A stretch of 64,000 bases of DNA, from assembly GCA_963514005.1 (NCBI GenBank), contig OY740781.1:118978001-119042000 (forward strand), read 5' to 3'. The notes under the pieces are model-generated. The model was not told the origin of the DNA. It saw nothing but the letters and a program-made list of their open reading frames with translations, and ran no database searches. Position 1 is the first letter of the stretch. Each line of letters begins with the position of its first letter. Made by a program: the position numbers and the translations under genes. Positions 1 through 64,000 of the stretch are shown piece by piece. The stretch is from Raja brachyura. Lineage: Eukaryota.

Positions 1-531
1 AGAAAGTTGCTGGAGGAACTCAGTACATTAGGCAGCAAATGTGGAAGCAAACGGATGGCATATCTCTTGGCACTCAGAAGTCATTCTCTGATGGTGGCTG
101 AATTGCTGGTGTCATTACAGACAGAGACAGAATGAAGGCTTTATGCATGGAACTAGGCATTGAGCTACATAACTTGCTGCCAATAATTGACCAGCGGTGG
201 AAATATAATCACTTTTAGTTGTGGTACCTGTAAGTCGTATGTGCAATTAATGGCATACAAAGGTATTTACAAATTGGGAAAGGTTTATATGTTTTCCATC
301 AATTGTTGTTTGATAAAAGAGATTGAAATGTAATCGATTCTCTCTGAATAGAGAGTGTCAGCGACCATCCTTTCATAGCAGAGCACGAGAAATTGCATAT
401 ATTTTCAAAATGCAGTCCATAAAGAGCATAAAATTAAAATGGTGTAACACCTTGATCGCACCAGTGTTGTAGTTTTTGCTTGGAAGTTACAGCCATAGTT
501 GTACACAATGCTAGATTTCAGTAAGGACATA

Positions 532-625
532 TTGAGGAAGGGTCTCGACCCGAAACATCACCCATTCCTTCTCTCCAGAGATGCTGCCTGTCCTGCTGAG
601 TTACTCCAGCTTTTTGTGTCTATCT
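532..625 (+). mobile_element. Penelope-like (pLTR-derived) short repeat with degenerate hammerhead core
   Basis: ttgaggaAGGGTCtcGACCCgaaacatc followed by the family sequence gatgctgcctgtcctgctgagttactccagc, also seen at 10480, 23331, 29710 and 60385. Confidence 0.6.
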
Positions 626-2184
626 TCTTATTAAAGTATAGATTGCTCGTACACAGCACGTTATTGAAGAATTCCTTCTCCAACTCCTCCATCCTTATTC
701 CTTCTCCCAGCATCATACTGTCCTTGATTATGTGAATGGATAGTTTCCAGAAAAAGTTTAAGAGGAATGCCTACAAGTGTACTCATGACTGGTTTACCAA
801 GAAGCCTTGAGGTTATGTCACATTCCTCAGCATCTGCCACACTCCACGTACTTGAAGAACCTTGATAAATTCTAGCACGCACCAAATATTAGCAACACCA
901 GGTAGAAATTAAACAACAACCAATTTGCAAGTTGTTCATTGTCTCTTTAGAGAGCCCTACGTAGCTAAAATAGCTCCAAAGTGGCAACACTGGCATCAAG
1001 TCAGCATTGTACACAGACTAATGTTATGATCAGCCTAGTCTGTTGATGAGTGTCAGCTGCACATATGTTAACACTTGTATAAGTATAATATCTGGCACGA
1101 TTCACACCACAACTATGTGCACATGGTGGACATTTATTACCTAAAATTGCACATATGGGCTCAAAAAATGCACATGCCACAGAACATAATTTTGTACTCA
1201 TTGATATTCTTCTAATTTTGTTTGAGGATCTGTAGATTCTGGAGTCAACCTATCTACCAGTGTCAATTATTTGGAATCATAGAATCGAAGAACAGAAGGA
1301 AATCACGTGGCTCTTTATTTTTGTGCTGATGAGAGAGAGCTACCCAACTTAGTCCTGGTCCTGCAAGTCACAACTCTTTGTGCGTACGTATGTATTTCCA
1401 TATGTGATGTTGGTATCTGCTCCTATTACACTATCAGCTGCTGAATTATGGAATCCTAACTGGGTTCAGTTAGATGCCATTGGATTTTAGGGAATTTTGT
1501 GGTCGGATTGAACATTATTCCCAAGATTGACATCAAGGATTGAAATTTCAACCCAGTTCGTCAATTAGAAAGATCTACCCAAATGTGGAAAGGGAGCCAA
1601 ACTCCATCAGGTTCTACTTTAAATAAGAAAATGTAAACTGCTTATTCCCCTGAGAAATAGTGTGAGCTGCTGTGGAAATAATAGCAAACAGTGTGCTGTA
1701 CAACATCATTTCATAATTTGTGGCAGGGAAGAGAAGTGTGATTGAGACACAAGAGATTGCTGGTTTCTAGAGAAATGAAATGTCTGCTGGAGGAACATAA
1801 TTGATCGGACAACCTCTGTGGGAGAAAATGAATTGTTGACATTTAGGATCAGAACCTGTATCCGGGTGATGAATTGATTTATGCTGCCCGATTCTTAGTC
1901 ACACAAATAATAAGTTCAAAATATAAACAAAATATAAGTTCAATGTCAAACACCTCCCACCCTCATTCAGCATCAAATTAAACAGCACAGAGTGTTAGAA
2001 CTGATATGTAATGGACCATTCTCATGATGTGAGTTATTTTCCTGAAAAAAACTCAGAGCTCCAGAAGAGGAAAATTGAAACCATGAGGACTGATTCCCTC
2101 GTGCCAGCAGAAAATAAATTGCTTTTAGCAGTTTTATAATTTGAATTTTACATTTACGTTTCATTTTTCCTCTCCCTCCTTTGT

Positions 2185-3007
2185 GGGCATCACAGTGGTG
2201 CAGACTATGGAGCTGCTGCCACACAGATCCTTCAACCTGGGTCTGATCTTGACCTTTGGTGCTGTCTTTGTAGAGTTTGCATGTTCTCACCATGACCAGA
2301 TGGGTTTCTGCTGACTGCTCCGGTGTCCCGGCACTTCCCAAAAATATTCCATTGACTCCATTTACACCACATTGCCTCGGCAAGGCCACCGGCATAATCA
2401 AGGATGTCTCACCCTGGTCACTCCCTCTTCTCCCCTCTCCCAGCAGGCCAGAGGTACAGAAGTGTGAAAACACACACCTTCAGTTTCAGGGACAGTTTCT
2501 TCGCAGCTGTTATCAGGCAACTCAACCTTACTATTAATAACCAGAGAGTGGTCCTGAGCTACTATCTACCACATTGGCAGCCCTTCGACTCAATTGGACT
2601 TTATTTTGCACTAATTGTTATTCCCTTTACTATGTATCTAAACTGTGGATAGCTTGATTGTAGTCATGTATAGTATTTCCGTTGAATGATTAGAATGCAA
2701 CATGCGATTTTCATTGTACCTCGGTACACGTGACAATAAACTAAACTAAACTAATCTAAACCAAACTAAGTAAAACAAAACTAAAGTAAACTAAACTAAA
2801 CGTGGGTTAGTCGGATTACTGACATAAAATTACCTGCAACATTTCATTGAGTGGTACAATCTGGTAGGGAGGAGGGAAGGGCGGAGATTTATGGGAATAT
2901 GGGGAGCATAAACTGGGATTTAAGTAGGATTGGTGGAAATGGGAGTTTGAAGGTCAACACAGACTCAGTGGGCTGAAGAGCTTTATCGATGATGTGTGAC
3001 TCTGACT
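2185..3007 (+). mobile_element. Degenerate HE1-like SINE split by a Rex1/Babar 3' fragment (about 2347-2800)
   Basis: tRNA-like head (cacagtggtgcag...gctgcc.cacag) and CR1-like tail (gactcagtgggctgaag); the insert encodes HPGHSLFSPLPAGQRYRS and ends in (AAACT)n. Confidence 0.65.
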
Positions 3008-3181
3008 CACTTTAATTCTCGATCTGAGCTTGTGTCTTACTGAACAGGTTTCTCCTGACATTTCAAATCAGAACGCTCACTGCCTTGTGAGTTAATTGGG
3101 ATTTCAGGCTTTGTATTGGCACATATTTGGATTTTAAAAAATCATTAAAGAAATATGTTGAACCCCACCAATCACATACAT

Positions 3182-3599
3182 TGTAGTGGCAGATTTTTAT
3201 ATAGTTCAAGAGATTATTCCTTCTAGCCACTAAGTGGACTACATGATTAGAGAGAATGTCGTTATATGCATGTGAGCTTTCCGTCAGAGACCTTCAGTGC
3301 TTCTTCACATATAAATCTTCATAACACAGTATTTTGATTAATAGATTCTTTATTGTTGATGAAAAACAATGTTATACATCCAAACTTCTTCCGACTCGTA
3401 CACAATAATCTTCATCGAACTCCAGCATATCGCTTTAAAGGTTAGGAAACTCCTGGTATCTCCATTACGCTTTGCATGGTCAAAGGGTATGCCTTCCTCA
3501 TGCAAGTCCAAAACACAACTAAAAACTAAGCTTCTGCGCAAGAATCGTAGCTCCAAACATGCCCTAGAATACGTCATAAATCCCACCCACATAATTACA
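3182..3599 (-). mobile_element. Solo LTR, related to 52867-53250
   Basis: On the - strand it starts TGTAATTATGTGGGTGGG, ends ATCTGCCACTACA and contains AATAAA; colinear with the copy at 52867-53250; no TSD found. Confidence 0.7.
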
Positions 3600-5328
3600 G
3601 GTAGTCTAAAATTTAAAGACACATGCCATAATTAATGACACACAAAACAAGCCAAATGGCCACTACATACTGTGCTCTCAATTTTCCATTGAAACACGAG
3701 AAATACCTTACAATAAAAAACAGTTTGAACTCTACTCTCAAAAATCTGCTGTTCTTTCTGTTTTTAATTTAGCTTATCTTTATCTAATTTTCTTTTTCTT
3801 TTTAAAATTTTCCATCATTGGCTGGATTTTACATATACAATGAAGATTTGGTTCTCTTTGGTCTCCTTGAGTATAAAGAGAACCAAGGCTTCATTGCCCA
3901 GAATGACCAAGCAATCTGGGGTAGAAGATTGCAACCTTCACATGGTCCACCCTGTTTCAATGAATGCAATCAACCTGGCATGCACAAACAAAAGATCAAA
4001 CAGAACAAGTTGTCTCACAACTTTAGACTGTCCACACCATACGCAAGATGAAGAAGAAGACCAAGCAATCTATATAATAATGTGGAATAAAAATAGAAAT
4101 TGCTGTGAAAAAAACCCTCAGTAGGTCAAGCAGCATCTGTCGAAAGACAAACTGTTAAATTTTCAGGTTTAAGAATCCAGTGGATTTCCAGCATCTGTAA
4201 TATTTTAATTTAATTTACTGTGTGAGGTAGGTTTCTTTTTTTCAGATGTTAGTTGTTGTCAGATATAAATTCTTAGATGTCATAGAAAATAGAACAGTAC
4301 AGCGCCAGAATGGGTCCTATGGCCCACAATGTCTGTGCTGAACATGATGGCACATTAAACTAATTTAGTCTAACTGCATGCGACCCATTTCCTTCCATTC
4401 TTTACATATCTGAGTACCTTTCCCAAGCCCTCTGAATGGCAATTTTGCTTCCAACACCACCCAGGCACAATATTCCAGGCTGCCACCAGTAACAATCCTG
4501 CTCTTGCATTCTACAATCTACATTTTTTGAAGCTGACTAAGAGTCTGTAAAGAATGGGTAGACGTTTAACCCTTCCATGATTATTTAACTCCTTAGCCTC
4601 ATCACTAACACCACTCAATTGCTGATTGACATAAACCTTTGTTTTACTCATAACCCCATAATCTTCAGTTCCTGCCTGCAAACTGCCTTAATGTTGTTCG
4701 AACTCTCATGCAAGAACCCTCATCTAACTTCCTGCAATTTCCAAATCTTTTTCAATGTTGAACTGTGAGCTATGGGCTTAATGCGAGCAAATGGGGCCAG
4801 TTCCATTTGCCAACTTGGTCGGCATGGACAAGAAGGGCCGAAAGGCCTGTTTCCTTGCTATACAACTCTATGATTCTCTGATTCTATGACACTGTTATCT
4901 CCGAGTCATCCCATGCTTGTGATCCCTCTTTTGCAATATTGCAATAATTAGCTCCAGAGTTGCTTTATTATCTGACAGGAAGGCAAGCTGCGAATCAGTT
5001 GAGAAACTCATTGGGAAGAAAAATCCTGCAATTAATTCACACAGGATGTCTGGTTGGCCAGAAAGCACCACTCCCCCATTCTTTTTCTAGCCTTCACAAT
5101 TTTAACAAGAATTAACACATTTATAATAATTAATGGATTCATTTATTTCACTGAAAAATGTCAAATATATGATCATATTAAGAATCTAGATGCAAATATC
5201 AACAAGTGATTTCGAACTGTGCAAATTTAAGATCAAATTTAAGTGTTTTAAGATTATTGCCCGTAATGAAGGAAGTCATGGACACATGCACTAGCTCCAA
5301 CCAAAACAAATACTTTGGTTTCATTTTT

Positions 5329-5651
5329 TTAGTTTTATTTCGTTTTAGAGAAATAGCCCGGAACAGGCCCTTCAACCCACCGAGTCCAGACTGACCAGCG
5401 ACCCCCACACAGTAACGCTATCCTACACACACTAGGGACAATTTACACATTTACCAAGCCAATTAACCTTCAAACCTGTATGACTTTGGAGTGTGGAAGG
5501 AAACCAAAGATCTCGGAGAAAACCCACGTAGTCACGGGTAGAATATAGAAACTCCATAGAACCAGCACCCGTAGTCGGGATCGAACCCGGGTGTCTGACA
5601 CTGCAAGCGCTGTAAGGCAGCAACTCTACCGCTGCACCACCGTGCCACCCC
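5329..5651 (-). mobile_element. HE1-like tRNA-derived SINE (V-SINE group), near full length
   Basis: - strand: A box tggtgcagcggtagag, B box ggttcgatccc, central ggtttccttccacactccaaag, CR1-like tail ggactcggtgggttgaagggcctgtt. Confidence 0.8.
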
Positions 5652-7333
5652 TGTTTTGTGTAGAAAATCTCTCTGGAGTAAAAATGGTGAATCTATATTC
5701 CTGTGACTTAACATAATTATGAATGTTAATGCATAAGTACGGCACGTTGAGGACAGGTATCTCCTCTGATGAAAAATGTTCAAAAGTTAGGAAAACTTAC
5801 CAAACAAAATATGACCCCCTGCCACACTCCTGCCTCTTGAGTTTAAAACAAGGTATTGGATTGGAACAACAAATGTGTCAGTATCCCCTAATAGTACTGA
5901 AAACGACACAGTGAATCAGATCAATTGAATTCCTCTTTAAATGGACCGCACCTTTATGAAAATACATTTGACAAACATTTAAAAACAATAGTTGAAGCTG
6001 CCTTAAAACATTTAATGTATCATCATTTCTGCATGACATTCAACTCCATTGATTTTTCTGTCTTCACAAACAAAATAATGTTGCCATAATTTTTTTATTT
6101 ATAACAACAGTTCTCTTTCTTTATCAGAAAACTCGGTTAACTCGCCCTCTGTCTGTATTCCAGCAATTAAGTTCTGCCTTTTGTTTCCGTTGGATTGGGT
6201 TGGTTCAAAGAAATGTTTGAAGTTGCCTGATATGGAGAGGAAGTGAATCATCCTCATCTGGCAGGCAGGTAGCAGATTAATTCCCATGAGAATCATTAGT
6301 AGATTAGTAACAGTAAAAATGCTTGTCGGAATCTGCTTAATAAGAAATTTAAAGATATATGATCTTAAAACTGTCTTCCTTTGGAATAGTCCAGGTTACT
6401 TCGATTTCAAAGGACAAAGTTGAAAGAATCACTGGGTTTTACATGAGCAATTAACTAATGCCTACCTTCTCCAATTTGCACTTGCACAGATTTTGAAGTC
6501 TTTCAGAATTTGCTTCATTGCAACCACAAAATAATAGCAAACAACTTACTGACAAGTTTCCAATTTTCCCATGGCATACTAGGAACATTCCCTGTGTCAG
6601 GACTTTAGTTTAGTTCAGAGATACAGCATAGTATCTGTTTGATTAGTACAGTTGTCAGAGGTTATGGGGAGAAGGCAGGAGAATGGGGTTAGGAGGGAGA
6701 GATAGATCAGCCATGATTGAATTGCAGAGTTGAATTGATGGTCTGAATGACCTAATTCTACTCCTATTCCTTATGACTAGAGTCAGGATTTTGCCATAAA
6801 TGCCATGTGCCTTTTCATGCCTTTTCGATGATTTCAGGAAGATAATGCCTTTTTCATGATTGAGTGCTTAAAACAGCCTTTTTTTTGTCATTTTAACGTA
6901 ACTTACAAGAAAATTTACACCCAAAACTAGAGATGCTTTATGTAGGTGTGAAGTGGTGATTGGGGAGGCGTCGGTGGGGAAGGATCTAATCTTTTCAAAC
7001 TGGAGTCAGGCTGTGAGTAGATGTGAAGTGTTGGTTGGGGAGGGGGTGTGGGGGTACCAGGGTTAAGTTTCTGTTTATCGAAACTGCAGTAGACTCGGTC
7101 AGGTCGTTGGTCAGCTGATGATTGCCCAAGAAGCGAGGGTTTTTCCTCTTGTAGCTTGTGATTACTTGCAAGCCCTTCCACACTGAACAAGAGTAATGTG
7201 CTGAGAACTTGCTCCTCAACTTCTCAGAGTACCTTTCCATGGCAGCTCTGATTCCTCTTCTCAGCTTGCATTTTGCTTGCCTGTAGAGGTCTACATCCCC
7301 GTTCCTGTGGGATCTACCACTGAAAACGTCAAA

Positions 7334-9175
7334 ATGGCTAAAGTCAAGTCAAGGCCTTGTCAAAAAATGAACGATTTGGTGAGAGTGTACTAGAGTGATA
7401 TATTCTCTACAGACAACTGTGTGCTGTTTTGCAAAGCATGTGAGAAAGCAGTGAATCATGAGAAGAAATATTTTGTCTCCCAGCATGTACAGAAAGCTAA
7501 ACACAAGTCAGCGGCAGAGAAACTGAAGGTAGGAAATACGCAAGCTTGTCTCCTCAAGATTCAAGATTCAAGAGCGTTTATTGTCATGTGTCCCTGATAG
7601 GACAATGACATTCTTGCTTTGCTTCAGCACAACAGAACATAGTAGGCATAGACTACAAAACAGATCAGTGTGTCCATATACCATTATATAAATATATACA
7701 CACATGAATAAATAAACTGATAGTGCAAATAACAGATAATGGGTTATTAATGTTCCGAGTTTTGTCCGAGCCAAGTTTAATAGCCTGATGCCTGTGGGGA
7801 AGTAGCTATTCCTGAACCTGGTCGTTGCAGTCTTCAGGCTCCTGAACTTTCTACCTGAAGGTAGCAGGGAGATGTGTGTGTGGCCAGGATGGTGTGGGTC
7901 CTTGGTCCTTTTTGAGGCAGCATTCACATCATTTACTGCTGGCTCCAGTCGCTAATCTGAGTTTTCGAGTGATCTGTGCAAAGCATTCATTGATGCTGGA
8001 ATTCCGCGGTGGAAATTGGAAAACAAATCTCTCAGAGGTTTTTTAGAGAGATACACAGAGGAACATATACCGAGCTAGCCATCATTACGGAAAAATTATG
8101 TTGACAGCAACTTAAACATTGTTGTGCAGAAAATTAGAGATGAAGCTGCATGCAAAAAAATATTGATTTCAATAGACGAGACAACCGATGCTGTGGGGGG
8201 AGACATTGCCAATGTGTTCATCGGTACACTGGAGGCAGGTCAACCATCAAAGGAGTATTTGTTGACATTGGAAGTATTGGAGAAGTCAAACAAGCTCAAC
8301 TATTACTCAGTTGTTTACATCTTCACTTGCTGTGTTTTGGCCACAAGGTATAAAACACACGAATGTTCTTCTGTTTGTGACTGATGCAGCTGCGTACATG
8401 AAAAAAGTTGCTTGTGCTCTTAAAGTTTTATTCCCCAAAATGTTGCATTTGACGTGCTTAGTTCACAGAGTCCATAGAATTGCCGAGCACATACGTAGCT
8501 TGTTTCCAAATGTCGATCGCCTAGTTTCCAATGTCAAGAAAATCTTCCTCAAAGCACTTTGCCCATATTTGAGATTCCACTACATCCTCAGCCTGTTTTG
8601 ACTAGTTGGGGTACATGGCTCTGTGCTATACTCTACTATGCTGCAAATTTTGAAAAGATAAAATTAATCATCAATTGTTTTGAAGAAAAAGAATCTGCTG
8701 CAGTCAGGATCGTCAGTGAAATCATGCAGAAAAAGTCCCTTCCCGCGATCTTGTGTTTATTGCTTCCAATTTTGCAAACTTCCCACAAGCTATTACTTCC
8801 CTTGAGAAACATGGCGAAACATTAGTGAATAACTTGCAGGTTTTCACCAAAGTAACTGACGATATTCGTAAAGTTCCTGGCGATGTAGGTAAAGACATAC
8901 AAGGAAAATGTGAGAGAGTGATTTTAGCTAACAAAGATCTTGAAGAAATACAAAACATAGCTAAAGTTCTCAAAGGTTGTTGTTATTCACAAGATATCAA
9001 CATGAATATAGAGTTTGTAGCTTATTTTGGGTATGCACCAGTGACCTCAGCTGGGGTAAAAAGAAGTTTTTCACATCTGAATCATATTCTGTCTGACAGA
9101 CGGCATAGTTTAACACCAGATAATTTGACAAAAATGCTAGTAATTATGAGCAACAAGGCAACTTTGGCCATTTAA
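7334..9175 (+). pseudogene. Decayed hAT transposase with CGGBP1-like N-terminal zinc finger
   Basis: MAKVKS...LFCKACEKAVNHEKKYFVSQHVQKAKH (C2H2); ISIDETTD and FVTDAAAYM (catalytic Asp contexts); HLTCLVH (CxxH); APVTSAGVKRSFSHLNHILSDRR (hAT C-terminal motif, ERSFS changed to KRSFS). Contains stops, frameshifts and a LINE insertion. Confidence 0.85.
7557..7923 (-). mobile_element. Rex1/Babar-like LINE 3' fragment inserted in the transposase
   Basis: KDPHHPGHTHISLLPSGRKFRSLKTATTRFRNSYFP; tail gacaataaa followed by (TCTTGAA)n. Confidence 0.8.
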
Positions 9176-9354
9176 TGTAGTATACATTTATAATTATCAT
9201 TTTTAACCATATTTTGGTGGTGGAAATTAATGTCTTTTATGCCTTTTTTGTCAATAAATGCCTTTTTGGTTATTTTATTATGCCTTTTTGCTTGCCTTTT
9301 TCAGATTTTTAGCGCCTGAACATTCTGGCTCTACTTATGACCTTATGACTTCAA

Positions 9355-9657
9355 TAACAGGTCCTTCAGCCCATCAAGTCCACAGCGATCATTGATCACC
9401 CATTCACACTAGTTTTACTGTATCCCACTTTCTCATTTACTCGCAACACATTAGGGCAATTTACAGAGGCCAATTCACCTACAAGCCTGCATGTCTGGGA
9501 TGTGGGAGGAAACTGGAATACCTAGAGGAAAACCACGCAGTCACAGAAGAGAGGGAGGAGAACGTGCAAACTCCATACAGTCAACACTCATGGTCGAGAT
9601 CAAACCAGGGTCTCTGATTGTTGTGAGGCAGCAGCTCTACCAACTGCACCACTGTGC
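9355..9657 (-). mobile_element. HE1-like SINE
   Basis: Same head, body and tail motifs as 5329-5651, more diverged. Confidence 0.7.
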
Positions 9658-10102
9658 AGTCTAGGCTGAAGGTAGGCTGATAATATGGCATATTTACTAT
9701 GAAAGAACTTGGGTCCTTACTACAGCAGGTCGCTCCCTTTCCCAAGGTTGAACACATTCACATTTAACTGAGGATTTGCTGCGGGCAAATGATTTTCTGA
9801 CACTTTGATAATAATTGCAGACCCTCGGATTCCAAGGACTGAGAAGATATACTAGCATGTTGTTCCCAGCCAAATAGCACTCTGGAGAAAACATTAATCT
9901 TTTGGCCAAAAGTTTGAAACTTTAGGGGAGATATAAAAGTGTGGTTGAAGATTGTCTGTCTTCAATGACATCTACCCGATACACTGTACACTGATTGGAC
10001 TGGGAGAATTCAGCTTGTATGAAAATTCCCCCCAAATTGAAATTGTTCTCCATGTTTCCTATCTGAGCATTCTCGAAGAGGTCCAAAAAAAGTAAAATGC
10101 TT

Positions 10103-10612
10103 AGAAAGGAACTGCAGATGCTGGCTTACACTGAAAATAGACACAAAATGCTGAAGAAACTCAACGGGACAGACAGCATTTCTGGATAGAAGAAATGAGT
10201 GACGTCACCCATTCCTTCTATCCAGAGATGTTGTCTGTCCCACTGAGTTACTCCAGCATTCTGTGTCTATGTAATAGTAAAATGCTTATGATGAGTGAAA
10301 TGCAGTTAACATTTCATGTCCCAATCTTTCATCAAAACTGCGAAAGGTTTGAGACGTAGCAAGATAGAACAAGCAGATAGGAAGCAAGCACTTCTGACTC
10401 AATTTTTAAATGCTGTTAAATTGAAGTCAATGAAACAGACTTTTACATAATCACCTAAGGTTAACTTGCAGATAGAGGAAGAAGAAGAAGGCTCTTGATC
10501 CTAAACGTCAACTATTTGTTTTCTCCAGAGATGCTACCTGATCCGCTGAGATACTCCAGCTTTATGTGTCTGTCTTCGGTTTGAACCAGCATCTGCAGTT
10601 CCTCCCACACAA
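10103..10612. mobile_element. Cluster of Penelope-like palindromic repeat fragments
   Basis: aaggaactgcagatgctgg...gacacaaaatgctg and its reverse complement at 10200-10270 and 10480-10612. Confidence 0.6.
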
Positions 10613-11214
10613 TGAATGGGAGCTGTTGGAAGTCAATTATCCTGGCTAAATGACATCACTACAGCAGTTCTTCGGGGAAGTGTCCTGCCAAACTATTTTC
10701 AGCTGCTTTATCAATGGCCTTCCTTCCATCGTAGGGCCAGAAACAATGTTCAATGTTCAGTTCCACAATGACACAGAAAATAAAGTAATCCATGAGCAAA
10801 ACTTGGAAGATATTCAGGAATGGACAGATAAGTACAGATAAACTGTCATACAAAACATGCACCATCCTCAAGAGAGAATCTAACCACCTATCGTTGTCAT
10901 TCAATGGAAACATCATTATTGAGTCCCCTAACTTTGACACCATGACCAAAGTATGGAAATTTCACATCAATGTTGAGAATGAAAAGTTGTAAGTATATCA
11001 AATTACAAGTGACTAGAAATTTAATTTCAAAGCACAAGAATTGAAGAGTAAAATGCATCGCATTGAACAACATGCATATGTAATTTCCATTTATCTTTTC
11101 AACATAGGACTATTACAGTGCACCATGTTCATACTGGCTCACAAAACAATGCCATTCACAACTAATTTTTTTTGTGTAACCTGTTCTCTCCAGTTTTCCT
11201 CCAGTCAGACTTTC

Positions 11215-11343
11215 TCTGGATCATGTTTGTATCTGAGCCAAGTCTATTGAAACCTTCTGCAGCAGATTCCCCAATAATTTCTGTTAGGGAATCTGCTGCA
11301 GAAGGTATCAACAGATCTGGTTCAGTTGCAGACATGGACCAGA
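11215..11343. repeat. Long imperfect palindrome (hairpin)
   Basis: Perfect 20-bp core ACCTTCTGCAGCAGATTCCC (11252-11271) / GGGAATCTGCTGCAGAAGGT (11287-11306); pairing extends with mismatches to about 57 bp per arm. Confidence 0.9.
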
Positions 11344-12301
11344 TATCTGATCATTACTCATGTGACAGCCCCAGGTTACAACAGAGTTTCATTAAGGTCT
11401 TGTGTCCTTTTCCCGGGTATCCACTACTGTTACCATGACCAATTTACAATTGGAAAAGAGCTTCCATTCCTTACGACAGTTAACCTCAAGCAGCTCAACT
11501 CCCATCAGCAAGTATTCCAATTAAAAGCTGTGAGAGTTCCAGCTGGAATAACACGTTGCATAAAATCTTTAATGACTCACATATAAAAAGGTTCAAAATC
11601 TTGTATTTTATATGCAGAATAGATTACACATGCATAAATATGACGATCACATCCCAGAACAGCTGGACCACATAAGGGTAGATCCACCATGTGGCATCAT
11701 TCTATGCAATGATAAATTCCTAAACTGAGGTGCTGTTTTAAATGGTTCTTCTGCACTTCATTGAAAGAGTGCATAAAATCAGGAATGGGATGGAAAACTA
11801 AAATGGCACGTGAAAGGAACTGAGGTATTCTACAAATTACCATTTGGTTTCCAGAATGTAGGGGAAATTGTGTGGTGTGTAGCGTGTACATGACACTCAA
11901 TTAAAAAACATAAAATAAATCCACAGTCTCACCAGATAAGAATGTGTGGGGGCTATTGCTTGATTGGAAAGAAGAAGATAAAAAGGGAGTTGAGTTACTG
12001 AACTCCTGTGCTTGCAAAGAAAGGATCTGTGGGGAGGGGAGTGGCTACCGGCTGTTTCTGATATGTGTTCTCTCACAAACCCCTGAGTGTGTTGCGAAGG
12101 TATGGGCTCTATGGCATGCTGACAGATGATACGAGGGGGAAATTTGTTTTATGGTTTTATCATGTTGGTAATACAGGCGTGATGCAGCACAGCCTAATGA
12201 CTGTGAGGGATGGTTGGATGGGAAGTTAGGATAGATAAACCTTATTATAATTCTGGGAGGTGGCACAAAGGATGAAAGAAACAAGCCTGTTGACGGTGTT
12301 A

Positions 12302-12464
12302 AGGGTCTGTCGAACTTACGTGATTTTTTCGGCGACTTGCCAGCACCTGTCATAGTTGCAGCAGGTCGCTGAAAATGTTTTAAATGTTGAAAATCCAGCG
12401 GCGACCTAAAAAGGTACGACTCTTTGGGCGACTACTCACGACCAAACAGGCGTCACCCCGCGTC
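12302..12464. mobile_element. Truncated PIF/Harbinger-like MITE end
   Basis: tta|agggtctgtcgaactt resembles the AGGGCCTGTCCCACTT TIR of 59050; CGAC-rich subterminal repeats; no second TIR. Confidence 0.5.
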
Positions 12465-13829
12465 ATTATTTTAAGAGGGACAAGCCCTTTACATCTCTAA
12501 TATTTTCCACATCTGACAATAAATTATCAATGGAAAATGTTAACACTGCTTCCTGACCTGCTGAGTAATTCCATGGCTTTATGATGTATAATTTCAATTT
12601 TACAGGGTCTACAATATTCAGCTTTTATATGAGTTAAAAAGAGGTCGTTTATGATCAAATTAGTTCTTCACATTGGACTTTATTAACCTTATTATGGACC
12701 TTATTAACAATATCTGTTTTGACTCAGCATTCAGGAGCAGTAATGTTCATTTTGGCTTGTGGCCTTTTCAAAAATACTTTTTGCAGATATAACTTAAGTA
12801 TTTCAGTTCACACTTTCAAGTCTGAGACACCATATCTATTTGAAGACCCCTATGGGTGAAGAACAAACCAGAGAATCTCCTGCAGTCATCTACCCAAACA
12901 AACAAAAGCCTGACACCAGTGTTTGGAAGAAATAGATAATAATATGTAGCTAAAATAATGACTGTAAACCAAATGATATAATACTGACACAAACAAAGAG
13001 GGAGAAATCATCTGACACTTAACTAAAACATTTGGTATGCAAAACACCCTGTTTCCAACATGTATCATGCACTAAATTGAGCATAAGAACATTCTGTTCA
13101 AAAAGAAATATGCATCAAATTATTCAATTCACTATTTTAATGGAAGCCTGAATCTGTTTATTTTAAATAAATTAAAGCCTTAATAGGGCAGAGAGCATGA
13201 AACAGTGGAGAGGACTTTCTTACAAGAATATTTTGTTTCTTCTGATTATATTTTTGTGCTAATGTCTTGCTTTTTTGCACAATCTACTTTCTTTTAGAAT
13301 TTTATGTTGTAAGCTATATATACTTACTGAATATTTTTTGTTTGTGTATTTGTCTTGAGTCTATGTGCTTGTGATGCTGTTGCAAGCAAGATTTATTTTC
13401 ATTGTAGCTGCACCTGTTATATGACAATGAACTTGATAAAACTTTATATATACAGGCTATGTTGGAGTATTTGGTTATTTGATTCCCCTTTATCATCAAC
13501 AGTAGAAAATCAAAGTCCATTTTATCAACTGGTATGAAAAATTAAGCTTAATGATAAATAAATGGAATAAAAGCTGAAAATTCTGGAAAGACACCACAGT
13601 GCAATCATTATTTACATAAATAAATGGCTTGTTAACATTTTGGGACTAGGTGTATCAGAAATCTGAAAAAAAGGATCAATGAAATTCAAAAACAGGCAAC
13701 AGATTATGAAGGAAGCAGATAGGTGACATTTGGGGTTGGGACCCTATTTCATTTACTCCAGCACTTTATGGTCTATGGAAGATTCCAGCTCTGCCGTTCC
13801 TTGTGTCTTCACGAGGATGTTGCCTGTGC

Positions 13830-14438
13830 TTGTTGGCTTGAGATAGAGGGAAGAGGTTGGATAGACTGGGACTCCTTTCCTTGGCGAGTAGGAGGATGGG
13901 TGTTGACCTTATTGAGATGTACAAGATCATAATGGGCATAGTCATACAGCATGGAAACAGGTTCTTTGGTCCAACTTGCCCAAACTGACCGAGGTGCCCC
14001 ATCTAAGCTAGTCCCATTTGCCTGTGTTACCCTATATCCTTCCAAACCTTTCTTAACCATGTAGCAGTCCAAATGTCTTTGAAATGTTGCAATTGTACTT
14101 GCCTCAACTACTTCCTCTGGCATGGATAAGGTGAATACTAACAACCTTTTCCCAGGGTAGTGTTCAAACATTAGATGGCACAGGCTTACAGCTAGATGGG
14201 AAAGATTTAAAAGGGACCTCAGGTGCAACTTTCTCACCCAGAGAGTCATTTGTATTTGGAAGGAGCTGCCAGAGGAAGCCATTGAAGCAAATATAATGAC
14301 AACTTTTAGAATATATTTGGACAGATATATGTACAGGAATGGTGTAGAAGGCAAATGGGATTAGCGCAATGTGCCAACTTGGTCAACATGGACGAGGTTG
14401 GCAAAGGATTTGGTTCCATATTATACATCTCTATTACT
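13830..14438 (+). mobile_element. CR1 LINE 3' fragment with an inverted CR1 tail nested at about 13941-14119
   Basis: LDRLGL...GDLIEMYKIIMGI-type sequence; the insert is flanked by ggcat. Confidence 0.7.
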
Positions 14439-14809
14439 AAGTCGCAGATTTATAACGTGTGCATTGTGAAGCAATTATCAGTTAAATATCCCTTTTTATT
14501 TATTCTGCTTTAATTTAATAAGTTAAAACATTTGTGATAGTTTATTTTTTTACACCGATTAACTTGTATTTTAATGGTTTGTAAATATCTCAGATCACAG
14601 AGATATTTAAAAAAATGTTCAAACCATTTAAGCAATGGCAGGGTTCACTTGAGTCTCACTTCTGTGTCAAAATCTACACACAAAGCTTGCTGATGACCGG
14701 TCACTAATCAGATCTTACTACTCGAAGAGCAAGACCAGCGTCTGCATCTGGCCCAGCTAATTGCATGTGTGCACGAACTTCAGGCAACAAGATCGGACTG
14801 TGTGTTAAC

Positions 14810-14975
14810 AATAGACAATTGACAATAGGTGCAGGTGTAGGCCATTCAGCCCTTCGAGTCAGCACCGCCATTCAATGTGATCATGGCTGATCATCCCCAA
14901 TCAGTACCCCGTTCCTGAGTTCTCCCCATATCCCCTGACTCCACTATCTTTAAGAGCCCTATCTAGCTCTCTCTT
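14810..14975 (-). mobile_element. CR1 3' end
   Basis: aataggtgcagg.gtaggccattcagcccttcgag, matching the reverse complement of the 3' end at 43090-43150. Confidence 0.75.
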
Positions 14976-15143
14976 GATCTGGTTGGACCCAACCAGATCC
15001 GCCCAATATGATTAGAACTTTTCCTCATATGTTTTGTGTGATTTTCCAGGTTTAGTGGTATGTGCTCAGCTAGGAAAAAGGAGCAGCACATTTCTTTCAA
15101 AGCTTTAAGCACTACAATTTTATTAGCAGTTATATATTATATC

Positions 15144-15348
15144 TGTAATGAGTTGAGTCAAACACATATCAGGATACAACACATGTTTATTAAATGTACT
15201 TACAGAATCAGTCTGCAGGACATAACAGTTCCTAGCAGCCACTCATACTGAATGGCGGAGGCAAATTCTTACTAATATAAAACGCATATTGGGCGGAGCA
15301 ACTACTAACAAGCATTACAATTGGCTGGTAGGAAATAACCAAACTACA
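15144..15348 (-). repeat. 3' LTR of the Gypsy element
   Basis: Direct repeat of 19052-19256 (16 substitutions by hand count, no indels); preceded on the - strand by purine tract AAGGAAAGA (PPT). Confidence 0.95.
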
Positions 15349-15454
15349 TCTTTCCTTGTAGAAACCAAAAAGAAAGCATTGGTACATAGAAACATGGTGG
15401 CTAAGCAATATAGGAAGCGGAACACTAATAACACATATGGGGCAGTTTATCTGG

Positions 15455-16700
15455 TTACTCAAAATCACCATATCTAATGAGTAGCCTGCTAACCCGTCCG
15501 GCACGTGTGTGGTATGAAGCCGCTTCACCTCCTTTCACGGGAGAAGATACCGGGGAGGGAACGCGAGATATGACCAGGGACCCGACGGGACGGGGAGGTG
15601 GTGACATAGGCGAGTGAGGCACCGAAAGCCGCGGGGTGGCCGCGGTGGAAACGGTCTCTGATAGTGGAGGTAATGGGAGGGAATACAAAACGCGAGACAT
15701 CTGGATATGGAGTCGCAGGACGTGGTTCCTTCACTGGAAGGATATGTTGACGGTTGCGTCTGTAAATGGCCTTGTCCGCTTCAACCAGATAAGAGCGCAA
15801 TTCTTTGGCAGGGCCGTGGATGTGACCCAGATGGCCTTAGCCCTTGTTGGTCTGGAGGCAAACCACGTGTCCACTGGTGAGAGGTTTAAGTGGCTTACTG
15901 GATTTGTCAAAAAAACGTTTCTGTGTATTGCATTTGAATTGCAGTTGTTTCGGGACTGCAGCCGGAGAACAAACTTGTGGCTGCAAAAGCTGCTGGGACA
16001 CAGGCAGGGGAGCACGGGTTTGGCGAAACATCAGTCGCTGGGCTGGGGAACCCAGTATGGGATCGCTTGCAATGTTCCTTAAGTTGAGCAGGTCTAGGTA
16101 GACATCCGATTTTGAAAGGTATGAACGCTCCATTAGTTGTTTTACGCTTCGGACGGCTCATTCGGCGAGTCCGTTGGACAGCGGAAACTCAGGGCTGCTG
16201 GTAATATGTCGGAGGTACCATCGTTTTGCAAAGTTTTTGAAAGACTGGCTGGTGAACTGTCTGCCGTTGTCAGACAGAAGACATGCAGTGGAGCTGTGCA
16301 CGGAGAACAGGCACTACAACTTTGCGATAACCGCTTCAGATGTAATGGCTTGGAGTAGATCTATGTCGAACCAGCCCGAATAAGAATCAACAAGAACCAG
16401 ATAGTGATTCCCATGCACTTCGAATATATCGGTGGCTAACGTGGACCACGGGAGTGGAGGAACCGGGTGGGGCAGTAAGGGCTGCTTCTGCTGATGTGGC
16501 GTCAGGCTTTTGCAGATGGCGCAGACTTCAGTTTTGTCACGTATGTACATGGTCATACCAGACCAGTAAAACATGCTTTGTACCCGTTGTAGGGTTGCCT
16601 CCATGCCGGGGTGGCCCCTGTGGATGGTGTCCATGCCGGGGTGGCCCCTGTGGATGGTGGAAGTACTCGTCTTGTCCTGTAACACCAGTTCGTCGTGAAC
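15455..16700 (-). pseudogene. Gypsy integrase remnant
   Basis: HRGHPG...CAIC zinc finger; PWSTLATDIF...YLVLVDSYSGW; SDNG; SNGLAE*AV; SPAQRLMFR; C-terminal TRAGR; several frameshifts. Confidence 0.9.
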
Positions 16701-16748
16701 CAGGAAGTATGGGCGAATCGCGAGCGGGGTGCTGTGTTGTTTATCCGG

Positions 16749-17723
16749 TCAGCCACGCCGGATGACTGCGGACAGCAATTGTAAAGTTTCGTCAGCAGCC
16801 ATTTGTTCTGCCAGGCTGCTCAAGCAATCAGTAGGAACATGCAATACCTTCATTACTGAGAACTGGTCCTGTTCAGAGAGTTGTTGTTCGCTGGTTTTGC
16901 GCAGGGCTCTTGATAGCGTGTCAGCTATGTGCATGTCCTTGCCTTTCTTATAGACACTGTTGAAATCAAACCACTGCAGTTGCATCATCATCCGTTGTAG
17001 GCAGGCTGGGGCAGCGTGAATGGGTTTATTCAAAATAGTGACCAGCGGCTGGTAGTCAGTTTCTACATTCACAGACTTCCCAAAAATAAAGTCCTTGAAT
17101 TTTGTGCAGGCGAAAACCACTGCGAGCAATTCTTTTTCGATCTGGGCGTAACGTTGGTCAGTGTCAGTTAGTGTGCGAGAGGCGTAAGAAACAGGCTTGC
17201 AGTCGCCATTGGTAGTGGTTTGCAGGCAAGCAGCGCCAAGTCTGCACTGGGACGCATCACAGGTGAGCGGCACTGGTAACTCCAAAGCAAAGTAGGTAAG
17301 AGTTGGCCTGAGGTGCTTGGACCACAGGAATGACGTTGGGATCAATGACAATGTGGTATTTGAGGGGCAACTTGCCAAGCTCAATGTTAAACAGTTCTTT
17401 GTATTGAGAGAGTACTTGCTGAGTGGGTCCCTCAGTGAGAAAGAGGTGATGGACAGCCCCGCCAAAGTATTGATATCGAGCAAAGTCTCTGAATTCCCCT
17501 TGACGATATAAAACATTAGGGTATGGGGCTGCGTGACTATGGTGTATTTTAAATTCGTCTGTGCAAGTAGGTGTATAACATCACCCCCGTAGGCCCGAAG
17601 CGTGGCCGAGGCCTTTTCAATACGTTCAGCATTACAAATGTTTTTAAACTCTGATGACGAGATGATGTTGCATTTCGCGCCCTTAACAACCTTGGCGATC
17701 ACAGATCTGTTGTTCACAAACAT
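16749..17723 (-). pseudogene. Gypsy protease remnant joined directly to RNase H
   Basis: AKVVKGAKCNII (decayed DTG motif), LRAYGG; LTCDAS...PVSYASRTLT...YAQIEKELLAVVFAC...ETDYQPL...IADTLSR; no YxDD-containing RT region between them. Confidence 0.88.
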
Positions 17724-17879
17724 GGTTACTTCAGGGTGAAGTTGCTCGTTAGACGAAGGGAGGAGAGAGTGGATGGCTGAACAATTATCTGTACTTACCT
17801 GTTATCTGTTAACAGAGAGCTGAGCGGGGGATGGCAAGTCAGGCTCTTGGTATTCGTTATCAGCAAGCTCATGTCGTAA

Positions 17880-18961
17880 CCTGTGCAGGCTCTGAGTCGC
17901 ACAGGAACTGCAACATCTTGCAAAGTGGTTTAATTTCTTGCAGAAATTACAGGTTTTACCATAAGCATTTTGCCATGTAATGGGCTGCCACCATTGTCTG
18001 CCATGTAATGGGCTGCCACCATTGTCTGCCATGTAATGGGCTGCCACCATTGTCTTACCATGTAATGGGCTGCCACCATTGTCTATTTATCCTTTTATCC
18101 TTTTTATCCATGCCTATCCTTCTGTTAATTTATCGTGTTGCACAGGGAACCAAATGCAACGTAATTTCGTTTGGAACTGCATATATCAATGTATTTCTAA
18201 ATGACAATAAAGTTTGTTTGACTTTTGACTTTTGAAGCAATACAGAACTGTCGACCCATAGCATGAAAATAGTTGCAATTAGGACATCGAGCAGCAGACA
18301 ATCTCTGCTGCCAGGCCGGGGATGGCTGGGAATGGCTGTTACGAGAGGAGGTGTCTGTAAGATTGACACTATACAGCGAACGTTGACCGGAGGACATAGA
18401 CTTAGTGTGAGAAGATGTTATCTCAGCAATCCGGCAGGTGTGCTCGGCTTGATTAAGGGTCAGGTCAGTGTTACGGATCTGTTCATCCCTTAACTTGCTA
18501 TCAAGCATACCTCCAACAATTTTGGCATGGATGAGTTCATCGCACGGATCACGAAACTGGCAGCGTGCAGTCATGTGTTTTAAGCCGCTGATAAAACGTT
18601 CAATCGGTTCATCAATCTGTTGCATACAAGCATAAAACTTGGTAGTTCAATAATGTAGTTTGAGGGCAGGCCACACAACTGCCTGAACTTTGCAAGTAAG
18701 ACGGCAGGGTCATCAATCGTCTCTGCAGGCACTAGGACCTGTCCATTTGCATCTAAAACGGCAGCCTCAAATGTGAAATTGCGGGCATGATTCATTCCCT
18801 CTGGGCCAGCTAAGTTGAGTAATACAGAAGCACGCACATCAGGAGGGTCGTTGCGATGAACGATGCGAACATAGTGAGTGTAGTCATGCTCGAAAAGACG
18901 CCAGCATTCAGCAGTGTCCGTCAAAGATCAGGGGACTAGGACAGCGAGATGAGTTTGCCAT
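17880..18961 (-). pseudogene. Gypsy gag remnant with CCHC zinc knuckle
   Basis: ATG at 18961; VLLNLAGPEG; QQIDEPIERFISGLKHMTARCQF; CNFCKKLNHFARCC; interrupted by the insertion at 17968-18234. Confidence 0.85.
17971..18083 (+). repeat. Tandem repeat, 4 x 28 bp (TGCCATGTAATGGGCTGCCACCATTGTC)
   Basis: Three exact copies and one variant, at the 5' end of a 267-bp insertion. Confidence 0.95.
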
Positions 18962-19033
18962 GATAGAGATAACTGGCACATAAACTATTTAAAAAAAAAC
19001 AAAAACCCGATAAACGTGAATGGAGTAGATAAG

Positions 19034-19051
19034 ACTCACTCTCTGACATCA
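19034..19051 (-). other. Primer binding site, probably tRNA-Leu type
   Basis: - strand TGATGTCAGAGAGTG directly after the 5' LTR resembles TGGTGTCAGAAGTG, the complement of a tRNA-Leu 3' end. Confidence 0.6.
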
Positions 19052-19256
19052 TGTAATGAGTCACGTCAAGCACATATCAGGATACAACCCATGTTTATTA
19101 AATGTACTTACAGAATCAGTCTGCAGGACATAACAGTTCCTAGTAGCTACTCATACTGAATGGCGTAGGCAAACTCTTGCTAATATAAAACGCATATTGG
19201 GTGGAGCAACAACTAACAAGCACTACAATTGGCTAGTAAGAAATAACCAATCTACA
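19052..19256 (-). repeat. 5' LTR of the Gypsy element
   Basis: Direct repeat of 15144-15348; AATAAA on the - strand. Confidence 0.95.
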
Positions 19257-20210
19257 ATATCCATGATGGAATGATGTTCTGCACTGATTTTGACGTAACG
19301 AATTGAAATCACTGTACTTGACAGAGGCAGTGTTCTACACTTGAGCAATCAAAGGTGGTATTTGTTTATTAAATATGGATATATTTTACATTCAGAAAGC
19401 TTCTTCCAATAGCCACCCCACCAATTCAACAATACATCCATGCTCCTTACAACTATGAACGCATCAACTATGCTATGCATAGTTGTCTAGAATGAATCAA
19501 TGAGGTTATGGGGAAAAGGCAGGAGAATTGGGTTAGTAGGGAGAGATAGATCAGCCATGAGTGAATGGCGGAGTAGACTTGATGGGCCGAATTGCTTACT
19601 TCTACTCCTATTGTTTGTGACCTTATGAAAATGCTGGACATGAAGTTTGGACTGAACATCAACTGTAAAGGAATTATGTTAGAAAATGCCAGCATTTAAA
19701 GTGGTTAGTTGCTGATCTATCATTCATCACAGTGTTTTACTGCTCCACAGCTGTTCTATGACTTCACGGAACCGCACAGCTTTGCTCAAGTCCTCTGAAT
19801 AATGGCAATCAGATCCATTTCTGTACGGTAGACAGCAGAGCTTGCATGAAGCAGCATCTATTATCACCACTGACTCACAGTCAATGACACAGACAACAGA
19901 TTTCGCAATATTGCAGCCAGTGCCTGCAGCAACTGTCATTACTGGAACTGGACCAGTCATCTCACAAGGACTTTAAAAATGTTATGATTTTGACAGCTGT
20001 GCCTCCTACATTCAAGAGTGCTGATCTCCAATGATCATCTGCTTGTTTCACTGCTGTGGCTGTCTACAGAATGGAGATGGAAGACTAAATAAAGCTTTAA
20101 AGTAAAAGCAAAAGAATCTGTTGACAAAAGAGAAGGAGCTAATGGGAATTCACATAACAAATTTTCGCTTCTCTCAGCGCAGCGCTTGTTTCCATAATTG
20201 GAGATAAATT

Positions 20211-20990
20211 CATAGAGTCATAGAGTGATACAGTGTGGAAACAGACCCTTCAGCCCTTCTTGCCCACACCGGCCAACATGTACCAGCTACACTCGTCCCA
20301 CCTGCCTATGTTCTCTGGTCCTCGAGACCCCCACTCTGGGCAAGAGATTCTGTGCATCTACCCGATTTTTTCCTCTCATTGATTTCATACACCTCCATAA
20401 TATCACCCCTCATCCTCCTGCACTCCAAGGAATAGAGACCCAACCTACTCAACCTCTTCCTACAGCTCAGACCCTCCAGTCCTGGAAACATCCTTGTAAA
20501 TCTTCTCTGAACCCTTTCATGCTTGACAATATCTTTCCTAAAACATGGTGCCCAGAACTGAAAATAATACTCCGTAATGCGGTCTCACCAATGCCTTATT
20601 CAACTGCAACATGATCTCCCAACTTCTATACTCAATGCTCTCACTGATGAAGACCAATGTGCCAAAAGTCTTTTTGACCACCTTATATTCCTGTGACTTG
20701 ACTTTCAAGGAACCTGCATTCCTAGATCCCTCTGCTCTACAACGCTCCGCAGAGTCCTACCATCCACTGTGTAGGTCCTGCACTTGTTAGATGTCCCAAA
20801 ATGCAACAACTCACATTTCTTTGTACTAAATTCCATCAACCATTCATCAGCCCGCCTGACCAATCGATCAAGATCCTGCTGCAATTTTTCACAACCATCT
20901 TCACTATCTGCAAAACCACCAATTTTGTAACATCAACAAACTTGCTAATCTTGCCCTATATGTTCTCATCCAAATCATCAATGTAGATGA
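20211..20990 (-). mobile_element. CR1 LINE 3' fragment
   Basis: MFPGLEGLS...RLGLYSLECRRMRGDIMEVY; (CTATGACT)n tail. Confidence 0.85.
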
Positions 20991-21679
20991 CATTATTGTA
21001 GATAAACACTTTTGTAGCAAATCAGTGCATTATTCTGCAAAACAATAACATATTATTGTTATTCATTTACTGCCCTTTACAACATTTGAATTGTGGAATT
21101 AAGCAAAGTTGGTGTCTTTGATGGATATTCCTGAAATGTGTTGTGTTGCATTCTACATTTAAATGAAGGATAAGACAGTATAATGCAAAAAATTATTACA
21201 TAAAGTATGTTTCTGAACAATAGCACTTGAGATAGACTGAGGAAGGATCAACCTATTCCAGGGAGGTACAAACAAATTGATCAACATACATTTCTGTCAA
21301 TGCTTTTTGCATAGCATGCCTTTCAATGTCATAGGAAACCAGAATAATATATATATTCAGGCATAGTTTATCCCAATCATCACCAGTCTTATGCAATGGA
21401 ATTTTCAATGAAGTGAGTGGATAAATTAGTCTATCTATTTAGAAATTTAGAAATTAGTCAAGAGAAACTTTGTTTCTTTACATTTTTAGGAGCGCATTCA
21501 AATAATCACGAATGAGCAATTTGTACATATATATTTCTATTTTCTAGAACCATTGGAAAATAATTTTAAAGATTATAGATAAACATAAGAAGGGCAGTTA
21601 AAGAAGGGAGAAATAATGGGTAGTTAAAATGTTCTGTGAGCAGCGTCTCCAGTGTACTCACATCTTCCAGTGTCGGACT

Positions 21680-23200
21680 GGAGTTGTACAGAGCACTTGA
21701 GCTGTTTATATGGTTTTTAGTATAACCCTCCTTCTCTTATACACTTTGCCTTGGAGTTTATATTCAAAAAATCCTCAAAGGAAGTGGACAGGTTGGTATA
21801 ATGGTTAAAAATACATTTCCAATGCTTTCCTTTTCTTGTTTGCCAAGAGTGAAGATATTTATGGACCATGGATCAATGGTGTGAAGATATCAATGATGAG
21901 TATAAACATGGCAATTAAAGTTCCTCAAAGCCGTCTCTAGTGCTATATATCATATAGTATGGTGCACCGTACAGTAACCCTGACCAAACTGGATTTTATA
22001 TTCCAGCATGACCTCTCTGCTCATATATACCCTGGGCCTCAACCAATAAAGCAAGACCTAAAATACCTCTTTACCACTCTTTATAGATTACTTATCTATT
22101 CCACCACTTTGTGGGATGAGTGGTCTAATGATTCTAAGGTACATCTGTCCTTCTGCACTTATTAGGATCTTGCAATGGATTGTGTGTTCTCTCACCTTGT
22201 CTGCCCTGCCCAATTATGGTTGCCTTATACGTTACTACATTTAATTTCTTTGCCACTTTTCAACCTCCTGAATAGTCCATTAATATCTTCCTGCAATCTA
22301 GAATTTTCTTCTGCAGTATCAACCATCATACCAATTTTGTTGATATCAGAAAGCTTCTCATTTGTCAACTGTACATTTATATTTAGGTATTTTATATTTA
22401 TCATGGCAAGCCAAGGTCTTATCACCGAACTCTGTGGAACCTCTCCTGTCACAAAAAAATCCTATTCACCATTACTCTTGGCTTTGGCCCACTGACTCTT
22501 GCTAAGCCTATCTCATTTGTCTGCATTTGGCCCACATCCCTCTAAACCTTTCCTATCCATATGTTTGTCCAATTGTCTTTTAAGCATTGTAATTGTTTCC
22601 ACCTCTACCACTTCTTCTGTCAGCTCATTCCACTTACCTCTCACTCTGTGTGAAAAACGTTCCCCTCACTTCCTCTGTAAATCTTTTCCCTCTTATCTTA
22701 AGCTTCTGAACTCTAATTTTAGGTGCTCATTCTTGTCATAGCAGAAAACGTGAGCATCCTCCTTATCTATTCCCCACATGATTTTATAAACCTCTAAATG
22801 AGTCACATGCAGACAGAGGAAATTAGCTTAACTTGGCATCATTTGCAGCACAGACATCGTGGGATGAAGCGCCCGTTCCTGTGGTGTACTGCTCTACGTT
22901 CCAGATTCTGTATAGTCCACCTATCAGGCTCCTTCCCTCCGAGACACCAATCACAACCTATTCAATATCTCCTTGTACCTCAAGCCCTCCAGTCCTGGTA
23001 ATATACTTGTTCGTCTTTTCTGTGCACTCTTAACCTTAATCACATCTTTCCTATAGCAGGGTGAACATAACTGCACACAGTTCTCCACACACAGTTAAAT
23101 CAATGTATTGCTCAGCTCTACCATGATGTCCCAACTCTCGTACTCAATGCCCTGACCAATGGAGGTAAGTGGGCCATCTGCCTTCTTCATTGTCCTGTAT
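21680..23200 (-). mobile_element. Old, fragmented CR1 sequence (several pieces)
   Basis: VPQSSVIRP...RLQEDIN (degenerate RT) plus CR1 tail pieces. Confidence 0.55.
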
Positions 23201-23327
23201 AAAGCTTTACACAGCATTTTACATGTTGTTTTTTTGTTTTCTTATTCTCTAAATTCTCTCAATATTTTATCAATATCATCCGCATATTGCCATGGCAAAC
23301 CTAGCTTCAACCTGTCAAAGATATTGA

Positions 23328-23364
23328 AGGTCTGAAGAAGGGTCTCGACCCGAAACGCCGCCTA
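23328..23364 (+). ncRNA. Minimal type I hammerhead ribozyme-like motif in a Penelope-like repeat (23328-23455)
   Basis: aggt CTGAAGA a GGGTC-tc-GACCC GAAAC gcc gcct: both conserved boxes, helix II, and helix I aggt/gcct; the cleavage triplet reads GCC here instead of GUH. Confidence 0.6.
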
Positions 23365-23839
23365 TCTCCTTCGCTCCTTAGATGCTGCTGCACCCGCTGG
23401 GTTTCTCCAGCCTTTTGTGTAACCCTCGATTCTCCAGCATCTGCAGTTCCTTCTTTAACAAAGATATTCTTCTTGCATTTTCCATGTACCTTTGGGGATG
23501 TATACTCCAAAGTAATCTCTAACTTCTCGGTAACTTAAAGCTAACCTGTCTCTTTTTTCCCATTTCTGATGAAGGGTTATCAACATTAAACATTTACACT
23601 GTATCTCTTTCACAGATGCTGCCTGATCTGCCAAGTGATTCCAGCATTTTTCCTGTCTATCATAGTTTTCCATCACCTGTAGTGTTGAGATTTTTGTGAA
23701 TTCTCATGTCGGGTTTCATTGTATGTTACTATTTGTAAAGTATGTTAAAGCATTAATGTCTCACAGTTCCGCCATGCACGATTCAATCCTGACCCTTGGA
23801 AATTGCACATTCTGTGTAGTAAGCCCCAGGTTTTAGTTT

Positions 23840-24935
23840 ATAGAAACATAGAAAATAGGTGCAGGAGGAGGCCATTCAGCCCTTCGAGCCAGCACCGCCA
23901 TTCATTGTGATCACGGCTGATCGTTCCCTATCAATAACCCGTGCCTGCCTTCTCCCCATATCCCTTGATTCCACTAGCCCCTAGAGCTCTATCTAACTCT
24001 CTCTTAAATCCATCCAGTGATTTGGCCTCCACTGCCCTCTGTGGCAGGGAATTCCATAAATTCACAACTCTCTGGGTGAAAAAGTCTTAAATGACCTCCC
24101 CTTTATTCTAAGACTGTGACTCGCCCAACATTGGGAACATTTTTCCTGCATCTAGCTTGTCCAGTCCTTTTATAATTTTATATGTTTCTATAAGATCCCC
24201 CCTCATCCTTCTAAACTCCAGTGAATACAAGCCTAGTCTTTTCAATCTACTGCACTGCCTCAATCACAAGGATGTCCTTCCTAAAATTAGGAGACCAAAT
24301 TTGTACACAATACTCCAGATATGGTCTCACCAGAGCCCTATACATCTGCAGAAGAACCTCTTTACTCCTAAATGAAATCCTCTTGTTATGAAGGCCAACA
24401 TTCATTAGCTTTCTTCATTGCCTGCTGTACCTGTAAGCCGACTTTCAGTGACCAGTGCACAAAAACGCCCAGATCTCGCTGCACCTCCCCCCTACCTAAC
24501 CTAACCCCATTGAGATAATAATCTGCCCCCTTGTTTTTGCCGCCAAAGTGGATAACCTCACATTTATCTATATTATACTGCATCTGCCACGCATCTGCCC
24601 ACTCACTCAACCTGTCCAGGTCCCCCTGCAACCTCCTAACATCCTCTTCACAGTTCACACTGCCAGCCAGCTTTATGTCATCCGTAAACTTGCTAGTGTT
24701 GCTCCAAATACCCTCTTCCAAATCATTAATATATATATGGTAAATAGTTGTGGCCCGAACACCGAGCCTTGCAGCACTCCACTCGCCACTGCCTGCCATT
24801 CTGAAAAGGACCCGTTCACTCCTACTCTTTGCTTCCGGTCTGCCAACCAATTTTCTATCCATGTCAACACCCTACCCTCAATACCATCTGCTCTAATTTC
24901 AGTCATCAGTCTCCCGCGCGGGACCTTATCAACGA
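23840..24935 (-). mobile_element. CR1 LINE 3' part with internal deletions
   Basis: WIENWLADRKQRVGVNG; YINDLEEG...KFTDDIKL...LQGDLDRLSEWADAWQMQYN; (CTATGTTT)n tail. Confidence 0.9.
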
Positions 24936-24937
24936 AA

Positions 24938-25385
24938 GTTTAGTTCAGTTTAGTTTATTGTCACGTGTACTGAGGTACAGTGAAAAGCTTTTTTGTTGCA
25001 TGCTAAACAATCAGCAGAAAGATCCATTTACAGTGCATAGATACATGATAAGCAAATAACGTTTAGTGCAAGTTAAACCCAGGACAGTCCGATCAAGGGT
25101 AGTACCAAAGAAGGTTACCAAAGAAGAAGATAGTAGTTCAGCACTGCTCTCTGGTTGTGGCAGGATGATTCAGTTGCCTGATAACAGCTGGGAAGAAACT
25201 GTGCCTGAATTTGGTGGTGTGCATTTTCACACTTCCATACCTTTTGCCTGATGAGAGAGGGGGAAAGAGGGAGTAGCCAGGGTGCAACTCATCCTTGATT
25301 ATGATGCTGGCCTTGTTGAGGCAATGTGAGGTATAAATTGAGTCAATAGAAACAAATGTGGTTTGTGTGATGTTCTGGGCTGCCC
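24938..25385 (-). mobile_element. Rex1/Babar-like LINE 3' fragment
   Basis: IIKDELHPGYSLFPPLSSGKRYGS...FFPAVIRQLN; (AAACT)n tail. Confidence 0.75.
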
Positions 25386-27762
25386 AAAGGCACACCCCAA
25401 AGGCATGCTGGTGGTAGGTTAATCAGCTACTGTAAACTATCCCTCGTGTAGATGATTGGTTGTGGAATTGAAGGTGGAGTTGATGGGAGAATAGGTTACA
25501 GAATAATAGATTCATTTCATAGGAGTAGAATTAGGCCATTCAGCCCATCGAGTCCACTCCGCCATTCAATCATGGCTGATCTCTGCCTCCTTATCCCATT
25601 TTCCTGCCTTTTCCCCATAACCCTTGACACCTTTTCTAATGAATAAGTGAGAGGAATGAGATTGATGAGATTGCTCTTAGAAATGGCATTGACGCAAGGC
25701 AAAGGTCTCTTTCTTTTTCATGAATATATGAATATGAAAATATGGAAATATAAATTGCATTAAATCATGAATGGTGCTGTGCAAGTGCACGTTTTTATTT
25801 AGCTTGGAAATCAGTTACTACTCAAAAACCTAAAACTTTTCTATCAAATAACAACCTTTAATGTAGATTGGAACAAAACAGAACTTCAGTTTCATTTTCA
25901 GTTCTTGTGGATTTGCATACAATACCAGTTATCAGACTAATTTGTTTATTCAACAAAAAGCCACAATTACAAGAAATGAAAGAAACAGCACCACAATTCC
26001 ATTGTAAAGAAGTTGTCACAGATTTAATGGGTTTACAAGGCATAATTCCTACTTGATTTATTATTGGAAATGGAGAAACACAATGTAATGTTCTCCTTTG
26101 TTTCTTGGCACAGACAAAATGAATATTCACTCTGTCTGGCCAATAAAGTAGCAATTGATAAATGTGCTAACATCTCTTGCTATGGCTATTATCTTTAAGA
26201 CTTGGATCAAGTAAGGTGGCAATGAGTCATTGAATTCTTTTGACTTGCTGGACAAAAGATTTACTTTAATGTAGTAGGTTAAAGGATTGTTCGGCATGAA
26301 TCTCCATGAGCTTTTTTTGTTATGTTTTGGTTAATAAATGTTTTTGATTAGTGTTTCATTAGAAACCAGGGTCATGGAGCAGGCTCTTGTGACTGTAATA
26401 TGTTACTTGTAAAACTACACTAATAAACTTCAAATCTAACTTTAAATCAGTAAATGGCTGCTGTATTCATTCTGATTCTAATCCCGCTGCAACAAATTTC
26501 AGATTTTAAATCCAACGTTTTAGGCATCAATTGACACTCACATACTTTCCTTTGAATGCTACAACATTGCAGACTGCAGAAAGGGAAGTCTTGCATAATT
26601 CTGGGCCGAGGCAGGGTGCATGCATCGGAAGTTGGAGTTAGGGTCAGGAACCTTGGGACCTTTGATCGGAATCAAATCAGGGAATGGAGAAAATGAGGCC
26701 AGAGGTGGTGAGCAGAGGGAGGGGGGGTGTATTTTGAAGGATTGTAGAGTCAAGGCATGGGTTGGGAAATAACAGTCAGTTGGTATTTAGGGCTGTGGAT
26801 CATCATCGTGAATGACCTGGATATCAGTGTATTGTGAGGGTTAGAAGCCCGGTGAGAGAGGATGGAAGCCGAGAAAGATAAGCTCAGTAATGAAACTTTT
26901 CCGAATATAGGCTGTCAGCCCTGCACAGGCACCTAATGAGGGGTCAGTTCTATTAAATCGCAGTTGCTCAGAGAATGTCTAATGACAGCACACACCTTGG
27001 AACTACATGATCTAATTTCCCAGGCAATGCATCAAAGTAGAGTTTCATAGGGAATTATATAAAAATATACACATCTGACAAAATTTATGTCAAGGTGCAT
27101 ATGTCAATACCTGCCTGTTTGAATTTCTGCAGCTATGTTTTGAACCAAACTCAATGGATCGGAATCCACTCAAGATTGCTTATTTTAATGAACAAGTGGT
27201 TGAAAATTTATTTTACACTTTTAAAGGGCATGACACATGAAAATAACGACAACTATCTAAAGACTCTTCTTGGGTATTCCTCATTCGGCCTTCTCACGCT
27301 TAATGAGTGGGCAAGTAGCATCAAGGACCAAAGGATTACCTCTATAAATGTTCAGAAAAATACTTGAATGAAATAGATCTGTAAATCTAGTCGAACAAGT
27401 TTTATACTTATGAAGAATGGGAATTTAAATAAAGAATTATATGCCATTCCTCTGATGTTGATTTTGCACTTTAACATGTCGACATTAAGAAGTACAATAA
27501 AGGCAGCAAAGATAGATATGTTTAGAATTCTGCTGGATTAATATATACAGTCTGACAACTGCAAGTGAAAATCTGCAGCAACATAAACTTTACTGAAATT
27601 TGTCAACTGCATAGAAAATTGATGGCAATATCTATTAGATTCAGTACTCAGTTGGCAAAAATTGAACTAGTATAGTTTAGAGATATTGCATAGAAACAGG
27701 CCCTTTGGCCCACTGAGCATGCTGACCATGAGATTCAAGGAGAGAAAGCTGAATGGATAGAA

Positions 27763-28800
27763 TTCAATTCAATTCAATTCAATTCAAGTTTAATGTCATT
27801 GCACGAATACAAGTATAGGTACAACGAAATGCAGTTTAGTGTCATTCTTAGTGATAGCGATATAAAAAAATAAATACAGAGTGCAGTGGTAGCAGTACGG
27901 AATTAAATAAATACAGGGTACAGACAAGTCTATCAGCTGGGCTCCGAGTTCAGCAGTCTGATGGTGTAGTTGAAGAAGCTGTTCTTCGTCCTACTGGTGC
28001 GGGACCTGAGGCTCCTGTACCGCCTCCCTGATGGGAGGAGGGCAAACAGTCCATGGTTAGGGTGTGAGGGGTCCTTGATGATCTTCCCGGCCCGCTTCAG
28101 GCACCGTTTTCGGTGGAGGGCATCCATGGCAGGGAGCGGGGCACCGATGATGTACTGGGCGGTTTTCACCACCCGTTGTAGTGCCTTCCTGTCTGCCACG
28201 GTGCAACTGCTGTACCATACCGTAAAGCAGGTGGTCATGCTTTCAATGGTGCAGGGGTAGAAGTTCATCAGGATCCGGGGGGACAGGTGGGCTTTTTTGA
28301 GCCTCCTCAGAAAGTAAAGGCGCTGCTGTGCCTTTTTGATCAGCTTTGAGGTGTTGAGGGACCAGGACAGATCCTCCGAGATGTGTACCCCGAGGAATTT
28401 GTAGTTGGAGACCCTCTCCACCTCAGTCCCGTTTATATGGATGGGGGTGTGTCTGCCCCCTCTGTTCTTCCGAAAGTCAACAATTATTTCCTTCGTCTTC
28501 TGGGAGTTGAGGACGAGGTTATTGTTGGCACACCAGGTGGCCAGGTGCTGGACCTCCTCCCTGTAGGCTGATTCGTCATTATCACTAATCAGTCCTACCA
28601 CCGTGGTGTCATCGGCAAATTTTATAATGGCGTTGGAGCCATAATTGGGGATGCAGTCATGCGTGAAGAGGGAGTAGAGGAGAGGGCTGAGCACACAGCC
28701 CTGTGGCATGCCGGTGTTCAGTGTTATAGTGGAGGAGGTGAGGTTGTTGACCCTAACAGACTGTGGTCTGTTAGTGAGGAAATCCAGTGTCCAATTGCAG
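27763..28800 (-). mobile_element. Young 5'-truncated Rex1/Babar LINE
   Basis: (TTGAA)n tail; TAGAA duplicated at 27758-27762 and 28801-28805; uninterrupted ORF. Confidence 0.9.
27933..28800 (-). CDS. Rex1/Babar reverse transcriptase, C-terminal part (open but 5'-truncated)
   Basis: [16 protein letters not shown]...[18 protein letters not shown]...[12 protein letters not shown]...[13 protein letters not shown]. Confidence 0.85.
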
Positions 28801-28953
28801 TAGAAAATTAGCTTTATGGAAGGAAGCAGAGGTTGATGGTGGAAGATTGCCTTTCGGACTGGTGGCCTGTGAGTAGTGGTGTGCTTCATGATTCGGTGCT
28901 GGGCCCATTGCTGTTTGTCATCTATATCAATGATTTGGATAAGAATGTACATG

Positions 28954-29231
28954 CATAACTGCTAAACTCTAGTTGAGGACCAATGCCTTTAATATTATAT
29001 GGAAACCGGTACTATTACAAATTCCAAGATTGATTAAGGATATGAATGGATGAGCTTGCTATGGTGCCTGTGAATAAGATGCTTCTATGATAGAATGTTA
29101 AGAGGATCTGATGTGATGCAAATAGAGGTTAGGTGATTTGTATTTTGTCATTTTGCGATTGTCTTTTATGTGTCTCTTTGTTTTGTCTGTATGTGTATTT
29201 CGTTATGTCAATAAATGTTGAGTTAAAAAAA
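28954..29231 (+). mobile_element. L1-clade LINE extreme 3' end
   Basis: 13-bp TSD AAGAATGTACATG (28941-28953 and 29232-29244); AATAAA plus poly(A); ITAKL*LRTNAFNIIWKP resembles an L1 ORF2 C-terminus. Confidence 0.75.
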
Positions 29232-29580
29232 AAGAATGTACATGGCATGGTGGGCAAGTTTGCGAATGACACAAAAGTAGGTGGTATTGTAGATAGTGAA
29301 GATGGTTGTCAAAAGTTGCAGCAGGATCTTGATCATTGGGCAGGTGGGCTGAGGAATGGTTGATGAAATGTAATACAGAGAAATATGAGGTGTGGCATTT
29401 TGGGAGCACTAACATGGACAGAACCTATACCGGATGGCCGGGCTCTGGGAGATGTTGTTGCGCAGAGGGATCTGGCAGTACAGGTCCATAGTTTGTTGAA
29501 AGTGGCAACACAACTAGATAAGGTGGCCAAAAAGGCTTTTTTCACATTGGCCTTCTTCAGTCAGAACATTGAGTATAGAA

Positions 29581-29803
29581 TGTGGAGGAAGGAACTGCAG
29601 ATGCTAGTTTAAACCGAAGATAGACACAAAAATGGAGTAACTCTGTGGGACAGGCAGCATCTCTGGAGAGAAGGACCGAGACCCTTCTTCAGATTGGTCA
29701 GTCTGAATAGTCTGAAGAATGATCTCAACCTGAAAAGTCACCTATTCCTTCTCTCCAGAGATGTTGCTTGTCCCACTGAGTTACTCCAGCTGTTTGTGTC
29801 TGT
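29581..29803. mobile_element. Penelope-like inverted-repeat short element with TSD
   Basis: 14-bp TSD CATTGAGTATAGAA (29567-29580 and 29804-29817); two oppositely oriented halves; degenerate CTGAAGA...GAAA.GTC core at about 29712-29739. Confidence 0.75.
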
Positions 29804-31469
29804 CATTGAGTATAGAAGTTGGGAGGTCATGTTACATTTGTATAAGACCGCATATAGAATAGTGTGCTCAGTTATGGGTACCATGTTATAGGAAGGCTAT
29901 TGCCAAACTGGAAAAGGTGCAGAGAAGATTTACAAGGATGTTGCCAGGACTTGAGGGTCTGAGCTATAGCGATAGGAGTGATCTTATAGAGCTGTAAAAT
30001 AACATGAGAGGAATTGATCGGGTAGACTCATAGAGTCTCTTGCTCAGAGAAGAGGAATCGATAACCAGAGAACATAGGTTTAAGGTGAGGGGAGAAAGAT
30101 TTAATAGGAACCTGAGGGGTAACTTTTTCACGCAAAGGGAAGTAGGTGTAGAAACGAGTTGCCGGAGGAGGTAGTTGAGGTAGGTACTATCGCAACATTT
30201 AAGAAACATTTAGACAGATACATGGATAGGACCGGGTTATAGGGATATAGGCGGGACTTGTGTAGATGGGACATGGTGGCCAGTGTGGGCAAGTTGGGCT
30301 GAAGGTCCTGTTTCCACATTATAAGACTATGAGTTTCGAAAATGTACAAGGCAAATTATGGTAAGCAAAATTTGAAAAACAATGTTCTTGTAAGTTATTG
30401 GTACAAGTTCAAATTGAAGAGGAATATGATTTTCCTTTGGGAGGAATTGTGACTTTGAAGTGTAGAAATGTGAAAAAAAAAGCTTTAATGTTATAAGGCT
30501 GCTTATCATATCCTGTCAGCAGCATTCATTGATATGTCAGCCAGGAACAGAGCCTGTGGGACCAATTAGTAGCTGCAAGAACTCCGCCGTTGGAACTGTG
30601 AACCCGAGACTGAATTACTGACCAAGCAGCAGAAAAAATAAATGTACCAGATGTACTGTTTTACTTGATCTATTCTGAAAGACAGTAATTATTAACTAAA
30701 CCAGGTTTAACAGATAGACAAGTAAATGGGGAAAGAACTGGACTGTAAAAGATGAATTTTATATTTTGAAATTATTAGAATTCGAGCGAATTTGATCCTC
30801 CTTTAATTAACAGTTGTTTGAAATCAACAGTGAAGAATGGTCAGGTGATATTTGCAACCACAAATGTTGTCCTAGTATCCTTGATCTTTGTTGAAGTTTC
30901 ATCGAGTGGCACAGGTCACATTAGCATCTGCATGTGTAAACTTATTTTATTACTATCTGAGTAGTTTATGGTTGTGGACCTGAGCAATCCTGTGAGAAGG
31001 AAGTCATCAATGAGCAGTGGAAAGAGAAACTGATGATGGAAAGGGAGGAAGCCAAAGAGGCAAAAGGGATTCACCGTGTCGAAACTTCAGGAAGGGAGAA
31101 CTTTGATTGAAACAATAAATATACCAATTACCAATTACCAAATATACCAATACTGAAATTGCACTATTAGCTATTTGTAATATTTGTACCAGCCAGATAC
31201 CACCAACACGTTGGCTCAGAATGCATTCTTGAGAAAGGAGTGGAACTTGAAGTTCTCATATCGCTCCAAATTGCTGTAAATTTGACCAATGTCATTAGCT
31301 AAGAGGGCATCTAGGAATGTTAAGATTTTAACCCAAAAGGTTAAGTTGTTTTATCTTTCCACCGATCAATGTGTTGGAAAGAACTACAGGTGCTGATTTA
31401 AATCAAAGGTAGTCACAAAATGCAGGAGTAACCTAGGGGGACAGGCAGCATCTCTGGAGAGAAGGAATG

Positions 31470-31503
31470 GGTGACTTTTCGGGTCGAGACCCTTCTTCAG
31501 ACT
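31470..31503 (-). ncRNA. Minimal hammerhead ribozyme-like motif in a Penelope-like repeat (about 31372-31540)
   Basis: - strand agt CTGAAGA a GGGTC-tc-GACCC GAAA a GTC acc: both boxes, helix II and the GUC triplet are retained. Confidence 0.6.
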
Positions 31504-31773
31504 GATGTCTCTGTCTCTGCCCCGCCCACTCCCCTGACAACACTCTCCCTTGACCCTGAGATGTAATCATCTGATTTTTTTCCAATTTCTGGACATCCAC
31601 TCTTTTACTCTAATTCTGTGCCTTCTAGATCCTGAAACCTCCAACTGTTAATTCATCTGATCATCCCTTTTATGGTCTCTTAGAAGTATGGAGTAAGTGC
31701 ACGCTGTGATAGGAAGATTATGCATGTGGGCTATTAAAAGTGTGTCTAACAAATTCACAATCTACACCAGAAC

Positions 31774-32102
31774 AGTGGTGTAGCTGGTAGTTGCTACCTC
31801 ACAGCACCAGAGATCTGGGTGTAATCCTGATCTCGGGTGCTGTCTATGTGGAGTTTGCACGTTCTCCCTGTGAACAAGAGTAAATTTACAACTGGAGCTC
31901 TGGTTTCCTCCAATATCCTAAAGTCATGCTGGTTTATAGTTTAATTAGCCTCTGTAAAAACTGTCCATCACATGTAGGAAATGGATAAGAAAATGGATAA
32001 GAAAATGGAATAATGTAGAACTAGCATGAATGGGTGATCAGTGGTCGGCGTACACTTGGTGGGCAGAAGAACCAGTTTCCATGTTGCGTCTCTAAACTAA
32101 AA
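31774..32102 (+). mobile_element. HE1-like SINE
   Basis: tRNA-like head, gtggagtttgcacgttctccctgtg, tail tctctaaactaaa. Confidence 0.75.
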
Positions 32103-33139
32103 TCAGAGGATTTTGTTTAGTTTACTGATTAGACGACAGGTAGAGGAAACAACTAGAGGGCAGGCCATCCTCGACTGGGTATTGTGTAATGAGGGAGGAT
32201 TAGTTAGCAATCTTGTTGTGCAAAGCCCCTTGGGCAACAGTGACCATAATATGGTGGAATTCTGCATTAGGATGGAAAGTGACATGTTTAATTCAGAGAT
32301 TAGGGTCCTGAACTTAAACAAATTAGACTTTGAAGGTATGAGACGGGAATTGGCTAGGATAGGCTGGCAAATTATACTTACAGGGTTGACGGTGGAGATA
32401 CAATGGCAAAGATTTAAAGAGTTACAGATTTAAAGACCGCATGGATGAACTCCAAAAATTGTTCATCCCAGCCTGGTGAAAAAATAAAACGGGGAAGGCG
32501 GCTCAACCGTGGCTAACAAGGGAAATCAAGGATAGTGTTAAATCCAAGGCATATTAATTGGCAGCAAACCGGAGGACTGGGAGAAATTTAGAACAACAGA
32601 GAAGGACAAAGGGGTTAATTAAGAGGGGGGGGGGGGGGGGAGAGCATGAAACAAAGCTTGCGGGGAATATAAAAACTGACTCTAAAAGCTTCTTTAGATA
32701 TGTAAAAAGGAAAAAATTAGAGAAGACAAATATAGCAGTATGTCCTTTACAATCAGAGACAGGTGAATATATATTGGGAAACAAAGAAATGGCAGAACAG
32801 TTAAATGAGTACTTTGGTTCTGTCTTCAATAAGGAAGACACAAACAATCTCTGAGAAATACTAGGGGACCGATGATCTAGTGGGAGGGAGAAACTGAAGG
32901 GAATCCACATTAGTCAGGAAATGGTGTTAGGTAAACTGTTGGGACTGAAGGCAGATAAATCCCAGGGCTGGAAGGTCTGCACCCCAGAGTACTCAAGGAG
33001 GTCACCCTTGAAATCATGGATGCATTGGCAATCATTTTCCAATGCTCTTTCAACACTGGATCAGTTCTTGTGTACTGGATTGTAGCCAATGTAACCCAAC
33101 TTTTTAAGAATGGAGGGAGCGAGATAACGTGGAATTATA

Positions 33140-33707
33140 TTGTATTGCGTACAGTTTTGGTCTCCAAATCTGAGGAAAGACATTCTTGCCATAGAGGGGG
33201 TTCAGAGAAGGTTCATCAGACTGATTCCTGGGATGTCAGGACTTTCATATCAAGAAAGACTGGATAGACTCGGCTTGTACTCACTGGAATTTAGAAGATT
33301 GAGGGGGATCTTATAGAAACTTACAAAATTCTTAAGGGGTTGGACAAGCTAGATGCAGGAAGATTGTTCCCGATGTTGGGGGAGTCCAGAACAAGGGGTC
33401 ACAGTCAATGGATAAGGGTGAAATCCTTTAGGACCGAGATGAGGAAAACTTTTTACACAGAGAGTGGTGAGTCTCTGGAATTCTCTGCCACAGAAGGTCG
33501 TTGAGGCCAGTTCATTGGCTATATTCAAGATGGAGTTGGATGTGGCTCTTGTGGCTAAAGGGATCAGGGGGTATGGAGAGAAGGCAAGTATGGGATACTT
33601 AGTTGGATGATCAGCCATGATCATATTGAATGGCAGTGCAGGCTCGAAGGGCTGAATGGCCTACTCCTGCACCTATTTTTCTATGTTCCTTTGTTTCGAT
33701 GTTTCTA
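33140..33707 (+). mobile_element. Nested CR1 3' fragment
   Basis: Very similar to 42610-43165; interrupts the host NYRPVSLTS-like motif. Confidence 0.85.
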
Positions 33708-34431
33708 TAAAGCAGTAAACCTTACATCGGTAGTAGGGAAGACGCTTCAGTCGATTGTTAAAGATGTTATAGCAGTGCATTTGGAAGGCAGTGACAGGGT
33801 CGGTCAAAGTCAGCATGGATTTATGAAGGGGAAATCATGTTTGACTAATGAGGATGTAACAAGTAGAATGGATAAGGGAGAGCCAGTGGATGTGGTGTAT
33901 CTGGACTTTCTAAAAGTCTTTGACCAGGTCCCACACAAGAGATTTGTGTGCAAATTTTGGGAACACATTGTATTGGGGGTAGGGTATTGACATGGATAGT
34001 GAACTGGTTGGCAGACAGGCAGGGCCGGCCTTAAGCCAATTGGACCAATTGCTCCTAATTGGGCCCAGCGCTTAATGTGGCCCCACGCCAGAGTAATCTA
34101 GGCTCGGGTAGATCTACCCCGAGTGGAGGGGGGAGAGTGGGGTGGAGAGAGAGTAGAGGGGTGGAGGGGGAAGAAAGGGGTAGATGGGTAGTGGGGGTGT
34201 GAGGGAGAAGGGAGAGGGGGAGGTGGGTCGTTCCCTCACGGTCCCGTGGCAGCGCTCCCGCCCCTCCAGTCACCGTGCTTCACGCACACAGCCCGGCTCC
34301 ACCCCTCTCTCCCCCGGGGAGAGGTGGTGAACAATAGAGGAAAGGCCGGGCCGGGGATTGGGGGGAAACAATGTTTACAAACCTCGGCCTCAGCTCACAC
34401 CCGGACCCCGGCATCCATTCCCGTCGCCGGC

Positions 34432-34707
34432 CCTCTCCCTCTCTTCTCTCCTTCCCTTCCTTCCCTTCTTCCCTCCCTCACTTCTCTCCTTCCCTCCCTC
34501 CTTCCTCTCTCTCTTTTCCCTTCTCTTCTTCCTTCCTTCTATCTCTCTTTCCCCCCCTCCCTTCACTACCTCCCTTTTTTCTCTACTTCCCTCCCTTCTC
34601 TCCCTCCCTCCCTTCTCTCCCTCCCTCCCTTCTCTCCTTCCACACACACACACAAACGCACAGACAACTAACACACACAGACACACACACACTCACACAC
34701 ACACACA
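34432..34707 (+). repeat. CT-rich polypyrimidine tract followed by a (CA)n microsatellite
   Basis: Seen directly; lies inside the hAT MITE. Confidence 0.9.
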
Positions 34708-35140
34708 TAACTAAGTTAGGATGGGGTAGAAGCCCAAAGGGTAGGATGGGGCTGAAGCCCAAAATGTAATGCCTGGACTGGTTTTTCGCCGATGGTTATT
34801 GATTTTCCAGGATCTAGTTAATTAAATTACTTTCTTTTTCATTTCACAGTCGCTAAAACAAGTGGTATTGTAACTATGTACTTTTCATAGGTGATCTGCA
34901 CATTTTGTTTGTTACTTGTAAGCTTACATGCATGCAATTCTATATTAAAATGTAGTTTAGATATGTTTGGTCCATTAATTCGCATGCACTTTTTAAGCGC
35001 ACATTTTGATTACTTTCCATTCTACCATAGAGATATAAAGTCTATAATAGACATTATTCATATTTCTATGATTCTACAGACCTTGGCTGGGAACCTGGGG
35101 CTCACCAAAATTGTTCTCAATTGGGCCCCGCACCTCCGAA

Positions 35141-35377
35141 AGGCCTTTCCCAGTTTCACAACCTAATTCACGACGTCTGCCGAGTTTGCCCTTGACTCAT
35201 ACTCGCAGCATGGCCGTCACGAGGTCATAGGAGGTCGTAGATAGGTCGTAAGTAGGTTGTGATGTTAGTCGTGGGTACTCGTGGCATCAAGTAGGTCGGG
35301 GCGTTTTTCCAGCCTGATGAAAAATGCCCACGAGTAAAAAAGGTCGTGAATCAGGTCGTGAAAGTGGGACAGGCCCT
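35141..35377. mobile_element. PIF/Harbinger-like MITE inserted next to the hAT right TIR
   Basis: Right TIR GTGAAAGTGGGACAGGCCCT followed by TAA; degenerate left TIR; opposite-orientation homolog of 59050-59297. Confidence 0.85.
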
Positions 35378-36244
35378 TAAGGCCGGCCCTGCAGACAGGA
35401 AACAAAGAGTAGGAATTAACGGGTCATTTTCAGAATGGCAGTCAGTGACTAGTGGGGTGCCGCAAGGCAGGTGCAGGGACCCCAGTTTAATACAATATTT
35501 AATTTACAATATTGATTAACGATTTAGATGAGGGAATTAAAGGTGACATCTCCAAGATTGCGGATGACACAAAGCTAGGTGGCAGTGTGAGCTGTAATGA
35601 GGATGCTATGAGCCTGCAGGGTGACTTGGATAGGTTGGGTGAGTGGGCAGATGCAGTATAATGTGGATAAATGTGAGGTTATCCACTTTGGTGGCAAGAA
35701 CAAGAAGGCAGATTATTATCTGAATGGTGTCAGATTAAGAAAAGGGGTGGTGCAACGTGACCTGGGTGTGCTTGTACATCAGTCACTGAAATTAAGCATG
35801 CAGGTACAGAAGGCAGTGAAGAAAGCTAATGGCATGTTGGCCTTCATTGCGAGAGGATTTGAGTTTAGGAGCATGGAGGTCCTACTACAGTTGTACAGGG
35901 CCCTAGTGAGACCGCACCTGGAGTATTGTGTTCAATTCTGGTTTCCTAATTTGAGGAAGGACATTATTGCTATTGAGGGGGTGCACCGTAGGTTCACCAG
36001 GTTAATTCCCTGGATGGTGTGACTGACATATGATGAAAGAATGGGTCGACTGGGTTTGTATTCACTGGAATTTAGAAGAATGAGAGGGGAACTTATAGAA
36101 ACATATAACATTCTTAAAGGATTGGACAGGCTAGATGCAGGAAAAATGTTCCTGATGTTGGGGGAGTCCAGAACCATTGGTCACAGTTTAAGAATGGGTC
36201 ACAGTTTAAGAATAAGAGGTAGCCCACTAGGACTGAGATGAGGA

Positions 36245-36542
36245 TCATAGAATCATAGAATCATAGAAAATAGGTGCAGGGGTAGGCCATTCGGCCCTTC
36301 GAGCCTGCACCGCCATTCAATATGATCATGGCTGATCATCCAACTCAGTATCCTGTACCTGCCTTCTCTCCATACCCCCTGATCCCTTTAGCCACAAGGG
36401 CCACATCTAGCTCCCTCTTAAATATAGCCAATGAACTGGCCTCGACTACCTTCTGTGGCAGAGAATTCCGTAAGACTCACCACTCTCTGTGTGAAAAAAG
36501 ATCTTCTCATCTCGGTCCTAAAAGACTTCCCCCTTATCCTTA
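36245..36542 (-). mobile_element. Inverted CR1 3' end nested in the host CR1
   Basis: (ATCATAGA)n tail, then the reverse complement of the CR1 3' end; host sequence gagatgagga|aaaccttcttcacc is split. Confidence 0.88.
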
Positions 36543-36810
36543 AAACCTTCTTCACCCAGAGAGTTGTGAATCTGTGGAATTCTCTGCCACAGAAGGTAGT
36601 GGAGGCCAATTCACTGGATGTTTTCAAGAAAGATAATTACCTCTTAGGGCTAAAGGAATCAAGGGAAATGAGGAAAAAGCAGGAACGTTGTACTGATTTT
36701 AGATGATCAGCCATGATTATATTGAATGGCGGTGCTGGCTCCAAGGGCCAAATGGCCTACTCCTGCACCTATTTTTCTATGTTTCTATATTTCTATGATT
36801 TACATTAGTA

Positions 36811-37103
36811 CTTTAGAGATACAACATGGGAACAGGTCCTTCGCCCCATCTAGTCCGCGCCGACCTGCAAATGCTCTGTATACTAGCACTATCCTACACA
36901 ATAGCGACAATTTATAATTTCACTGATGTCAATTAACCTGCAATTGTGTACGTCTTTGGAGTGTGGGAGGAAACTGGTGCACCAGGAGAAAAACCATAGG
37001 GAGAACATAAAAACTCCATGCAGACAGCATCCATAATCAGGATCAAAACCAGGTCTCTGGCACTGTCAGGTAGCAACTCTTCTACTCTGTCACTGTGCTG
37101 CCT
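36811..37103 (-). mobile_element. HE1-like SINE
   Basis: Homologous to 5329-5651. Confidence 0.75.
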
Positions 37104-37657
37104 GATTGTAAAGGATGGTGCCCCTTTTACTACATAGGATAAAAAGTGACTTGTAATTTTTAGTATGGAGGCAAATACTTTGTAACTATGGGCCTCTTGG
37201 GGAAAAGGTCATGCTTAAATATTCTTTAAGCTATGTGAATGGTCTCTGGAAAGATAAATACACACCATCTCCTTTCCCATAGAAGCACAGCTGCTGAGAG
37301 AGGACCACCTACATTAATGTCTATAGAAATCTTGTCTTCCTCTAAATGATACATCAATATTGACAGACGCAGAGAGATACCCGCACTGAGCTGTCCTTGT
37401 GCTTCATGAGGCCAGCTGAAGGCAGCAAGAAAAGTAGGTTTAGAAGTGCTATTGCATAGTGCAGTGTTTTTATGTGCTATATGGTCGATTTGTTTTTATG
37501 TGTAAATGACATGCTGAAAACAAGTTATAACTGTGTGCATGTAAACTCTCTTTTTGAAGTTTACCTACTTAATCTTCCCAAAGAGAGTTCTACATGCACA
37601 GAGTTGTAAACTGTTTACCTACTTAATTCAACATTTTTCCTACTTAATTCAAAGTCT

Positions 37658-38315
37658 ACCTATTTAATTTAACATTTATATGAGAGACATGCCAACTACC
37701 TTGTCCAAGACGTTTGCATATGCAGATAACCTTCAACTTGCCTATCAGGGAGCTGCCCTTGAGGATATCAGCAGAGTGCTAACCCAAGACTTGAAGGGGA
37801 TGGAGGAGTACTTCACCTTCTGGCGACTTCGTCCCAACCCATCTAAGACAACTGTCACTGCCTTTTACCTCAGCAATCGGCTCGCCAATGCAAAGCTCTG
37901 AGTGTCCTTTTGTGGTAAGCTGGTGAAGAATGAAGAATTCCCCAAGTTCCTCGGAGTCACCCGGGATCGCACTCTCACCTATCGTGAACACCTGAAGAGG
38001 GTGGCTGATAAACTGTAAGCAAGGGTCAACATCATCAGGAAACTTGCAGGCAACAGCTGGGGATCCAATGCACACACCCTCAGTACCGCAACCTTAGCCC
38101 TAGTCTACTCAACAGCCGTGTTTTGCTCAACAGCCTGGATTAATAGCTGCCATGCCAAATGAGACGACACTGTCCTTAACTCTGCAATGCAGTCATCACA
38201 GGGATGCTTAAGTCAACACCTTTGCAGTGGCTCACTGTCCTCTCTCATATTGCCCCTCCCAGCATACGCAGAAGGGAGATGATGAATGATTGGTGCACCA
38301 TCGAGGCTAACCCTG
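37658..38315 (+). mobile_element. Vingi/Ingi-like (I group) LINE RT fragment
   Basis: FNIYMRDMP...FAYADNL...WRLRPNPSKT...FLGVTRDRTLTYREHL...IIRKLAGNSWGSNAHTL...LVYS...VLSHIAPPSIRR, with stop codons. Confidence 0.75.
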
Positions 38316-38566
38316 AACCCGATCAGTATTGAACGAGTTACAAGAGTAGTGAGATAGCAGCATTAACTGTTATACCACCATGCCACATAGTTACATTGTG
38401 AAATCTTTGTTAAAGAAGGAACTGCAGATGCTGGAGAATCGAGGCGATTATCTCCTTCGCTCCTTAGATGCTGCTGCACCCGCTGAGTTTCTCCAGCCTT
38501 TTGTGTACCCTTGTGAAATCTTTGTATATGTGATGTTTAACATATTGAGTGCCGGAGCTACAGTGT

Positions 38567-39142
38567 AGAGTCATAGACATAGAGTGATACAGTTGGAATC
38601 AGGCCCTTCAGCCCAACTTGCCCACACTGGCCAACTCCGAGCTACACTAGTCCGACCTGCCCGCGTTTTGTCCATATCGCTCCAAACATGTCCTATCCAT
38701 GTACAGTATCTGTCTAACTGTTTCTTAAATGTTGGGATAGTCCCTGCCTCAACTACCTCCTCTGACATCTTGTTCCATGCACCCACCACCCTTTATGTGA
38801 AAAGGTTACTCCTCAGATCCCTATTAAATCTTTTCCCCTTCACCTTAAACCTATGTCCTCTAGTCCTCAATTCACCTACTCTGGACAAGTGACTGGGCAT
38901 CTACCCGATCTATTCATCTCATGATTTTATACACCTCAATAAGATCACCCCTCATCCTCCTGTCCTCCAAGGAATAGAGTCCCAGCCTACTCAACCTTCC
39001 TAGAGCTCCGACCCTCTAGCCCTGGCAAAATTTGTGTAAATTTTCTCTGTACCTATTCCAGCTTGACAACATCTTTTCTATAACATGGTGCCCAGAACTG
39101 AACACAATACTCTAAATGCGGCCTCACCAACGTCTTATACAA
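38567..39142 (-). mobile_element. CR1 3' fragment
   Basis: VGAWNKMSEEVVEAGTIPTFKKQLDRY; CR1 tail. Confidence 0.85.
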
Positions 39143-39344
39143 ATGCACATGGCTTCCAAACTCCTACAGTAACTGTAGTTATAGAGATAGACAGCATGGA
39201 AACAGAAACTGAGTCCATGTCAACCTATAAGCCTAATTTTTACCCTAATTCTACACCAACCCATGTTACTCTGCCCACTTTCCCAGTAATGTTAATCACC
39301 GTAAATGCATGATTGACATAATTGTTGCAGCTTTCAAACACATA

Positions 39345-39655
39345 GGGGTGGGTTCAGTGGCACATCTGGTAGAGCTTCTGCCTCACAGTGTCAGATACCC
39401 AGCCTCAAACCTGACCTTGGGTGTTGTCTGTGTGGAGTTTGCACGTTCTCCCTGTGACAACACGGATTTCCTCCCACATCCCAAAGGCATGAGTGTTTGT
39501 CTGTTAATTGGCTTCTGTCAGTTGCCCTTTGTGTGTAGGGAGTGAAAACAAAAGAATATATACAAACTAGTGTGAATGGGTGATTAATGGTTGGTGTAGA
39601 CTTGGTGGGCCGAACAACCTGTATCCAAGATTTATCTTTTAATCAGTCAACGAAT
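39345..39655 (+). mobile_element. HE1-like SINE
   Basis: tRNA-like head, gtggagtttgcacgttctccctgtgac, (TCAA)n tail. Confidence 0.7.
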
Positions 39656-40793
39656 CAATCATATACAAATTTCAGGAGCTTTCCTCAAGGATGAAGGCAT
39701 GTCCATGCTAGTTGGAGGGCTCTTCCATGACCGAGCCTTTGCTGCGGAAAGCAGAGAAACCAGAAACAACTTCAGGAATTTTCAAGAAGAGTTCTCATAT
39801 CCCCCATGTCCAAGGCAGGCCTTTCTTTCTTTTATGGTGGTAGCCCTTGCTTCAATTGTGCAGCTCCATTTGAAGAATGTCCCTACACCTGTCAAAAATG
39901 TGAGTGGCTGTCCCCCATCATCAAACTATCACTTAACAGCAAATGTATCTCAAAGCAGCCCCACAAATTGAAGTGGAAGTCCACAAACACTTCCATTTGA
40001 TGGTCATGTGACAGATAATACATTGCAGAGCTACAGTGGCAAATGGGATGGAAAAAAATCAAGCATATTACTAATTCTCTATTTTGAATAAAAGTAGAGA
40101 AATCTGGTAACTAAACAGTAAAGGGCAGAAAATATTGGTAAGAAATGCCTGTTGGTCCCAGAAGAGTGGTGTGTGATGTATGACATGGTATAAATGAGGA
40201 AATGAGAGATGCATATAACAAGAATAGCACAATTATCTTAAGAGCATTTAATGCAGGCCAACATAGGGTAAACCATTTTAACAGAAATAGTGTGGTGGCC
40301 ACATTTGTACAGTATGCAAACTATATCTATATCAATGAGGAACCCCAGATAAAATGACATGCACCATAAGATTTTGGGGGAAATAGCTATGGTGATTGTA
40401 GAGGCACTGGTTGCCATCTACCAAAGTTCCATTTTACTACAGTGATCACCCCATATTGGAAGAGAGCAGACAGACCAAAGACAAAAGAGAATGGCACTTC
40501 GGTTAATAGGAAAAATGCCAAAAATTGTTTTTAATGAAGGACTAGCAGGCAAGTTGCTTTCTGTTCATCACCAAAACTACCTGACCTGCAGGGTATTTTC
40601 AATGATTTCTGTTTGAGTTCAGATTTCCAGTAAATGCTGTATCTCACAGTTATAGTATTATTTTGTTTTCACTCTGCTTCTCTATTTTCATCTATTTACA
40701 TCACTTTCAGAGACACTAGCTGCAAATAACGGCCCTTCACCACCCTTCTCAACTGGCACCACCATCACATCTGACATTTAATACCTCTTGGTC

Positions 40794-41141
40794 TGTAGAA
40801 ACAAAGAGCTGCAGATGCTGGCTTATACCAAAGATTGACACAAAGTACTGGAGTAGATTACAAGAGAGAGTTAGATTTAGCTCTTTGGGCTAAAGGAATC
40901 AAAGGACATGGGGAAAAAGCAGGAACGGGGTACTGATTTTAGATGATCGGCAATGATCATTTTGATTGGCGATGCTGGCTCAAAGGGCCGAATGGCTTAC
41001 TCCTGCACCAATTTTTCTATGTTTCTATGAATAACTTAGTGGGTCAAGCAGCACCATTCTTCAGACCCGGAACACCACCTATCCTTTTCCTCTACAAGTT
41101 CGGCCTGACCCACTGAGTTACTCCAGTACTTTGTGTCTATC
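40794..41141. mobile_element. Penelope-like palindromic element with a CR1 3' end inserted (about 40857-41030)
   Basis: gacacaaagtactggagta...tactccagtactttgtgtc inverted halves; CR1 tail inside. Confidence 0.65.
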
Positions 41142-41999
41142 CTCTTGTTCTATACCATGTTACAAACATTCATTCTATTTGCTCCAACCTTCCTCCTACT
41201 TTGCAACTTCAAACATTTTTGATTTCTCGTGCTGATGAAAGATCATTAATCTGACACATCAACTCTTTCTCTCTCAACAGTTTCCACCTGACCTGCTCAG
41301 TAGTTTTTGCTTTTCTTGTTTTATTTCAGCTTTCCAAAGACTCCTTCTTCTTCATCACACCATTCATTCTGATCTCTTTTTGCTCCTTTTTCATTAGGAC
41401 CAACAGACTATTTGGCTGATAGACCTTCACGTATATAATTGTATGGACAACAATTTAATAATCATTCTTTGCTTAATACAAAGTAATACAGAAACTAATG
41501 TATTTTATGCACTGTAGCAGATTGACTTGTATCAGAACGTCCCGCATGAAACTTCATCACTAATGAGAAATTATTATTCTCAATCAATTAGTTAATTATT
41601 AATACTTAATGAATGACAAATTATTATTAATGCTGTGAGGATGCAATGTTAAATTATGTACAGCACATTTAGTATGACTACTTGAACACACGCCACGTAA
41701 GCACACATACTGAAGAAACCATGTGGTCTTCAACTACTTAATATAGTGGCTTCCTGGAGAATGGTCGTTAGACAAATTTTCTACCATGGGAGTAGATGTT
41801 AGAATATACTCGTCTCATGTTTCCTGATTCTGACTGCACAAGGCTGCACTGACTGCATGAAATTGGGAGTCGTTGTTTTGCATGACTCTGCTCACAGCTC
41901 ACAATTCATGATGCTTATGTGCTTAAAAGCCTTGTACACAAGTAAATTGATCCCTTGTATTTTGCCTCATGCAGTCAGAATTTAATATGTATTACCATA

Positions 42000-43170
42000 T
42001 CCCGCATAAGAGATTAGCATACAAACTTAAAGCACACGGTATTGGGGGTTCAGTATTGATGTGGATAGAGAACTGGCTAGCAGACAGGAGGCAAAGGGTA
42101 GGAGTAAACGGGTCCTTTTCAGAATGGCAGGCAGTGACTAGTGGGGTGCCGCAAGGCTCAGTGCTGGGACCCCAGCTATTTACAATATATATTAATGATT
42201 TGGACGAGGGAATTCAATGCAACATCTCCAAATTTGCAGATGATACCAAGCTGGGGGGTATAGTTAGGTGTGAGGAGGATGCTTGGAGGCTGCAGGGTGA
42301 TTTGGATAGGCTGAGTGAATGGGCAGATGCATGGCAGATGCAGTACAATGTGGATAAATGTGAGGTTATCCACTTTGGTGGCAAAAACATGAGGGTAGAC
42401 TATTATCTGAATGGTGGCAGATTAGGTAAGGGGGAGATGCAACGAGACCTGGGTGTCATGGTACACCAGTCATTGAAAGTAGGCATGCAGGTGCAGCAGG
42501 CAGTGAAGAAAGCAAATGGTATGTTAGCATTCATAGCGAAAGGATTTGAGTATAGGAGCAGGGAGGTTCTACTGCAGTTGTACAGGGTTTTGGTGAGGCC
42601 ACACCTGGAGTACTGCGTACAGTTTTGGTCTCCAAATCTGAGGAAAGACATCCTTGCCATAGAGGGGGTACAGAGAAGATTCACCAGACTGATTCCTGGG
42701 ATGTCAGGACTTTCATATGAGGAAAGATTGGATAGACTCGGTTTGTACTCGATGGAATTTAGAAGATTGAGGGGGGATCTTATAGAAACCTACAAAATTC
42801 TTAAGGGGTTGGACAAGCTAGATGCTGGAAGATTGTTCCCGATGTTGGGGGAGTCCAGAACAAGGGGTCACAGTCTAAGGATAAGGGGGAATTCCTTTAG
42901 GACCGAAATGAGGAAAACATTCTTTACACAGAGAGTGGTGAGTCTCTGGAATTCTCTGCCACAGAAGGTAGTTGAGGCCAGTTCATTGGCTATATTTAAG
43001 AGGGCGTTAGATGTGGCACTTGTGGCTAAAGGGATCAGGGGGTATGGAGAGAAGGCAGGTACGGGATACTGAGTTGGATGATCAGCCATGATCACATTGA
43101 ATGGCGGTGCAGGCTCGAAGGGCCGAATGGCCTACTCCTGCACCTATTTTCTATGTTTCTATGTTTCTAT
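42000..43170 (+). mobile_element. Young 5'-truncated CR1 LINE
   Basis: Open ORF2 3' part to the stop at 43072, a short 3' UTR and a (TTCTATGT)n tail. Confidence 0.95.
42002..43072 (+). CDS. CR1 ORF2 reverse transcriptase, C-terminal part (open, 5'-truncated)
   Basis: SGVPQGSVLGPQLFTIYINDLD...KFADDTKL...[14 protein letters not shown]...FFTQRVVSLWNSLP; no stops. Confidence 0.9.
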   Translation, partial: PHKRLAYKLKAHGIGGSVLMWIENWLADRRQRVGVNGSFSEWQAVTSGVPQGSVLGPQLFTIYINDLDEGIQCNISKFADDTKLGGIVRCEEDAWRLQGDLDRLSEWADAWQMQYNVDKCEVIHFGGKNMRVDYYLNGGRLGKGEMQRDLGVMVHQSLKVGMQVQQAVKKANGMLAFIAKGFEYRSREVLLQLYRVLVRPHLEYCVQFWSPNLRKDILAIEGVQRRFTRLIPGMSGLSYEERLDRLGLYSMEFRRLRGDLIETYKILKGLDKLDAGRLFPMLGESRTRGHSLRIRGNSFRTEMRKTFFTQRVVSLWNSLPQKVVEASSLAIFKRALDVALVAKGIRGYGEKAGTGY

Positions 43171-45097
43171 ATGCTGCACAAATCGTAGCAATATTTTTAC
43201 ATCAAAGAATAAAAGAAAATGTATTGCCACTAGCAAAGAATGTAAATTGAATTTGATTATAAACACAATTTAAGAAATCCACATATATATTTTCATTTCT
43301 TAACATAGCTATTTGTACAGAAAAATGTTTCATATCAATCATTATCATTAAGTACAAAGCAATCAAATATATCATTCCTGTTTCCTCTTATTCAATCTTG
43401 GGCTGTCTGATCTTTGACTTTAAAGGGAGAAGTTTCCTTTAATTAGTCATAAATCACCTTCTAAAGATTACCATCAAAGAGAAGCAATAAAGCTATTTGC
43501 CTTACCCCAGCAATTCAATACAGACACAATTATAATTACGAGTATTTTGTTACCAGATCATCCATTTATTTTAAGACTTGTCAAACGTAACCCTGCATGT
43601 TTTCTATTTTGCAGACTCAAGGCAGGTTATTTAACTTACTAATATCATAGATAAATGATCATCAAAAATAAAATTATCTAATAGCAAGAAGATTTATTAG
43701 ATTTAAAATTGAAATACCATTGATCAATGAAAAGGATAGCATGACAATATAATTCCCTCGGTCTTTGGCCATTTTAAATGAAAGATTAACTGGTATATTT
43801 AGCAATTTGTGACATCAACACATTTTAACCAGTTTTTGGATTACAATATTTTTAGGAAACAAATTATTACAACAGTACAATTGGTCCATTGCTGAGTTAA
43901 TTAGTAAATTATGTCTTCGTTTTCCTCGTATCTGTGAAATATGTTAGAACATTTTTTTCATTATCAAATGGGATTGCAGATTGTTTTAATATAAAAACAG
44001 AAGCGATGAAATCAGATTCAAAGCGAGGTTCGGTTTGGTATTTGGAATATGCCTGACTGTCATCAAAGATAAGAAATATTGTGTAGAATTAATGATAGAG
44101 AATAAAACTATTATTGCTTTCGAGAACAAATTGCTGAGACGTAATGGAAATGATGTTGCACAGGCATTTTAAAAGTAAATGTTTCACAGTTGAAAGGTCA
44201 TCAATAGATTTATGAAGCCAACTGCTATTTGAGATTACAATGAATTATGGACAGCCACTAAAGCTTGCCTGATTGCCACATAAACTGAAGAAGAATTGGT
44301 TATTTTTTTCCTCAATTATATATTTTCTCCAAAGAAACAGTGTGGCAGGCAATAGATGCAAAAGTCTACATCACCCCTCATGGTCATGGACCTGACATGC
44401 TAGAAACATTTTGACTATCAGTTGTTTACAGGAAGTGAACAGAAAACACTAATTAATCCAGTAATTGAGAAGGTTTAAATCTAGGCTATAGTTTTCCATT
44501 TTCAAATCCAGTTAAGATATTTTATTGGGTCTTTATGGAAACAGGAATATCCATATCTGTGTAAATATAATTTGTGCTCAGTTTGAATAGAAAGGTGCAT
44601 AAAGTGACCATATCTAACTTTCTGGATGTCAGAACAACTGGGTTGGGAGTCTCAGGTTCAATGAAGAAACCATGTTTGTAATATTCACCTTTGGTTTGAA
44701 GCATCATTCAGTGAATCTAAATGTTCTGTGGATGGCTATTAAATCTATCATGTCCATAGCCTTCTGTGTTGGCTCTTGTGTGACTGTATCGAATTTTGCT
44801 GACATTAGCTGGCTGCCACGTTAAAATTGGGTTTTTGGCATCCATCCTAACTGATGTGACTTCACTGAAGCACATATAACTCTAACCAAAGCTACCATCA
44901 GGACATCAGAATCATTTTCAGATCTGGAGCTCATATATATGCCATAAAGGAGACAGAATTCCCAAAAAGGAGCTTTGCCAGTTGTGTAAAGGTGAGGGGT
45001 CAAACTGCTCCTGAACTTAACCAGCCAGCTGCTTGGGCTGGGATGTGGGTTGGTGGAAGCAGTGGCAGTTGAGGAAGGGTGAGAGGTCACATCAATA

Positions 45098-46365
45098 GTC
45101 AAAGATGAATAGAGTTTTATTGTCATGTGTCTCGAAACATAACACTGAAATTCTTACTTGCAGCAACACAACAGAAATGTAAACTTAGTACTCAGTGGAC
45201 ACCAGAATAAACATCAAAAATAAATAATCGATATATAAAGCCAAATAAACAGTCTAGTGCAAAGACAAAAAAAATGCCCCCAGTGCAATCAAGGCAGTTT
45301 GTAGTTCGGAGTTTAGTTGGAGTTTGTAACATTCAATAGCCTGATGGTTGTTGGGAAGAAGCTGCTCCTGAACTTGGACTTTATAGTTTACAGGCTCCTA
45401 TACCTTCTTCCCGAGGGCAGAAATGAAAGTGTGGTCAGGGAATGCTTGTCCCTCATGATGCTTGGTGCTTTTTTGAAGCAGCACCTTCTATGGATCCCTT
45501 CGATGGTGGGGAAGTCAGTACCTGTAATAGACTGGGTAGTATTCACCACTTTTTGCAATCTTCTTTGTTCCTGGGCATTTGTGTTTCCAAGCTCCAGGCC
45601 ACAAGTCAATCGGTGTACTGTATTGTACACCTCTTCTGTACACCTGTAGAAGTTCATAAGGTCCTTGGTTTTAATGATGGGTTGTTGCTCTGGCACCATT
45701 CCATCAGACGAGTGATGTCTCTCCTATACTCTAAATCATCATCATCGTAAGTTGTATGACAAAGGTGGTGTAATCAGCGAATTTAAAGTTGGAGTTGGAA
45801 CTGTGTCCACCCCTATAGTCATGGCCATAGAGTGAGTAGAGCAGGGGGTTGAGCACAGAACGCCTTGAGGTGCTCCTGTGCTGATGGCTATTGAAAAGGA
45901 AGTGTTGCTGCCAATTCGTACTGAATGTGTTCTGTTGATGAGGAAGTTGGGGGTCCAGTTGCAGAGGGATGCACAAAGACCCAGTTCCATGAGCTTTGTC
46001 ACCAGTTTGGAGGGGATGATGGTGTTGAACATTGATCTGTAGTCTATGAACAACAGCCATATGTGATTTTATTGTCCAAGTGGTCCAGTACAGAGTGGAG
46101 AGCCAGCAAGACCACATCCTTCATTGATCTATGTGGTGATGGGCAAATTATAGAGGGTCTAGGTTGTTGTAGGAGTAGGATTTGACATGCGCCATAACCA
46201 ACCTCTCGAAGCACTTCAACACCATAGATGTTAGTGCCTCACTAATGAGAGGTTGACGATGCCTGCAAAATCTCCAGCCAGTTGGTCTGCACAGGTTTAG
46301 AGAATGCAACCAGGTATACCATCAGGTCTAGACACTTTACGAGGGTTCATCCTCCTGAAGGATTG
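45098..46365 (-). mobile_element. Degenerate Rex1/Babar LINE
   Basis: FIDYRSMFNTIIPSKLVTKL...CNWT; KFADYTT; LQKVVNTTQSITG...[10 protein letters not shown]; frameshifted. Confidence 0.85.
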
Positions 46366-46934
46366 ATCCTGAACTGAAGCAGTTTGAGCTGGGATGTGAA
46401 CTGGTGGGATTAGCGTCAGTGACTTCCAGCTGGCGGTCATAACTTTACAGTTTGAATTGTGGAGAGGTGACAGGAAAATGATTGAGTACTTCCATGTACT
46501 GTATTTCCCTTGAGAAATGGGAAACTTATCAAGAGATCATACTATCAAATTGTGAAAATGGTGAATAATGGATGCGGAGAGGAAAAAGTATCAAAAATAA
46601 TGTTCCAAAATATTACTAATATATCAAACAGGAAAATAATTACCTCTGCAGATTGATTTGTATATATAACACATTACCATAGGAAATGGCTGAGGCTCTG
46701 TTGTTTTCAAAAGGAAACTGCCAATCATGTGAGAGAAAAGGTTATAGATACTGTACATGCTGAAAGAGAGAAATAATGTAGTTGAAGTGGAAGGCGATGT
46801 ATTTGAATTATAAGCCTCAGCACAGTTAGACAGGCTGGTTCCATGTAATTTCATGCATAATGGATGTCACTGCAGAAACCCTGCACTGTTTATATCTTGG
46901 AGAACAGGCTGTGATTGCACTGCAGATTTAGGGT

Positions 46935-47260
46935 ATGATGGTGGTACTTCCATAATTGGATTAGTCCAGAGAACTAAACCCAAAAACTCAGGGATATGAG
47001 TTTACATTTATCACAATGGCTATTGAATTACTTCAGTTAAAAATCTTGAATTTGGAAAGCAACAACTTGTCTACGTAATGACAACAACCAAAAATACTAG
47101 ATTATTCTAAAAATCCAACAGTTTCTCAAATTCTATTTGGAGGAAATCGATCATCTTATCTGATCTGTCCTCTGAGAGTTCAGACCTACCACATATGGTT
47201 GACCCCTAAATGGACTAGCAAGCCAATCAGTTTAAGGCCAGGGATGGGCAAAAAATGAAT
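46935..47260 (+). mobile_element. Ancient SINE relic, MER131-like
   Basis: aaaaatccaacagtttctca...ggaggaaatc...cagacc.accaca.atggttgac...agggatgggcaa, similar to the consensus as I recall it; heavily decayed. Confidence 0.4.
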
Positions 47261-47979
47261 TAACAGATATTGAAAACAGGAACAGAGCTATCTTGTCAGA
47301 ATTTCCATGTTAAGTTTTCATGCTATACGTTAATTTGGGAATCATTGTAACATGACAAAGATATTATTAAATCTCCTAAAATTATTGCAGAATATATATC
47401 CTGTATCGTAGGTTTGAGTTTATATAACATGGTAATAAGGGTGCAAATTATTGTACAAATATTAGTTTCATTACTAGTGTTTGCTGTAGAATTAATTGTA
47501 CTATTTAGAATATGCTTTTAAAGAACTGAGACAAACTCAAAATAGCTTCAAACCCATTTATAGGTAGAAACATGAACCACTAAGTACAACACAAATCCTT
47601 TAAAGGATAGAGAGCAAACAATATATAGTAATAGGAACAAACTGTAAATTATGGAGCCTGGCATATGTAGTTTCAAGATTAATATTTCACAATGTTTGTG
47701 TGCTGCTATTTGGAGAGGTATATATTTCAATAAAAACTTGCTGGAGTTAATTTCCCTTTATATCTACTGCTATATTAAGATTTCTGTTCGCCTAGCACTA
47801 GTTCATTTACTGGCTACACTTCTTCACAAGTTGATTTTTGGGCTTCCAGTACATGTTGAATAACGTCTTCCTCTTGGTGTTCTTAAGATTTATTTCCTAT
47901 ATATACAGTTCTGATCTGGCCTTTATAATTGGTAAGAAGTTATTCAGCAGTTGTCACTTTCCGTCTATGCCTGCCTTGG

Positions 47980-48634
47980 TTTAAAGGTACAGCATGGAAA
48001 TTGGCCTTCAATGTTATCCCACTTTTGCATTAACTCCCTACATACTCCGTGGATTGTCACCTTGTCTTGGTGGAGAAGGTTGTGTGGACCTGAGCTCCTG
48101 AGAGCGGTGCCGTCTGGAGCTATGCTCCTGGTAGGGCCACCCATGGCGGTAAAGTCGAGGGGGAAGTCTATGACAAAGAGCAATCCAACCAAGACTTCAA
48201 CGGTGGAACAGGCGGAGGATGATGGCTGACCTGGATGGATGAAGGCTGCAGCAGAAAAGGGTCTCCGGTCGTCTTGGACTCCATGCCACTGGATCCTGAC
48301 CCAGATCTGTCAAGGACCATAGGATGGCTGTCCGTGCATCAGTCTCCCCACATTAAACAAAGTCACGGACAGATGTCCTCCATATAGGGAATAACACCCA
48401 TGGTCAGCCATGACCGAGGGGGGCCTTAATAGACTAGGGGAGATTTACAGAGGCCAACTAACCTACAGACCAGCATGACTTTGGGATGTGGGACAGAACC
48501 GGAGTTACCACAGGAAATACATGCAGTACTAGGGAGAATGTGCAAACTCCACACAGACAGCACCCAAGGTTAGGATCGAACCTAGGTCTCTAGCGTTGTG
48601 AGACAGCATCCATACCAGCTGTGCCACTGTGCCA
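47980..48634 (-). mobile_element. HE1-like SINE interrupted by an RTE-like insertion
   Basis: Tail at about 47980-48046; head and body at about 48432-48634. Confidence 0.7.
48048..48428 (+). mobile_element. Non-autonomous RTE-derived element (RTE 5'-UTR-like head)
   Basis: caccttgtc.tggtggag...ggagctatgctcctggtagggccacccatggcgg...gacaaagagc resembles Expander/BovB-type 5' UTRs; no ORF; 3' hairpin GGTCA-gcca-TGACC. Confidence 0.6.
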
Positions 48635-49512
48635 CATAGGACCAATGGAATCATCCTTGTATCTACTGAACTCCAATCCCAATTCAGATCCAATTCCCAT
48701 TGTTTAACATTGGCCTAATGATATTTTTCCGATAAACCGGGTTATTTTCCTATATAAAGCATCTGAAATACAATTTAAATATAATTAGAATCGGTCAATC
48801 AGTGCTTGTTAAATCTCAATAATGGAAAAGGTTGCAAACAGTCGGCGATAACTCTAAATGATTAATGTCCTAAACTTGCATTACCACAGCAAAGAATCTC
48901 AATTACTAAGATATTAGTGGGTGCAATTGAAGAATTTAATCAATTCAATAAGGAATGCTGAATTCTGAACACGGAGATCTGTTTTCTTCAGTAATTTAGA
49001 CTGGAATCTGAAAATACAACCACAAATTCTTTGTTTGATTCAATTATTTGACCTAACGTTGTAGAAGCATAATTGGGATCCGAAGTTCAAAGTTTTCCAT
49101 ATCCAGTATTTTATTAGAGTAAATGAATTAAGAAACATTTGAAGTATTATAAACCATGGACAGGATGCAGTTGATCTCATAGTCATTGTTTATTGGTAAG
49201 CATGGTTGTTTTCAAAGGACTTAAGTGGAATGCTGAAGCAATCTTGTGGGCATTATTTCTGCTGCTGGTTCATAGATAACTAATTCTCCAGCTTTATTAT
49301 ATAGGATGAACCATCATGAAATCTTGTTTATATGACTAGTTTGCAAAATCCTAGACCTAGCTAAATTAAACATTTGATTTATGGGTAAAGAATACTGTAA
49401 TCTACTGTTAGATTGATAGTATTGCACAGCAAAGAAATGATCAAGAATGCAGTAGCCATTTAGCTTAACTCAGTATGTTATAACTATAACCAGTTACTGT
49501 TAAATCTTATCT

Positions 49513-52500
49513 TTTTTTTTAAAATAATTTTTTTAATTAGAAGTAAATACAGAATCAAAAGCATTTTGTTTGTTGTAGTCATACATTATTAATATTATTT
49601 ATATTAACAATTGTATAGTAATTGTACTTCTATATATTTTTTAATTTTTTTTATAGATAGAAAGTAATAGAGAGGGGAAAAAACAAAAAAAAACAAAAAA
49701 AGAATGGAGTATTCAACTGATTATGCATCATTGGAGATATGTCTGCGGATTATAAAATGTAATTCTTCATCTATTCCTTGATTCAGGTTTCAGTCAGATT
49801 CTCGTGCCGAACCAGTTTTCCCCTTCAAATATTCAATCAATGGGGACCATATTCTAGTAAATAGTTCTTGTTTGTCCATTAAGACAAATCTTAATCTTTC
49901 CAATGTAGGGTCTCCGACATTTCCATAGTTCACATTTTAATTGTGGGGGTTATAGGGCCTTTCCAAAATGTTAATATTAATTTTTTCCCAATTATTAAAC
50001 TACAATCGATAAAAGTTCTTTGGTTCATTGTAAATAATTGATTTTGTTCAAGTATTCCTAATATTATTAATTTTGAATCAGGGACCAATTTGGTATTGAC
50101 GACTTCCGATATTATCTTAAAAATTTCCATCCAAAAATTATTAATTTTTATACAGCTTACAAATGTGAGGGTTAAATTAGCCTCTAAGTGTTGACATTTG
50201 TCACAAATAGGGGATACGCATGGGAAGATTCTTTTTTTTTTGTAATATCTTTTTTTATTAAAAGTAACCAATTATAATGCTTTTAGCAACTTTTCAAACA
50301 TCAACTTAATTCCATTATTTTACAGATAATGCATTAATAATTCTTCTTATACTCTATTTTTTTTAGAAATATAGATAGAAAAAGAACAGAACAGTTATAA
50401 ATCATTAAAGGTGTGATTAAATAATAATTTGATTATATATAAGAAAGTGAAAAAAAAAGAGAAAGGGAAAAAAGTTATCAAAAAAAAAAAAAAAGAAAGA
50501 GTATTATATATATATATATGTAAACAAGACAACAGTATACATTATCGATAAAGCTATTACAGATAGTAATATCCATAAAAACATGCATGTTAATCCCAAT
50601 GTGAAAATGAGTTATTCCCGCCGAATCTCTTTAGATCCCGCCAGATTCTATTTAATTTGGTTTTTGAATAGTGCAATCTATGTAATACTTTAAATTGTAT
50701 TAAAGAATGTCTAGCATTTAACGAACAGTGATGTATATGTTGTAAGCTTTCATCCCATATTTCTGGCCTTATTATTTGACCTAGTTCGTTTTCCCATGAT
50801 TGCCTATATATTTCCGTCATGGGTGCATCATTATCAAATAGAATATTATAAATATAAGATATCAATTTTTCTGTGTTCAGGTGTTTATTCAAACATTCAT
50901 CAAGAATTTCTGTCTTTCTATTTCTATAGTCCTGTGTATTTGACTTAGCATAGTCTCTAATTTGTAGATATCTAAAGTAGTCTTTTGAATGAAGCCCATA
51001 AATTTGTTATAGTGCCTGAAATGAGAGAAATGAACTATTCCTATAGAGATCACCCATGTTTGTAATTCCGTGATTTTTCCATTGTAAAAAACCTTTATCC
51101 ATCATTTAAGGTTTAAATGTAGCATTGTTTACAATGGGAAGAGATAGTGGTCAATAATCCAATTTTAGTGTCTTCTTTAATTGTTTCCAAATGCATATTC
51201 CACTGACTATTATAGGGTTTTCTTTATAGGTTTTTTTGCTTAATTTAGTAATAGCAAATAGAATCAACCCAATTTCAAAAGGTAAACAGTCTTCCTTTTC
51301 CATTTTTAACCTATCTGGTTGTTTGTCCAGTTCTTCCAACCAAAAATTCATATTTTTAATATTACCTGCCCAAAAATAAAACATAAAATTCGGTAGTGCT
51401 AAACCTCCATTTATTTTTGATTTACATAAGTGTTTTTTATTTATTATGTGGTTCTTATAATCCCAGATAAAATTGGTGACTATAGTCAATCTTTTTTTTA
51501 AAGTTTTTGAGAGATATATCGGGATTAATTGAAAGAGGTACAGTAATTGTGGGAGAAACATCATTTTTATCGCATTAATTCTACCCAACATTGAAATAGG
51601 TAATGTTTTCCAATGTAAAATATTCTTATGTAATTCGTTCAATAAAGGCGGAAATTTAGATTTAAATAAAGAAGTATATCTCTTTGTTACATAAATTCCA
51701 AGATATTTGAGTTTTTCATTTACTATTTTAAAAGGGAATTGTTGTAATATATATGTGGGTCACTTTCCATTATTGGCATGATTTCACTTTTATTCCAATT
51801 AATTCTGTATCCTGAAAACGAGCCATATTGAGTTATTAAATAAGTTAGGGATACTAACTTCAGGTTTTGTGATGTAAATTAATACATCGTCTGCGTATAA
51901 GGAGATTTTTTTTTTCAGTATCTTTGGTTTTATACCCATTTATTTCAGGATGGGACCTCATGCTTTCTGCTAATGGTTCTATTACAAGTTCAAATAATAG
52001 CGGGATAACGGACATCCTTGTCTACAGCCTCTAGATAAGTTAAATTTAGTTGATAACATTTGATTTGTTGATATTCTAGCTGTTGGATTAGTATATAAAA
52101 GTTTTACCCATGTACTAAACTTCTCGCCCAGTTGAAAAATTACCATAACCGAAAATAAATAGGGCCATTCCACCTGGTCGAAAGCTTTCTCAGCATCTAA
52201 CAAAATAATTGCTAGGTCTTTGTTAATACTTTTTGAGTATATAATATTGAATAATCATCTCGGGTTATATGAGGAATACCGTTTTGGTATAAATCCTGTT
52301 TGATCCGGGTGTATTAATTTATTGATCACTGTACTTAATCGTTGTGCGAGGATTTTAGTTAATATTTTTTGATCAGTATTTAGAAGAGCTATAGCTCTAT
52401 ATGATCCTGGATCATCCAGATCCTTATCTATTTTTGGTATAAGTGTTATAATAGATTCATTTAGCATTTCTGGTAATTTCTGTTGGGTATAGATATGTTC

Positions 52501-52850
52501 GTACAGTGTCTTTAAACACGGAACAATCAGTTCATAGAATGTTTTATAAAATTCCGAGCCAATGCCATCTGGTCTCGGGGATTTACCATGTTTAGAGATC
52601 TGATAGACTCTTCAATTTCTTTTACTGTTATTTCAGCGTCTAATAATTCTCTATCTTTCAAATCTAACCCTTTAAGATTGCATTTTTGTAAGAATGCTTC
52701 TATTCCTGTCCGGTGATCTATCGTTTTAGCAGAATAAAGGTTTTGATAATATTGCAGAAATCTCTCGTTAATATCCTTAGGTTGTACTAGTGGTTCTCCT
52801 TTGTCTGATTTAATCCTATGAATTGTTTTTTCCCCGTCCAGTTTCCACCT
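49513..52850 (-). mobile_element. 5'-truncated L1-clade LINE (ORF2 remnant)
   Basis: ITLIPK...SYRAIALLNTDQKILTKILAQRL...HPDQTGFI; LDAEKAFD; GCRQGCPLS; LYADDV; GRINAIKM; GGLALPNF; poly(A); 13-bp TSD TTAAATCTTATCT / TTAAATTTTATCT (49500-49512 and 52851-52863). Confidence 0.92.
50233..50642 (-). mobile_element. Poly(A)-tailed insertion (L1-like 3' UTR) nested in the L1
   Basis: TSD AGATTCT at 50226-50232 and 50643-50649; removing it rejoins KTKLNRI|FPCVSPICDKC. Confidence 0.8.
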
Positions 52851-52866
52851 TTAAATTTTATCTGCC

Positions 52867-53250
52867 TGTAATTATGTGGGTGGGATTTTTACGTAGTCGG
52901 AGGCGTGTTTGCGGCTGGGATTCTCGCGCAGATACCCTTGTAGTTTTTAGTTTAATTTGAAGAATCATGGGGGAGAGGTCACAGCTTTTGACCATGCACG
53001 AGTTTGACTACGGGTGAACTCAAAATGTACTTAAACAAGAAGAAGTTTGGATAAATATCTTACTGTTTTCACTACGACAATAAAGAAACTATTAATTAAG
53101 AGACTGTGTTTTGAAGATTTATCTTTCAACGGCATTGAATGTCTCGTGGAGAGCTTGTGAATGCGTTTTGATAATCTCCTAAACCCCTGTCTTCAATCAT
53201 AGTGACTTAAAGGCGGAATCCTTGAAATGATACAAAAATCTGTCACTACA
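52867..53250 (+). mobile_element. Solo LTR, related to 3182-3599
   Basis: TGTAATTATGTGGGTGGG...CAATAAAG...ATCTGTCACTACA. Confidence 0.7.
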
Positions 53251-53643
53251 AAGAATAGCTGATTTTTTCACTTTTCTGGGAGATCTGGATGTTGGTGGTG
53301 ATTTATTTATTGCCCATCCCATATGCTTCTGAGGGAAAGTTGACAGTTAGTTGGTCCTGTTAAAACCATGACCAAAATGCTGTTGAGGAGAGAGGTTCCA
53401 GATTCACATCCAACATGATGATGGAATGGCAATGTAAGGATCCAAGTAAGGATCATGTGACTTGGAAGAGGACCCGTCAATGTGGTATTTTCATGTGCCT
53501 AGAGCCACTGTCCTTCAAGGTGGTAAAACTTGTGGGTTGGGAGATGCTATCAGAGAATCCTAGGTAAGTAAAGACAGTACATTCTGTGGATAGTGCACAA
53601 TCAAGCCGCTGAACATTAGTGGGAGAGAAAATAGAGTCGGAAC

Positions 53644-53726
53644 GTTGGTCCGAAGGGCCTGTTTCCACTCTGTAAGACTCTATGACTCCGAGTCTTACAG
53701 AGTGGAAACAGGCCCTTCGGACCAAC
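53644..53726. repeat. Perfect 37-bp inverted repeat with 9-nt spacer, formed from CR1 tails
   Basis: 53644-53680 is the exact reverse complement of 53690-53726. Confidence 0.95.
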
Positions 53727-55107
53727 TTGCCCACACCGGCCAACATGTCCCATCAACACTAGTCCCACCTACCTGCATTTGGCCCATACCCCTCTAAACC
53801 TGTCCTATCCATGTGCCTGTCTAAGTATTTCTTAAACATTGCGTTAGTTTCTAAAATGGATAGGATAATGGATGGAGTACTAACCAAGCAGTTTGCCTTG
53901 TCCTGTGGAGTTTCTCGAGAATTGTTAGAGCTGCACAACAGCAAGTGGAGAGCATTCTATCACATTCTTGTTGTGCCTTGCAGGTGTTGGAAAGGAGTAT
54001 GGGGTCAGGGAGTGAGCTACTTGTCCATACAAATAATGAAACTGCTATATGCATTGTGAGAGGTATCTCATAGTCTTATTCTTACAGATAATATGAAAGA
54101 CTTATTTACAACGTCGGGATAGGTCCTGGCCACTTGTGGGCAAATCCACCAGAAGGGAATGGCACGGAGATGTACAGGCAATATTGTGTAACTCTGGGAG
54201 TCCTCAACATTGAATGCATGTGATCTCAGATCATCAGGTCAATCACATGCAAGTAAATCTCCTCCTGATTACGCCCTCAGAAAATGATGATAAGTGGTTG
54301 TCCAAGTTCAACAATGCTAGGAGAAGCACTGAATGTGACAAGTAGGGCATATTGTGCTCTGGCTCGGGGTCTTCAGTGTTCATCACCAAGAATGACATGG
54401 TAGTACCAGTAGCAACTGAACGCTGAATCTTATCTGGCATTGCAGCCAGATGAGGTTGGCAGCAGGCTATGAGTGAACCAAATATGAGGGCTAAACAAGC
54501 TTGACCTTGCCCTAACTATTGAAAAAGGCTTCTCGAGGAAACACTTCTCTAATATTTCCATCTGTCCTTGTTCAATATTTTTGTGCACATTAAATTATGG
54601 ATAATACCACCCACACAGCCAACTGCTTGTAACTTGTAGGTGCATTGTGACTCAAATGTCTGCAGAGTTAAATATATAAAGTACTAATTTCAAATTTAAG
54701 CTGATGTAAAACTCACAATTGATTGGCAATAATGTCAGAAAAGTAATATTTGAATCTAGGTTATGGATCAGGGCCTCTCATTTGTAAACATCAGTGTGGG
54801 TTTTCTCGAAGATCTTCAGTTTCCTCCCACACTCCAAAGACATATATGTTGCTTGGTATGAATGTAAATTGTCCCTAGTGTGTGTAGGATAGTGTTAGTG
54901 TGCAGGGATCTCTGGTCAGTGTGGACTCGGTGGGTCAAGTGCCTGTTTCCGCGCTGTATCTTTAATCTAAACTAAACTTTTACAATATAAACACAACTTT
55001 TATATTTTTATTCCTAAACTATTAAGAATTGCAGGAACATAATCTGGCTAGATAATTTACAAACGTTTTCATGTCTCATTCTGAATCTATGTGGTTCTAC
55101 CATATTA

Positions 55108-55676
55108 AGGGGCTGTCCCACTTGGGCGATCTAATTGGCGAGTTTAGAAGAGTTTAAGAGAGTTTGAAAAAATGTCACGTTGAAGACTTCCTTCGACTAT
55201 GTAGAAGATCTCCTTCGACCTCTTTCGACTATGTTAAAGCCTAGCTTCGACTAGCTACGGCTAACTTCGGGAAAATTGGACACCGAATAGTGGAGAGTGA
55301 AGATGACCTTCGATCTCCTTCGACCTCCCTTTGACTATGATGAAGACTATCTACGACTACCTTCGACTACCTTTGACTACTCTCGATTACCTACGACTAA
55401 CATGCCTACCTACTACGACCTACTACGACTAAACCTAGAGGAAAAAAAGTATCAATTTTTTCCATGGTGACCTTTTTTTACTCGCGGCCTTTTTTTTAAC
55501 ATATTGAAAAAAACGCCGGGACCTAGCTGAGGCCTCGAGTACGCGGAGACCACTCTTGAACATGAAGGAGAGTTACGAAGACGTCCTACGACCTCGTGCT
55601 GACCATGCTGTGAGTATGAGTCGAGGGCAAACTCGCCAGAACTCCCGGATTAGGTCACCCAAGTGGAACAGGCCCT
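55108..55676. mobile_element. PIF/Harbinger-like MITE
   Basis: TIRs AGGGGCTGTCCCACTTGGG / CCCAAGTGGAACAGGCCCT; TTA on both sides; internal CGACTA/CGACCT repeats. Confidence 0.88.
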
Positions 55677-58049
55677 TTAGTTAGTGTAAGTTAAAGACGT
55701 GACTGAATGAATTACATTGACAATATTTTGATCTATTAATGCAACATACAATCTTGTACCTCAAAACATAATATTGCATTCTAGTAGAATAAAAAAATGG
55801 CATGAATGGAGCAAACATTTTTGGATGCAGAAACGGGATTGATGTCTGCATTTGATTATTATTCATGGATGTACTTTTGCACTCTCAAAAAGGAATACAA
55901 AAATAATAGCCTGAATGATTTTACTACGGTTGTTCAGCTGCTATTTACTATGTCACACAAACTAAAAATGGCAGGTACACATCAGCATTTTTATCATTTG
56001 GAACTTTGATTAAGTAACAAATATCAAAACTATCTAATTTTTTAATGGATACTGGAAGTCATATCTCCATGGCTTATGTGTTGCATTAATAATTGTGTTA
56101 ATAGAATCCATCTTCATGCCTCTCAATCTGAAAACATACAGAACAGTTCTGGCTAATCTCATCCAACTGAATTTTGTAGGTGTGGAAATAAGTGCAATTT
56201 ATCACTGCCATATGACCGTTTCCAGACTCATAACAAGTTCAGTCTGGTATCAAATTAAACGCTGTTACTCCAAAAGCAAGGCAATGTAAATATTTTTAGC
56301 ACCATATTATTTTAGTCAGTCAACTCTGCTTTGTTGAGTGGAAACATACTGATATAATATAAGGAAACAAAATATCAGTGGTGACAGCTTGTGAGATACC
56401 AAATCCACTTCTGTGCATCCAGTGGAGTATTACTCCTTGTGTTAAATCTTGTGTTGGATGAAAAAAAATCTTTAAAAAAAACACAGAATTAAGTATTCCT
56501 GCTGTTTGAAGTTCAGTGAAAGGATATTACTCTGAAGAAGGAAACTGGCTGTAACACCTTCCTTCATGGATATAATGTGAAAAGTTCACCAAAGTGGAAA
56601 ATGTTCTGCCGTCACAGTATGAAGTTATCGTAATATTTATAAATGTAATCAGACAAAGATTACTAAGATAGGCTCTTACTTCCTTGATGTGCCTCAGGAA
56701 AGAACTGGGAAAATTTGATAACAGTGTGAAAGGGCTCGAAGTTGAAGCATTCCCAGAGACAAAAGGCTATCTATTAATAATTTCAATTTTTTAATTAAAA
56801 TTTCACTATACATATTAAAAGTTCTGCTATGAATATGAATGCATTCATAACATGACATTTGTGTAAATTGGGTCATCTCAGTGGTCTTGGGATACTGAGC
56901 ATTCAGCTACAAGCAGTATGTATATCTGTTATTAAAAATGGAACCTGCACATTATTATTAAATCTGATATTGAAGTAATCAGGTTGAAATGCTTTAGAGG
57001 CACACAGTTATGGTAAGTCACACACATCATTTAATCAGATATATGAAACTTATAATGTTAAAATGATGGGGTGAAAATGAGATCTAAATAACAGAGCAGC
57101 AGTTTGTTGTTATGAAAACAAGACAGCTTTTGCCAAAGTGTTAGAAAAGCTCTTTTTTGACAACATTTGTATGAATTCCAATGTATATTTTGATAGAACT
57201 GTGCCTACTTCTGACAGTTAATGTTTAGATTACATTGGAACATGACTTTTGGCATTGAAATTGTTTAGTTGCTCATCCTACTGTGTACTTTTCTGATGTT
57301 TGTTGAAGCAACTTTCTATCATTGCAATGTGTGCTTCTGAATCTTCTCCATATGTTATGGAACAGTTAAATGTCAGCCAAGTATTTCTTAGTGTGTGAGG
57401 TTTTAGGCTTTCTAAGTAAATATTATAGCATTTTTCATGAATAGCCCCTCTTAATAAAGATTCAAAATATGTCAACAAAGAAATGTTCCTCAACAACCAA
57501 ATTGGGTTGTAAAGAAAACAAGGAACAGGGACGACCATTTTCTTGCGTTTTCGATGAAAATCTTACCTAAATAGGCAATAGTGTGAATAATGTAAACACG
57601 AAAATCGACATGAAAAATAGCCAACCTCAGTCTTGTCTATTCCAACTGAGGCTGCAGTTGTTATTTGTAGATGCCTGATCATGTCAGAAGAGCATAGGAA
57701 CGTTGAATCCTTGATGAACATTTTGACCTGCACACAATCATATGGGATGAATGATGAAATAATTTACATTTTTCATGTGTTTCAATGTAAATTCAATCAT
57801 TTCCAGCCTACTCTGCAGTAATATATATGTAATTGGATGATGTTACACTCCATTTTGCACTGGATTCATTTTAAATCTAAATAATGTCTGGAATCAGAAG
57901 AAGATTATCATGCAGGTTAATTTATGAATTAATATCTGTACTAGGAATTGTAAAAATAATTAACATCAAATGCTTCGAGACTACATGTTTTCCGTGCAAG
58001 ATTATCACGTGAGGTTCAATTAAAAGTAACGATCAAAATATTTTAGTTC

Positions 58050-58610
58050 TGGTTAGTTTAGTTGAGTTTAGAGATGCAGTGTTGAAACAGACCCTTTGGC
58101 CCACAGAGTCCGCGCCAACCACAATCACCTGTACAATATTTACATCCTACACACTAGGGCAACCCTTACAAACATGCATGTTTTTAGAATGTGGGAGGAA
58201 ACCGGAGTACCCGGAGTAAACCTCCAGATTCAGAGACAGTTTCTTCTCAACTGAACAGGCCTCCCATTAACTAGAAAGCAGTTCTGACCTCCCATCTACC
58301 TCATTGGAGACCTTCAAACTATCTTTAATCGAACTTTACCTTGCACTAATTGTTATACCCATTGTACTGTATCTGTACACTGCAGACAGCTTGATTGTCA
58401 TCATATAAAGTCTTTTCACTGACTGGATAGCACACAACAAAAAGGTTTTCATGTTACCTCAGTACATGTGGCAATAATAAACTAAACTAAACTAAACTAA
58501 CCCCCGGCAGTCACAGGGAGAATGTACAAACTCCACACAGCCAGCACCTGAAGTCAGGATTTAACCCAGGTCTCTGCAGCAACTCTAATGCGGTGCCACT
58601 GTGCCACCCC
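58050..58610 (-). mobile_element. HE1-like SINE split by a Rex1/Babar 3' tail (+ strand, about 58226-58500)
   Basis: SINE motifs on both sides; the insert ends aataaa(CTAAA)n. Confidence 0.7.
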
Positions 58611-59049
58611 TAATAGCAATTAAGGGGTTTTTCAAAGGGGCCTGACATTTTAATAGAGACCCGACCAAGTGGGATCCGTTGGGTTCCGTTCGCCAATGTG
58701 GGGGGGCGGGGGGCGCACACAGCATCACAGGGGAGGGCTGGTTCTACTTAATTGGTCTTTTAATCCGATGCCATTAAATGGCGTTAGATTGTGTTAAATG
58801 ATTGTCCCATTTAAAAGAGTAGTTTGACCCTAGGATGTAGATAGGACCTTGACCACCATTTTTGTATTAAAACTGAGTAGAATAAACAGTGCTCATTCAC
58901 CAGCCAACATTTGCTGACAGCCCAGCAGAAAAGAAACACAAATATAAATTGAAACTCAAAACTGTAGATATGGACATTGGAAATAGAAACTGAAAATGCT
59001 GCTAATGCTCAGCAGTGAGAAAAAATCTATGGAGCGAGAATTAGAGTTA

Positions 59050-59297
59050 AGGGCCTGTCCCACTTTCATGACCTTATTCACGACCTTTTTTACTCCTGGA
59101 CATTTTTCATCAGGCTAGAAAAACGCTCCGATCTACTTGATGCCACGTGTACCTATAACTAGCATCACGACCTACCTACAACCTACCTACGACCTCCTAC
59201 GATCTCCTACAACCTCGGGACAACCATGCTGCAAGTATGAGTCAGGGGCACACTCACCAGAGGTCGTGAATTAGGTTGTGAAAGTGGGACAGGCCCT
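59050..59297. mobile_element. PIF/Harbinger-like MITE
   Basis: TIRs AGGGCCTGTCCCACTTTCA / TGAAAGTGGGACAGGCCCT; TTA TSD at 59047-59049 and 59298-59300. Confidence 0.9.
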
Positions 59298-60027
59298 TTA
59301 ATGATTAAGGTCACTGACTTGAAATTTAAACTGTTTCCCTTTCGAGAGATGCTGTCTAACCAATTTATATGTTGCTATTTATTTTTGTAAGAAGGTGAGA
59401 AAAAAAATACTCCTCCAGACCCAACACCAGTTGCCAAGGTGGTTGTCACTCCAGATCAACTTTTATTCATTCAAGGTTTGTGGGCTTCACTGCTGAGGCA
59501 GCATATAATTGCCCATCCCTTTTTGCTCTTGAGTTGAGTTGCTGAGTTGCTTTCTTGAACCATTGCAATCCTTTCAACTCAAAGTCCCATACAGACAGCA
59601 TCAGTAGTCAGGATCGAACTGAATCTGAAACTGCAGGCTTTTACAATTTTCTTCTGAACTGTGTCTTAGGTTAACATCAGAGATGAACTAGGCAGAGAGT
59701 TATGGGATTTTGATCCAGCGTCATTGAAGGAAAGATGATATGTTTCCAAGTCAGGATAGTATGTGGTGTTTCCATTCTTTAGCTATGCTTGTGAGTTGTG
59801 GGCTTGAAAGGTGTTGTTGAAGGAGTCTTTATTTAGTTACTATAGGGCATTCTGCATATGCTGCTAACTGCTATCACTGTGCATTGGTGGTGAAGTGAGT
59901 GAATGGTTGTGGATGCGGTGCCTATCAAGCAAGCTGCTATGTCCTGTGTGATGTCAAGCGGCTTGTGTGTTAGAGTCACACAGTGTGAAAACATGCCTTT
60001 CAGCCCAACTTGCCATTAGCGATGTTA

Positions 60028-61262
60028 AGTTTAAGTGATTGTCACATGTATCGAGGTACAGCGAAAGGCTTTGTTTTGCATTCTGTCTAAACAGATCAGC
60101 GATACCATACATAGATACAATCAGTTCAAATTGCAATAGATAGAGCGAAGGGGAAGTTACAGAGCGCAGAATATTGCTCTCAGCATTGTAGCCCATTGTA
60201 GCACATTAATTCCTGTGTGTCCTCAACGGGGTAAAGGTGAAATTAACAGTACCATAACTTATGGAAGGACTGTTTAAAAGCTTTATTAAGGAGGGGGAGA
60301 ACCTTTTCCTGAGTCAGGCAATGCGCAGTTTCTGTACCTTCTACCAGATGGAGCACTGAGAAGAAGGAACGACCAGGCTGGCACCTGACCCGAAACGTCA
60401 CCTATCCTTTATCTCCAGGGATGCTGCCTGACCCACTGAGTTACTGCTGCACTCTATGTCTATCTTTGGTATAAACCAACATCTGTTTTTCATTGTTTCT
60501 ACATCTTGGAATATGTTGGCTGTTTTTTGTGAAGTGTAGATGGAGGCAATGATGAGAAGTTTGGACTGTGCGATGGACTGGGTTACATCCACAACTCTTT
60601 GCAACTTCTTGTGATCTTGGGCAGAGCTGTTTCCTATACCAAGTTGTGATGCAATCGGCCGGTATGCTTCCTATGGTACATCTGTTGAGGTCTGTAAGAG
60701 TCACTGGAAACATGCCAAATTTCCTCAATCTTCTCAGGAAGTAGAAATGTTGGTGTGCCTTCTTGGCTGTAACATCAACATGGTTGGTACATAACAGTTC
60801 ATTACTAATACTAACACCAAAGAGCTTGACATTCTGAACCATTTCTACATCTGCCCCATTGCTGCTGATTGGGGCATGTACTCCACCATGCTTCCTGAAG
60901 TCAACAACTAGCTCCATCGCCTTGCTGACATTGAGACAGAAGTTATTGGCCTGGCACATATCACTAGGTTCTCTACGTCCTTCCTGTACTCCGTCTCATT
61001 ATTGCTCGTGATTTGGTCCACCATAGAGGTGTTGGCTGCAAACGAAGATAGAAAGAGCCAAATTTGGCCGTACAGTCGTGAGTTTACAGGGAGCATAGTA
61101 AGAGCCTGTAAACAGATCCCCTTGCAGGCATCGATGTTGTGAGTAAGTGTGGAGGAGTTGTTGTCACCTATCCTCACTAATTGAACTCTGAGTCAGAAAA
61201 TCAAGGATCCAGTGGGAGATAGGAGGAGATTCCTAAGTTGTGGCGTTTGGCGATGAGTTTGG
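60028..61262 (-). mobile_element. Degenerate Rex1/Babar LINE with a Penelope-like fragment inserted (about 60384-60500)
   Basis: LNVSKAMELVVDFRK...AKKAHQHFYFLRRLRKFG. Confidence 0.8.
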
Positions 61263-61264
61263 AT

Positions 61265-61810
61265 GGATTCAGGCAAGCGGTGAGTATTCCATCACATTCC
61301 TTATTTGAGCATTGTAGATGGCGGACAGGTGTTGGGAAAGTTAAGAGGCGAGTTACTCGCTACAGGAGTTATATTGTAACTTGTTGCTATATTGTGTATA
61401 TGCTACTCCAGTTCAGTTTCTGGTTAATGGTAATCCCCAGGATATTAATAGTGGGAGATTCAATGATGGTAACGCCATTGAATGTCAGGAGATGATGACT
61501 GGATTTTCTTTTGTTGGATATTGTAGGTTCTTGATGTTTGCAACCTATACGCCCATACCTGGCTATTGTCCAGGTCTAGCTGTATTTGGATGTGAAGTGC
61601 TTCATTATCTGAGGAATTGTAAAAGGTGCTGAACATTGTGCAATCATCCGCAAACATCCCTATTTCTTACCTAATGATTGAAGGAAGAACAAATGGAATG
61701 GCAGGAGATAATTGGACCTAGGACACTTCCTTGAGGAACTTTTATAGAGATGTTCTATGGCGAGGATGATTGACCTCCAACCACCACAACTATCTTCCGT
61801 TGTGCTCCAA
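61265..61810 (-). mobile_element. Old CR1-like RT fragment
   Basis: MFADDCTMF...IQLDLDNSQVWA; upstream sequence resembles VPQGSVLGP. Confidence 0.6.
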
Positions 61811-61874
61811 GCATGGACAGATTCCAGAAGATAGTGGGGAAAGGAGGTGCAAATCATCTGTTCACAATCCAAAG

Positions 61875-62178
61875 CAGCACAATGGCGCAGCCGTGGAGAT
61901 GCTGCCTTACAGTGCCAGAAACCCGGGTATGATCTTGAGTACAGGTGCTGTCTGTATGGAGTTTGTACATTCTTCGAGTGGCCATGTGGGTTTACTCAAG
62001 GTGCTCCGGTTTCCTCCCATACACCAAAGACGTAGAGGTTTGCAGGTTAATTGGCTTTGGTAAAATAGTAAATTGTCCCTAGTGTGTAGGATAGTGCTCG
62101 TGTACAGAGTGATCGCTGGTTGGCACAGACTCAGTGGGCCGAAGGGCCTGTTTCTGCATTGTATCTCTAAAGTCTAAA
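61875..62178 (+). mobile_element. HE1-like SINE
   Basis: Complete head, body and tail (tctctaaagtctaaag). Confidence 0.78.
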
Positions 62179-62579
62179 GCTGGCAAGCAGTCTTGAGGAT
62201 GTAACCACTGCCTGCTTCCTTCCACACAAAGTGCAACATATCCTGAAACTGAAGGCTTTTCAATTTTCTTCTGAACTGAGTCATAAGTTAACTTCAGAGA
62301 TGAATCAGTGAAGTTCACAATTGAATATAACTTTTGAAATAAAACTTACTGAAGTTTAATTATGTATAAATACTCATTCAAAATATTTATCTCTACACTC
62401 TGGTGTTATCAGACTATGAACATCACCCAGGCTCTTTTTTGCTACTATTCAATTTTATTAGCTTCCACGGTGGTCTCTTTATCATCTGCCCTGACAAAGA
62501 GACCATAAACATTGGGTCTTCCACTGTAAATCTACTTAAATCCTTTGTGCATATATCTTGAGATATCATTGCAGGAACT

Positions 62580-63480
62580 GTGCCTGAACTTTCCAAGTTT
62601 CATTGTTGACCATTTAGATTGTAACTCTGAAGCAATCCCCAAATACCATCAACATGTCACCGGCCCCATGTGGGGTGGTAATATTCTAGACCACTGCTAC
62701 GCTATCATCAAGTAGGCCTATCACCCATCCCTCACCCTCCTTTTGGCGAATCTGATCATCTTTAGACTTTAGAGATACAGCGTGGAAACAGGCGTTTCGG
62801 CCCACCAATTCCGCACTGGCCAGTGATCACCTCGTGCACTAGCACTATCTTACATGCTAGGGACAGATTACAATTTTTTACCGAAGCCAACTAACCTAAA
62901 ATCCTGTACTTCTTTGGAGTGTGGGAGGAAATCAGAGTACCAGAGAAATCCTACATGGTCAGAGGAAGAAATAAAAACTCTGTACAGTGCAGCACCGACA
63001 GAGTGAGAATCGAACCCAGGTCTCAGGCGCTGTAAGGCTGCAACTGTACCACTGTGCCACTGTGCTGCATCTCTCCGTGCTGCTCGTGCCAGCTTACAGC
63101 ATGAAGTGTGAGGCACCAATAAAGTGCAAGGCATCAATGGAAAGAGTAATCAGCAGTGATCTGAGGTGGCTGAGGGTCTACTTCACAACTGCCGCAGGTC
63201 GATGGACTGGAACGTGATCAAGACCATTTATTCAGCTTGAATGAGTATAGCTCAGTCGTCACCTGTTTCATCAAGAAATGCATTTGCAACTGATTTCAGC
63301 AAAGACAATGAGGGTCAGTTATAAACTGAGATCCAGGGTGATTTTCAGCAATAATGCATCTCTACCAGGTGACTTCAATGCCTTTTTCCACCTGTTATGA
63401 ACAGGCAAACAAAATTCGACCTCGGCACATCCCATCTTCCGATGACTGTTCCATATATCTTATGGCAGAGGTTAAATCAA
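62580..63480 (+). mobile_element. Old Rex1/Babar endonuclease-region fragment, split by an HE1-like SINE (- strand, 62760-63068)
   Basis: KYHQHVTGPMWGGNILDHCY...HPPFGESDH (APE C-terminal SDH motif). Confidence 0.6.
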
Positions 63481-64000
63481 GTTAGAATAAAAACATCTAT
63501 GTCAGGACTATCACTCAATCTTTAACACCATAAAACCAATTAAAATTATGGTCATTGGTGTTATTCCCAACATTAGATACAGTAATAAATGCAGAAACAT
63601 TAAATACATTCAAAGTACAGTTAGTTGTAAGGTAAGGAGAGTTATAGCCCTGTGTCACGGTGCGAGTCCACCCACGAGTGACCCCAAGTGAGAGAAAAAA
63701 AACAGACTTGTGGTTGTGTACGAGATTCCAAGTTTATGTTCAAGTGTAACCAAGTTCCCATGGATATGTCATTTCTGCGATGTTCCAAGTTCCTCTCCCG
63801 AGTTACCAAGTTCCTCTCCCGTTACTCTTGAGCCAACCGTAAATGAAGGTCTGTTTTAATAAGCAACAGTGTTAAAGAAGACATCTCCATCCTGCGGCTT
63901 TGAGTTAAAGGTAGAATTCAGCGCGGCCGCATCTATTGATATGACCTACAAAGGGAAAATGCGCACCCTCCAGTGCCAGAGCAGTTATACTTCTGATTTG

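Follow-up and report, generated by a model that had tools for sequence, protein, structure and literature searches.

The motif CTGAAGA-A-GGGTC-TC-GACCC-GAAAC-GCC at positions 23332-23359 (+) of the window, the 64,000-nt stretch of Raja brachyura DNA analyzed here, raises the question of whether this hammerhead core belongs to a ribozyme element of its own or to a larger retrotransposon. Positions 23330-23459 differ at only 3 of 128 positions from the terminal repeat (pLTR plus tail) that is linked to full-length Penelope-like elements (PLEs) of the same genome. The feature can be identified with good confidence as a short, mutated terminal-repeat insertion of an abundant Neptune-type Penelope-like retrotransposon, which likely arose when the element's own enzyme copied the 5' end of uncut RNA into a nicked target. 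Positions 23330-23459 are thus likely a copy of the first 130 nt of the element's uncut RNA and not a separate ribozyme element.

The insertion is bounded by a 10-bp target-site duplication, CAAAGATATT, with the left copy at 23316-23325 (+) and the right copy at 23459-23468 (+); its first letters may overlap the element end by microhomology. They enclose 4 nt of filler followed by positions −2 to +127 of the element, with C3 of the hammerhead counted as 0. The filler GAAG (23326-23329, +) corresponds neither to the target nor to the upstream sequence of the element and is likely a slipped re-copy of the GAAG in the core. The element starts with GT (23330-23331, +), the 5' strand of a 2-bp helix I, one base inside the putative transcription start at the A of CAGT. 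This is followed by the CUGAAGA box with an extra A between positions 9 and 10.1 (23332-23339, +), by helix II, GGGU/ACCC with a CUCG loop (23340-23351, +; 90.6% of cells paired in alignment A1), and by the GAAA box with the palindromic remnant of helix III and the cleavage triplet GCC (23352-23359, +), in which U16.1 of the master triplet GUC is changed to C at 23358. The remaining pLTR (23360-23425, +) reaches the first fixed 3' end, which the 3'-end alignments mark as the presumed first start of reverse transcription. The alignments place the 34-nt tail, a feature known from PLEs (PMC8557442; PMC11167929), at 23426-23459 (+), up to the second fixed 3' end. The tail of tandem elements continues into the leader of the open reading frame (ORF). 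The purine box at 23333-23341 is complementary to the tail end at 23449-23458; pairing between the start of the RNA and the second priming site is accordingly predicted.

Two details of the structure first proposed for this motif have to be revised. A 4-bp helix I (aggt/gcct) had been drawn, the AG of which is junction filler and not element sequence. Upstream of the core, full-length elements read ...CCCTGACCAGT, with CCAGT in the place of the GAAG filler, and GAAGGT precedes the core in only 266 genomic copies; the 4-bp pairing is therefore accidental. The sequence further upstream of these 266 copies is unrelated, and their fillers vary (TGAAG, GAAGAAG, or target derived). A 5-bp helix II with a 2-nt loop had also been drawn; because a loop of 2 nt cannot close the helix, it is replaced by 4 bp with the CUCG loop. 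The claim that helix III consists of the palindrome ACGT only agrees with the ACGU of the master motifs. The same upstream sequences bear on a further, very improbable reading, in which the CAG preceding the core serves as a splice acceptor, with a spliced-in exon ending in GAAGG completing a 4-bp helix I, as an intron does in Drosophila Penelope. A pyrimidine tract and CAG do precede the core, and D. virilis provides a precedent (PMC4209133), but no matching GT..AG joint is present among the best-supported RNA-contig joints listed, beyond which there are 233 more, and GAAGG as a spliced exon is ruled out by its restriction to 266 copies with no common sequence further upstream.

The abundance of the repeat was determined with a profile built from five copies in the window. 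With this profile, the window gives 16 matches and an 800-kb genome sample gives 298, compared to 0 in shuffled sequence; the hammerhead descriptor check suggested at the outset gives, in its strict form, 41 matches in 800 kb and likewise 0 in shuffled sequence. A larger sample of the 2.7-Gb genome, consisting of 120 10-kb stretches drawn from large contigs at round coordinates (1,199,600 bases), contains 453 profile matches, equivalent to ∼1.0 million fragments genome-wide (bootstrap, 0.87 to 1.19 million), and 70 strict descriptor matches, equivalent to about 158,000. The exact 28-nt core is found in 50,608 genomic copies, in accordance with the predicted high-copy family. The Rfam scan, also suggested at the outset, does not recover the hammerhead family among its 11 matches at E values of up to 5, a result that is not counted against a hammerhead, since the forms concerned are minimal and devoid of helix III.

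The same repeat lies directly downstream of reverse transcriptase (RT) and GIY-YIG frames in full-length elements, as established by walking upstream from the repeat; one locus among the first matches, L017, already carries RT and GIY-YIG sequence immediately 5' of it. The linked GIY-YIG/RT ORF for which a search had been proposed is thus present elsewhere in the genome, and a tblastn search of the 64-kb window agrees with the earlier statement that no Penelope ORF lies within it. At least three loci (L163, L165, and L166) retain open frames of 1,203 to 1,204 codons. Locus L163 is arranged as an inverted tail-less pLTR, a partial copy, a full ORF, and a tailed pLTR; the partial-tandem pLTR with an adjacent inverted copy is also found in L164. 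The encoded protein shows a YIDD motif, a CX4CX2C linker (CNRKRCYTC at 1071), and GIY-YIG, and it matches the Pfam families RVT_1 and GIY-YIG, with whole-protein scores under the curated cutoffs. Its nearest named relatives, 65 to 74% identical, come from sharks and rays. In the 1.2-Mb sample, 26 of 36 matches to the endonuclease C terminus have the motif within 700 nt downstream, and several subfamilies are represented.

By its sequence, the element classifies as an EN+ PLE with a single ORF encoding RT plus a GIY-YIG domain at the C terminus, linked to the repeat. EN+ PLEs are described as carrying a partial tandem, an inverted copy, and a tail of 30 to 40 nt at one end (PMC8557442). The linker motif, the domain order, and the host group point to Neptune, with the linker being shared with Nematis. 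As in the Neptune-clade PLEs described by Craig et al. (2021; PMC8557442), the single ORF encodes RT, then a CX2-5CxxC linker, and then GIY-YIG, and the partial tandem and inverted copy are accompanied by a short tail, here of 34 nt. The element differs from that description in a long proline-rich N-terminal region and in that most insertions are stubs of 100 to 130 nt; its clade is a tentative assignment by linker motif, domain order, and host group. The ORF comprises ∼1,190 codons from the first ATG, which lies ∼160 nt past the hammerhead core. RNA contigs from four runs, two possibly DNA, cover parts of the element, evidence that cannot show ends, strand, or level.

Some further observations concern the full-length loci. 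A second frame of ∼232 codons overlaps the proline-rich N-terminal region at L163:4888-5583 (−) and at the matching places in L164 to L174, in all full-length copies listed, and may be an effect of base composition. At L166:2366-2375, a donor-like AAG/GTATG coincides with the ORF's first ATG. Loci L116, L111, L131, L279, and L022 contain dispersed tandem arrays with a unit of ∼65 nt from the same pLTR family; these units begin at GAAACGTC and lack the CUGAAGA box and helix II, leaving the substrate half of the hammerhead only.

The linkage to RT/GIY-YIG frames argues against the central claim of the original prediction, a separate non-coding, retrozyme-like family. Non-LTR retrozymes are composed of head-to-tail tandem units with a hammerhead in each, and the study describing them included one cartilaginous fish (bioRxiv 2026.07.22.740005). 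The copies in Raja brachyura resemble them in being non-coding, pLTR-related sequences with a type I hammerhead (bioRxiv 2026.07.22.740005; see also PMC7229834). In contrast to the retrozymes described, they are dispersed solo copies, as is the one at 23330, or inverted pairs that match ORF-bearing elements; head-to-tail neighbors are rare, and no family distinct from the ORF-bearing elements was found. An autonomous cycle, in which the short copies of a retrozyme- or SINE-like family would be transcribed, self-cleaved, circularized, and reinserted by the Penelope enzyme, is accordingly improbable. It would be in keeping with the excess of short over long copies among 66 young copies (45 short solo copies and 12 in inverted pairs, compared to 9 long ones), with the derivation of non-LTR retrozymes from pLTRs (bioRxiv 2026.07.22.740005), and with a Penelope promoter that can be internal (PMC2377424), so that stubs could be transcribed. 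Against it, the short copies match the ORF-linked pLTRs subfamily by subfamily; among 280 core-bearing copies, only 6 same-strand neighbor pairs are found within 300 nt, compared to 31 opposite-strand pairs; and there is no permutation of the copies at the cut site, at which few of them begin.

How the stubs arise from the Penelope-like element can be approached through their ends. In 24 sampled and 41 pattern-picked alignments, which include some sister-family matches, split alignments, and overlapping loci, 5' ends cluster at −7 to 0 (11 of the sampled and 23 of the pattern-picked alignments). The 3' ends of 13 sampled and 24 pattern-picked alignments lie at +87 to +95, and a second class ends at about +126. 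Two fixed 3' ends, 34 nt apart, thereby bracket the tail. Target-site duplications of 8 to 17 bp flank 25 of the 45 short solo copies. The copies start just before the hammerhead core and not at the cut site, where 344 breaks are counted, compared to 246 at a control site 2 nt away; 36,554 copies continue across the cut site. The small number of breaks at the cut site indicates that the template was mostly uncut RNA, with the 1.4-fold excess leaving room for rare cleavage. The CAGT before the core is kept across subfamilies with differing upstream sequence, and it fits an initiator consensus, YYANWYY.

On this view, the transcript would begin with the A of CAGT, three bases ahead of the core, and reverse transcription would be primed by the enzyme within the RNA, at +93 or +127, as has been demonstrated in vitro for an anole PLE. 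On unit-length RNA, copying would run off the 5' end after about 100 to 130 nt and leave a stub, and full-length copies would need read-through RNA from a tandem. In the anole PLE, priming occurs internally at two sites, and the hammerhead is dispensable for insertion and cuts only with the protein (PMC11167929); in the Penelope of D. virilis, transcription starts inside the pLTR (PMC2377424). The present element shares with Poseidon PAc of Anolis carolinensis (Frangieh et al., 2024; PMC11167929) two fixed 3' ends bracketing the tail and insertions with an uncut hammerhead. It belongs to another clade, and its ATG follows the core by ∼160 nt, in contrast to the ORF of PAc, which is described as beginning within helix II (PMC11167929). 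The findings on PAc come from biochemistry and those on the present element from sequence.

These steps combine into a model that is put forward tentatively. The stubs would correspond, in Penelope, to the strong-stop DNA of retroviruses and would have been fixed in the genome by the hundred thousand. A capped RNA would begin three bases before the hammerhead, and the ribozyme, as the first 31 nt of the message, would act as a self-decapping switch triggered by dimerization or by the protein. Internal priming on uncut RNA would account for the stubs and for full-length copies that come only from tandem read-through RNA. Of 6,166 copies that break just before AGT, the first 100 listed show a preceding G in 46 cases, A in 41, and T in 13 (28% G expected; P = 1.3 × 10^−4), and G also precedes the presumed start in 12 of 22 sampled solo copies. 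This excess of G at −4 fits a copied cap. Junction fillers of 1 to 18 nt are often present, and together with the common A (41 of 100), they mean that the G excess may reflect slippage and not a cap.

The same junctions lend an appreciable, though less than even, chance to ordinary 5' truncation, which would leave the identity of the element unchanged and require no transcription start: on a long read-through RNA, the enzyme would stall or switch templates at the CAG-T-CTG palindrome or at structure before the core. Junctions of head-to-head pairs frequently read CAGTCTG or CAGACTG; slippage of the template at this place is evident from fillers in which GAAG or TCTGAAG has been copied again; and 5' truncation is typical of PLEs (PMC8557442). 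The pileup of 5' ends, however, holds also for solo copies with target-site duplications. A defined transcription start is further favored over truncation by the constancy of CAGT across subfamilies with different upstream sequence, by its fit to the initiator pattern, and by the G excess at −4.

Minimal hammerheads in Penelope repeats have already been described, and the motif in Raja brachyura is of that kind, as originally proposed. The min-HHRs of metazoan PLE pLTRs have an extra base before helix II as a known feature (PMC4209133), and dimer cleavage of hammerheads is attributed to Lunse, Weinberg, and Breaker in a review (PMC6765202). The master motif matches the published minimal PLE hammerhead except for its 2-bp helix I (PMC4209133). 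Like the min-HHRs of Cervera and De la Pena (2014; PMC4209133), among which Acropora digitifera Neptune is the nearest row listed, it is a type I hammerhead with a CUGANGA box, the extra base, G10.1-C11.1, a 4-bp helix II with a tetraloop, palindromic C-G at 15.2-16.2, and a cut after GUC; the copies are also mostly solo or on opposite strands, as described for min-HHR carriers. Its helix I differs, with 2 bp followed by an A.C mismatch; the published rows listed have 3 to 5 bp, and 2 bp are reported for D. virilis (PMC4209133). The copy number, with about 158,000 strict cores and 50,608 identical ones, is far above the 4,000 to 9,000 reported for coelacanth and Xenopus in the same source, the searchable supplement files of which contain no names of cartilaginous fish.

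Conservation of the core has to be considered separately for subfamilies and for dispersed copies. In seven mixture-model groups, the boxes, the extra A, G10.1-C11.1, and ACGU are common to all majorities; the one exception is G12, which has undergone CpG decay in the oldest group. The master motifs have ACGU and a GUC or GUU triplet, compared to GCC at 23332; all seven full-length-linked repeats have T at the position that is mutated in the window copy. The group majorities differ from each other in 4 of 28 motif columns, compared to 28 of 66 columns downstream (P = 0.009), a contrast that gives modest support since the groups are related and clustered on the same columns; three of the four varying motif columns are CpG decay. 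Covariation in helix II is slight: the young families show only a one-sided U-A to U.G change, which in one of them accompanies a UUCG loop and the triplet GUU, and two-sided changes in the alignment stem largely from decayed, hand-picked copies. Among individual copies, decay of 6.7% in the core versus 10.1% in the flank is given no weight, as the profile used to pick these copies requires the core. Genome-wide, 36,554 copies read GTC and 244 read GCC, and a T-to-C change at a flank control position is found in 205 copies. By this measure, the core is not protected among copies relative to the flank control, which indicates that dispersed copies decay neutrally, without selection for the core; these copies, including that at 23332, are most likely inactive. 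A spreading inactive GCC subfamily, considered as a separate candidate, is ruled out by the same counts (244 versus 205), and the frequency of GCC among the first matches is due to query bias.

Folding predictions do not favor the hammerhead in monomer or dimer (z score of −0.65 for the window copy), with a helix II probability near 0 in the predicted ensemble as CGAC/GUCG and the purine box pair elsewhere. Along with the 2-bp helix I, compared to 3 to 5 bp in the published rows listed (PMC4209133), and with positions 0 to 27 being almost frozen, including loops and N7, with little compensatory change, this leaves it possible, if rather doubtful, that the motif no longer cuts in this lineage and is kept as a promoter or protein-binding sequence at the RNA start. 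Against such a loss of cleavage, the subfamilies retain all catalytic bases together with G10.1-C11.1, the ACGU palindrome, and GUC or GUU as a valid triplet, and in one subfamily the change to U.G goes along with a UUCG loop. Since the anole PLE hammerhead needs its protein to cut (PMC11167929), poor folding in silico is also compatible with weak, assisted cleavage. The hammerhead of the master elements probably cuts weakly, assisted by dimerization or by the protein, and is dispensable for insertion.

No publication describing this Penelope family was found in a literature search, which for sharks and skates returned unrelated papers. The importance of the window copy as found is little, as it is mutated at the cleavage triplet. 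What the genome does offer is a young family whose frames are still open and intact and whose identical ends number in the tens of thousands; these ends record the points at which copying starts and stops, and the family provides a vertebrate Neptune-type element for testing the role of PLE hammerheads.

The other copies listed by the original prediction, at 31500-31473 (−), about 532, 29712, 60387 (partial), and 10484 (decayed), are all present. The sister-subfamily copy at 31375-31504 (−), with its core at 31500-31473, extends upstream into its own pLTR sequence; it keeps all conserved core bases and passes the strict descriptor, having lost only the ACGT palindrome, which contradicts the claim of a core defect in every copy. 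A head-to-head pair at 29588-29808 joins a tailed copy with an internal deletion (−) to a decayed tail-less copy (+). At 10106-10270, the junction of another head-to-head pair is the ACGT palindrome of helix III, which suggests that two cDNAs annealed there. An inverted insertion of the young subfamily of the 23330 copy, with a target-site duplication, is located at 38407-38510 and consists of an inverted tail (−) joined to a core-less, tail-less fragment (+). The copy at 528-626 (+), with its core at about 532, is tail-less and lacks C3, with GAAACATC. Profile and alignment place a decayed tailed copy at 10484-10607 (+), and the profile places a partial copy that begins in helix II at 60387-60468 (+). 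The reported CTGATGA variants at 23566 and 41232 are likewise present, in old decayed copies at 23563-23660 (+) and 41230-41318 (+); with 2 of 186 strict cores, CTGATGA is rare and does not resolve as a subfamily.

Apart from these copies, near-perfect hairpins formed by inverted repeat pieces are found at 11244-11314 and 53642-53728, with weak Rfam microRNA matches far below gathering scores. Broken LTR-retrotransposon-like frames at 16314-18646 (−) appear by eye to be integrase-, RNase H-, and gag-like. Other fragments recognized by eye are CR1/L2 LINE-like (41951-43072, +), LINE-like (27933-28961, −), L1-like (50590-51759, −), and similar to the end of a hAT transposase (8720-9175, +).
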